DNA of 64,000 nt from Mobula hypostoma (GCF_963921235.1 NC_086108.1:81904001-81968000); one strand, 5' to 3'. Shown: positions 1-64,000, counted from the first letter of the stretch. Notes: a model not told the origin generated them from the sequence alone. Numbers and translations: made by a program.

Positions 1-214
1 TCACATTTGAGCCAAAATTCAATTTGTTACCAAGATAGAACAGCAGTGTTGTTTGAACCAACACTTCGATGTAAACTCCAGATAAGGTTTGGCATCGTAA
101 AAACCTAGGGGAAGCCTTGTAAATGGAGGTCAAACACTATACAAAATATTGCCAAAAATTGTTAACTGTTGCGTTAACCAACGTTTCAATAATAATTGTT
201 TGTAAAACCAAATC

Positions 215-1113
215 AGTTGGTAGGCATGATAAGTTTGAAGTTGCCCTATTTGGCCCCCCTGACTCCATCAAAGTGATTACCAACAGTCTTGGTAACCTGT
301 GCACCCTTGTCAAACCCCATGTTAAATCCCTTGGTGTGATATTTGATTCCACCTTTAAGTTTGACAAGAAAGTTAATGCAGTAGTAAAAGCCATTTTACT
401 ATTGCCAAAATCAAGCAGTTTCTCTCTTTCAAAGATCTTGAGAAAGTCATCCACGCCCTTATATCCTCCCACTTGGACTACTACAATTCCCTATATACTG
501 GGATTAGTCAGTCGTCCCTGTCCCGTCTGCAACTAGTCCAGAATGCCGCAGCCAGGCTCCTAACAGGTGCCCGGAAGAGGGACCTTATTACTCCTGTCCT
601 GGCCTCCTTCCACTGGCTGCCAGTATGGTTCAGAATTGATTTTAAGATTCTCCTGTTTGTTTATAAAGCCCTAAATGGGCTGGCCCGCTCTTACATCACA
701 GACCTTCTAACCCCTTATTCTACTTCCAGGTCCCTCAGGTCGGCTGACTTGGGACTCCTGGCTGTCCCGCGATCTAAACTTAAGCTCAGGGGTGACCATG
801 CCTTTGCTATTGTAGCTCCCAGACTGTGAACAGCATTCACCTCCCTATCAGATCTGCCTCCTCCATCAACTTTTAAATCCAGGCTCAAATCTTACTTTTA
901 TTCACTAGCGTTTGAATTCTCCTGATGTGGCTGATTTTTGGCTTGTGCCTAGGCCCTTGTGTTGTTTCTTTTGTGCCTATAAGCTGTTTGCCTTGTTGGT
1001 TATGTCTGTGTTTCTGGTATTTGTAATCTTAGCTATTCTGCTCTGATCTGTACAGCTCTTTGGTCAATGTGGGTTGTTTTTAAATGTGCTATATAAATAA
1101 ATTTGACTTGACT
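215..1113 (+). mobile_element. L2-clade LINE, 5'-truncated 3' end
   Basis: ORF2 C-terminal motifs LGVIFDS, LQLVQNAAARLLTG and HWLPV..RIDFKILL (ORF 473-829). The 3' tail is aataaa followed by (ttgac)n. Confidence 0.85.
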
Positions 1114-1532
1114 TGTATGAATGTAATGTTTACTTCTGCATTAGCTATGCCTTTTGTTTGTTTTGCCTTGAGATATGTTTGTGGCAAATTAAGTGCTTAG
1201 TCATCTGTTTTAACTGATCAAATTATCATACTATTCATGAGCAATATGTCTTGTTCATACTATTAACCTATGTTGGCTGCGAATAGTAGACAAGATGCAA
1301 AACTACTGCTTCTGTTATGGATGTGGCACTCACAAATTGATGCAAGACCAGTGTCCCCAAAGAAGGTTTTATTTGCTTGTTTTAACAATTAATTGAAACT
1401 TATCAAAGCTATTAAGAAAACTGTGGGTTGCTCATTCTCTCTTGAGCGAGTGTTCAAATTTAGCTCAGTTTCTCAATTTGTGAGTATTTTATATTTCTGT
1501 TTTTCTCAGTCTAATACTCTTTTGTTCCATAG

Positions 1533-1636
1533 ACTAAACTGAAGCATCCTATGTACCAGTCCATGGCAAAGATTGGCATGAAGCTTGCCATCCAGTTCCT
1601 GTTTCAAACCTACTTGAGAACCAAGAAAAAACTAAG
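1533..1636 (+). CDS. USP24: USP24 internal coding exon (TKLKHPMYQSMAKIGMKLAIQFLFQTYLRTKKKL-R)
   Basis: AG acceptor at 1531-32 and GT donor at 1637. The translation matches the vertebrate USP24 C-terminal region as recalled (LAIQFLFQTYLRTKKKLR). Phase 0->2 fits the next exon. Confidence 0.93.
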
Positions 1637-2053
1637 GTATGAAATTAAGAGATAAGTTTGTTTTCTTATCTCGCCTAACATTCATGCGCAAGCAGGATCA
1701 TCATTCGGTGAGCAGAAATACTTTTCCTTCCACCTTCTTTACCACAGGGTTTCTTACTATTCTACAGTGTTGTCTGCTGTGCTTAACTGGAGTTTGAATA
1801 CAAATACTATTGATATGTAGGAATCAGTGGCAAACTATTTGTCATAAGGGAACTTGATTTTTTTTTGTTTTATTTTCTGTTCGGTATTGACATGAAACCT
1901 AAAGTCAAATGTGAAACAAACAAAGTTGTAAAAAACAAATTGCTGTAACAACTCAGTGGGTCACCCATTATCTGCAGAGGCAGAGGGGTTGGCTTTTCAA
2001 AATGAGGCACTGTAGCAGGCCCAAGTTCTTCCAGCAGTTTCAGATTCCATTAT

Positions 2054-2790
2054 TTGCAGATGCTGGAAATTTGATCAACACACACAAAATGCTGGAGGAA
2101 CTCAGCAAGCTGGGCAGCATCTAGGAAAAGAGTACAGTCGATGTTTCGGGCCGCGCTTTATAGATCGAGGTCCAGTAATCAAAAGGCTGTTTAAGGCATT
2201 GATATATGCAGTAGCATAGAAACAGTGGCTGGTCATTTTCCTCACTGACACTTCTGTCCACAGCCTCCTCCACAACCAGCTTGAGGCTAAACACAAATTA
2301 GAGGAATAGCATCTCATATTCTTCCCGGGGTCGTCTTCAAACTGGTAACATGAATATCAAGTTTTCAAGCTTCCAATAACCACTCCCCCTGACTCTTTTC
2401 CCTTGTATTTCGTTTTTGTCTCCTGCTGATCCAGCTGGCCCTGTCACCCTGTTGATTACCCCTCCCCCACCTTCTCCATCTGCCCATTAGCCACACACTC
2501 CTTTCATTAGTTGCCTTTCCACCTTCCTCCCTTTATTGCATGTCCACTGTTCTCTCCTATCAGCTCCCAGCTTCTGGCTGATTCCCACTCTATACCTAAC
2601 ATGCCTATCACTGCTCCTCACCTGAACCTGCCAGCTCTTGCTCTACCCTTTCTCTAACATTTTTATGCTGGCTGCCCTCCCCTCTTTCTCTCCAGTCCAG
2701 TTGAAGGGTCTCAACCTGAAATGTCAACTGTCCATTTCCCTCCATTGATGCTGCCTGGCCTGCTGAGTTCTTTTAGCACGTTTATGTTGT
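2054..2790 (+). mobile_element. Degenerate Penelope-like element 3' end with inverted pseudo-LTR piece
   Basis: 2054-2152 is the reverse complement of the pLTR at about 2700-2790. It has a GIY-YIG tail remnant (KLEE.HLIF) and a pyrimidine-rich UTR. Confidence 0.7.
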
Positions 2791-3471
2791 CAGTAGAAAT
2801 AAAGGTTATTTGAAGCAGTTCAACGTGGTTAACATATTGCATACTGTACATTTTATTGAAAATGTTTTTTCCTTTTATTCATTAACACAAAATGTTGAGC
2901 TCATCTAATCTGCATTTCAGAGCTAACCAAATAAAAGTTCTTGTATTGTTTGATGGATTATTGCAAATGCTATTACTGCTGAAGTTTTCATCAGCTGTTT
3001 GGGTAGCAGCATTTGATGTGTAGAGTCATAGAACACTACAACACACAAACAGGCCCATTGGCCCATCTAGTTCATGTCACACTGGTCTCCTCCATAGTTC
3101 TGTCTATCTGCGCCCGGACTATAACCTTCCATATCTCTCTTATCTGTGTACCTATCCAAGCATCCCTCGTATGATACAATTCCCCCTTCCCCTCGTACCC
3201 CATCTGTTATTTATTTATTTATATACATACATTCTTTCTCTCTCTCCTTTTTTCTCCCTCTGTCCCTCTGACTATACCCCTTGCCCATCCTCTGGGTTCC
3301 CCCCCCCTTCCTTCTCCCTGGGCCTCCTGTCCCACGATCCTCTCATGTCCCTTTTGCCAATCAACTGTCCAGATCTTGGCTCCATCCCTCCCCCTCCTGT
3401 CTTCTCCTATCATTTTGGATCTCCCCCTCCCCCTCCCACTTTCAAATCTCTTACTAGCTCTTCCTTCAGTT

Positions 3472-3507
3472 AGTCCTGACGAAGGGTCTGGGCCCGAAAC
3501 GTCGACT
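3472..3507 (+). ncRNA. Minimal type I hammerhead ribozyme motif (PLE)
   Basis: agtc-CTGACGA-a-ggg..ccc(stem II)-GAAA-cg-TC-gact. Stem I is agtc/gact. Predicted cleavage is after GTC at 3503. Confidence 0.8.
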
Positions 3508-3573
3508 GTACCTCTTCCGAGAGATGCTGCCTGGCCTGCTGCATTCACCAGCAACTTTGATGTGTGTTGCTTG

Positions 3574-6500
3574 TGCAGCCCCCCTGGCCACCCTCAGGGT
3601 CGCTCGGCTCGCTGTCGTCTAGGGAAACAGCCTTGGCCCCGCCAAACTGGGTAATTCGTTTGTGTGGATGCTGTGTGAGGTACCCCACCCTGCCCAAATA
3701 ACAGACATTACACCAGATGCAATTAAATGATTTACAGTTTATAGATATTACTGGAACTATATAATTAAAAGAGAATAAAATATAAAAGGAAAATAAAAGG
3801 CGCCACATTTATCAAAGTTCAATCTCTTCGTGCACAAACACCGTTGGAGCTCAAGGACCTTCTTCTTCACCCTGCGACCCCCTCGGACCACCTCGACCGG
3901 CCGCCTGGGACCAACAACAGTGGTCGACCAGACGCTCCACACGAGTCCATCTCCGTCTCCTCGCTGAACGTCCCGCTCGGGGTCCGACCCCGTTAGCGGA
4001 CTCACAGCATCTGGTCCATCCTCTGTCTCGCTCTCCCGCCTTCTGCCCCAAAACCCCGCGCTACAGTATCTTCAAATACACCAAAACCATAACAACTATC
4101 CCAATTGGTTAATAGCACCCTCTTATCACCCTCTAAACCACAATAAGCTGCTAGCGCAAACTTTCTCAGCGTTGAAGCACAACAAAGCCGCATTCCCCAG
4201 ATTAACATAACAAAAACGCCATTTTAATTAGCCTCCGCAGTAACATAAAAATCGAAACCCCCTTACACTCTCCCCCCACCAAATAAAGTCATGTCCTCAT
4301 GACTTCTAAATAACTCGCCACCCAGTCCTACAGATACACAACACACACATACACAGATACACACAGTGACAGTGCTCCCCAAACAGTAGACCTTACTCCC
4401 GTCCCACGGGCGCTAAATAGGCCAACCTATCTGGGAGCTTCTTAACCCTCTGAGACCTCCGTACCCCCTCACCTAAACCCAAAAGGCTCAGACACTACTA
4501 GGGATACCTCGGGCCTGCTTGCCAACTCCTCTCTCACTCAGGGCACCACTACAGCTCGGAACCCCCGTCCCGTGTCCGGGGCCCCGCCTCTCCTCCTTCC
4601 TGATCCTGATGACTGCCCACAGCTAGCCCTCCCCACTACACCTGACTCAGTGAGAGAAGGGCCAAAGGTCTCTTCCTCAATCACGGGGAAGTTAGCGAAA
4701 GGCAGCATGTTCCACATGTGCAGCACATCATCCTTTGAATCCGTATCCTTCCTCATTCCCTCGATCGATAGCTACTGGTTAAGTTTCTCCAAACTGAAAC
4801 ATTTAGCCCTTCAGCCTCCTGCAGTCGAGATGTCACCTTCTTCGGGGACTCCTTCAACTCTCACCACAGCCTCAGCAGTTCTGACTCAGGGTTCTTGGCC
4901 ATCTCAATCTGAGACGCAGTTACCCCACCAGCTTCTTCCACCCTGACCTGAAAAGCAGCAGTTAAAGAATGTTCAGCCTCCGGTTGTTTCTTCCTGAGGG
5001 CGTCCTCCAGGTCAACTTTCAGTTTTTCCACTTCATTTAAACTCGCGATAGTCATCTTCAGGTTCCTTTCAAGCGTCCGCCTCCCTTTTCCGAGATCTGT
5101 CCTCCATTTCTTTACCTCCTCGGGAGTGTAGTCAAACTCCCCTCCCTGGGCTCTCGGTTTTCTGTTGACCTTAGTCAGAACACTTCCTTGATCTTCCCCA
5201 ACTTGTAAATCTTCCAATCTGTTCTGAATGGACGTCTTGAGTTTCTGCTGATCCCTTCGAAGGTGGGTCATTGTTTCTTCTCGCTGGATTAATTTGTCAG
5301 TATATGACCGCAGTGCGGTGCAAATCCCCTCTCTTCTCTGTGTCTCATTCAGATTGACGACCTGGGTTTCCATCCCCCGGTCCAGCACCGTCTGTCCCAA
5401 CACCAGGAAGTTCAACTGGTATGTCGGGTCATTTTCCTCAGATTGCACCAAACTCCTCCGGCCAAAAACTCCTCCACATTTGACACTTCGCTTCGGTCGC
5501 CCAGGCTCAGCCACTCACCTCGCCTCATAATCTCCCCAGGCGAATCCAAGCTCTAGGCGGTCATCCACATACGTCAAAACTCCACACACCTTCACTTCCC
5601 CCATGGTTTTCCTCACGCCCCACGGGAAGGATGCAGGGGCTCCGGATATGCCCTTGGGCATCTTTTCGGATCGGAAGAATCCTAGGGAACTAGTAAAGGC
5701 CATCTTCAGCTCAACAGCTGCACTCCTCAGGATCTGGCAACATCCACCCCTCAGATGCAGCACATTAAACCACGTCGCATCATCCACACATGCGCTGCCT
5801 TCATCTTCCATGCCGCCAGGGTCCAGTTGCCGCGACCTCTCTCTCACTGAGGTGTCTTCAGCGGTCAACTCCCCTCCCTCGTGGTGGTTCGGAGCATCTA
5901 CTAAGAGGGTCTCACCCTCAGCTACTTTCCCCAAGCCGTACCACCGCTGGGTCTCGTTTAAATTCAGTACTGGCTCAAGGCTGCTACACACGTCCTCAGA
6001 AGCAACTCGACATGCTGGGTGCCCAGAAAATGCCTCCATGAACTCCAGGATCATTAACCAATCATCGTCTTCTGGATAATTACCGGCACTGGTACCCAAA
6101 GTCTCGGGTGCCCTTGCGGTTGTCAAGGATAAATGCTTCAGACACTGGTTGTAAAACGAACTGTACAACAACTTGATCTGTGCCCCGGGGTCGAGGATAG
6201 CTTTAGCATTGCTTCCCTCTATTCATAACGACACCCTGGGGCGTGGTCCCTCTAAGCCTTCAGGAATAGGGTCTTTTCCTTGCGGAAGTTCAGTGGTACA
6301 TTGCTAGGAACGTGCTTCCCCAGAGACCGCAGGCCGTTCCCCCACTGGACCTCCACTAAGTTTCCCGACACCTCTCTGATCAGCTGAACAACTGATCCCC
6401 TGAAATGATCCCCCTGGCACTACAAGCAATTTAGCCGCCCTCCTCGCCAGAGAAGACACACTGAAAACTTTCCCCCCCTTTCAAATAACTGACAGCTGTC

Positions 6501-7645
6501 ACTACGGTGTTTGTGAACCTGACAGCTCTAACACCGTCACCAGCCCGCCTACTCAAACTTTCAACCAATCCCTGTCGCTCTCCCTCAACCGAGCACTGCC
6601 ACTCATCTAACAACTGAGAGATCCGCTCTGCCCACGTCTCACACGTCTCCGCCCCTCCTGGGGTGGACACTATCCCCAGTGCCAGGCGGATCCTGCCAGA
6701 GCTAGAACATTTATTCGCAGACTCTACCTCCAAATCAGACCACTCTTTCCTCTCTCTCCCAACTGCATGGACAGCCCCGAGTTCCACCTCTAACTCGTCA
6801 ATGCTAGTCTGAACTCGAACAAAGACCGCACCCACAACGCATACAGCAATCAACAGCAAATAACCCACAGAGACACACATTACAGATTTAAACAGGGCAC
6901 CCACACAGCATACCAACAGACTCAAGCATCCCGGACAAAGCCCCCACAATGCAGCCTCCCTGGTCACCCTCAGGGTCACTCGGCTCGCTGTCGTCTAGGG
7001 AAACAGCCTCGGCCCCGCCCAAACTGGGTAATTAGTTTGTGTGGATGCTGTGTGAGGTACCCCACCCCGCCCAAATAACAGACATTACACCAGATGCAAT
7101 TAAATGATTTACAGTTTATAGATATTACTGGAACTATATAATTAAAAGAGAATAAAATATAAAAGGAAAATAAAAGGCACCACACTTATCAAAGTTCAAT
7201 CTCTTCGTGCACAAACACCGTTGGAGCTCAAGGACCACCTTCTTCACCCTGCGACCCCCTCGGACCACCTCGACCGGCCGTCTGGGACCAACAACGGTGG
7301 TCGACCAGACGCTCCACACAAGTCCGTCTCCGTCTCCTCGCCGAACGTCCCGCTCGGGGTCCGACCCCGTTAGTGGACTCACAGCACCTGGTCCATCCTC
7401 TGTCTCGCTCTCCTGCCTTCTGCCCCAAAACCCCGCGCATACAGTATCTTCAAATACACCAAAACCATAACAACTATCCCAATTGGTTAATAGCACCCTC
7501 TTATCACCCTCTAAACCACAATAAGCTGCTAGCGCAAACTTTCTCAGCGTTGAAGCACAACAAAGCCGCATCCCCCAGATTAACATAACAAAAACGCCAT
7601 TTTAATTAGCCTCCGCAGTAACATAAAAATCGAAACCCCCTTACA
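3574..7645 (-). mobile_element. Internally deleted (non-autonomous) Gypsy LTR element
   Basis: TG..CA LTRs at 3574-4267 and 6950-7645, about 3% divergent by manual count, with a 4-bp TSD CTTG. It has a tRNA-Pro-like PBS (TGGGGGCTTTGTCCGGGAT) next to 6949 and a PPT next to 4268. Gag, protease (ILDPGAQ) and RT (YVDD) remnants are present, with no RNase H or integrase core. Confidence 0.9.
4861..6171 (-). pseudogene. Chimeric pol-derived reading frame (protease tail, RT remnant, coiled-coil-like segment) with one in-frame TGA at 5515-5517
   Basis: ORFs 5515..6171 and 4861..5514 are adjacent and in the same frame. The RT-like stretch is MPKGISGAPASF..VLTYVDD. Confidence 0.7.
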
Positions 7646-8069
7646 CTTGAATTTCCAGCATCTGCAGAATTCCTCGTGTTTGCGAGGTTACAGAGAATGG
7701 TGTGCAGGATTTTCAGGCTCTGGATCCAGCACATTATTCTCCACAACTTCTGCCTTTTCATCTTCACTACCACCTTATTATTTTGGCTCCATGTATAGAT
7801 GATCATACAAATCTTCAGGAGGTGCAATATTGACCTTTGCTATCCTTTTCTTCATAATATTACTGTAATATAACTGTAGAAACCCTTGAGATTCTCTTTC
7901 ACCTTGTCAGCTAGACCAATTTTATGACCTCTTTCAGCTCTCCTGATTTCTTTCTCAAGTGTACCCTTGCATTTCTCATAATCTTCAAGTACCTTATTTA
8001 ACCCCAATTGCCTACGCCTGATATGCATCTCCTTTTTGGCCTCAACATCACTCGATAGATTAGATATGA

Positions 8070-8420
8070 ACAGATTAGATATGGCAAAGTTATTTCCTGT
8101 AGTAGGGCATTCTAGGACAAGAGAGCATAACTTCAGGATTGAAGGACATCCATTTAGAACAGCGATGCGGAGAAATTACTTTAGTTGGAGGGTGGTAAAT
8201 CTGTGCAATTAGTTGCCATGAGCAGCTGTGGAGGCCAAGTCATTGGGTTTATTTAAGGCAGAAATAGATAGGTTCTTGATTAGCCAGGGCATCAAAAGGG
8301 TATGGGGAAAAGGCAGGGGAGTGGGGATGACTGAAACAATTGGATCAGTCCATGATTGAATGGCAGAGCAGACTCAATGGGCTGAATGGCCTACTTCTGC
8401 TCCGATATCTTATGGTCTTA
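8070..8420 (+). mobile_element. CR1-clade LINE 3' fragment
   Basis: Same 3' end as the copies at 18300-18690 and 52800-53185 (gaatggc..gcagactc..gggc.gaatggcct..ttctgctcc..tcttatggtc). Confidence 0.75.
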
Positions 8421-9366
8421 TAATCAATTTAAGTTCTCTAAACTGAAGAGAAAATCTGCAGATGCTGGGAATCCAAGCAACACACACTAAATGCTGGAGG
8501 AAAAGAGATGCCGCCTGGCCTGCAGAGATCATCCAGCATTTTGTGTGTGTGGGTGTTCTTTAAACTTGTTAGCTTTGCCTTTTCTCTGACAAGAATATAC
8601 AGATTCTGTATTTTCAATATTTCAGTTTTTGCAGATCTCCCACTTACTAAGCACCCCACGAAACAACCTACCCAGTCCATGTTTGCCAGATCTCTTCTGA
8701 TGCAATCAAAATTGGCCTCTCTCCAATTTAGAATCTTAACCCAAGGCTTGTCCTACCCTTATCCATAATTATCTTGAAACTAACAGACTTATGATCACTA
8801 GGTCCAAAGTGTTCCCCTGTGCAGACTTCTGTCACCTGCCCTGTCTCATTTCTTAATGGGGCTTCCAGTATTACACTCAATCTAGTCGGGACCTCTATAT
8901 ATTGATTAAGGAAACATTTGACAAACTCTTATCTTATCCTGTTCTTTTACAGTATTAGTCCTAGTCAGTGTGTGAAAAGCTAAAATCAACAACTACCACA
9001 GCCTTGTATTTCCTGCATCTGTCTACCATCTCTCTACAAATTTGCTCCCCGAAATCCAGCCAACTATTGGGAGATCTATAATATAGTTCCATCAATGCGA
9101 TCATTCATTTTTTCATTCCTCAGTTCCACCCAAATTGCCTCAATAGACCAGTCCCATCCCCCAGTATGTCCTCTTGGTGCATTGCCATGGCATTTTTCCT
9201 AATTAATAATGCCACCATTCCCACTTCAATACTTACCCTTCTGTCATTCTAAAACAACGGAATCCTGGAACATTGAGCTGGCAGTCCTGACCTTCCAACA
9301 ACCAAGTCTTATTAATGGTTACAACATCATAATTCCGTATAGTGATCCAAGCTCCAAGTTTATCAA

Positions 9367-9842
9367 CACTTTGACTCATTTCAACTTTTCGGCCACACTT
9401 TGACTCATTTCAACTTTTCGACCACACTTCGACTCTTTTCAACTTTTCGACCACACTTTGACTCATTTCAACTTTTCGACCACACTTCGACTCTTTTCAA
9501 CTTTTCGACCACACTTTGACTCTTTTCAACTTTTCGACCACACTTTGACTCTTTTCAACTTTTCGACCACACTTTGATTCTTTTCAACTTTTCGACCACA
9601 CTTTGACTCTTTTCAACTTTTCGACCACACTTTGACTCTTTTCAACTTTTCGACCACACTTTGACTCATTTCAACTTTTCGACCACACTTTGACTCATTT
9701 CAACTTTTCGACCACACTTTGACTCATTTCAACTTTTCGACCACACTTTGACTCATTTCAACTTTTCGACCACACTTTGACTCATTTCAACTTTTCGACC
9801 ACACTTTGACTCATTTCAACTTTTTGACCACACTTTGACTCA
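9367..9842 (+). repeat. 29-bp minisatellite, about 16.4 copies (CACTTTGACTCATTTCAACTTTTCGACCA)
   Basis: 16 full units counted directly. Variants are CTCAttt/CTCTttt and TTTG/TTCG. Confidence 0.97.
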
Positions 9843-10199
9843 GACTCGCTATCACAGCCATATATCCTTTCTTGGAACGTGTTCAACTTCTCTAACTTCC
9901 GCTAGGCCCCACCTCCCCCTCGTACCCCATCTGTTACTCATTTTTATGCACACATTCTTTCTCTCACTCTCCTTTTTCTCCCTCTGTCCCTCTGAATATA
10001 CCTCTTGCCCATCCTCTGGGTCACCCCCCCCCTTGACTTTCTTCCCGGACCTCCTGTCCCATGATCCTCTCGTATCCCCTTTTGCCTATCACCTGTCCAG
10101 CTCTCGGCTCTATCCCTCCCCCTCCTGTCTTCTCCTATCATTTTGGATCTCCCCCTCCCCCTCCAACTTTCAAATCCCTTACTCACTCTTCCTTCAGTT

Positions 10200-10235
10200 A
10201 GTCCTGACGAAGGGTCTCGGCCTGAAACGTCGACT
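10200..10235 (+). ncRNA. Minimal type I hammerhead ribozyme motif (PLE)
   Basis: agtc-CTGACGA-agggtctcggcct-GAAA-cg-TC-gact. Confidence 0.8.
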
Positions 10236-11672
10236 GCACCTCTTCCTATAGATGCTGCTTGGCCTGCTGCGTTCACCAGCAACTTTGATGTATGTTGCTT
10301 GAATTTCCAGCATCTGCAGAATTCCTGTTGTCCAAGTTTATCAATACTCCTTACATTGAAATAGGTCCAACTCAGAACATTAGTCCCATCACGCTTAATC
10401 TTTCTGTTTCCATCTTTGCTTGTAGGCTCACGTCTACTTTCCCCACAACTACTTCAATATCTGCTCTGGTGTTCTGGTTCCCATCCCTTTGCAACTCCGT
10501 TTAAACCTGCCTCCTGCCCCCCCCCACCCCCTCCAGTTTAGGTACAAGCTGTCCCTTCTGTACAGGCCCTACCTTCCCTGGAAAAAAGGCCAAAGATCCA
10601 AAAATCTGAAGCCCTCTCACCTGTATAATTTCCTTAGCCATGAGATGAACTGTAGAGTCTCTCTATTTCTGCATTCACACAGGTAGCAATCCTGAGATCA
10701 TCACTCTGGAGGTCCTGTCCAGATCCTAACTCCCTGAACTCACTTTGCAGGGCCTCATCACCTTTCCTGCCCATGTCATTGGTGCCATTGTGGATCACAA
10801 TTTGACTGCTCACCCTCCCCCTTATAAATGCCCTGACTATGATCTGCAACATCTTTGATCTTTGATGTGATGACTTTTCCTGCCTCAATCATGTTGCACG
10901 CAATCTCACTGGCCTCTAACCTTTTAATTAAAACTTAAGCAATTTAAATGAAAACAACTTTGCATGCAGTTACTGTGGAACATGTTCACTTACAAGGAAT
11001 CTGCATTTTCCACGTCCTTTTTACATTAGTACAAAGTCAAAGGTGAGATTTATAATGTTTGTTTTCAGATCCTATTTCATTGTGTCCTAATCCTGTGCTA
11101 TCTTCCTGAATGTGCATCACCGCTGAGTGAAAATTATATTCTAAGAAAATTCCTTTGTGATTTATTCTTGTGTTCCTCATTACATGTATTTTCTGTTAGA
11201 GCAAGCAAGGAAAATCAGTATTTCCCCAATTTCAAAGAGTTTTAAATTTAGTTACCCGCTGTTGCAACTAATTAAAATTTTCCCCATAAATGAATCAGAT
11301 TGCACATTAACAGATATAAAACTTGCATGGATGTTTTCATATAAATTGCTCTAAATTTTGATCAAGCGTTTGGAGGCCAGTGAGTTTGCATGCAACGTAT
11401 TTTAAGCAAAAAAAATCATCACATCAAAGGTTCGCTGTATAGTTTACTAACTCCTTCGTTTTCATATCATTGTGTCCAGTATGAAACTTTCATGGTTTTT
11501 ATAATTCTTCCAAGTAGCACTTATTTAAAATTTATGTCCTTCGAAGATTGCAAAAAGTATATCTGGAGGGCAATAAATCAACATAGTGGCCTAGAATTTG
11601 TATATGCTTCAAAACATTAATAATGATGTAACGCCTTGGACTGTTAAGTGAAGAGGCTGGTTTCACACCAAT

Positions 11673-11782
11673 CAAGAAGGGAAATTTAGTTTTCTGACGG
11701 AAGTACTTTTTCACTTTAAAATTCCTGAGTCAAAAACTCAGTGAAAAAGTACTTCCATTAGAAAACTAAATTTCCCTTCTTG
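11673..11782. repeat. Inverted repeat with 43-bp arms and 24-nt spacer
   Basis: 11673-11715 pairs with 11740-11782 with 2 differences (one G-U wobble, one C-A mismatch on the + RNA). Confidence 0.95.
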
Positions 11783-11963
11783 GTATAATTGCTTGAGCAC
11801 TGTAGAGACATTTGGTCAATGTGTAGCTGTCTGTTTGTCAAACTCCAGGAGGCTTCAAGTTAGACTTTTTCTTTGATGGTCTGACCCTTGATGATTAGGG
11901 TTTCAAGATAATTGGTATAGTGAACTTCCAATGTGTAAGAAGTTCCTGATTTTATTTTAACAG

Positions 11964-12077
11964 GGTGGACACAGGAGAATGGATCACCCTCATCGAGAGG
12001 TTGCTTACAAACAGTTGTGAAGCCTGTCAGTGGCTAATTGAATTCCTGGTTGGGTCTGAAGGTCGAGAACTGATAAA
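11964..12077 (+). CDS. USP24: USP24 coding exon (VDTGEWITLIERLLTNSCEACQWLIEFLVGSEGRELI-K)
   Basis: ttttaacag| acceptor, |gtgagt donor, 114 nt, phase 2->2. Resembles USP24 VDTEEW..ACQWL..SEGRELIK. Confidence 0.93.
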
Positions 12078-13715
12078 GTGAGTCAAATATGTAAGCTTCT
12101 GAACCAAGAATTTTGATAAATATGTTCATTACTTTTGATGTATTGAGGAGGACCATAGAATTGTTAACTTAAAACTCCTGTAGGTAAATGGATGGATGAC
12201 AAGTCTCTTAAAAGTACTCTGCTCCCAGTCTGGAAGTTCGATATTAAAGCAGCTCACGCAACAAGTGTGCACTGGGTCAAGTAACATTTATGGAGAACTA
12301 ATATTTGATGTAAATGAATTTGTATCAAATCTAAATTCTAATGAAAGGATTACTGATGCTAATTGATTCTGCTTTTTGTTTTGCTGTTGCCTGCTCTGCT
12401 GAGCGTTTACAGCCTTTTCTGCTATTATTTTAAATTTTAATGTGGACATCATGCTCAGTGTTTTGGTTTTTGTAAAGTGAGAAACCGACTGTATTCAAAG
12501 ATCAGGTTTCCAACTAAATACCTGAGCTTTCTTCTTGTAATTGGAGTGTAAATATTTGGCAGTTACAAGGTGGAGTCTTATTACTGGAAGTGGTTCCTGA
12601 ACATACTTCTAAGATTATGATTGGCTCATTCGCTCGCATGGTAGCAATGAGCTAACATCAGCCCATCTCTGTTCAAAGACAGGTAGCGTAATCTTTCAAA
12701 AAGGGGTGGGGACAGGATGTGTATGTATTGCAAACTAGTTAAGGCATGTTATACAATACATGAAAGTAAGCATATCTTGGCTTATCTGATTCTTTCAGCC
12801 TTAGCTTTTCCGAGCTTTGTGGTATACTGCTGTATTTTTCATTTTTATAGTACATGAAAGTCATCAGTACCTGACACATTCCATAAACTACTTAATCCTG
12901 TGAGTCTCTGCAGCTTTAAATATAATTGACTAGATATGAATAAAATCAAAGCTTGCTGTTCCTGAAGCTTCATGACATATCCTTGTGTGACCCAAGGAGA
13001 CAAAATTCCTGGTCACCTTTGTTCTGCGCATTGTAAGATCTAACATAACAAAATAAACCAAATGAATTTGGCTTGCTAAAATGAATCCGTCCTTCATACG
13101 TTAATAACATTGGTGACAATATTTTAATGACATCGCACTTACTGATAAACTGACTTCAATTCAGACATCCAAATTTTTTTATCAATCGTTAATCGCCTTT
13201 TCATCTTTAAGGTTCTTATTGTTCCCTTAGATTATTTGTATAAAATCATCTGAAAATGTTTATTAAAAAAATGAATGCAATGTGAAGGAAAGGAAGGATG
13301 GGAACTGGGGTCAAAGGGGAGATTACATAATAGCAATTGTTTGCTCTTACCGATATCTCCCTGTTCTTCCACCCAATGCGTGTGCATTTGCTGTGCATTG
13401 ACTAAAATCTATCACTGTCTTTCTTTCCTGGATCTCATTTACCTACATTCTCTACAAGCTAATAATACAAAGTCAGAAATAATAGTCATTTTCAAAGATG
13501 AAGCTTTCCTCAACTCCCTGTCCATTCTGTCCAACTGCTTCCTTGCCACGTCATGCATTCCACTTGCTCTTCTATCTCTCCCCTCCCCATTAATTTCTAC
13601 TGATTCTGACATCTTTGATAGGGCTGCTGCAGTTATAGAGTAAAAAATGAAAATATGAAGTAGCCATAACATACTTCACTTTGCTTTTCTCTGCATGTGA
13701 ATGTATGCCTACAAG

Positions 13716-13812
13716 GATTTTCCTTCTGGAATGCACTGTTCGAGAGGTCAGAGTCACTGTTGCTACCATTCTTGAAAAAGCCCTGGAGAGCGCTCTGCTT
13801 TATCAAGATAAG
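13716..13812 (+). CDS. USP24: USP24 coding exon (IFLLECTVREVRVTVATILEKALESALLYQDK)
   Basis: aag| acceptor, |gttagt donor, 97 nt, phase 2->0. Matches IFLLECNVREVRVAVATILEK. Confidence 0.92.
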
Positions 13813-15334
13813 GTTAGTAAATGGCATATGTGAAAAGCTGAGTGGCAAATGGCTGCATTGTGCATGTGTATTGCCTCAAATCTCATCTGGTATGTTACCA
13901 AATCGGTTCAATGTTGATATAATATCTGTTGAATTCTCCTAACCCACAGTTATGGACAGGTTCATTTAAAGAGTTCTGTCAAGGAGTTCATTACTTAAAT
14001 GTTAAAGAATTGAATATGTATCTTCTTGTATCATGTTTCATCTTGCTGTTTTCAAATTTTTGCTAACCTATGCATAAATGTCCTATATGAAATAAATGTT
14101 TTTTTGTTTAAACTCAAAGTAGAATATCAGTACTGAAAAATGACAAAACCTATACCTTTTTAAAGCCTGTGTCAGCATTGATTATTCCAAGATTAGTGTC
14201 GCTTACCATAAACACTTACTATAGCTGTAGAGCATTTGTCTTCAATGTGGGTTTCAACAAAGCTTACTCCAGTGATGTCGTATAGTAAAAGGAATTTGTA
14301 ACTGATTCATGTTGTACTACATTTAATCATTAGACCATAAGACATGGGAGCAGAATTAATCCATTTGGCCCATTGAGTCTGCTCTGCCATTTAATCATGA
14401 CTGATCCTTTTTGTTCCCTTCCTCAGCCTCACTTGCCGGGGTTCTCCCCATAACCTTTGATGCTGTGGCCAATCAAGAACCTATCAGTCTCCACCTTAAA
14501 TACCCCCAAATGACCTGGTCTTCACAGTTGCCTGTGGTAATAAATTCTAAAAATTCACTCTGGCTAAAGAAATTTCTTCGCATCTCTGTTTTAAATGTAC
14601 ACCCCTCTGTCCTGAGGCTGTCCTGAGTCTAGGACAATTGACTCTTGTCCTAGACTCCCCCACCATAGGAAACATCCTTTCCACATCAACTCTATCTAGG
14701 CCTTTCAACATTCAAGAGGTTTCAATGAGATCCCACTCCTCCCCCCCCCCCCAAATCCTTCTGAATTCCAGTGAATACAGACCAAGAGCTGTCAAATGTC
14801 CCTCATATAATAACCCAGAATTCCCAGAATCATCCTTGTGAACCCCTTCTGAACCCTCCAATGCTAGCAAATCCTTTCTTAGATGAAGACCTCAGAACTG
14901 TTCGCAATACTCAAGGTGAGGCCTCACCAGTGCCTTATAAAGCCTCAGCATCACATACTTGCTCTTGTATCCTAGACCATTTGAAAGGAATGCTAACATT
15001 GTATTTGCCTTCATCACCACCGACTCTACCTGCGCGTTAATCTTTAGGGTGTTCTGCACAAGGACTCCCAAGTTCCTATGCATCTCAGATTTTTGGATGT
15101 TCTCCCCGTTTAGAAAATAGTCTGCACATTTATTTCTTCTACCTAAGTGCATGACCATGCATTTTCCAACATAGTATTTCATTTACCACTTTCTTGCCCA
15201 TTCTCCTAATCTAAGTCCTTCTACAGCCTACCTGTTTCCTCAACACTACCTGCCCCTCCACCAATCTTTGTATCATGTGCAAACTTGGCAACAAAACATC
15301 TATTCCATCATCTAAATCATTGATTATACGGCAT

Positions 15335-17180
15335 AAAAAGAAGCATCCAAAGAGCTTTTACAGGTATATTAAGAGCAAAAGGACGGTAAGGGATAAAATT
15401 GGTCGTCTTGAAGATCAGAGTGGTCGGCTATGTGCGGAACCAAAGGAAATGGGCGAGATCTTAAATAGGTTTTTTTGCGTCTATATTTACTAAGGAAACT
15501 GGCATGAAGTCTATGGAATTAAGGGAATCAAGTAGTGAGATCATGGAAACTGTACAGATTGAAAAGGAGGAGGTGCTTGCTGTCTTGAGGGAAAATTAAA
15601 GTGGATAAATCCCCGGGACCTGACAGGATGTTCCCTCAGACCTTGAAGGAGACTAGTGTTGAAATTGCGGGGGCCCTGGCAGAAGTATTTAAAATGTCGC
15701 TGTCTACGGGTGAGGTGCCGGACGATTGGAGAGTGGCTCATGTTGTTCCGTTGTTTAAAAAAGGATCGAAAAGTAATCCGGGAAATTATAGGCCAGTAAA
15801 TTTAACGTCGGTAGTAGGTTAAGTTATTGGAGGGAGTACTAAGAGATAGAATCTACAAGCATTTGGATAGCCAGGGACTTATTAGGGAGAGTCAACATGG
15901 CTTTGTGCGTGGTAGGTCATGTTTGACCAATCTATTGGAGTTTTTCGAGGAGGTTAGCAGGAAAGTGGATGAAGGGAAGGCAGTGGATATTGTCTACATG
16001 GACTTCAGTAAGACCTTTGACAAGGTTCCGCATGGGAGGTTAGTTAGGAAAATTCAGTCGCTAGGTATACATGGAGAGGTGGTAAATTGGATTAGACATT
16101 GGCTCAATGGAAGAAGCCAAAGAGTGGTAGTAGAGAATTGCTTCTCTGAGTGGAGGCCTGTGACTAGTGGTGTGCCACAGGGATCAGTGCTGGGTCCATT
16201 GTTATTTGTCATCTATATCAATGATCTGGATGATAATGTGGTAAACTGGATCAGCAAATTTGCTGATGATACAAAGATTGGAGGTGCAGTAGACAGTGAG
16301 GAAGGTTTTCAGAGCCTGCAGAGGGACTTGGACCAGCTGGAAAAATGGGCTGAAAAATGGCAGATGGAGTTTAATACAGACAAGTGTGAGGTATTGCATG
16401 TTGGAAGGACAAACCAAGGTAGAACATACAGGGTTAATGGTAAGGCACTGAGGAGTGCAGTAGAATAGAGGGATCTGGGAATACAGATACAAAATTCCCT
16501 AAAAGTGGTGTCACAGGTAGATAGGGTCGTAAAGAGAGCTTTTGGTACATTGGCCTTTATTAATCAAAGTATTGAGTATAAGAGCTGGAATGTTATGATG
16601 AGGTTGTATAAGGCATTGGTGAGGCCGAATCTGGAGTATTGTGTTCAGTTTTGGTCACCAAATTACAGGAAGGATATTAATAAGGTTGAAAGAGTGCAGA
16701 GAAGGTTTACAAGGATGTTGCCAGGACTTGAGAAACTCAGTTACATAGAAAGGTTGAATAAGTTAGGACTTTATTCCCTGGAGCGTAGAAGAATGAGGGG
16801 AGATTTGATAGAGGTATATAAAATTATGATGGGTATAGAAAGAGTGAATGCAAGCAGGGTTTTTCCACTGAGGCAAGGGGAGAAAAAAACTAGAGGACAT
16901 GGGTTAAGGGTGAGGGGGGAAAAGTTTAAAGGGAACATTGGGGGGGCTTCTTCACACAGAGAGTGGTGGGAGTATGGAATGAGCTGCCAGACGAGGTGGT
17001 AAATGCGGGTTCTTTTTTAACATTTAAGAATAAATTGGACAGATACATGGATGGGAGGTGTATGGAGGGATATGGACCGTGTGCAGGTCAGTGGGACTAG
17101 GCAGAAAATGGTTTGGCACAGCCAAGAAGGGCCAAAAAGCCTGTTTCTGTGCTGTAGTTTCTATGGTTTTCTATGGTTTC
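15335..17180 (+). mobile_element. Younger CR1 LINE, 5'-truncated, RT domain with a few stops and frameshifts
   Basis: ORFs 15601-15822, 15827-16468 (GVPQGSVLGPLLF, FADD) and 16505-17002. The tail is a (tttctatgg) repeat. Confidence 0.92.
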
Positions 17181-17904
17181 AGTCCCAACACCGGCCCCTG
17201 CGGAACACCACTAGTCACTGTCAGCTGACCAGAAGGGCGTCCTTTTATTCCCACTTACTGCCTTCTTCCAATCAGCCAATGCTCTGACCATGTTAGTAAC
17301 TTGCCTGTAATACCATGGGCTCTTAATTTGGTAAGCAGCCTCATGTGTGGCACCTTGTCAAAGGCCTCCTGAAAGTACAAATATACAACATCTTCTGAAT
17401 CCCCTTTATCTATCCTATTTGTAATCTCCTCAAAGAACTCCAACAGGTTCATCAAGCAAGATTTTCCCTCAGGGAAAACATGCTGACTTTGTCCTAACTT
17501 GTCCTGTGCCACTAAGTACTCCATAATTTCATCCTTAACAATTGACTCTAACATCTTCCCAATCATTGACGTCAGGCTAACTGGTCTATAATTTGTTTTC
17601 TGTTGCCTTCGTCCTTTCTTAAAGAGTGGAGTGACATTTGCAATTTTCCAGTCCTCTGGAAAATTGCCAGGGTCAAATGATTTTTGAAAGATCATTACTA
17701 ATGACCCCCACAATCTCTACCACTACCTATTTTGGAACCCTAGGGTGCAGTTCATCTGGTCTGGGTGACTTGTGTGCCTTTAGGACTTTCGGCTTTTTTG
17801 AGCACCTTCTCCCCTATAATAGTAACTGCACTCACTGTTCTTCCCTTGCACCTTTCAACATCTGTCACGCTGCTGGTGTCTTCCATAGTGAAGACTGATG
17901 CAAA

Positions 17905-18690
17905 AGACTGATGAGCTTTGGTAGAAGTAATGAAATGGTTGATTATTTTCTAAATGGAGGTTAAATACAAAAAACTGAGGCAAAAATGGACTTGGGACTC
18001 CTAGTGCGGGATTCCTTGAAGGTTAATTTGCAGGTCGAGTCTGTAGTGAGGAAGGCAAATGCATTGTTAGCATTCATTTCAAGAGGACTAGCATATAAAA
18101 GCAAGGATTTAATTTTTAAACTTCATAAAGCACAAGTGAGGCCTCACTTGGCGTACTGTGAGCAGTTATCTTAGAAAGGATGTGCTGAAACTGGAGAGGG
18201 TTCAAAGGATATTTACAAAAATGATTCCAGGAATGAATGACTTGTCATATGAAGAGCATTTGATGGCTCTGGGCCTGTATTCAATAGAATTCAGAAGAAT
18301 GAGGGGTGACCTCATTGAAACTTATCGAATGGTGAAAAACCTTGATGGAGTGTGTGTAGAAAGGATGTTTCCTGTGACAGGAGAGTCTAAGACCAGAGGA
18401 CACAGCCTCGGAACAGAGATGCGTCCTTTTAGATCAGAGATGAGGAGGAGTTTCTTTAGTCAGAGATTGATGATTCTGTGGAATTCTTTGCCACAGGAAG
18501 CTGTGGAGGCCAAGTCTTTTATGTATATTTAAAGCAGAGATCGATAGATTCTTGATTGGTCAGGGCATGAAGGGATACAGGGAAAAGGCAGGAGATGGGG
18601 CTGGGTGAAAAATTGGATCAGCCATGATGAAATGGCAGAGCAGACTCGATGGGCCAAATGGCCTTATTCTGTTCCTATATCTTATGGTTT
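17905..18690 (+). mobile_element. CR1 LINE 3' fragment
   Basis: ORFs 17986-18174 and 18158-18532 (LERVQR, RRMRGDLIETY) and a typical CR1 3' UTR. Confidence 0.85.
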
Positions 18691-19436
18691 AAAAATGCTC
18701 ATTTAGTTCATCTGCCATCTCCTTCTCCCCTGTTATTATTTCTCTGGCCTCATTTTCTAGTGTTCCTTTATCCACTCTCATCTCTTTTTTTTACATACTT
18801 GAAAAAGCTTTTACGATCCACTTTGATATTATTTGCTAGCTTGCTTTAATATTTCATCTTTTCTCTCCTAATGATTCTATTAGTTGCTCTCTGTAGGTTT
18901 TTTAAAAAGCTTCCCAATCCTCTGTCTTACCGCTAATTTTTGCGTCATTGTATGCCCTCTAATTTTCTTCTACATTAGATTTGACTTCCCTTGTCAGCCA
19001 CGGTTGTACTATTTTGCCATTTGAGTATTTCTTTGTTTATGGAATACATCTATCCTGCACTTCCCTAATTTTTTGCAGAAACTCACGTCATTGCTACTGT
19101 GCTGTCAGCCCTGCCAGCATCTCTTTCCAATTTATTTTGGCCAACTCCTCTCTCATACTATTGTAAATTCCATTACTCTACTGAAATACTGCTATGTCAG
19201 ACCTTACTTTCTCCCTGTCAAATTTCTAGTTGCATCATATTGTGATCACTGCCTCCCAAGGGTCCTTTTACCTTCAGCTCCCTAATCACCTAGTAACACC
19301 CAATCTAGTATAGCTGATCCACTAGTAGGCTCAATGACAAACTGCTCTAAAAAGCCGTTCAACAAGCTCACATTTTTGGTGTCCATTACCAACCTGATTT
19401 TCCAAATTTAATATTACAAACCAGCTTAGCAGTACT

Positions 19437-19842
19437 TACTGTCATTATGCCACTTGTGTTTAGGACAGCAATGAAGGTCCTTCATTTCTGGTAGTGTTCA
19501 GGGCTTCCTTCTTCATGCCAGTAGCCCGGTTTTCACTACTGTCAGTCATTCAATTTCCAGGTGGAGATTCAGGAATACTGTCACACTTAGAGGTAGGATT
19601 CTTCATTGCTGTTTCCGTAACAGTTCTGTTTTACCAGTCAGGGTTGTTACCCCGAGTTTAACCCCTGAACTTGGAGGACCGCTGAACCACTCTTAGTCTG
19701 TCCCTTACCCTTTGACCTGTTTGGCATGGATGACTCTGCCAAGAGCCAGAGCATGAAGCCCTGAGTCCAGCCAACTTAGTTCTCTAGGTCTTTGAGGCAC
19801 ACAAGCCTCCAAACCACGAGAAGGTTGTGGTCCTTTTGGAGG
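19437..19842 (-). mobile_element. Short non-autonomous retroposon, probably RTE-derived
   Basis: 11-bp TSD TTAGCAGTACT at 19426-19436 and 19843-19853. The family assignment is by resemblance only. Confidence 0.6.
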
Positions 19843-20320
19843 TTAGCAGTACTAGATGGCTAATAAAACTCACAAATATAACAATGAGGTCTCATCCCAC
19901 ACCTCACCACCACACATCAGAACATTGGAGTTCAGGGTGGAATTGAGGGAGGGAAGAAGGGTAGGTAAGAGGTTGGGAGAACTAAAGGCCAAGCAGAGTG
20001 GAACACAGGACGGTGGCTTTTTGGGCTCGTACTGGCCATGCCTATAGGTAGTGGAGTGTGGTACAACAGTGGTCTTGTCATGCGCAAAAGATATCAATCC
20101 TCACATGTAGAGACTTTGTATTCTGTAAATGGACAAAACATGACTGTGTTATGGGTCTCTGCATCTAAATAACCTTTGTGGTCCACACCAAATGCCTTCT
20201 ATCAGAATAGGATCATCCTACAAAATCATTTTTGTTAAATTCCTGACTATTTCCCACCTATGTTCATGTTTTAATTGTTAACATATCTTGAAAGTTTTCA
20301 AGGAAAATGTTGTTTTTCAG

Positions 20321-20437
20321 CTGAAAGGATTGGACGAACTGCTGGAGGTGCTGCTTGGCTTACTAGATAAGGATGTAGCCGAGAATTGCAAAAATTGTTC
20401 CCAGTACTTCAACCTCTTCAACAACTTTGTTCAAAAG
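20321..20437 (+). CDS. USP24: USP24 coding exon (LKGLDELLEVLLGLLDKDVAENCKNCSQYFNLFNNFVQK)
   Basis: tttttcag| acceptor, |gtaaag donor, 117 nt, phase 0->0. Contains the LLDKDV.ENCKNC.QYF motif. Confidence 0.94.
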
Positions 20438-21652
20438 GTAAAGTATGTTTTTAGTCTAATTTGTGCTGTCAAGAAAAGGTGAAGATCTTACTTTATAATC
20501 TCTACCACTAGTATCACTCTAGGGGATCAACCCTAGCTCTGAGGAATGCAGAAGGGGATACTTGAGTAACACCTAGACTAACGACTGAAGATGTTACACA
20601 GGACTTGTATGTGTGCTGAACAGCATGGAATGGAGCTTAGTGATCCACAACCAGCAGATCTGATCAAAGCTCTGCTGTCCTACCACATTGTTATAAATAG
20701 TAGTGGTTGATTGATGTACTGATTAGGCGATGGTGGTATTTACAAAGTAATTATTTAATTCCTCTGTTTTTTTTTTATTTCTTCTTGTAAATTCTCTGCC
20801 CTTTCTGTTAAGGGATTAACATTTAACCTTTCACCCCCAGATGTGCAAAATTGCTTAGGAAGTTAATGTCTTAAAATGGGACTAATCTGAGCCTGTCAAA
20901 TACTGTCCAGTCATTTCACAATCATCATCAATTTTCTGATGTCATCAATGATGTTTTCAGGTGGCATTGTGTACTGATCATTTTGGATTTTGCCAGTATC
21001 TCATAGGTCCAATCTTTCCAGTTTTCGTTAAAACTGAGACCAAAGTGCTGAATTCCAAAGGGGAGGTGAAGGTGACTGTCCTCATGGCTATATTTAACCT
21101 GTAGTGGCTTAGCAAAGCTAAACTTGTTGGGAATCAAGAAGTCACTGTTGAAGCCATATTTACCATAAAGGAAGATGATTGTAAATGTTGGGGTCAAACT
21201 TCTCAGGACACTGCAGAAGTTCCTCAGAGGTTGTTCCAATCATTATCGTCATGAATGACCTTTGTGCACATGAGAATGTACACCACTAACTGCTCAAAGT
21301 TCATAAATCTGGCCGGTGAAGCATAGCGTGACTGCAGGTAGAGAGATCTAGTGACAAGTAATATTTGTATCAGGTAAAGAAAGTCTCCAACAAGGTGAAG
21401 CCTAACCACTCACCTGGTTACAAACATCTGACTTGTGGACAGCTATTCAAGCAAGCTTGGATAATCTTGTTAAATTCAAAACTCCAATGTATATACTGTA
21501 TATATGCTTATTCCTATGAACTCCAGAACTAGTTTCCTTTCTGTCCCCATTTACAGTCAGTGTTTCTTATCAGTCTTGTATGCTGTTGATGACATTCGTT
21601 ACACAAATAAACTCTTCTCGGGCTTCCAGCCAAGCACAGGTATCAATTTTAG

Positions 21653-21692
21653 CCAACGTTTCAATGACAGACTCCGCCATCTTCTTCAGGGA
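21653..21692 (-). ncRNA. Hammerhead ribozyme motif of the second PLE family
   Basis: Minus strand reads cc-CTGAAGA-a-gatggcgg..ctgtcatt-GAAA-cg-TT-gg. The + copy at about 23144-23180 has core mutations. Confidence 0.55.
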
Positions 21693-21823
21693 TGATGCTT
21701 AGGCTCATCTAGATCAGTGGTATGTATACCTCTGTTGTCTGTCCTTCCTGATTAGTTAGTTCTCAACCAATCAAGTTTCTGCTGTCCCACCTTGCTTGCA
21801 ATCAAATTCCAGTTCTTAGAGTG

Positions 21824-22335
21824 TGTAGAAGAAAATTAAGAGGAAAATTAAATTTTGTTGTCAAGCTTTACAAGCTAAGTATTGCTCAAGACTTGGTCAT
21901 AAAGGTGACAGGATAAGATGCAGACGCTGCCTTGCTTGTGTGAGCTAAGAATAGCTAGCAATAGATCATGCCAGTGACAAGGTATTGTTAATATTGTCAG
22001 TTGGGGACTGATGTAGATGTGCAATTCTCATCTTGTGTATCATGCAGGAACATTTGTAGAGTTGCTGATACCTAACAAGTGCCTCTGAAATCGCTGGCCA
22101 AGTATATTTGGCTGTTGACTATTACCCAAAATTTACTGTATAAATTTAAGATGTAACCTGACATCGGCGGAGTCGTAAGTCAGCAGCTCCCCGTGGTCAC
22201 GTATTAAAGGGTTAACCTTATACCGGGGTCTTTGTCTTTATTTCTGTTTGCTAATGAGATAAAATCTCTTATAGTAATTTGGTGGTGAAATTCTTTTACA
22301 ATAAAATACCATAAATCAGGGTAAGTTCTTCAACA
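21824..22335. mobile_element. Solo LTR (512 bp)
   Basis: TGTAGAAGAA...TTCTTCAACA termini with a 5-bp TSD GAGTG (21819-23 and 22336-40). It interrupts the PLE. Confidence 0.85.
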
Positions 22336-24916
22336 GAGTGAGACCTTCATCTTTGTTAAAATCCTTATTCTCTAATCTTATTATCATTCCAGAAACTGTG
22401 GAAATGTAGGGAAGATAGGTGATAGTGAGTGGTTAGTCCTTGGGATGTTTCCTGGTTTTCTCGTTGGCCCTTTTAAGGGCCTGATTGATTTCCTTTGCCT
22501 TATAGCCATTCTGTAGTAACGTCGTGCATAATTGTCTTATTTCCTCATGCAGACACTTTCTCTCTCTGGGAGATGTGATGGTGACTGTTATTGTTGAGGT
22601 ATAAATCTCTTTGAGTGGGCTTCCAATCTTTCCATGGTTTCTGGAAGGATCGCCAGGAACCTGAAGAAATACTGGATTAGTACCATCCACAAACCCATAC
22701 AGAAGCTCAAATCGCAGTTTGTGCAGGTCAAAGATGACCTGGGACCCAGGATAGCTGGCAATTACGGGATTCCCTGTGATTGCAGAGCGGTGTGTATCAG
22801 CCAGATGGGATGCATGGTGGAAACCCTCATCAAGGAGCATTGGAAGTTCACGTTACACGGTAGCAGAACATTGCATACACAATGACCGTAGAATTGATTT
22901 CAACAGCACAAAGCTACTGTGCCACGCCAATGGCTTTTGGGACTGCCTGGTGAAAGAAACCATTGAAATAAGAATAGAGAATAAGAATTTTAACAAAGAT
23001 GGTCTTGCTCAAAGTTAAGAACTGAAATTCAATTATAAACAAGGTGGGACAGCGGGAATCTGATTGGTTGAGGGCTAACCAATCAGCAAGGACAGATAAC
23101 GGTGGGTATATACACCACCGAACTAGACATGCCTAAGCATCATCCCTAATGAAGATGAGAGTTTGCCATCAAAACGTCGGTTAAAATAGATACCTGTACT
23201 CGGCTGGAAAACCCAAGAAGAGTTTATTCATCATATACACTGGGAAAGCACTAGATCCTTCTAATCTGTAAGTACGTTTACCAAAGAATGATTTTTGTGT
23301 ATTTTTCCATTTTGTGGAGCCTGTTAACCAGGGGCAGCTTGTATTACCATTGTCAAGTCCCATATCATCATTATCAAAGTCAACTGGGCAATTGCGACTG
23401 CAGGAGCAGATCAAAAACTGTGTATCCTGTGGGGAGTGACTTTCCTCCTGGCATCTCTTTTTGCCAGCTACAAAGCAGTGGTCAGGAGTGTGGTGGAATA
23501 AACTGCAGCTACCCAGATGACTGCAACACTACCAACACTGAAAGCTTGATGATAAAGAAGCTTGTTTGATTGGCACCTCATCCACCAAAATAAGAGCACA
23601 GTCATTCTACCACCAATTCATAATGGTACATGTATCCACAAAATGCAGTGCAGTTAACGTTCTCAGTTTCTCAGACAGCAGTTCCTAAATCTATGGCCTT
23701 GATCATCCAAAAGATCAACCGCTAGTTCTCCTCTAAGGTGCAAACAATCCTAACTTGAAAATATATCATTCCTGTACTGTCAATGGATCTAATTCCAGAC
23801 AGCACCTTCTTGTCTGTCTATCCACTTACCTAACAAATAGCATTGTACGACTATCCTCCTTCAATATTGCAGATTTTCAAGATACTGGTTTGCCATCACC
23901 TCTAGTAATTAGAGATGGGCAAAAAATGCTTACCTTTCCCGCATTCTGAAAACTAAATTCTCCACTACCTGGAAGTCTTTACCTTCATGCAAAATTAGTT
24001 AAATTGAAAATCTTCCAAAAGCATGTTTTTCAAACTAGTTTCAACTAATTCAGAATTGTTTGTATCATCAACATTTTGGTACTGTTAAGACTTTGTCTGG
24101 TTTCATTAAGAGCTTTGTTTAATTACAAATGGAAGGTTGTCCTTCATTGCAAGTTGGCTAGAACATATAAGTACCAAAATTTTGCTGTGGCTGAACAACT
24201 TTGTTGATTCCATTTAGACTAGTATGTCCCATGAGAAGAGGTTATGCTGGTTGGGTCAACACTGTATGGTGTTTTTACAGAATGGAAGTTGAGATCATTG
24301 AAATATACAAGATTATGAGTAATGTATTCTTTAAAGAGAGAACCTAGACCTGGATAAGGATTTCACTCATTTAGGAGGAAAGAAAACTGTCTTCCCTCAA
24401 AGGGCTGCGAGTCTTTAACTGGTGTAAATCTTGATCCCAGAGAGCTGTTGAAACTCAATCATTGTGTATATTAAGGCTTATTTCATATTTTAGTGGAATA
24501 AGCATTCTGAAGACTAAGTAGGCCAGTGAAGTTCTGTCCAAGATCAAGTAAATTATGATCTCATTGAATTGTGGTGCAACAGTTCAAGGAACTATGTAAG
24601 CCTGTGTTCCTGCTCCTATCACCTCTCTCTAAATTTTGCCAAATAATTACTTTTTTCCAAATCAATTCTGTCATGATTTTATCATGTAACTTGTCTCAAA
24701 TAGTCTACAAATTTAATGTTTTCTTAAGTTTGGAAGAAAGTAGTTTGCCACTGATCATTTGTGTCTTGCTAGTTGTGACTGTGACCCTTTGATCACTCCA
24801 CTTGAGGTGGCCAGGATGATATATTTCATGGATTTAAACTCTGACATATTAAACAAACTGGAATGTTTGTAGCATTTTGTTAATGCCTGCTAAGTCCTCT
24901 TTTAATCTGTCCTCAG

Positions 24917-25006
24917 GGTTTCAAGGCTTGTCAACTCTTATTCAAACACTCTGCATTCAAACGTATGCTTTGTTTTCTTCTTGGTCCTTCAAGGCAGAAC
25001 AATCAA
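24917..25006 (+). CDS. USP24: USP24 coding exon (GFKACQLLFKHSAFKRMLCFLLGPSRQNNQ)
   Basis: cctcag| acceptor, |gtaagt donor, 90 nt. Ends in FLLG.SRQNNQ as in USP24. Confidence 0.88.
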
Positions 25007-25328
25007 GTAAGTGTAGAGCTCTTAGTACATTGTTAATTGAGGTCTCACTGTTGGATACTGTATCTTGATTATTTTTGTGTCAGCCATTAACACTCATTCT
25101 GTTCAGATGCCTCCCTTTAACTGCTTGCCATTTTCCAACTGCATAATCGATAAATTAGTAACATTGCTTCCATTTTTATCTAATTGTACATTCTTTCATC
25201 TGTGAAAAAGAAAAATCATAGGTGATGGGTAATGTTTTAAATAAGAAAACTGTTCTCTTTATTTTTTATGAAGATATGAATCCATCCAAGTAAAGTGTTA
25301 TAACACTAAAATTGGCTTTGTTTTCCAG

Positions 25329-25431
25329 AGTCGGCGCTGGAGTTCTGCACAGGCCCGTGAATTCTGGTATCTTCATATCACTTTGGCGTCACTAGTCTTA
25401 CATACAGACATTTCATCCCTACTCACAGTTG
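25329..25431 (+). CDS. USP24: USP24 coding exon (SRRWSSAQAREFWYLHITLASLVLHTDISSLLTV-D)
   Basis: ttttccag| acceptor, |gtatgt donor, 103 nt, phase 0->1. Contains the RRWSSAQAREF motif. Confidence 0.93.
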
Positions 25432-27320
25432 GTATGTTGAGTTTACTTTTAGAGATTAGCTTCCATAAAATATTGCCAAAGTGAAGACCAGTATTCGATG
25501 ATTCTCTGTGCATATATACACATTTTAATTAAGTGTTGCTCAAAATTGAGATATCATCAAACAGTAACGTTATGCCTCATGGCATGAAGTTGAGAGATCA
25601 AAGGAGGGTGAATGAAGCATGGGACATACAACAAAGGCAATTGTTTCACAAAATTGTCAAAGGTGATTAATGGATACCGTCTCAGAATATCCGTATGGTA
25701 AATGCAAAATTCATGTTGAGTGATTGCAGTATTGAGGACTGTGTTTAGCTTAAGAGAATGGATGTAATGTGCCCTTAATTGGAGAAAGAGTAGAGAAAAC
25801 TGAGGTGATTGATGAGCACAAGTTCAAGTGCAAATAAAAGTTACAATATTTCAATGCAGTGCAAAGGTGTTTGAGCACATATGTGTACATAGTAGATTGC
25901 TGTAAACTGTGTCCGAGTTGATTACCTCAGTTATTTTTAGTTCCAGTGTTTTGCTTTTAATCATCATTTTAATTGTTTCCTCGCTGGATATTATTTAGTA
26001 ATATTGGGTATTGTCTGCTGCCTCGGTTAAGCCACTTGGGAAATGGAATCCCTAGCCTACTTCCACTCCATAACCTTGGATTTTAATTTCGGTTTAATAT
26101 TCTAGATGCTGCGTTTTTGCTGAACATAGGTTCATTGAGTAGGAACACTATAATTAAAAGCCCGAGTAGGCCATTTTACTCTTTTACCTGTGCTACCATT
26201 CATTAAGAAATAACTGAATCTTTCACTTCAGTAGTGCTTTCCTACACCAACCACATTTGTCTCGATTACTTTCATATCCAAAGATATATTGATCCCTTCC
26301 TTAAAAATATCAAGTGACTGAGCCACCCCAACCCTTTTAGTAGAGCATTCTAAAGATTCACTACCCAGGGTAAAGAAATTTCTACTTTCTTCAACTTTTT
26401 GTCATGAGTCTGTGATCTCTCCTAGTTCCAGCTACCCCAGATAGTGGTAGTGTCAACTTAGTCAATACCATTAGAGAATTTGTGCATTTCAAAGTGACCA
26501 CTTCTCATTCTTCTGAATTTGAGCGTAAAGATCAGCCTACTTCATCTTTTTTTGTCCAGTGAACTCACCATCCTAATGATCTGGTGAACTCCATGGATAT
26601 ATCCTTTCTTGGGTTGAGTGATTGCATCTCTGCACAATATTTCAGTTGTGCTTTAAGGTTTTCATATAATTGAAGTAAGACCTTTCTACTCTAAATTCTT
26701 TTATAATAAAATCAGTTGGAACAAAAAAAGATAAACTGCAGGAAGAATTCAGTGGGTCAAGTAGTATCTCTTGTTGCAAGCTTGATGTATTGATGTTTTG
26801 GGTTGAGAACCTGCATCAAGGCTGGCAACGTAGAGGGGAAGAAGAAAGAATGCTAATGTATAGAAATGCAGTGGGTGTGGTGTAGAAACAGGAGCTGGTA
26901 GAACCAGATGAGGTCAGCAATGATGGGCAGATGGAAAAGGAGGATAATACCAGGATGGATCGTTGGAAAATGGTAAAGATATGCTGGGGAGAAAGTTTTG
27001 CCTAGGCCACTCAGGCTCCTTTGAGTACTACCTGTCAATCTGTCTAACAAAATGAACTTGGAATAGAATTAAGATGCAATCTTTAAGATTTAAGGCAATT
27101 TGCAGGGTTGATTTGGTGTAGCAAAAGGCAACCTTGAATTTCTACTAAATAAGCTTTGAGTACTTTCTGATTCCTAGTATGGAAGCTCTCAGGAGCAGTT
27201 GTCACCTGTCACTGTGGTTAAAAGAAAAATTGATTCTGCTGTCTGATTCTAAAGAAGTATTTGCTTTGACTTCCAGTTTTCTTCTTGGTTCATTTGGGCA
27301 AGCGTAGGTTACCAGTAACG

Positions 27321-27495
27321 CACACTAAATGCTGGAAGGATTCAGCAACTCAGCCAACATCTATGGAGGGAAATAAACAGTTGGTGTTTGGGCTGAGAAT
27401 TCCTGATGAAAGGGTCTTGGCCTGAAATGTCGACTGTTCATTTCTTTCCAGGGATGCTGCCTGACTTGCTGAGTTCCCTAAGCATTTTGTGTGGT
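27321..27495. mobile_element. Palindromic non-autonomous PLE-derived element with central hammerhead core
   Basis: Inverted pLTR halves around tcCTGATGAaagggtcttggcctGAAAtgTCgact. Similar, shorter palindromes occur at about 8452-8550, 30672-30790 and 43343-43490. Confidence 0.7.
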
Positions 27496-27600
27496 TATTC
27501 ACTTCATGGCATGTGTTTTGGGTCTGGAAGCTAAGAAAAAATATGGTTGAAAATAGCTGAAGTAGAAGACAAGCAATATTATTATTTGTTTTTGTTTAAG

Positions 27601-27701
27601 ATCCCGGGCAGTACAAATGGCATTCACCAACTCCACAGGTACCTTTGCACCAAGACGTAGAAACTCTCTTCAGACCTGAAGGACAAAATTACTTACTTGA
27701 G
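27601..27701 (+). CDS. USP24: USP24 coding exon (PGQYKWHSPTPQVPLHQDVETLFRPEGQNYLLE)
   Basis: tttgtttaag| acceptor, |gtaatg donor, 101 nt, phase 1->0. PLH..VE.LF..EG..YLLE similarity. Confidence 0.88.
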
Positions 27702-28049
27702 GTAATGTTTTGTAATATTTGTTTTGTATGACTTGATAAGTAACATTTAGTGATTCTAGTGTTCATCTCTCAGAATAATCCAGGGAAGTCAGTAGGGATG
27801 TTTAACATCAGGTTAGATAGCTGGGCTGAGAGAAATTCCATTTATTTGCAAGATCTCTTGATGTAGTTATTTTCAGGATAACACTTTCCATGTACAGTTA
27901 CAGAATGCTGCTCCCAGCCTTTTTAAATGTGAAAAAAGAGAAAAATAAAGTTAAAATTTATGGTGTAGGGATTTTGCAAACTTTTGTTCCTGTTTGTGGT
28001 AAATGCAAAAGAAGTAGTGGCATTTTTAATTAAATTTAATTTATTTCAG

Positions 28050-28166
28050 GTTATGTATGCTATGCGAGAGCTGACGGGATCTTTATCTGTGCTTTCGGAG
28101 ATGGTGACTTACTGCTGTTTCTGCAATGAACATTTCTCATTGGTACAAGCATTACAGACCATTAAG
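28050..28166 (+). CDS. USP24: USP24 coding exon (VMYAMRELTGSLSVLSEMVTYCCFCNEHFSLVQALQTIK)
   Basis: ttatttcag| acceptor, |gtaaat donor, 117 nt. Contains RELTGSL and YCCFCNEHFS. Confidence 0.94.
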
Positions 28167-28947
28167 GTAAATGGACAGAATGAATAAAGGATTCTTTGCT
28201 TCAACATTTGGTTGTTCATTGATGAGAAGGAGACAAGTGATTCTGAACAAAGACTTCCACTTCTGCTTATATATTGGAACTGTTTTACTGGCAGCTCATA
28301 CTGATAACAAAGGAGAGAGTAGTGAGAATAAAATTAGTCAGCGTTAATAAATGTTCACGATCTACAAGTCAGGAGTGTGGTGAAATACTCACCCATTACC
28401 TGAGTGAATCTATTTTCCAACAACATTCAAGAATATCAACACCATAAAGGACATGGTAGGCCACTTGATAGGCACCCTATCGATAACCATTCACTCACTC
28501 CAGCACCAGCACACAGTAACAATTTGTACCATCTAAGCTTCCTTAGATGGCACCTTCCAAACCAATGACCTCTGCCTGGAGGATAAGGACAGCAAAAGCA
28601 TGGGAGCACCACTAATTAGAAGTTGTATTTCAATCCATACACCGCCCTGACTTGGAAATAGTTCACTGTTCCTTCACCGTTGCTGGGTGGATGTGCTGGA
28701 ACACCCTCTCTAACTACATTATGGGTATGCCCTTTAGAACTGCAGCGGTTCAAGAAGGCTGCCAACCACTACCTTCTTAAGGGCAATTAGGGATGGACAT
28801 TTAAATGCTGGCTCAGCATGTGAATACAGAAATACTGAATTTTTGCTAAAGGTTTGCTAAGGTTAGGTTAGTATACTGTACTGAGCAGAAGTTTTCGGCA
28901 CACATATATATAGCTAAGGTGCCTAAAACTTGCATAGTACTGCAATA

Positions 28948-29349
28948 GTGAATGAACTCGCTGGAAGAAATTACTGGTAGATACAAAGCAGCTTCTTTAT
29001 TCGACAAAACAAGGTACAGCAGGCATCATGTGGAGACAATTTCGGTAGAAAGGTCTGCTGGCCCAACGTGAGACTCGATATTTTATGTGCTAAACACGAA
29101 GGACAATTCCATATTTACAAAGTGTAGATAATGCTTCCTTTTGAAACTACATACAAACTTCACACCTCGTGATCTGCATCCATACCACAGACGCCAGCAT
29201 CATCTGGACTGGGATTCACAGCTTTTAAGAACCCATTGTTCAGACCTACACTCCAAATAAAATTCACAATACATATTCAAAGGCAAAAGACTGGTAGCCA
29301 AAGCCATTTGCCAAAGGTAAATGACCCAAACCCAAAAATCACTCTAACA
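28948..29349 (-). mobile_element. Truncated LTR-like segment
   Basis: Ends in ..ctctaaca (TGTTAG on the minus strand), has a minus-strand AATAAA, and abuts a local duplication. Confidence 0.45.
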
Positions 29350-31573
29350 GATGGCACCTTCCAAACCAATGACCTCTGCCTGGAGGATAAGGACAGCAAA
29401 ATCATGGGAGCACCACTAATTAGAAGTTGTATTTCAATCCACACACCGCTCTGACTTGGAAATAGTTCACTTGCACAGTCCTTTAGTAATTTTACATATT
29501 ACACTGTACTGCTGCCTTTAAAAGCAAAATTCATGATATATGTGAGTGATGATAAACCTGATTCTGATATGGGTCTCTGTTGTGGAGTGAGAGTGGGAAG
29601 GAGGCAGAGAAAGGGGAGTCATGGTTGGGAAAAGGAGGAAGGGAGCAGCAAACACCAGAAAGACAATTCGTAATGATCAATAAACCAATTGTTTGGAACC
29701 TTGACCTTGCCTGGTGTCTCAGGACTGAATGTGCCTGTACCTGCACCACCCCCACCCCAGTATTCCTTCTCTGCCACCTCTCCCACACGCCGCCCACAGC
29801 GTTCCACCCTTGCCATTCCCAATGTTCTATTTATTATAGATTATTATAAATTACTGTGATTGCACATTTAGACGTAACATAAAGATTTTTACTCCTCATG
29901 TATGTGAAGAATGTACAAAATAAAGTCAATTCAATTCAATTCAATATCCTTTGCTCCCACCGGATTTACCAACTCGCTCTCTACTCTGCATTTACAAAAA
30001 ACAGTACTGTGCAAAAGGCTAGAAGCATTTCTCACTTCTTTCATCCCTCATTGTGAATGCACTGCATTTTTCCATTCCCTTTCCCTTCTAAATGCTTATA
30101 GCTGGAGTGCCGGAGACTTCTGCACAATACCGCATGTAGGCTTTAATCACCACAAACACATTTTGTTTCCAATATGAGTGCTGACAAAAGAGAATAAGGA
30201 TCACTGAGGGATAATAAAGCAGGAGTTTCAACTTGTGCAAAACCCCAAGACCCATGTATTATCAGTCTGACCAAGGGCTGGGCTCTTTGGTTCCAAATTA
30301 GGCCAAAGGGAAGTGATTTTTAAAGCTGTCATATTCCCAAGTGTGAACCAATGGGGTGACATCCTTAAGGGAAAGAGAATGGAAAAATGCAATGCATCCA
30401 TAATGAGGGATATAAAAAGTGAGAAATGATTCTAGCAAGGGTTGTTAGACCATTTGTTTATGGTAGCTTTTACCACAAACAATGGTTCAGGCTTCTTTCA
30501 GGGAAAATACGATAAAATTTGAAGTGGAGGAAGCCTTGAAATAAAAGCAAAAGGACCACAAGTTTCTGCTCGAGGTGGGGAATAGAGGAAAGCATGTTTC
30601 AACATAATTTCATTGAGTTTTGCACCAGGTGATAATACAACAGAAAATTAAGATTTTAGAAACCTGAAGCATACAGAAAATCCTGAAACCACTCAGCAGA
30701 TGTTGAAGCATCTTAAAAAAAAAAGTGAACATGCAGCAGCTGTAAATGCTGCCTAGCCTGCTGGGCTTTTCCTGACTCAGCATTTTCTGTCATTTTGTAA
30801 GCAATCCTGGTAAAAGCAGTCATTCCTGAATTCTAAGGGTGGAAAAACAGCATGTGCTGCTCCAGATTTTCTGAGTAGATAGCAGGAGAACAAAGGCAGC
30901 TCCCTCTGTGAGGTCAGGACGTAGCCTGGAGATAAGAGACAAAAGGGCGCATTTTGTTTAATTTTGATATGACTCTAATATTATGATATTTTACTCTTTT
31001 TTTATATAATATTGCTCACAAATTGAGAAATACTTTGAAGAAAAATACTGATAGAACTCAGCCTATTTTCCATTTTCCTTTCAATAGCTTGTAGTCCACA
31101 ACATTGGACTATGCTTTTCCTACCCTTCTTCGTATCCTCTATATGAGAAAATATTTTTTTTCCATTCCTCATCAGTATTTGTACCTGTTACTTTATATCC
31201 ACGCATGCATCCTGATATTGATCTCTTTATGAATAGAAATTAGTCCATATCTTTGCCTATCATAATGTTCTGTTCCTCAGTTAGACCTCTCCTTGGTTTC
31301 CACAAATCTTAAGAAAACCTCCAAACTAGCATTGTCTACTGTTATTAATAGCCTCACAAATATCTCCCTAATGTTCTACCTACTGTTGAATCCCATAGAC
31401 TTTTGTTTTTCTTACCAATCTGTTAAAGATGCTTGTTAAAAGCCTTGCTCAGATGGATGCGGATCATATCAAAAAAAGCTACTTATTGGTGTAGTTACAT
31501 AAACATGGACCAAGGGTTAATTATGATTTTCTGTAATAACATTTTATGATTATGTATGTTTTGTGTTACTCAG

Positions 31574-31639
31574 ATCCAACTGGAGACAGCTCCACCTCAC
31601 GAATTGAAAAATATCTTCCAGTTACTGCATGAAATCCTG
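31574..31639 (+). CDS. USP24: USP24 coding exon (IQLETAPPHELKNIFQLLHEIL)
   Basis: cag| acceptor, |gtatgt donor, 66 nt. QLETAPPHELKN.FQLLHEIL. Confidence 0.94.
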
Positions 31640-31780
31640 GTATGTACGAGAATTATGAATGGCTTTCTTAGCCTTGTATGTTAGATAAAATGTATACAGT
31701 AGTAGACATAACAATGCAGCACTAGGGCCCGTGCTCAGAACCTAAATGGTCAAAGTTGTTGTTGGGGCTTGCATTTCTTT

Positions 31781-32003
31781 TGCCGGCTGGTGGCGTAGTG
31801 GCATCAACGCCGGACTTTGGAGTGAAGGCTCCTGAGTTCAAACCCAGACGGCCCCCCAGACACGCTTTTCCATCCGTGCTGGTTTGAGTGTTGAGCTAGC
31901 AACTCGACCTCGTAAGAAAGAAATTGCCTGCTACAGAAACATCAACAGCAAGAAGTTGATGGCCTATGCTCTCTCGTGAGTTTAAAAGGCAATTTCATTT
32001 TTT
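31781..32003 (+). mobile_element. tRNA-derived SINE
   Basis: A box TGGCGTAGTGG and B box GTTCAAACC. 12-bp TSD TTGCATTTCTTT at 31769-80 and 32004-15. Confidence 0.8.
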
Positions 32004-32394
32004 TTGCATTTCTTTGACTTTATTGATGACTTTACTGAGGTAATGACTTAACCACTCTTTGACTGTAGCAATTCAAATCACTATTTCCAAGTTTGAGCAG
32101 ATTGTCCAAGAGGAAGAGATAAATTTGGGGAAAAAAATGAAGCCAACAAATAACATGAAGAAAAAAATAAGTCCTTAAAAATAAATTCCAAATTTAAATT
32201 GCGATTATGGTTTAACTTCTTGTATAGTACGAACAACAGGCTGATAATAACCGACAAAGCAAGTAGGGCATGCTGGTAGTCTTTGGAAAAAGTAAATGAG
32301 AGTGTATCAGCGGCCTACTCACACTAGAGCGAAGAATCCGTTGTGAAATAACCACACCAGTAACTAACTTGTTTTCTCTCACCTTGTTTTCAAG

Positions 32395-32461
32395 GTTATT
32401 GAAGATCCATTGCAATCTCGCCGGCTACAGTTTGCTTTTGAGTCGGAGAAAGGACTTTTAG
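32395..32461 (+). CDS. USP24: USP24 coding exon (VIEDPLQSRRLQFAFESEKGLL-A)
   Basis: ttttcaag| acceptor, |gtacat donor, 67 nt, phase 0->1. VIEDP.Q..R..F.FE.E.GLL. Confidence 0.92.
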
Positions 32462-33341
32462 GTACATATTTGTTAACTAACCCACCACCTATAAATTCAG
32501 TCCCCTCCACTCTGATGACAGAAGGATAGAATGCATGCTAGCAGACATTGGAATAAGTGTAGATTTCACAACAGAGGAGTTGAGGGAGGCATGAGGGACA
32601 TTTTTTGGAGGTGAATGACTTTGTCGAGGTCAGCAATTTAATCCAAATTGAAATGGATGCCAAACGAAAACAAATTAATGCCACTTGACATTGTGCCTAG
32701 GGAACATTCATAGTGTAGTCTAGGTTAACGGGTTCCCATCTTCTCCTTAATTGGAGGAAAAAATTATTATAGATTTCTAGCACTGGGTAGCAGGTAAATA
32801 GTTTGATGGCATAGAGCCAGTGGATTGAGTCTGATGAAAACGGAGTCCACTGCTAAACAAATGGAGGAAAAAGGCACTGTTAGAAATGTTATGGCTATAT
32901 TTGGATAGTTAATTCTGATGGTCTGCGTGGCGGGTTGGAAATGCGTCTCTACCACGTTCCCTCCAGTAGTCTGCTGGTCGCCTTTGGACAAGGTGTAACT
33001 CCGGCTTAGCCCCACCCTCCCCCAGTCAGGGTCATGTGAAGGGGATTCAGTTACTTAATCCATGGCATCTGAAAAGCTGAGGAGTCAAATAAGTCTTGTA
33101 TCAGGTTCCTCAGCTCAACACATGTGCTCCTCCCCTGGAATTTGGTGCTGAGCCTAACATTGGCCTGAAAGGTTGAATGTGTCTGCCAGTCAGCAAGGAG
33201 GCCACAACTGTGCTGACCCACATGCTGATGTCAACTGGTTCTGTACATGAGTGTTGATTGCAGTCAGAAGCTACTGAGAAAGGGAAGGCATACAATGCAA
33301 CCTGATATGTTGGGAGAGTAACTAGCTTTGTGCCTGATACA

Positions 33342-34770
33342 CAGTTGCAAGAAAAAGTTTGTGAACCCTTTGCAATTACCTGGTTTTCTGTATTAATTAC
33401 TTATAAAATGTAGTGTGATCTTCTTCTAAGTCACTAAGATAGGCAAACACAATCTGCCTAAGCTAATAACACACCCTGCTTGCATCATACATCAGGGTGC
33501 TCTCTTTGTCCCAGAAGTATTGTGAAACATCCAGGTGGTCTTTTGCAAATGAGACATGCAGCAATGGTGGGTTTTTTTTTGGAGAACAGTGATTTCCTCC
33601 ATGGTGTCCTTCCCCAAGCACTATACTTGTTCAGTGTTTTTCTTCTACTGGACACACGGACAGAGACTTTAGTACAAGTTCTAGAGATTTCTACCGGTCT
33701 TTTACTTTTACCTTTGGGTTCTTCTTCATCTCCTTCAGCATTGCACATTGTGTTCTTGGTGTGATCTTTGCAGGCCAGCCACTCTTAGGGACAGTAGCAA
33801 CAGTATTGAATTTCTTCCATTTGTAGACAGTTTTTCTTACTGAGGACTAATGAACACTCGGGTCTTTAGAAATGCTTTTGCAGTCTTTTCCAGCTTCATG
33901 TATCTCTACAATTCTTCTCCTAAGGCCGTCTGAAAGTTGCTTTGATTGATTCAAATTTATTTGTCAGTTAACCATATATGAATACAGCCAAACGAGACAG
34001 TGTTATTACGGGGTCAAAGTGTAAAGACACGTTACCAACAAGCATCTACAAGATCACAATCAAGTAATAAGAGTCTTGAAGCCCATCTCCCTTCCTCCCT
34101 CCTCCCCCCCGCTATTTGATGTATACAAGTCAACAAACCCACATAGAATATCAGTAAACATACATCGCCTCAGAATGTACATATATAAAAATATATATGT
34201 ATGTGTGTGTGTATGTATATGTATATAGTCCAGAGCCTTCAGTCCATTTTAAATCTTCAGTTGCCACAATTGTGCTACGCCACCCCCAGTAGAGCACAAT
34301 GGTTCAATGCCTCACCTCCATCAGCTGGAAAGCAAGCGATCCCACAGCTTGAGTCCATTGAGTGCCACTGAAAAATCTTCAGTCAGCCACAACAGAGCAT
34401 AAGCAGATCTTTCTTGAGAAGAGCAGGCTCCGTCAGTAACCTGATTTTCTGTGTCTTTTTTATAGGGCAGGGCACCTCTACAACCCACACCTCCAATCTC
34501 ATCTCATTGATTGGAACACTTGACTCCAAATAGCTTTTGTAGAAGGCATTACCCCAGAGATTCACATACTTTTTTTGAACCTAGACTGTGATTGTTTAAA
34601 TGGTATACTCAGTATTGATGAGAAGAAGTACAATTATTCATGTGTTATTAGTTTAGCCAGATTGTGTTTGTCTATTATTGTGACTTGGATGAAAATCGGA
34701 CCACAGTTTGAGTATTTAATGCAGAAAACCAGGTAATTACAAAGAGTTCACAAACTTTTTCTTGCAATTA
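33342..34770 (-). mobile_element. Tc1/mariner element, deleted, with an internal insertion (about 33950-34545)
   Basis: TIRs cagttgcaagaaaaagtttgtgaac / gttcacaaactttttcttgcaa. A transposase remnant lies on the minus strand at 33485-33950. Confidence 0.8.
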
Positions 34771-35194
34771 TATAAGCATATGCTTTTTAAACGAACTGTT
34801 GCTTTCTGTTGTCCTTTTCCCAAAGAAGCTTGAATCGTTATATTCTTTCAAGTCTGAATGAGATGAGCAAATCTAATACATACTTTGGACTCGACCTCTG
34901 CTTTCCAAGTCTGAATTGCAACATATTTATTGAGTCCGTAGTTTTGAATTACTTTCAGATAACTGAATCGTGTTTGGCTGCATGCCTGCACCTCATTCTT
35001 TTCAACACCCTACTCCTGCCAGTGTTGTAAGCTTGCCAATAGTGTTCACATATTTGTGTATGTAGCACTTGTGTGTATGGCGCATAGTATCCAGCTGAAC
35101 GACTCTGGAATATCTTTAATATAGTCTTGCTTTTTTCATCAGCTTGTTCTGCACTATTAATTTTTTAAATCAATATTCTCTGTCCACTCCACAG

Positions 35195-35273
35195 CCTTGA
35201 TGCACCAGAGTAACAATGTTGACAGCAGTCGCTGCTATCAGTGTATCAAATTCTTGGTACTGTTAGCTCAGAA
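35195..35273 (+). CDS. USP24: USP24 coding exon (LMHQSNNVDSSRCYQCIKFLVLLAQ-K)
   Basis: ccacag| acceptor, |gtaagt donor, 79 nt, phase 1->2. DSSRCYQC.KFLV motif. Confidence 0.94.
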
Positions 35274-36859
35274 GTAAGTATTTGAACTTAAAATTGATTT
35301 TAAAATATGAACATGATTTTGCTGATTTTTTTTCTGAGTGGCTTACATTTATTGTAAATATTGAATTACTGTCCAAGGCAGTTCACTTTAGACAATATTA
35401 GCTTTTTAAAGGCTTGAGAAGTGATCAGAAGCTTTGCCATACCTGGTGATGACATATAAATGTGAGTAAGGCAAGAGTATTTAGGATACGTGGTCAGGAT
35501 TAATAGTTCAAGGTAATTTACATGTCAAACAATATTCTATTCAAGTCTCAATCTTCTAACTAACATTTCATCTGAAGGTGTTTTTGCCCACACAACAGGC
35601 CGTCCTATAAAAATGTAACTATCCTCTAATCTTGCTTGGTTGAGATGTTTCTTTACGGCTGATTAGAGTTCCAAGTATAACAGAAAAGCGGGCTGTTTTT
35701 TTTTTATTCCATTACTGTTACTTAATGAGTTCTTAAAGTTACTATGACCTGGAATGTGTTTTATGCTTCTTGATTGGATTTTTACAAGTGAACAAGTTGA
35801 ATGTAAAATTGAAGAACTTCCCCTATGACAAATTGTAAACTGAGTTCTGAAGAAGGATCTTTGACCTGCAAATTGTTTCTCTTCTTTTCATAAATGCAGA
35901 CTAACACAGGTGCAGCATTTCAAGCAATTTCTGATTTTATTTTAGGTTTCAGAATCTGCAAGTTTTTTTTTAAAGATTTTTAGTTCTAAATGTGCTGTGC
36001 CTCACTTGAGTGCTGGTTTAATGGGTTACAAGTTACAAACAAACTTTCAAGCAACGGCTGTATAGTCTGAGTCCATTACAACATTGTAGAGTACACAATC
36101 CAGGCATTTTTCATTATTTATACCTACTTATGGCCTTTTTTGGAGCAATTCTTTGGTATCACTTGCCATAGACAAAATGGAAGTTACGTTGACTATATTG
36201 TCAGGTATTGTGTCTGGCTTGTTCTTGAAAGAAAACCGGAGAGCAAGGTATCATGGAGAGTGTAATTAATCTGGGAACAATTGAGAAACAATATAAAATA
36301 TTGTAGTTGCTAGAAATCTGAAATAAAATATGGTGGCAGCATTCAGTTTCCTGATTGGATGCTACCTGCCAAATGGTCAGGGAGCATTTAGTGATAATAG
36401 AAAGTGAAGTTGATATTTTAGGCTGATATTTTTTTTCTCACACCACATGCTCCCATCTTTCTCAGTTCCATATTTGATATTAAGAAACTTGACTTCATTC
36501 ACTGGCTCCATCCCAGGAACTTGGATCAAGGAAATTTGTGTTGACTTACAGTAACCACTGAGCGGAAGTATTTGTTTAAATGAGGGGAAATCACTTCTGG
36601 GGAATATCGTATTTTCATACAGTAGCGCACCTTTAACTTGTCCGAATGCCTCAAAGGTGTTTCCATGGCATTTTTAAATAAATGCATATTGAAACAGAGG
36701 ATGATATTAGGGCAGGTGACAAAAGGCTTTTTTTTAATGAAGATTCATAAAGGCAGTCAAGAAGGATGGGAGTTCAAAAATTAGGACTATAATAGCTTGA
36801 AATCATGGCACCTATGATGGAGAGATTGCTAATGGATCTGATTACTAGCCTAGATATAA

Positions 36860-37168
36860 TAATAGACATCCGTTAGTCTGCTGAGACCATGGATTTGCAC
36901 CTTGGAAGGTTTCCAGGGTGCAGGCCTGGGCAAGGTTGTATGGAAGACCAGCAGTTGCCCATGCTGCAAGTCTCCCCTCTCCACGCCACCAATGTTGTCT
37001 AAGGGAAGGGCATTAGGACCCATACAGCTTGGCACCAGTGTCGTCGCAGAGCAATGTGTGGTTAAGTGCCTTGCTCAAGGACACAACACGCTGCCTCAGC
37101 CAAGGCACGAACTAGCGACTTTCAGATCACTAGACGAACGCCTTAACCACTTGGCCACGTGCCAACAC
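36860..37168 (-). mobile_element. tRNA-derived SINE
   Basis: Minus-strand A box TGGCCAAGTGG and a B-box-like GTTCGTGCC. 13-bp TSD AGCCTAGATATAA at 36847-59 and 37169-81. Confidence 0.85.
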
Positions 37169-37906
37169 AGCCTAGATATAAAAGAGCACTGATATTTCAG
37201 AGGTTCTTGGCCAAGAGGATACTCAAGTAGGGAGGGGAAAACCCATCATATTTGAGAGAAAAAGGTGACCACTTTACATTCTAGATAGATCTGAATGGTG
37301 ATCAGGCACTGATGTATTTCATGAAGTATTGAATTATTAGTGGTCCTAGGAACTTGTCACCTGTGTAAGATCTTTCCAGTTTATGTAGAACAGCAGTTAA
37401 TAACTTAGTTGGTCACCACAATTGCTAAACAGTTTGCCTTTTTTAAAAAGAACATACTTATTGTACCACATGTTTCCTTCCTCTGGTTCAAATGCGTGCC
37501 AATTGATGGCTAGTTTTATGCATATCTCTATGGAGATGGTTGAGGCTGGGCGCTCATGTGATGTATGTTTTTATTTCCCACTTACCATTCTGTACCTGAA
37601 CACTGTCTAGATCTTGCCACCTTCATGCATGGTTTGATTTATGTTTGACCATTGGACAATTATTCCAATGATGCTAATTTACTTCAGTTTTACCAAAGCT
37701 TGGCCATACCACACTTCTAAATTTTGCTTTCATGTCAAGAGCAGTCACTCTCATCTCTAGAATTCATCTTAAACTGTCTTTCTGCTTTATACCTAGGTTT
37801 TTGAGAGTAGCAAGTGCTACTTTGTTTAATTTAACCAGATCTTTGGTTTTATTTTAATTTTGCTTTTCCTCATTCCAAGATAATTGTTTGCTTTATTATT
37901 TAATAG

Positions 37907-37982
37907 ATGTCCAGCTGCAAAGGACTACTTTCGTGAACATCCCCATCATTGGAGCTGGGCTGTGCAGTGGTTACAGAAAAAG
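37907..37982 (+). CDS. USP24: USP24 coding exon (CPAAKDYFREHPHHWSWAVQWLQKK)
   Basis: taatag| acceptor, |gtaagt donor, 76 nt, phase 2->0. HHWSWAVQWLQKK. Confidence 0.95.
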
Positions 37983-39669
37983 GTAAGTACTCTATCTTGT
38001 TACTACATTTCATTGACTCCATGTCATTGGATGAGCTCTATCCTCTTACTACATTTGTGGAAATCAGTATTCTCAACCATTGCCTGAACCATATTTGATA
38101 GCACATAACTCTTTGAATCTCTAATGTCTTTTAATTTATAACTCTTATTAGCAAAGGACAGTACTATGTCTTGATGTTAAGAAATGGATTAAGGGACAAG
38201 AGAAGGATCTTCGTTTGGGAAATCAATTAGTAAAATAAATTATTTTGGGAGAGTAGTCTAAGACACAATAAATTTAACTATATTGTTAGGAGTTTTATCT
38301 AGGTTCACAAACAGTACTTGTATGATAGGCCATAGTATAAATCAGGGAATGGTCAAGTTTAGTTGTCGTTCGACATGGTGAATATGGCCAAACGAAACAC
38401 CATTCCTCAGGAGCCAAGGTGCAAAGCCCAGTCGTATAGTCATACACAGTACAAGGCACATATAGCAAATATAAGATAGCAATAAACATACAGTTGCATT
38501 TAGCAAAAAATAGCCCCAGCGTGAGCCTAGTCCACGGCCGTGCAGCTCCCCCACTGTCAGTCTCTCCAATGAACCAGATTTGCAGTATTCTACATTGCCA
38601 ATGTCCAGCAAAGTCTTGCGATCACAAGAAAAACATCCAAGATCATCACTCAGTGTTAGACAGGACACCGCCTTTGTGCACCAACTCTGATGCCTTTCTG
38701 TAGCTGGCAGCAAACAGTCCACACCAAGTCCAGCTGCTCTGCTATCGAGCAACTTGCTGATGGGGCATTTCTGCAGTAGTTGAAGTTCTTAATATCCAGC
38801 AGTGTCTTGCAATCGTAAAAAAGACATTTTAAAAAAGACAGCAACGCTTTTGGTAGTCCCCATGGAGTCCCCGAATGTCCTGCCATCTTACCAAAAATCA
38901 TGTTCAATAAGATGAGATACGCATTTGTTAATCTGTTTTTAAGTTTAAGTATTTTTGGAATATGGTCATCAACAGCAAGTCAGCATTAGTTGCCTTTGTG
39001 AATGTAATCGTAATCCTGTACCTTAAATCCCTATAGTCTCTCTGGTGAACGTACTCCTGCTGTGCTACTTGCTGGGATGTTCTGGAATTTAGACCAGTGA
39101 CATTGCAGGGCATGCAATATATTTCAAGGTCATGGTGTGGTGGGAAGAAGAAGGAACCTACAGTAGTGGTATTCTCGTACACCTCCTGCCCTTATCCTAT
39201 TTCGTGATGGGGGCTGTAGGTTTGTGTGGTGCTGTTATTGGGCAACTGCTGTGCATTTTGCTGATAGTGGAAACTGCAGCCACCGTATAGCAGTGTTGGA
39301 CCAAATAAATGTTTAGAGAGACTGCAAAATCAAGTGATCTAAATTGTCCCAGATTGTGTCAAGTGTCTTCAGTGTTGTTGATGCTACACTTGTGCAGCCA
39401 AAGTTCAAAGCAAATTTATTATCAAAGTACGTAGATGTTACCAAATACCACCCTGAGATTTGTCTTTCTGGCATTCACAGTAAATACAAAGAAACAATAG
39501 AATCAATGAAAAGCCACACACACAACAAGATGGACAAACAGCCAGTGTGCCAGGAGCGGGTATTGAATCATATTCCTGATGTCTGCCTTGTAGATGGCAG
39601 AAAGGCCTAGAGATGTCTTTAGAGGAGTTGCACACCAAAAGACACCATCTCTGGCTCTGTTAATACAAT

Positions 39670-40558
39670 AATCATGGTTACCTTGACATGGAAGTTTTGT
39701 ACTGACTGGCTCCTGGCTCAAGCTACGAAGAACCAACTGTCATCCAACATTGATGACACTCATCTCAATGCTGTCAACAAGTTTTGCTACCTGGGAAGCA
39801 TAATAACATCCTCAGCTTCTCTGGATGTAGAGATTGAGTCAAGAAACAGAAAAGCCTTTTTTGCCTTTGGTCAGCTGAAAGACCGAGTTTGGTCACAGAA
39901 CATCAAGTGCAAGGTATACAGGACCGTTGTCATATCAACCTGTTATATGGATGTGAGACATGGTGCCCATATCAGAGACACTTACGCCAGCTTGACCAAC
40001 TACAACAGCGTCACCTGCGTTCTCTGATGATCACCTGGTGAGACAAGGTCTCCAATACTGAAGTCTTCTCTCGAGCCGGAATGCCAGCAGTTCCAACCTT
40101 GGTGATGTCAGCCCAGCTGTGCTGGGCAGGGCATGTTGTCAGGATACCCGATGGAAGACTGCCCGAGGACATCTTGTACGGCCAACTGTCCAGTGGTACC
40201 CGAAAACAAGGAGGCCAGCAACTACAGTACAAGGATGTTCTGCACAGGAGCCTCAAGAAAGCTGACATTGCCCCATCAACATGGGAGGATCTGGCTCAAG
40301 ATCGCTCACAGTGGAGGGACGCCATCAGAAAAGGTGTGGACGCTGCTCAACGAGGCAACACAGGAAAGGCACAGGAAGCGCCACAACAGAGCTTCTGCCC
40401 CTGCTGTCCCTCCAGGCCTCATCTGCCAAGTATGTGGCAAGCAGTCGCTGTCAAGGATCGTTCTGTACAGCCTCTCCAGGATGCACATATCACACCCCCT
40501 AACTGACTGAAGGAACCATCATGATCCTACGGGATGGATAGCTAGAGAGAGAGAGAGA
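39670..40558 (+). mobile_element. RTE (BovB-like) LINE 3' fragment
   Basis: FCYLGS, WAGHVVRIPDGRLPEDILYGQL and CQVCGK zinc knuckle, with a (GA)n tail. Confidence 0.85.
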
Positions 40559-40802
40559 ACCTACATATAGAAAGACCAACCAAATTATTAGCAGTAATGC
40601 ACAGTACAAATTCATGGAATAAAAGCAGAAAATGCTGGAAACACTCAGCAGTTTTAGTAGAATCTGTTGGGAGGAAAAATCAGGTTAGAGACTATTTAAA
40701 GAAAGTTCTTTAAATGAGAGATTTAGTATTCTGTAATGAAATGGTTGAGTATCTGGTAGATATGGGACTTCTAGGGATCATTATATAATAGTTTTATATA
40801 TA

Positions 40803-42235
40803 TAGTGCCTTGAAAAAGAATTCACTGCTCACAACTGTTTTCACAATTTACTGTCTTATTTGCTTAGTTTCAAATACATCAAAGTAATTTTTTGAGCTAA
40901 TCTACAAAACATTGTGCATCATGTCAAATCAAAAGAAAAATTCCAAAAGCTGTCAACAGCTTACTGAAAATTGAAAACCAATATTGTGAGGCTAAAAAAT
41001 TATTCATCGCCTTTGTAATTACTACACTGACCTACTGCAGGAGAAATATATTACCTTATTTATTGATAATGTTCATCAATATGTGTTGATATTGGAAGAT
41101 CACCTGCTTTCAGTGAATCCATAAGAATAAACGCAACCTCTCTCTGTTAGGTCCAACAGTTTGGTAGTTTTTTAACAGACCAAATCAAAATGAGGACAAA
41201 AGGGCTTTCAAAACAAGTCAGGGAAATAATAACAGAGAAGCAAAAAATTTGGGGGCACAAGACTGTCTCAAAGCTACTGAACATACCTCGGAGCTCATTG
41301 CAGTCCATCGTGAAAAAATGGAAAAATGTGAATCCCGCAGCCACTCTGCCTACGTCGGGCCACCCTTCTCTACTTAGTTGCTGGAGAAGAGAGGCTACTG
41401 TAATGCCAACAGTCACTCTGAGTGAGCTGCAGAAGTCAGTTGCTGCAACTGGAGATGAAGTTCACGGCTCCACAATCTCTAAAACCTTGCACATAAAGGG
41501 TATTTATGAAAGAGTGGCAAGGAAGAAGCCCTGGCTAGGAAAAAAAAGCATATCCTTGCTCCTAAAGACATTGCAAAGCATCACTTAGAAGGTACTATAA
41601 AGATGTGGAAGAAGGTCTTGTGGTCGGATGAAATTGAAGTGAAACTTTTTGACTTCAACTCTAAGTCGTACATAAATCTAATACTGCTCATCCGCCAGGT
41701 AATGCCATTCTTGCTATCAAGTGTGGTGGAGGTAGCATCATGCTATGGGGATGCTTTTCAGCAGCAGGAAAGATTAATGTTGCTAAATATAGAGAGATCC
41801 TGGATAAAAACCTGCTAGCCTCTGCCAGAAAGCTTAAACCAGGAAGGAAGGTTTTCTTTCATCAGGGCGGTGACCCAAAGCACACTGCCAGGGCAGCCAT
41901 GGAGTGGCTTTAGATGAAGAAATTTGATGTATTTGAGTGGGCCAGCCAGAGTCCTGACTTTAACCCACTCGAACATAACTGGCAAGACCTCAAGATTTCT
42001 GTCCACTGTCACTCCCCAACTAATCTGGCACAGCTTGAGCAAGTTTGCAAGTGGGCAAATCTTGCTCCGTCACATTGTGCAAAGCTAATAGCGACTTATC
42101 CAGAAAAACTGCTGGTTGTAATAGTTGCGAGAGGTGGTTCAACTAAGTACTGAGCAAATACTTCTGAAGTGCTGACATTTCAGGTTTGAATTTTTAGTTT
42201 TTCATGCTTTACAATTTTCTTTATTTTTTGTTGAG
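40803..42235 (+). mobile_element. Tc1 transposon with decayed transposase, right end truncated
   Basis: ORF fragments MRTKGLSKQVRE.., WKKVLWSDE, EWASQSPDFNPLEH and RGGSTKY*. A TIR-like start follows TA at 40801. Confidence 0.88.
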
Positions 42236-43027
42236 TGATGTCACAACAATAACTTTGAACTCAACTTTAGTAAAACCAAAGAATTTATTGTGGACTTCAG
42301 AAAGGATAAGATGAGGGAACACAAGCCAGTCTTCGTAGAGGGATCAGAAGTGGAAAGGGTGAGCAATTTCAAGTTCCTGGGTATAATCATCTCTGACGAT
42401 CTATCCTGGGCCCAACTTATCGAGGCAGTTACCAAGAAGGCATGACAGTGGCTATATTTCATGAGGAATTTGAGGAGCTTTCATATGTCACCAAAGACAC
42501 TTGCAGATTTCTGTAGTGGAGAGTATTCTAACTAGCTGCATCGCCATCTGGTATTGGGGTTGGAGGGTGGGGAGGCACTGCACAGGATCGAAATAAGCTG
42601 CACAAAGTTGTTCACTCAGTCAGCTGCATCATGGCCATTAGCCTCCCTATCATCCAGGACATCTTCAAGGAGCAATGTCTCAAAAAGGTGGTATCCATCA
42701 TTAAGGACATCCAGCACTCAGTATATCCCGTCTTCTTGTTGCTACCACCAGGAAGGAGGTACAGGAGCCTGTAGGCACACACTCAGCAATTCAGGAATAA
42801 CTTCTTACCCTCTGCTGTCAGATTTTTGAATGGACATTGAATCCATGAACACTACCTCACTACTTTTTTTTTTGTTTTCAATATGTATTTAATTTAACTT
42901 TTTTTAATGTATGTACTTATCACTGTAATTTATAGTTTTTATTATACTGTATTGCATCGTACTGCTGCCGCATAACAGCAAATTTCACGACATATGCCAG
43001 TAATATTAAATCTAATTTTGATTCTGA
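42236..43027 (+). mobile_element. Rex1/Babar-like LINE 3' fragment
   Basis: HNNNFELNFSKTKEFIVDFRK and VSNFKFLG motifs, with a (gattct)-type tail. Confidence 0.7.
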
Positions 43028-44207
43028 TAGCAGTAAGCTTGACATCTTTGGTTTCGAAAATGCTGGAATATATTATCAAGGAAATGTTAACGTGACATTT
43101 AGAAACCAGTAAGTGGATTGGACACTTTATTGGTGAAAAACCTGTAAGAATTACTCATGAAATTGTTATTCCATTATATGGACAAACCAGCCCATGTGTG
43201 TTGGTCTTTCAGAAGGCATTTCTTAGCCACATAGGGATTAAAGAAAATTGGTTTGGAAGTTTTTTATGAGCAATATACTGGGTGGGTTAAATGTCAGCTA
43301 ATGGTCAGTAAAATGTAGAATGAGCAAGTGATAAACAAGAGATTCTGCAGATGCTGGAAATCCAGAGACACGCACATAAAATGCTGGAGGAACTCAGCAG
43401 ATCAGGCAGGGTCTTGGCCCAAAATATCAACTGTTTATTCCTATCCATAGTTGCTTCTTGACCTATTGAGTTCATCCAGCATTTTTTGTCTGTTACTAGG
43501 GATAAGCATGTTATTTTTAGCTGGATGCTGTGACTGGTGAGGTGCTGCAGTTTCCCAGCTATTTATAATAAAATGTATGTCTTTGATTGTAATGAGGTTA
43601 GATGGTGTTAAAGTGTACTTTTTCCAAGTTTGCATTGCCATCCTTTGTATTATTAGTATAGAGTACAAAGCGTTTCATTGACAAATTAAAGTGAAAAGAC
43701 ACTGTAGATGTCCTTTGGTAGCAAAAATATGTTGATTTGTTTTCTTTTACGGTGAGACTTGAAAGAGGAACCCAGTTTGTTAACATGCAGGGAAAGAGAG
43801 TAATTAGGAATACCAGAAGCATGCTGCCCTTCATTTGAAAAGAATGAAAATACAAGATGTATCTGGGTCAAATAACACAGGACCTGGTGAAATTGCAATA
43901 GAAGTATTATGTACTGGTCCAGTCTTCCTACCTAAAGAGGAAAATAGTTGAGATTTAGAGAATTCAGCAAAGGTTTGCCAATTGATTCTGGTATGCCATG
44001 TTGTAGAGTAAGTAGAAGAATGTGAGGTGACCTTTTTGAACAGTACACAGTTCTCTTGGAACATGCAGGATAGCTGTTAGATGGGATTCTCTTGGCTAAT
44101 GTGTCTGGAATAAGGGATTACAAACCCGAAACTGAATATTAAACTATTCAGGAATGTGAAGAGGTTTCTTCAGCTAGAGCAGGTAATCCCAACCTATAGT
44201 TCCCCAA

Positions 44208-44765
44208 ACAAAAGGAATTCTGCAGATGCTGGAAATTCAAGCAACATACATCAAAGTTGCTGGTGAATGCAGCAGGCCAAGCAGCATCTATAGGAAGAGG
44301 CGCAGTCGACGTTTCAGGCCGAGACCCTTCGTCAGGACTAACTGAAGGAAGAGCGAGTAAGGGATTTGAAAGTTGGAAGGGGAGGGGGAGATCCAAAATG
44401 ATAGGAGAAGACAGGAGGGGGAGGAATAGAGCCAAGAGCTGGACAGGTGATAGGCAAAAGGGATACGAGAGGATCATGGGACAGGAGGTCCGGGAAGAAA
44501 GACGGGGGGGGGGTGACCCAGAGGATGGGCAAGAGGTATATTCAGAGGGACAGAGGGAGAAAAAGGAGAGTGAGAGAAAGAATGTGTGCATAAAAATGAG
44601 TAACAGATGGGGTACGAGGGGGAGGTGGGGCCTAGCGGAAGTTAGAGAAGTCAATGTTCATGCCATCAGGTTGGAGGCTACCCAGACAGAATATAAGGTG
44701 TTGTTCCTCCAACCTGAGTGTGGCTTCATCTTTACAGTAGAGGAGGCCGTGGATAGACACGTCAG
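44208..44765 (-). mobile_element. Penelope-like element 3' end (GIY-YIG tail plus pLTR)
   Basis: Reverse complement of the 9884-10330 copy. 10-bp TSD AGTTCCCCAA at 44198-207 and 44766-75. Confidence 0.9.
44304..44339 (-). ncRNA. Minimal type I hammerhead ribozyme motif (PLE)
   Basis: Minus strand reads agtc-CTGACGA-agggtctcggcct-GAAA-cg-TC-gact. Confidence 0.8.
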
Positions 44766-45211
44766 AGTTCCCCAAGTCAGGAGCCCTTGAGATAGTTAAT
44801 GAATCTTTGGAACTCTGCAGCTAAAGAAAGCTCTGAAGGCTCAATCACTAAATATGTTCACAACACATTTTGATAGGTTTTTGGTATTAATGGAATCCAG
44901 GGATATTAAGTTAATGCAGTTCAGTGGCGCTAAGATCTTATTGAACGATGGAGTAGAATAAGTTGCTCCTTGTGTTTCTTGTGTTTTTAAACACTTTTCC
45001 AAACCTTTCAGAGTTGCTGTTCACAAAATCCAGAATTTAAGTAAAGATCAGAGTGACAAGCTCTTCAATACTGACCTCATGTCTGATAAGTTACTGAAAT
45101 TTTTAACTGGCTTGCTTCCGGAGTATCTTGAAATATTGAAGAAATTGAAGACTTACTCTTATACCAGGAGACTGATAAAGATTGTACCTTTTTTTTCCTC
45201 CTTTGGGTTAG

Positions 45212-45298
45212 ATGTCGGAACATTATTGGGCCCCGCAAAGCAACATATCAAATGAAACCTCAACAGCAAAGACCTTTCAGCGCACAATTTCAGCACAG
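45212..45298 (+). CDS. USP24: USP24 coding exon (MSEHYWAPQSNISNETSTAKTFQRTISAQ)
   Basis: ttag| acceptor, |gtatgt donor, 87 nt. SNETST.KTFQRTISAQ motif. Confidence 0.95.
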
Positions 45299-45942
45299 GT
45301 ATGTCAGCTTCCTCATTTACTTGCTCCGTCACATTGCGCATTCAGACAGAGACGTAATGTAAAGATTTTTACTGGTGTATGTGAAGGATGTAAGAAATAA
45401 AATCAATTCAGTTCTTTATTGTAACAATGGCAGGCAAAGAAAGAGTGGCAGTTTATTTGGCTTTTCTGTACAATCAAAATGAAAATTGATGGTTCTTTTA
45501 GTGTCCCTTTATTCCTTTGACATTGCTTTAGAAGCATGAGATGGGGTATAGGGGGAATATGGAATATCACTAATCAAAATAAAATTGAATTATTTATATA
45601 TGTTCTATATCTATATCTATATCTTCTATATTCTATATCTACCTTGGTTTTGTATTTAGTCGTTAGTGCTATCTGATCTGCAGATTTTGAGTATTTCCAG
45701 GATTTTTCGATTTCCAGCAACTGATACGCTCTGCATCTCATAGTTCTGGCAAGTTGATTTTCTTACTTTCTATCATTCTCCTTTGTTCACTTCACTAGAT
45801 AACTCAGCATTAACTCTCCTCTTTAGGCAGCGCTGAGAGCAGTAATTTCACCTAGATAACATTGATCTCTGCTATCAAAAACATTCACTTTTGTTACTTC
45901 ACCCTCTGCAACTTAAGATAGATTTGTCTTCCTCACTTTACC

Positions 45943-45982
45943 AGTTCTGATGAAAGGTCATCATTGACCTGAAACATTAACT
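45943..45982 (+). ncRNA. Hammerhead motif of an older PLE family
   Basis: agtt-CTGATGA-a-aggtca/tcat/tgacct-GAAA-ca-TT-aact. Stems I and II differ in sequence from the other copies but still pair. Confidence 0.65.
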
Positions 45983-46977
45983 TGTTTCTTTCTCCATTGG
46001 TGCTGCCTGATCAGATGAGTATCTCCATTATTTTCTATTTTTGTTTTTATGAATAGTGCCATGATTTAGTAATGTTGCATTCCCTTAGCTCTGTACTACA
46101 ATTTCAGGTGCTGGAACAGAATAATAATTCTTAGAATTAACTCTACTTCCAAGCAAAGCTGTCCCTTTACCCCCTTTTGCACTGTTCTGAGCTTGCTCTC
46201 TTTCCATCTGCTGTGGGTTCAAAACAACTGGAATTAAGCTGTAGGGAATGGTCCAGAATGACTTTTTCTCTCTTTGCTTTCCATGATTTCTACGAATGAA
46301 AGTAGGGCAGGAACTCAATTCCAGGCTCCCTCATCCATTGTTGCTCTGTATCTCATAGGTCTGAGCACAGGAAGCACTTTGTGGGGCTTGATATGTCCAA
46401 TTGGGCTCTCAGTTTGAAGATGACATAAAGATTAGAGGAGTTGAGAAGAGTGAAGAAGGTTGTCAAAGGATACAGCAGACAATAGATTAGTTATAGATAT
46501 GGACAGAGAAATGGTACATGGAGTTTAATCTGGACAAGTGTGAGTTGTTGCACTTTGGGATGTCAAGTTTAAGGTGTAACTATACAGTTGGTTACAGGAC
46601 CTTTAACAATATTAGTGTATAGAGGGATCTTGCAGTCTAAGTCCCTGGTTCTCTGAGAGTGGCCACACAAGTAGGCAAAATGTTTAAAGTGGTGTATTGC
46701 ATGCTTGCATTGATTGAATATGAGCGTTAGGAAGTCATATTGCAGCTATATACAACTTGGGTTAAGTCACACTTGGAGTATTGCGTGCAATTCTGGTCAC
46801 CCAATTAAAGGAAGATATGAAAGCTTTGGAAAACTACAGAAGAGGTTCACCAGTTTGCTGCCTAGATTAAAGCTATCAGCAGAGGTTGGATGATCTTGGT
46901 TTATTTTCTTGAGAGTGTTGGCGGCTGAGTGGAGGCCTTGTACAAGTTTATAAAATGAGGAAGGACCATAGATGGAC

Positions 46978-47012
46978 AGTCCTGAAGAAGATCTCGGCCA
47001 GAAATGTCGACT
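46978..47012 (+). ncRNA. Degenerate hammerhead motif (PLE pLTR)
   Basis: agtc-CTGAAGA-agatctcggcca-GAAA-tg-TC-gact. Stem II is disrupted. Confidence 0.45.
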
Positions 47013-47266
47013 GTTGATTCATTTCCCTAGATACTGCTTGACCTGCTAAGTTCCTCCAGTATTTTATATTTGTTGCCTTAAACAGTCAAAATCTATTTTT
47101 TGCCAAAGTAGAATTGACAAGAACGAAAGACATTCATTCTAAATGGGGGGAGATGTCAAAGGGAGATGGGTGGGCAGTTTATTTTTAACGCAGTTTGTAG
47201 GTGCCTGAAACAGGCTGCCAGCGGTAGTGGTGGAAGCAGATACGAAAGTGGCATTTAAGCTGGTCA

Positions 47267-50200
47267 TGTAGCGGTGCGCTACACACAGCGCTAGAATAAC
47301 CACACGGAGTCAGTGAGTTGGAGTTGCGATAAAGAGATTTATTCAAACTTCGCGGCCTGTTTTAAAGCCTTCCCGTTTCCGCCCTCCCTGGGCGGGACTG
47401 CTGTGGGGAATGCATATTCCCAGACCCTTTCCGCGCGCGGGATTTTCTCCCTGCTGGTGAAGATGGCCTGGCGCCCTTTTTGGGGCCGGCCCTCAGCCTG
47501 CGCACGCTGTTGTGAGCTGGTTCGTCGGTGCCAGAAAGTGGGTTGCCACATAACCCCCCCCCCCAGAACCGGCGATACCTCCCCCAATGTCCACAGTCTG
47601 GATCGGCCTCTGTTTGGGAGGTCTGCCCCTGCGCCGCAGTGCCTGAGCCTGGACCGGCTGCGCCAAGTCCACATGGGCCGATTTGAGTCGGTCCACTGTG
47701 AAAACCTCCTCTCTCCCCCCAATGACCAGCACGAACGTGGATCCGTTGTTCCTGATCACCTTAAACGGCCCCTCGTAGGGCCGCTGTAGCGGTGCCTGGT
47801 GTCCGCCCCGTCGTACAAAAAGAAACTTACACTTCTGCAGGTCTTTGGGTACGCAGGTCGGGCTCTGTCCGTGCTGTGAAGTGGGGATGGGGGCCAGGTT
47901 ACCGAGCCTCTCCCGTAGTCTGTCCAGGACTGCTGTGGGTTCTTCCTCTTGCCCCCTTGGGGCTGGTATGAACTCTCCTGGGACTACCAGGGGTGCGCCG
48001 TACACCAACTCGGCCGACGAGGTGTGCAGATCCTCTTTGGGCGCCGTGCGGATTCCGAGCAGGACCCAGGGAAGCTCGTCCACCCAGTTAGGCCCCTCCA
48101 GGCGGGCCATGAGAGCCAACTTCAGGTGACGGTGGAAACGCTCCACTAGTCCGTTCGACTGTGGGTGGTAGGCAGTTGTGTGGTGTAGCTGCAATCCTAA
48201 AAGTCTGGCCATAGCCGACCACAGGCTGGAGGTGAACTGGGCGCCCCTGTCGGAGGTAATGTGGGCTGGTACCCCGAAGCGGGCTACCCAGGTTGCGATC
48301 AGTGCTCGGGCACAGGATTCAGAGGTGGTGTCAGTGAGCGGGACTGCCTCTGGCCATCTGGTGAACCGGTCTACGATAGTTAGGAGGTACCGCGCTCCTC
48401 GCGACACTGGCAGGGGCCCCATGATATCCACATGAATGTGGTCGAACCTCCGGCGGGTGGGTTCGAACTGCTGCGGCGGAGCCTTGGTGTGCCACTGCAC
48501 CTTGGCCGTTTGGCACTGCATGCACGTTTTGGCCCATTCACTGACCTGTTTACGCAGCCCATGCCACACAAATCTGTTGGAGACCAGCCGGACGGTTGTC
48601 CTGATGGAGGGGTGCGCTAAGTTGTGAATGGATTCGAAAACCCGCCGGCGCCAGGCTGCTGGGACGACGGGGCGGGGTTGTCCGGTAGCTACGTCACATG
48701 GTAGGGTCCTCTCACCTGGGCCTATGGGGAGGTCTTGGAGCTGCAAACCGGAGACTGCAGTCCTGTAACTGGGGATCTCAGCGTCTGCCTGCTGTGCCTC
48801 TGCCAGCGCTGCATAGTCCACCCCCTGGGACAGGGCCTGTGTGGTAGGTCTGGATAGTGCGTCCTCCACGACGTTGTCCTTTCCCGAGACATGCCGGATG
48901 TCCGTCGTGTACTCGGAGATGTAGGACAGATGTCGCTGCTGGCGGGACGACCAGGGGTCGGACACCTTCATGAACGCAAAGGTAAGTGGTTTGTGGTCTG
49001 TGAACGCGGTGAAGGGCCAACCTTCTAAGAAGTACCTGAAATGCCAGATTGCCAGGAATAGTGCCAATAGCTCCCGGTCGAAAGCACTGTATTTGAGTTC
49101 AGGTGGTCGTAGGTGTTTGCTGAAGAATGCCAGGGGTTGCCAGCGACCCTCGATGAGTTGTTCCAGCACTCCACCGACTGCTGTGTTGGATGCGTCCACT
49201 GTGAGGGCAGTAGGAACGTCCGTTCTGGGATGCACTAGCATCGCGGCGTTTGCCAAGGCTTCTTTGGTTTTAACGAAAGCGGTTGCGGCCTCTTCGTCCC
49301 AGGTAATGTCCTTGCCCTTACCTGACATTAGAGTGAAGAGGGGGGTGCATGGTTCGGGCTGCTGAGGGGAGGAAATGGTGGTAGAAATTCACTATACCCA
49401 CAAACTCCTGCAGGCCTTTGATTGTGTTGGGTCGGGGGAAGTTGCGGACCGCGTCTACCTTGGCGGGCAGCGGGGTTGCCCCGTCTTTAGTAATCCTGTG
49501 GCCCAGGAAGTCGATGGTATCGAGTCCGAACTGGCATTTGGCTGGGTTGATTGTAAGGCCGAATTCGCTCAGGCGGGAGTGGAGCTGGCGGAGGTGGGAC
49601 AGATGCTCCTGCCGACTACTGCTGGCTATAAGGATGTCGTCCAAATAGATGAATGCAAAGTCCAGGTCGCGTCCCACCGCGTCCATTAGCCACTGGAAAG
49701 TGTGTGTGGCATTCTTTAGATCAAACGGCATTCGGAGGAATTCGAAAAGTCCGAACGGGGTGATAAGTGCTGTTTTGGGGATGTCGTCTGGATGTACCAG
49801 GATTTAATGGTATCCCCGGACGAGGTCTACCTTGGAAAAGATCCTTGCGCCGTGTAGGTTTGCTGCAAAGTCTTGAATGTGCAGCACAGGGTAGTGGTCT
49901 GGCGTTGTAGCCTCGTTCAGCCTGCGGTAGTCACCGCATGGTCTCCAGTACCCCCCCCCCCAAGTTGCCTTGGGCACCATGTGCAGGGGGGAGGCCCATG
50001 GGCTGTCGGACCGTCGTATGATCCCCAATTCCTCCATCTTCTTGAACTCCTCCTTCGCCAGTCGGAACTTGTCCAGGGGAAGCCTTGGAGCACGGGCGTG
50101 GAGGGGTGGTCCCTGGGTCGGGATGTGGTGCTGTACTCCATGTCTGGGCATGGCTGCCATGAACTGCGGTGTCAGTACTGATGGGAAATCCGCCAGGACC

Positions 50201-51620
50201 CTGGTGAATTCATTGTTGGACAACGTGATGGAGTCCAGGTATGGGGCTGGCAACTTGGCTTCACCCAGGGAGAACGTTTGAAAAGTCTTGGCGTGGACTA
50301 GTCGCTTCCCTTGCAGGTCGACCAGCAGGCTGTGGGCTCGCAGAAAATCTGCCCCCAGGAGTGGTTGGGCCACGGCGGCCAGTGTGAAGTCCCACGTGAA
50401 CTGGCTGGAGCTGAACTGTAGCCGCACCATGCGGGTGCCGTAGGTTCGTATTGTGCTGCCATTTGCGGCCCTCAGTGTGGTCCCGGTTCTCTGTTGCGGG
50501 TGTCGTAACTCATTGGAGGTAAAACGCTGATCTCCTCTCCGGTGTCGACCAAAAATCGGCGTCCTGACCGCTTGTCCCAGAAATACAAGAGGTTGTCCTG
50601 ATGGCCAGCCGCCGTAGCCATCAGCGGCGGCTGGGCCTTGGCATTTCCCGGGAATTTGCAGGGTGGTCTACAGCGGCGGGCCTCTGTGCCCCACCGCTGG
50701 TGGTAGAAGCACCATTGTTCGTTGGGCTCTGCTGCCGGGCCTGGTCTGGTCTGTCGTTGGGTACACGGCTTGGTGATCTGTGCGACGGATGCCCCTCTCT
50801 CCTTCTTGGCATTCCACAACACATCTGCTCGGGCCGCCACCTCCCGGGGGTCGCTGAAATCTGTGTCGGATAGCAGCAGGCGTATGTCCTCGGGCAGTTG
50901 CTCTAGGAACGCCTGCTCAAACATGAGGCAGGGTTTGTGTCCTTCAGCCAGGGCCAGCATTTCGTTCATTAATGCTGACGGCGGCCTGTCTCCCAAACCA
51001 TCCAGGTGCATTAAGCGGCGTGCTCGTTCGCGCCGTGAGAGTCCGAAAGTCCTTATGAGCAGGGCTTTGAATGCTGTGTATTTGCCGTTCTCCGGGGGCA
51101 ACTGTATAAACTCCTCAACTTGTGCGGCAGTCTCCTGGTCGAGGGAGCTCAGCACGTAGTAGTAGCGAGTGGACTCCGAGGTTATCTGCCGAATGTGGAA
51201 TTGTGCTTCTGCCTGTTCCAACCACAGACAGGGTCTCAGCAGCCAAAAGCCTGGCAGTTGTAACAAAACTGCGTGAACAGATGCGGCGTCGGTCATCTCT
51301 GGCCCAAATATCGTTTGGGCCGTCGGGGTCACCAAATGTAACGGTGCGCTACACACAGCGCTAGAATAACCACACGGAGCCGGTGAGTTGGAGTTGCGAT
51401 AAAGAGATTTATTCAAACTTCGCAGCCTGCTTTAAAACCTTCCCGTTCCCGCCCTCCCTGGGCGGGACTGCTGTGGGGAATGCATATTCCCAGACCCTTT
51501 CCGCGTGCGGGATTTTCCCCCTGCTGGTGAAGATGGCCTGGCGCCCTTTTTGGGGCCGGCCCTCTGCCTGCGCGCGCTGTTGTGAGTCGGTTCGTGGGTG
51601 CCAGAAAGTGGGTCGCCACA
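47267..51620 (-). mobile_element. Full-length Gypsy/Ty3 LTR retrotransposon, CsRn1-like
   Basis: 284-bp TG..CA LTRs at 47267-47550 and 51337-51620 with about 16 differences, and a 4-bp TSD GTCA. tRNA-Trp PBS TGGTGACCCCGACG at 51334-51321 and a G-rich PPT next to 47551. Confidence 0.96.
47493..51296 (-). pseudogene. gag-pol (Gag with CHCC motif, protease, RT, RNase H, integrase) with about 3 lesions
   Basis: [48 protein letters not shown] and the DDE core. Frameshifts near 50472 and 49325, and a TAA at 49804-49806. Confidence 0.92.
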
Positions 51621-51971
51621 GTCACATGAATATCCAGGGTAAGGAGAGATAGAAATCATGTGCAGGCAGTAGAGATTTAATTTAATTTGGCATCATGTTT
51701 GGCATAGATATTGTGGGTCGAAGGATCTTTGCCTGTAATATGCTGTTATTTGTTCAGTTTTATAAATGAACAACAGTTTTTGCACTTCAAAAGATATTTA
51801 TGCAGTTACAGAAAGACTGGTTGTCCCGAGCTTGTGTATATTGCTGTATAAAAAAGTCTTTTCAGATTAAAATTCAGTCTTAACTGGAGAACTTTTTTTG
51901 ACTTCAAGACAGCCTAGATTTAAATGTCACAACAAAATAAAACCCTAAGATATCAACTTATTTTGCAACAG

Positions 51972-52082
51972 GATACATTAGCCTATGCTACAGCCCTTTT
52001 GAATGAGAAGGAACAATCTGGGAGCAGTAATGGTTCAGAAGGCAGCCCAGCTGCAGAGAATGGAGATAGAACTCTTCGACAG
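51972..52082 (+). CDS. USP24: USP24 coding exon (DTLAYATALLNEKEQSGSSNGSEGSPAAENGDRTLRQ)
   Basis: caacag| acceptor, |gtaaga donor, 111 nt. DTLAYATALLNEKEQSGSSNGSE. Confidence 0.95.
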
Positions 52083-52589
52083 GTAAGAGGACTTCCTTAA
52101 TAATTCAATGTAAATTTCAGGAAAACAGCTACAAAATATTATGAATAAAATGACAGGTAAATATTGTGAACTTACAATATAATAAATATTAAAAACAAAC
52201 TTAAATATTGATGTATTTTACAACTCAGGAACTTGTCCATGCAATTAATTTAATGATTGTCAAAGTTGGAAGTATAACATCTAAGTAGTGGTGTATTTTA
52301 AAATGGAAACATGGTCCTATTTTTAAAATGCTATCATTTTAATATAAATTAGTGAATACATTGCAGTTTAATTCTTCTTGGTATCAAACCTCCGCCCTCA
52401 AGTTCATGTGCATTTTACGATGCAATGACTACACTAATTCAGTCCCTCTCAGGAGATAAAGATTAAAGCGGACCTGTTGATGTTTTTTATTGCAGATTTT
52501 ACATTTATATTCTGCAGAGTTAACTTTATTAATAGATTCCTAAAGAAAAATAAACCATCTACTTTCTTCCTCATAGAATTTAGATTTTG

Positions 52590-53187
52590 CATGAGGTGTT
52601 CCCCTTGGACTACAAGAGTGCAGGATGTAATGCTGAGACTCTGTAAGACATTGGAATTTTGTGAGCAGTTTTGGGCCTCTTACCTAAGAAAGGATGTGCT
52701 GGTATTGGAAAAGATCCAGAAGGGGTTTATGAGAATAAAAAAGTTAACCAATGAGAGGAATGTTTGATGGCTCTGGGCCTGTACTCGCTGCTCGCTGTTT
52801 AGAAGAATGAGGGGGAAACTCACTGAAACCGATCAATTATTGAAAGACCTAAATAGAGCGGATGTGGAGAGGATGTTTCCTATCGTGGAGGAGTCTAGAA
52901 CCAGAGGGGACAGTCTCAGAATAGTGGGATGTCTCCATTAGAACAGAAATGCAGGGGAATTTATTTAGCCAGTCGGTAATGAATCTGTACAATTCATTGC
53001 CACAGACGGCTGTGGGTGCCAAGTCATTTTGTATACTTAAAGTGGAGGTTGATAGATTCTTGATTAGTAAGGGTGTCAAAGGTTTATGGGGAGGAAAGTG
53101 TTGAGAGGGATAATAAGTCAGCCAAAATTGGTGAAGCAGACTCAATCGGCCGAATGCCCTAATTCTGCTCTTATGTCTTATGGTCTT
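52590..53187 (+). mobile_element. CR1 LINE 3' fragment
   Basis: LEFCEQFWASYLRKDV and a CR1 3' UTR. Confidence 0.8.
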
Positions 53188-53507
53188 AAAATTCAGTGCA
53201 CAGGATCTTCTGAGAACATCTGCAAGAGAGAGGTTAATATACTGGTCCAAAACCTTATTCAAAATGCCATTCATCTGTATTTCTGTTTCAAATGACTCAT
53301 TTCTTCTGTGTTTTTGATGTTTTTATATTTTTCTCTCAAAAGGTTTAGTGCGTTTTAGAACAAATGCAAGAAACTGAGAAAACCATTCTATATTTCTCTT
53401 TTCATCATGGCTTTGCAGCATGCAAGTGTTGTTATCTTTAAGGTACTGCAATTTTTAAGCCTAATAAGGTCTGACTTGTAACGCCTCTGTTTTTATTTCA
53501 AACTTAG

Positions 53508-53570
53508 GGCTCAGAATCACCAATGATGCTTGGTGAATCTAAAAGTGATTTTGATGATATGGATCCATAA
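53508..53570 (+). CDS. USP24: USP24 last coding exon (GSESPMMLGESKSDFDDMDP*)
   Basis: cttag| acceptor and TAA at 53568-70. Matches the USP24 C-terminus GSESPMM.GE..SD.DD.DP. Confidence 0.94.
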   Translation, partial: GSESPMMLGESKSDFDDMDP

Positions 53571-56500
53571 AAACAACTGGAGATTCCTTTGGACAATGCT
53601 TGGTGTCAATTAACTTAATTAGTGCTGAATGACTAAGCACTGTACCAGATGGCTTTAGGCACCATTCAATTTGGAGAAGGTGCACAGACTCCCAGGTTGC
53701 AGATTGCAGGCACTGTTGCAAAGCAAACCTTGCCAAGAGTTGTTCAAGACTTAATGCAAGTCTGTCTTGTTCTTTGAAGATTTTGTATGGAGAAGGATAA
53801 TTTGATTGTGCTTGTGAATATATGAAAGAGGAAATTTTTATCTAATGCTTTCAGTAGTAACTGCGGAGGATTTAATTAAGATTTTCATACAATCTTGGTG
53901 AAAGAAGAGCTTGTTAATTTGTGTATTATAGTTCCCAGAGTTTGGAGTAACAAAATCCTTTGTGGTACTACGTTATAGAGATTTAATTTTATTTGTATAA
54001 TAGAGCATCTGATAAATCTGTTCATTTTAGGTCACGATTTGTTTGTTGGAATATTTAATAGGTTCCAGGTGCTTTTGCAAAGAGGAATCTTGGTGAACAA
54101 GAATGTACTCTCTTCATGAGTGTGTCTATTGTGTTACATTTTTTAATTGCAACCTGGAGCATTATTAAATATTAGATTAATCCTTTAATAAAGGCAACAC
54201 TCATTTTTTAAAAATTCATATGACCAGCTGCCATTTTCCAATGAGATTGATGTTAACAATGTTTATTTTGTTTTGAGAAGCTCAGAGTCTAATCTTTATT
54301 GCCCTTTATGCAATAGGTGTTAGAATTTTAGTTGGAGAGTTATTAACTGATGTTTCATTACAATGTCTTGTATCACATTATTTTGATCGCACCATAAATT
54401 TGCATTCTGTTTTAAAGATGGCCTTAATTTGTTTTAAAAATTACATTTTAACACCTTTTACAATAGAAATAGAATATGTTATGGGCAAGTGTGTAATATT
54501 CACCTACACTAGTAAATTCATGCATGTTATATTACTATGTCTTAAGTTACCAACCCAGTAAATTATGAGAAAAGAGGGCACCTACATAGTATGTATATTT
54601 ATCACTGGGTTTACAGAATATACATGACATCAAACAGTTTATAACCATGAAAGATTCATTGTTTTCATTTCACAGGGTCTTAAAAGAATTTGTATTTTTC
54701 CCTTTATATGTAACATGTGCAACTAGATGATTTGCACCCAAGCCTCTTCCCATATTGCTGCAGACTGAACTGCCTGAAACTTCCCTCCTCCTCTGTAGAA
54801 AATCCTTTTAGCATCTTTCTGTGGCACCAATAAGATGAGCTTGCATGGTAAGCATTTACTGACACATACAGAATAGCCATATAGAAATATAGAACACAGC
54901 TCAAGCTCTTGCACTGTATCTGAGTACTATTTAGTAAACTCCATCCGGTTGGGTGGATTCTCATTTCCAGTGTGTCCTGTAGTACATATTGTTACAAAAG
55001 GGTTAACATTTGACTTAAACTTTCATTGATGAATTTCTATCCGCTTTTAAACCAGTAATCTTATTGGTATTGTGCACTTGTCCATTACATAGTTGAGCTT
55101 GTGGTGCGACAGTCAAATTATCAGTTATGGCTACTTGTGCTTTAGGAGAAAAGGGAATGGGAAAGAAAGATGTCAGTGAAGCATATAACCCTTGGAATGT
55201 CTTTGGCATTATCACTACAGTAGAGGCTTGGCATGAATTGGTAAATTGATACAGGAAATTTAAACCATCTTTAATGTGATGGACCTGAGAGAAATTACCC
55301 GTTTCTTCCTTGGCTTCTGTGTGTTGAGTTGAAGTATCAATTTGAATTTACAATGCATTAACCCATAAGGGTTTGACAAAGAAATTCTCAGCACTTTCCA
55401 ACCAAGGAAGAAAGTTGTTTAAGCTAGTAACCCCAATGGAAATAAAATTAATTTACCTATCTTGAAAATTTTTAGATTTTCTGTGATGATTCATAGACTT
55501 GTACAGGGAGGGTCAATGAAATATATTGTATTATTGGTTCTGAAAAGAACAGCAAATTCTCATTCCCACTTAGTCTGAAATCAAATAAAATTGGATTGGT
55601 TGGTTGCCACCTAATTAGTGCTTAAAAGCCACTTTAACACAATTCTGGGTATGTAGCTAGATCAGTCATAAGAAATCTGTATGGTGAGAAAACCAAGCAA
55701 CTAACTTTCAAAAATCCAATCTCACAAATTTGGCAGATTAGCAATTAAATTGTCACACACTATGTTTCTTGTCAACTTTAAAGTAGTTGAAACATGTACA
55801 GTAAACTTTAATGTTCCTTTTTTTCCGCACTAGAACATCTGGATATTTTAGCTTATCTAGCCATCCCCACACTATCAAATTTTGATTTAGACTGGCAGTG
55901 AGCATAAAACTACACTGGAAATACCTGACTTGTTTCAAGAGCAGTAATCTGCAGCCAGTTTTGAGTCATTGTGGTCAATCTTCTGCAAGTAGATTTATGA
56001 ATAGAATATGGCAGTGTTTGGAAATTCAAATGAATTCAGAAATAGGCAGCTGGGCTGTGGTTGCTACTTAAGCAATGTCTTAATGGACAGAACACCTTCA
56101 GAATATACAGTGCATTAATCTCTTCAATAGCCCATGGAAAATGTACTAAAGCACTATTTATGTCGTAAAGTCATGAAATAAGCACTATTTTCTGGTTAGG
56201 TTTTTAAGGTATTTGTACAATGTTCAATAAGAGCTTTTTTAAAGTTGCAGTTTGCTTTGTTAAAATGTAAGTGTATCAGCTTTTAATCAAAATGTTCACC
56301 TCTATTTAGAAATATTGTTGGCTAACTTGCAATCAAATTCATTTTTAGATTATAAGTATGCTATGGTTAATTTAAAACACCCAACCAATGTGAACCTTTG
56401 TTAATTACAAACAATGGTGAAGGAAGACTGAACAGAAGTACAGATGCAACATCCTGGAGACATTTTGACATATGTTTAGGTTAATGCTGTTAAGGGTTAA

Positions 56501-59500
56501 GATCATTATTTTTTCTTCAGTCTAATTGAAACTTTTTAGAAATATGGAAGATATATTTGCGGGTTGACTACATCACTCTTGCTACTGTATTGCAGGCTGA
56601 ATCTGCTGAAAGGCTACCATAGAATATTATAGTGAGAATAATGTAAATTACCTCCTGGGAATCACTGGAAACTAATGAGACTGTGTAGGCTGAATTGTGG
56701 TAACAAATGAATGTGTGGTGAGTGGGTTGCATACTATTCCCACCACTACTTTATTAGCCTCCATTTTGTGCCAATTTATGAATTACTTGGTGAAATGCAG
56801 GAGACTTTTTAAGTTTGTCCTTTTGTATGCAAGGTTTTTGTTGCCATATGTTAATGAATAGGCCTTTGATCTTCTGCCTTACTATACAGTCACAGTATAC
56901 CAAGAGTAACACATCTTGGAGGTCAGTCTTTCATCAAATGACAGTGTCCACTAAGGACCACCAAGCCAAAGGCACAGATGGCCACAAGTGCCTTTTTTAT
57001 TTTTGCTGGATCTCAGAATAAAATTTTAGTACATTAGCCACCTGATAATGAGAGTGCTGGTTGTTTAGTTTCTAGCCTAGTTGTCTTTTTAACTATTTAT
57101 TAGCAGTCTATCTGTAGGAGCTGCACAGTGCTGTCAGTTGCAAATTGCCAACGTCTACTTCAATAATTCTAATGCCAATGAGCAAAAATGCTGAAAATTG
57201 CATGCTCACCAGAGCCAAAATGATTGTTGATTTATGGTATCGCTTCTAATGCGGACATCAGTGGGTTGATAGAAGATTTACTTGACTGTCTATTATTTTA
57301 CTAGTTATTATTAACATGGGCAATGAAGTGGTTAGCATTAATTAGAAGCTACTAATATTTCATTCCACACAATTTCCTATGCAAGTGTAAAGGGGTCTTA
57401 TTGTTGCAAAATGATATGTTCATTTTTGCCATCTGGCATCTTTAGGGATAGCCTTATCAGCAGAGTCCAGAGGTGAAATTAAAATCCATCTGCTCTGCTT
57501 GAAATTGTGACTTGTTCATAGTCTCTGAAAAAGCATCCCTTAGAGTACCAATATGCATTTCTATTTTCTATAGATCTTTCTGACTGATTTTCACAACCCA
57601 AAGCCTCCTTAAATGAGGTTTGAGCAGTTCTTCAGAAGATGTTCATGTGCATTATGAAATCGTTTTGGAGAGTTTTTTCAAAGTAAATCCAAATACTATA
57701 CTTTCATCTACATTAGAGATTTTTATTTGATCAATTTTGGAGCTGGAGTTGACTCAAAGGTCATAGGTGCATGTTTTTTTTAATCCCTTTCATTACTTAT
57801 TCCAATGAGTGTGATGCTGTTTGATTAGGTATTAACAGGTCTGGATTTTTCCCTCTAGTAGAACATAGAACACTGTATCACAGGAACAGACTCTTCAGCC
57901 TGTAGTGTTGTGTCGATCTAAGTAAATTAGTAATCAAATGGGCAATTAATCTAATATCCTCTGTCTACACCATGTCCATATCCTTCCACTTTCCTCACAT
58001 TAATGTGCCTATCTAAATGTTTCTTAAAAGTCTCTAATGTATCTGTCGCTACCGCCACCCCAGACAGCACATTCCAGGCACCCACCAGTAAAGAACTTGT
58101 CCCTCACATCTCCTTTGAAATTACCTCCTCTCACCTTAAATACGTGCCCTCCGGTTTTAGACATTTCAACCCTGGGGAAAAAGATACTGTCTACTGTCTA
58201 GAAATTCCTGTTTCCTTCTTCCCATGAGACCTTTGTTGTTTAACTTTGATTCGTCCTGATAAGCACAATCAGATTGCCTACAGTCACACTTCTCCAATAT
58301 TTTAACCTCTTGAGGTAACTACTAAGAAATTAACAAGTTTGACAAGCTGTTTCCCTCCTCTTTTTAGAAGGACCCACATTCATTCTTGCCGCTTTCAGTA
58401 AAGTAAACCTTCGGTTGCCATAAACTAACCTCAGAAGTTGAATTTTGGATTGAGTCACATATTGGTTTACCAAAAGAAAAGTTGCACTAAATAATGTAGA
58501 TTAGCTTCAGGTAATCTAACCCTGCAGCCCGAGCTCTTTAGGCATTAGCATTCCGCTTTAGACCATAATTTAGGAGCAGAATTAGGCCATTTTGGCCCAT
58601 TGAGTTTGTTCTGCCTTTTCAACATGCCTGATCCAATTTTCCTCTCAGCCCCAATCTTCATTTATGGTTTTTGAGTTTAAAAACTGAATCTCATTTCTAC
58701 TCACATCAGAGACAGTAAACTGGATCATACTGCTAATGTATCTTCTAAATGGGCCATTCCGCCAGATATCCTAACAAACAAAAGTGTTATTTCAATCCAC
58801 GATTAAAAGACAAACAGAATACTTTTGTTCCTACTAGTCTGATTGAATGGGCATAGAATGGCAGACTTGGGGTCAAGTCCTGGGGATTTTGCGGTGACAT
58901 GCTAGTTTTTATTGTCAAGATCTGCATAAACTATTTTTTTTTAAGAAGGAGACTGTTCCTTCTGTGCCTTACTATTCAAATTTCTCTTTCCACCAGCTAT
59001 AGCTCCTTTGCACTTAACAGAAGATGACTCAATCAGTTTAGTTACAGCTCTTTAACCTTACTACTAGACCTTTAAGCAGTTCTGCTTTTTCGTGGAGTCT
59101 ACAAACAAATTCTCCTTTGTAATTCATAAATGCCCTTTTTAATCCTGACTTCTTTCCTTGGTTCCCTGCCACACACTGCAGTATTGTAAATATTCATTCT
59201 AACCTCCTTCCTGTTAATAATTTAAATTTTCACAAAAATAAAAAAATCTTGATGATTACTTGTGCTATCATTGTCAGCAAGATAAAGCATGAATTAAGGA
59301 AAATTAATGTTGTGGCAGTATTGCGGGATCACCCCACTCATCTCAGCATTTGAAAATGATACCATATACAGTATATCATATGAAGTAACATCTGAGGAAC
59401 TGATGGGACCATTGAGTTATTGCTTCTGAAATAAATTTTAAATGAATTCATTAGCCTTATTGTGATAGAAATCTGTAAGTAGTACTGAAGGTTATGTTAC

Positions 59501-61030
59501 AACTCTGTAACCTAAAGGCAACATTCTCTCACCAGTAAGTGACTGAATGCTGGTCAACATCTATTGGAAGTTGAAATGTGACCTTAATTCAGCATTTTAT
59601 CTTACTGTAGCAAAATTGGAATTCAATAATTTTTCTAAGCCTTTTATTAATGCAACCAAGCTGGGAAGGGCAAATGATGATCTGCCTGGCATAACTGCCC
59701 AATTTAGTGCTGAAATGGTCACCCATCCCAATTTGAATCCCATCAGGGTAGACACAAGAGGGACAAAATGGAGGATTCATGAAGGGCTATGCTATGTGCA
59801 ATAGGGTTTTTATTTCAGATCCTACAAAGAGCCTTGAATAGCAGTATCTACTGAACCCAAATACAATACTTTAAGACAAAACTCATTATAGTTTTGATTT
59901 AATGACCATTTAAAATACTTCTGAATTATGTTGAATGTATTAGATAGCCTATGATGCTAACTTTGTTTACACAAAATTGTAGCCAATAATCATTTGATTC
60001 AAAAGACTGCAATAAGTATATTGCAGTATCTTGTCAAAAGAGGAACATATTCCTCTGACATAAAGAATTTCAAGACGTACACTTTCCTGTGCCAATGATC
60101 TTCCTTGTGGTTATATTTGCTATTTGAGAGTAAATGTATTGTTATGCAAAAAAATCCTTTTAGTTTTCCAACATTGCAATGAAAACATTTTTGTCGCTTA
60201 AGATGCAGTTCCCCACTGATGTTAAATATTATTTGAAAACCTGTTTCAAATAAAACTAGGCATTGAAATGTTTATCAAGGTGGATGTGATGTATCTTTAT
60301 GAATATTTGCCTTCAAAATATTTTTCAGATAAATAATGAAATGGGTCAGTCTTTGTGACAAACCTGGTTTTTTTTTTTAAATCCTACTATCGTACACTCC
60401 TTCATGGCTGCCTCTCTGAAATGACCTGATTCTGTGAAAGATGTGTTTAGTGTTGTGAAGAATGCTTAATTCTCTATCCATACAGTTTTTCAAAAGCCTG
60501 TGTGGAATATCCCATTAGACTCCGAACATAACAGAGGAGGAGGAATAAAAACAGAAATCTAGTCCATCTTGTATAGATCGCATGTTTGGTCAGTATAGTT
60601 GGTCATAGTCCATAAAGAAGCTGACTCTAGAAAGGGAATATTGTACTTTGTGGATAATGACTGGAAAGGTCAAGGGAGAAATGAATTTGTCCGTTAGTCT
60701 AACATGCAAAAAGTGCAACCAGTAAGTCTTTGTCCTTATTCCTAAACATCACTGCTCAACGAACAATGGTGCATTGTCCATGTGTGTTACAGTTAAATTT
60801 TGTATTGCCCAGGGAATGTTTGTATGCTGTAATGTTGATCTTTTTTTTAATTAAAAAAAGATATTGAAAGTAACTTAAATAAAATGATTTTAAAAGATGC
60901 ATTACCCACTTTGTATTTTGGTTTGAATGTGAAAAGTTTCAGGCAAACAGCAAAGACTTTATAAAACAAGTAATCTGTCAGTAAAATGCACATGTGAGCT
61001 CAAATGAACTTAATAAATTTTGCCATGTAA
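53571..61030 (+). other. USP24: Putative long USP24 3' UTR (end uncertain)
   Basis: AT-rich and almost free of repeats to about 57.8 kb, unlike the introns. AATAAA candidates at 54187, 60878 and 61012. Old LINE sequence resumes after about 61.1 kb. Confidence 0.5.
57860..58200 (-). mobile_element. CR1-type 3' end or CR1-mobilised SINE fragment
   Basis: Reverse complement of a CR1 3' tail (tagaacatagaacac..acaggaacag..cttcagcc). Confidence 0.6.
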
Positions 61031-63184
61031 ACATGTCTAGCACTTATCTTTGGTAAACCTTTCTAACCACACTTTCACCTTTCCCTGAGGTTCAGCCTCG
61101 CGCAAACAGAGTTCGAAAAAGCATCATGCAGTGATGACATCAGATATCAGCCTACCATCATCACCTCTTTGACCCACTCCACTCCTAACATGTGCCTAAA
61201 TTGTCAGATTGCTTGTCCGGCTTCTACCAGTGGAGAAGTAGGGAGTACTTCACCCAAACATGAGTACATTGAATTCACTGTCTTCATTCTTGGCTATTTA
61301 TTCAATCAATCTCCCTGAAAATGAGCTATACATTACACAACCTCAATAACATGTTTAGTCAAGATCTGAGCTGCTCACCACACATACCATTAGGTGGACC
61401 ATTTATTTCCTTCTCCAGTTAGCTCCATCTCTCCACCTTCCTCAGCTCACCTGCTGCTGCTCCCATCTATTGTTGCCTCCGGTCTTAAATATTCTAATGC
61501 ATTGACTGGCTTCCCCCACTCATAAACTTGCGATCAACTAAAACTCTGCTGCTTATTCATTTTCAGTTAATCCCATGCAACTATCATCCTTTACTGATTA
61601 AGCAATTCCTTAATTTTATAATGATCAACTTCATTTTTAAATCCCTCTTTGACTTAATATCTTTGTGATCTCCTCCTGCCGTCTCTTGATGTGTCTGCAC
61701 TCCCGGTCAACCAGATTAATTTTTCCACTATTGGCTGTTGTGACTTCAGCCTAGGCTGTGAATTTCCATCTCTCTTTGATATTCCTAGAAACAAGCTTTA
61801 ACCAAACTTTCAATTATTTGCCCTAACCCCTCTTCATATGATTCAATTTTTGTTAATGGTCTTCAAAGGCCTTTTGTTCCATTGTGGATGAGTATGCTGT
61901 TTAGAAATGCCTTTAATAACCCTGGCCTCTTAATTTCTCCATTGCTGTGCTCTCATTATAGTGCTATTGATGATTTAGGTCATATTAATTGGAAGTCCAT
62001 ATAAATCTTTACTCCTGGTTATGCTTCAATCCTTTCAAACCCTCTAAAATCCACTCTTCAATTTGGCTTTTAAACAACCCTTCCTTATGGCTCTGATTTT
62101 GTTCTGCTATGTTGAAAATGCTCTTTAAATGTTAATTGTTTTGACACTGGCTTTCTTCAATTGAAGACAATATATTTGCAAAAAAAGCAGGAGTTTGTAT
62201 TTACAATCTCATCCTCAAGACATCCTGTATTAAATATGTTACTGACATTTAAGTTTACTTTAATTTGAAGGTATTATGCAAGCAGAATTTTTGTAAGGAC
62301 TAGCATGATCTCATACCCTGTATTGAGATTTTTAAAAATTATTACCTTATGATGAGAGGTAAATGTCAAGCCAAGTGGATGAAAGAAAATTTGAGGGTTA
62401 TGTTGAAGAGAAGGCTTGGATTCATCTTGGTTAAACAGTTGGCACGACATCATAGGCTGAAGGACCTGTACTGTTCTATATTCAGAGCATCTCTGATCTC
62501 TGAGTCTGAATTGTCAGCCTAGATTCTTAAAGCCACAAAATAACTGGTGTGTGAAAAAGAAACTAAATAGCAAGCAAGTCTTTCGGATAATAGATCCCTT
62601 GAATATAAAAATTTTGAATGCCAAAATTGTACTTTGACCTTTTGTAAGGGAAGCAGAATTCCTTTAATGATATGGACTGTGATGGTGTAAATACTTGAAA
62701 AAAGCATTGCAGTTCTGGTTGAACTGAGACCAAAGTTAAGTGGTCACATGGTAGTCCTGTACTAAGCAACAATATTGTTCCATGGATTATTCATGTGCAA
62801 TTTTATATAACTGCCAACATAGTCAGCAGAAGGGCAGTTTGGAACACTACTTGATTTGTAGGATATAAAGACTTAGAAAAAGTTTATTACCACCAAATTT
62901 TGGCCATATTAGGCACAGGATTGTTTGTATTAACGTGTAACTGCTATTTTGAAAACCTGACAGTGAAGTATTCTGAGACGTCATCTGTCCACTTCCTTCC
63001 AGAAATGCTGCCTAACCCACTGCATTCCTCCAGCAGCTTGCCTTTTGCTCCAGATTACAGCATTTGTGTTCTGTTGTCTTCTGCTTAGTTGTCACATTGG
63101 TCATATCTATAAACTAATAACAGTTTTCAGCATCACTTGAAACCAAATGCAATTTATCTTGGTAATGTCAGTCGATCTCTGGTG

Positions 63185-63300
63185 AAGGAAAAAGATGACC
63201 ATTTTATTGATATAAAGCAGTTTTAGCTTTATTAACATGTGTAATGTATACAAAACAGTACAAAAAAGTATAAAATCATATTCTCAAAAATATTTACAGA
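63185..63300 (-). terminator. Probable polyadenylation region of a convergent minus-strand gene
   Basis: The minus strand reads TGTAAATA (63298-63291), then U-rich/TGTA tracts, then two AATAAA (63233-63228 and 63208-63203). Confidence 0.5.
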
Positions 63301-64000
63301 TGTTGGTAGCAATAAAACCTGGTGGGATTTTGAAATAGTTTGGTGCTAACTTTCTGTGTATATACACAATGCTTTTACTATTGGATGTCCTATCCCTTTC
63401 GTGTACAGTGAATATTAATGCCTACAAGGTTATAATGCAGGTAAGAAATTCAGCATATTATAAGCTAATAAAATTCAGTTCAGCTATCACTCTAAACCTT
63501 TATTTATCCATTAAAGTGTGAATTACAAGCATTGATTATTCAGAATTATGAAAAATCTAACCTGCCAAAAAATGAAGTTCTATTCCAATGAAAGCAAGTT
63601 CCTTCACATATGCAGAATTGGGTTAATTGGATTTCATAATTACGAACTTTGTTCATAAGGAAACTTGCAATAGTCGATTTTCATTTTGACTGCATTTTAT
63701 TTCATCTGTTCTCTCCCTCTTCGGGCATTCACTGAGACTAAGGTGCTTGTAAACTTGTCCCTCCTCCAAGTTATTTCTATTTTCAGCATAATTGAGAAGA
63801 GAGGACATCAGATGATCTAATCAAGGTGAGCTCGTCTCCACAGTGAATCAATTCCAGTAAATACGTGATCTTTTTATGTCTTTCATCCAATGTGCTTGGG
63901 GGAAAATTCATGTGCACATTCAAATCTTGGGTTTTTCTATTCCGTAAACACCAGCCTCATTTTCAGAACTGTAATTACAATCTGTGTGTTTTAAAGGGTG

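Follow-up and report, generated by a model that had tools for sequence, protein, structure and literature searches.

A minisatellite built from the ORF start of a Penelope-like element inside a single young insertion in Mobula hypostoma

How an array of 29-bp units came to lie inside an insertion of a Penelope-like element (PLE), and whether the reverse transcriptase (RT) of the element could have copied these units one after another, is the question raised by this locus of the window, the stretch of 64,000 nucleotides from Mobula hypostoma (GCF_963921235.1 NC_086108.1:81904001-81968000) that was analysed as a whole. The first-pass annotation had proposed that the minisatellite was born from Penelope sequence within one insertion, possibly by reiterative, telomerase-like copying, and that the target-site duplication (TSD) encloses both the array and the pseudo-LTR. 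The enclosure and the birth within one insertion were both upheld. The array and the 3' part of the element lie between exact copies of a 14-bp TSD (TCCAAGTTTATCAA), which bound the insertion at 9367-10330, and the unit aligns to the start of the PLE ORF. In a chance control, no 14-mer was common to the two members of any of 20,000 random pairs of 40-nt windows. The right junction (10310-10487) is spanned by a contig of organism A with 0 differences. An assembly artefact was considered and is unlikely in view of this contig and of the patterned variants of the units, the array length itself being taken from the assembly alone. The features, collected in Table 1, are those of a single young PLE insertion that holds a minisatellite built from its own ORF start.

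Table 1. Parts of the PLE insertion and their positions in the window.
Feature	Position	Strand	Evidence
Left TSD copy	9353..9366	+	Exact repeat of 10331-10344
Partial unit 0 (final 12 of the 29 bases), at the 5' junction	9367..9378	+	
Fifteen full extra copies of the 29-mer, carrying A29T, T23C and single changes	9379..9813	+	Tandem-repeat and variant map
68-base piece of the PLE ORF start (FQLFDHTLTQTRYHSHISFLGT)	9814..9881	+	tblastn, segment test, multi-copy contig cover in organisms A and B
Unit 16, the copy in native position, first 29 bases of the 68-base piece	9814-9842	+	
4-base filler TTCA, internal junction	9882..9885	+	Comparison with sibling and contigs
PLE 3' end, from the final codons of the GIY-YIG ORF through the 3' region to the pseudo-LTR	9886..10330	+	97.5% identity to sibling
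Stop codon of the GIY-YIG ORF remnant	9903-9905	+	
Minimal hammerhead-like core	10204..10231	+	By inspection only
Right TSD copy; T10331 could equally be the final base of the element	10331..10344	+	

The family of the element was assigned through its relatives, in which RT and GIY-YIG domains were found, the insertion itself being without them. The 3' part of the insertion (9886-10331) and a sibling copy on the minus strand (44208-44651) differ at 11 of 446 aligned columns (97.5% identity). The frame upstream in the sibling (P0002) is a GIY-YIG C-terminus and shows 93%, 81% and 84% identity to ray PLE proteins named from Mobula hypostoma and Hypanus sabinus. P0003, 93% identical to the sibling frame, carries a YIDD motif and a weak GIY-YIG Pfam match (E = 0.00046, below the curated cut-off), and P0008 carries RVT_1 and a weak GIY-YIG match. 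In the ray PLE relatives, YIDD is accompanied by a CX4CxxC linker and by a GIY-YIG motif that encloses a CxxC, and the CX2-5CxxC linker before the endonuclease together with the CxxC between GIY and YIG was present in four of four proteins (P0003, P0004, P0005 and P0008). This layout of cysteine motifs is the one described for Neptune and Nematis PLEs (PMC8557442), and by these motifs the element is assigned to the Neptune/Nematis type of endonuclease-bearing PLEs, Neptune and Nematis being taken together. The hammerhead-like core, recognised by inspection only, consists of CUGACGA, a short helix II (three pairs in this copy), GAAAC and GUC. A search of Rfam gave no match up to E = 1, and the folding z of 10170-10335 was -1.13; minimal hammerheads do occur in PLE repeats (PMC4209133). 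The sibling (44198-44775, minus strand), which served as control, is 5'-truncated inside the GIY-YIG C-terminus, has a TSD of 10 bp (TTGGGGAACT) compared with the 14 bp of the insertion, and holds no array. An older copy of the same family (3182-3573 and 7646-7684, span 3182-7684) has neither an array nor a clear TSD; it is split by an LTR element (3574-7645) with terminal repeats of ~698 bp, 97% alike, and a 4-bp duplication CTTG.

The origin of the 29-mer was then sought in the element. The first-pass annotation had recognised, beyond the last unit, a frame resembling the N-terminal part of PLE ORFs, and this was confirmed by alignment and by a segment test. The last unit continues in frame into FQLFDHTLTQTRYHSHISFLGTC, which can be aligned to PLE ORF N-termini; in P0008, FKLFNLILTKTRFVSHIHFIGRC aligns against the FQLFDHTLTQTRYHSHISFLGTC of the window, and the frame of the unit reads FQLFDHTLT where the PLE N-terminus reads FKLFNLILT. 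In a tblastn search within the window, residues 16-39 of P0008 matched the 68-base piece with 54% identity (E = 0.004). Of 60 long relatives, the 25 in which an N-terminal KTR..SH..FL follows 20 or more residues served as rows of the segment test, and the 35 without this match were excluded. Eight residues inside unit 16 outscored 99.4% (best row, p = 0.006) and 98.6% (mean, p = 0.014) of random window peptides, whereas eight residues from the preceding unit, in the upstream frame of the array, gave p = 0.91 and 0.85. Since unit 16 scores high and the frame of the preceding unit does not, the 29-mer represents about ten codons of the ORF start. In the bin 9795-9831, whose last base is unit position 18, the summed contig depth was 7,972 (X1), 866 (X5) and 8,041 (X6), a sum that is no copy number; the depth of the unique flank was roughly 10-20, 3-5 and 48-63, respectively. 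Protein alignment and multi-copy contig cover together indicate that the 29-mer is element-derived, ORF-start sequence, and the case of a unit foreign to the element, which had been named as fatal to the proposal, did not arise. Direct protein searches with the array-to-ORF peptide retrieved 0 relatives, among 2 candidates in one case and 1.84 billion representatives in the other; the link between the unit and PLE proteins was obtained via the endonuclease end of the sibling. DNA patterns had no match in metagenome contigs or viral contigs.

If the array were a fixed part of the family, its birth would not belong to this insertion. It was found in neither of the two other same-family copies of the window (0/2). 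Contigs of runs X1, X5, X6 and X9 were aligned to 9795-10900, a segment that includes only 1.6 array units and has the left flank outside. X5 and X6 represent one sample of organism B, which is related to organism A; the counts are incomplete for X1 and X6 but not for X5, and X9 was too shallow at the site. In organism B, where the family is at high copy, no contig reaches into the array (X5 and X6, counting incomplete for X6). One record each in X5 and X6 runs over an end of the aligned segment and is explained by the right end; X1 has three such records. As no record of organism B runs over the left end and both other copies of the window lack it, the array is local to this copy and not a fixed feature of the family, collapsed contigs permitting further chimeric copies in organism A. 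The flank in organism B differs from that in organism A at 19 of 594 bases in three X5 contigs (3.2%). The contigs of organism B start matching at exactly 10331, and the loose ends after 10331 begin TTGCG. A 259-base contig matches only 10331-10487, and the 102 bases that precede 10331 are unlike the window. These unlike bases, known by number only, suggest for the one sample that organism B has the empty site.

The internal pattern of the array was informative on its growth. Tandem Repeats Finder described it at 9366-9842 with a period of 29, 16.4 copies, 97% matches and 0% indels, and a 17-mer from the unit had 16 matches compared with 0.20 expected. When phased from TTTCAAC, the array consists of a 12-base partial at 9367, 15 extra units and unit 16, which runs into non-repetitive sequence, and the spacing of all 16 junctions is exactly 29. 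The common variant, A29T, sits at the unit junction and is present in units 2 and 4-9; T23C is present in units 2 and 4, and single changes occur in units 1 and 7. The junction letters AATATTTTTTAAAAAA form 5 runs over the 16 junctions (runs test against random order, p = 0.035). The clustering of A/T variants seen in the first pass thus stands, but a second shared variant, T23C, which marks a two-unit duplication, had been overlooked. T23C and A29T are found together in units 2 and 4 with A-type units alternating, the chance of an independent second hit being about 1%, and this pattern is probably the mark of a duplicated 58-bp block of two units. Later turnover of the array at the DNA level is evident from the dimer duplication, the clustered variants and the invariant 29-bp period, and the variant pattern would be due to duplication at the DNA level. 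A single origin of A29T would mean that six or more units, or about seven counting the dimer, were made or overwritten afterwards, so that many rounds of copying by the RT are unnecessary. Turnover at such a rate suffices to bring a seed to the full array, and the original units could number at most about 9. With 5 mutation events in 477 array bases, a likelihood ratio of 6.9 favoured an early full size over gradual growth for an age of 1.0% (half the sibling divergence); the same ratio was only 1.2 for an age of 1.6% (half the A-B divergence), and the count was judged not decisive.

The smallest possible seed could be deduced from the 5' junction. At the start of the insertion the first 17 bases of the unit are missing, yet every full unit contains them. 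A copy truncated at 9367 is unable to supply them, and a truncated single copy therefore cannot be the seed. At a minimum, the seed comprises 1.4 units, with a direct repeat of 12 bp separated by a spacer of 17 bp, and it most likely arose at integration. In agreement with the earlier proposal that at least the seed arrived with the insertion, the array most likely began with a seed made at that time. Past the right TSD, the target reads A-TACT where the in-register unit reads A-CACT (4/5 alike), which is consistent with a 5' join through short, imperfect homology. TSDs and microhomology joins at the 5' end are known for PLEs (PMC3846280), and 5' joining by short homology also for R2 (PMC2718515).

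At the internal junction, a jump at a ttcaactt that also occurs in the repeat unit had been described; that this sequence is native there was not borne out. The sibling reads ATTG-ACTT at this site, and the consensus of loose ends before 9886 ends ATTG or ATCG in all four runs (108, 36, 60 and 6 records); only ACTT is native to the 3' part. One X6 contig carries the ORF piece past 9881 with CC. Since the ORF side continues with CC and the 3' side is preceded by ATTG or ATCG, TTCA (9882-9885) differs from the usual sequence of both sides and is a filler. Filler and native ACTT in sequence are identical to unit positions 2-9, a match with a chance of 1.2% for a random 4-mer. The polymerase could have visited the unit start once before, two different jumps then having one template take-off point, a coincidence that is suggestive only. 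Alternatively, the filler may consist of one added base and CpG decay of a native ATCG; 5 of 13 CpG sites differ between the insertion and the sibling.

The explanation that we prefer, at about even odds (a probability of roughly 0.5), is that template switching by the RT at integration made the seed, and that most of the 16 copies were produced later by ordinary duplication at the DNA level. Target-primed reverse transcription would begin at the end of the pseudo-LTR (10331) and copy 445 bases, then switch to the ORF start at 9881, leaving the 4-base filler, and copy 68 bases up to the unit start. A back-jump of 29 bases would follow, at least once, and the last partial copy of 12 bases would be joined to the target via short homology. 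On the resulting direct repeat of 12 bp with its spacer of 17 bp, slippage or unequal exchange could readily act, with a period of 29 bp. What the data show is how the insertion is built, that its unit comes from the element and how the variants are distributed; beside this we infer the order of events and the enzyme that made the seed. Against this explanation, the searches retrieved no native sequence from upstream of the unit in which the homology used by the back-jump could be read.

The enzyme is the point at which another explanation departs, one to which we give a clearly smaller weight. The seed would be made at integration by host end-joining, through microhomology-primed templated synthesis of the polymerase-theta type on the cDNA end, instead of by the PLE RT, and expand later; an internal deletion with the 4-base filler would have the same origin. 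The filler that copies nearby sequence and the imperfect 5' microhomology are both present at this locus, and short templated fillers and imperfect microhomology at junctions are typical signatures of repair. Microhomology-mediated 5' joins and internal deletions have been reported for PLEs (PMC3846280), and repair pathways are among the models for the 5' attachment of L1 (PMC2912911). However, the copied pieces are all in sense orientation and all from the element, as expected of RNA-templated jumps, and a clean 14-bp TSD is retained; as for the choice between host repair and PLE RT, the sequence alone fits either enzyme.

The time at which the first repeat appeared is questioned by a further reading, to be held slightly less likely still, in which all the repeats are posterior to the insertion. 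The join would have been made via TCAA, which ends the TSD and equals unit positions 3-6. A block of 29 bp reaching into the end of the TSD would then have been duplicated and expanded, and the first unit would later have lost 11 bases. The last six bases of the TSD, TATCAA, do agree with the unit start TTTCAA at 5/6 positions, and with the next base included (TATCAAC and TTTCAAC) at 6/7, and turnover at the DNA level is, as described above, evident. Two extra events are nevertheless required, an A to T change at unit position 2 before the expansion and the 11-base deletion. Moreover, the 4/5 match between the target and the in-register unit becomes a coincidence, and the first codon of the unit (F) agrees with P0008.

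Repeated copying by the RT itself, the mechanism put forward in the first pass, appears improbable. Here, the PLE RT would have re-copied the 29-base segment five or more times in one integration, with a fixed boundary and realignment like those of telomerase, DRT2 and DRT10, and turnover would only have edited the product. The enzyme would have stalled at a boundary near the ORF start, in an RNA region that is probably protein-binding, and reset by 29 bases again and again; several exact repeats in the chromosome would then be the fossil of a telomerase-like addition. One and the same take-off site is suggested by the junction of the array and by the internal filler (with the 1.2% chance given above for the filler match), the common variant sits at the unit junction, and the mutations are few for a gradually grown array under one of the age estimates. 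In addition, the segment is near the ORF start, a region that in an anole PLE (Poseidon) holds the minimal RNA and RT start sites (PMC11167929), and PLE RTs are closely related to TERT and DRT10 (PMC12632851). Precise repeat addition by telomerase and DRT10 needs an alignment repeat and a boundary stem (PMC12632851, PMC12039810), although an alignment repeat of 2-3 bases can suffice (PMC12632851). At this locus, no A-A' alignment repeat was found when the unit start was compared with +29 (downstream side), and the 68-base piece is without a stable stem (-4.1 kcal/mol). The period is invariant, whereas the RT of R2, on running off a template or jumping, appends non-templated bases (PMC2718515), and the dimer duplication and clustered variants indicate events at the DNA level. 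It is also a single locus, the filler has its CpG-decay explanation, and the anole element is from another clade. Many-fold re-copying is thus not supported as the main mechanism, as duplication at the DNA level can account for the number of units, and the short seed expanded later, which had been named as the alternative, fits better. Since a likely slip at integration was followed by likely ordinary DNA duplication, the locus is weak evidence for telomerase-like repeat synthesis.

Two further candidates were rejected: copying from a small RNA of 29 nt or from a small circle, since downstream ORF sequence follows seamlessly on the unit that was made first, and a non-LTR retrozyme, because the unit is ORF sequence with no hammerhead in each unit, no Rfam match and folds of about -0.2 to -0.7 kcal/mol.

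The locus is a well-resolved new case of a transposon-derived minisatellite, a kind of array in connection with which the Haber-Louis and Jurka-Gentles models are discussed (PMC3389668). Such minisatellites are common, and a start during retrotransposition followed by slow local expansion has been proposed for them; their origins are poorly explained, a mechanism having been assigned to only 6% of transposon-derived arrays (PMC3389668). The human arrays described in that source resemble the present one in the retrotransposon-derived unit, the short direct repeats as start and the later local expansion. They differ in that the donor is here a PLE coding segment and the copy that bears the array, at its 5' junction, is chimeric; its 16 units are also far more than the mean of about 2.3-2.4 reported for Alu-derived arrays (PMC3389668). 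Neptune/Nematis-type PLEs likewise have a GIY-YIG C-terminus, a variable TSD and 5' truncation with microhomology, as well as a pseudo-LTR with a hammerhead-like core, of which the core recognised here by inspection is a candidate counterpart (PMC8557442, PMC3846280, PMC11167929). The tandems described for PLEs in these sources consist of entire or partial elements, hundreds to thousands of bases long, whereas here a 29-base ORF segment is repeated, and in this copy, unlike known PLEs, the ORF start precedes the 3' end with the middle missing. Animal non-LTR retrozymes are also PLE-derived tandems, for which PLE ends are the proposed source and local amplification after insertion the proposed route (bioRxiv 10.64898/2026.07.22.740005); their units derive from the pseudo-LTR, with a hammerhead in each, in contrast to the coding sequence without hammerhead of the present unit.

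Re-copying of a template by an RT at insertion is documented in other systems. L1 ORF2p slips on Alu A-tails during insertion, a behaviour that its authors compared to telomerase and alongside which the 3' repeats of the I-factor were cited (PMC3415434); these events concern the 3' priming end and simple repeats, whereas the present array is a complex 29-mer at the 5' end. Template jumping and tandem copying of templates are documented for R2 proteins (PMC11371274). Telomerase, DRT2 and DRT10 likewise produce exact head-to-tail copies of an RNA segment, and TERT and the DRT10 RTs belong to the broad clade of PLE RTs (PMC12039810, PMC12632851), but a dedicated RNA with an alignment repeat and boundary structure is used there, while the present array shows turnover at the DNA level. 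In the literature covered by the search, for the most part openly accessible, neither an array at a 5' junction nor repeat addition by a PLE RT was seen to be described. By keeping its TSD, a probable seed geometry and a variant map, the locus offers a clear worked example of minisatellite birth at a retrotransposon 5' junction. The repeat-addition reading, if true, would give a direct route to new minisatellites by the closest retroelement relative of telomerase. If the youngest PLE copies throughout the genome proved to bear long homogeneous arrays at their junctions, this would be evidence for processive repeat addition by PLE RT with a bearing on the origin of telomerase, for which one locus is insufficient.

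Other repeats were noted in the window. Similarity to the pseudo-LTR or the ORF end of the PLE was also seen in diverged pieces at 2052-2420, 8432-8550, 27401-27493, 43334-43489 and 46980-47075, and a more distant PLE-like ORF fragment (22376-22852, minus strand) gave a weak tblastn match with P0019 (E = 0.06). An LTR-retrotransposon-like element, which we take to be Gypsy-like, occupies 47266-51620 on the minus strand, with 285-bp repeats that are 94.7% alike and gag/pol-like frames. RT-like LINE frames, presumably CR1-like, and transposase-like frames, presumably Tc1-like, were seen at 15818-17002 and 41151-41818. A 123-bp direct repeat, 97.6% alike, is present at 28545-28667 and 29349-29471, 804 bases apart. 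Just to the right of the insertion, 10860-11429 forms a long inverted repeat with arms of 78 and 27 bases that are 78-85% complementary, possibly a decayed non-autonomous DNA transposon.
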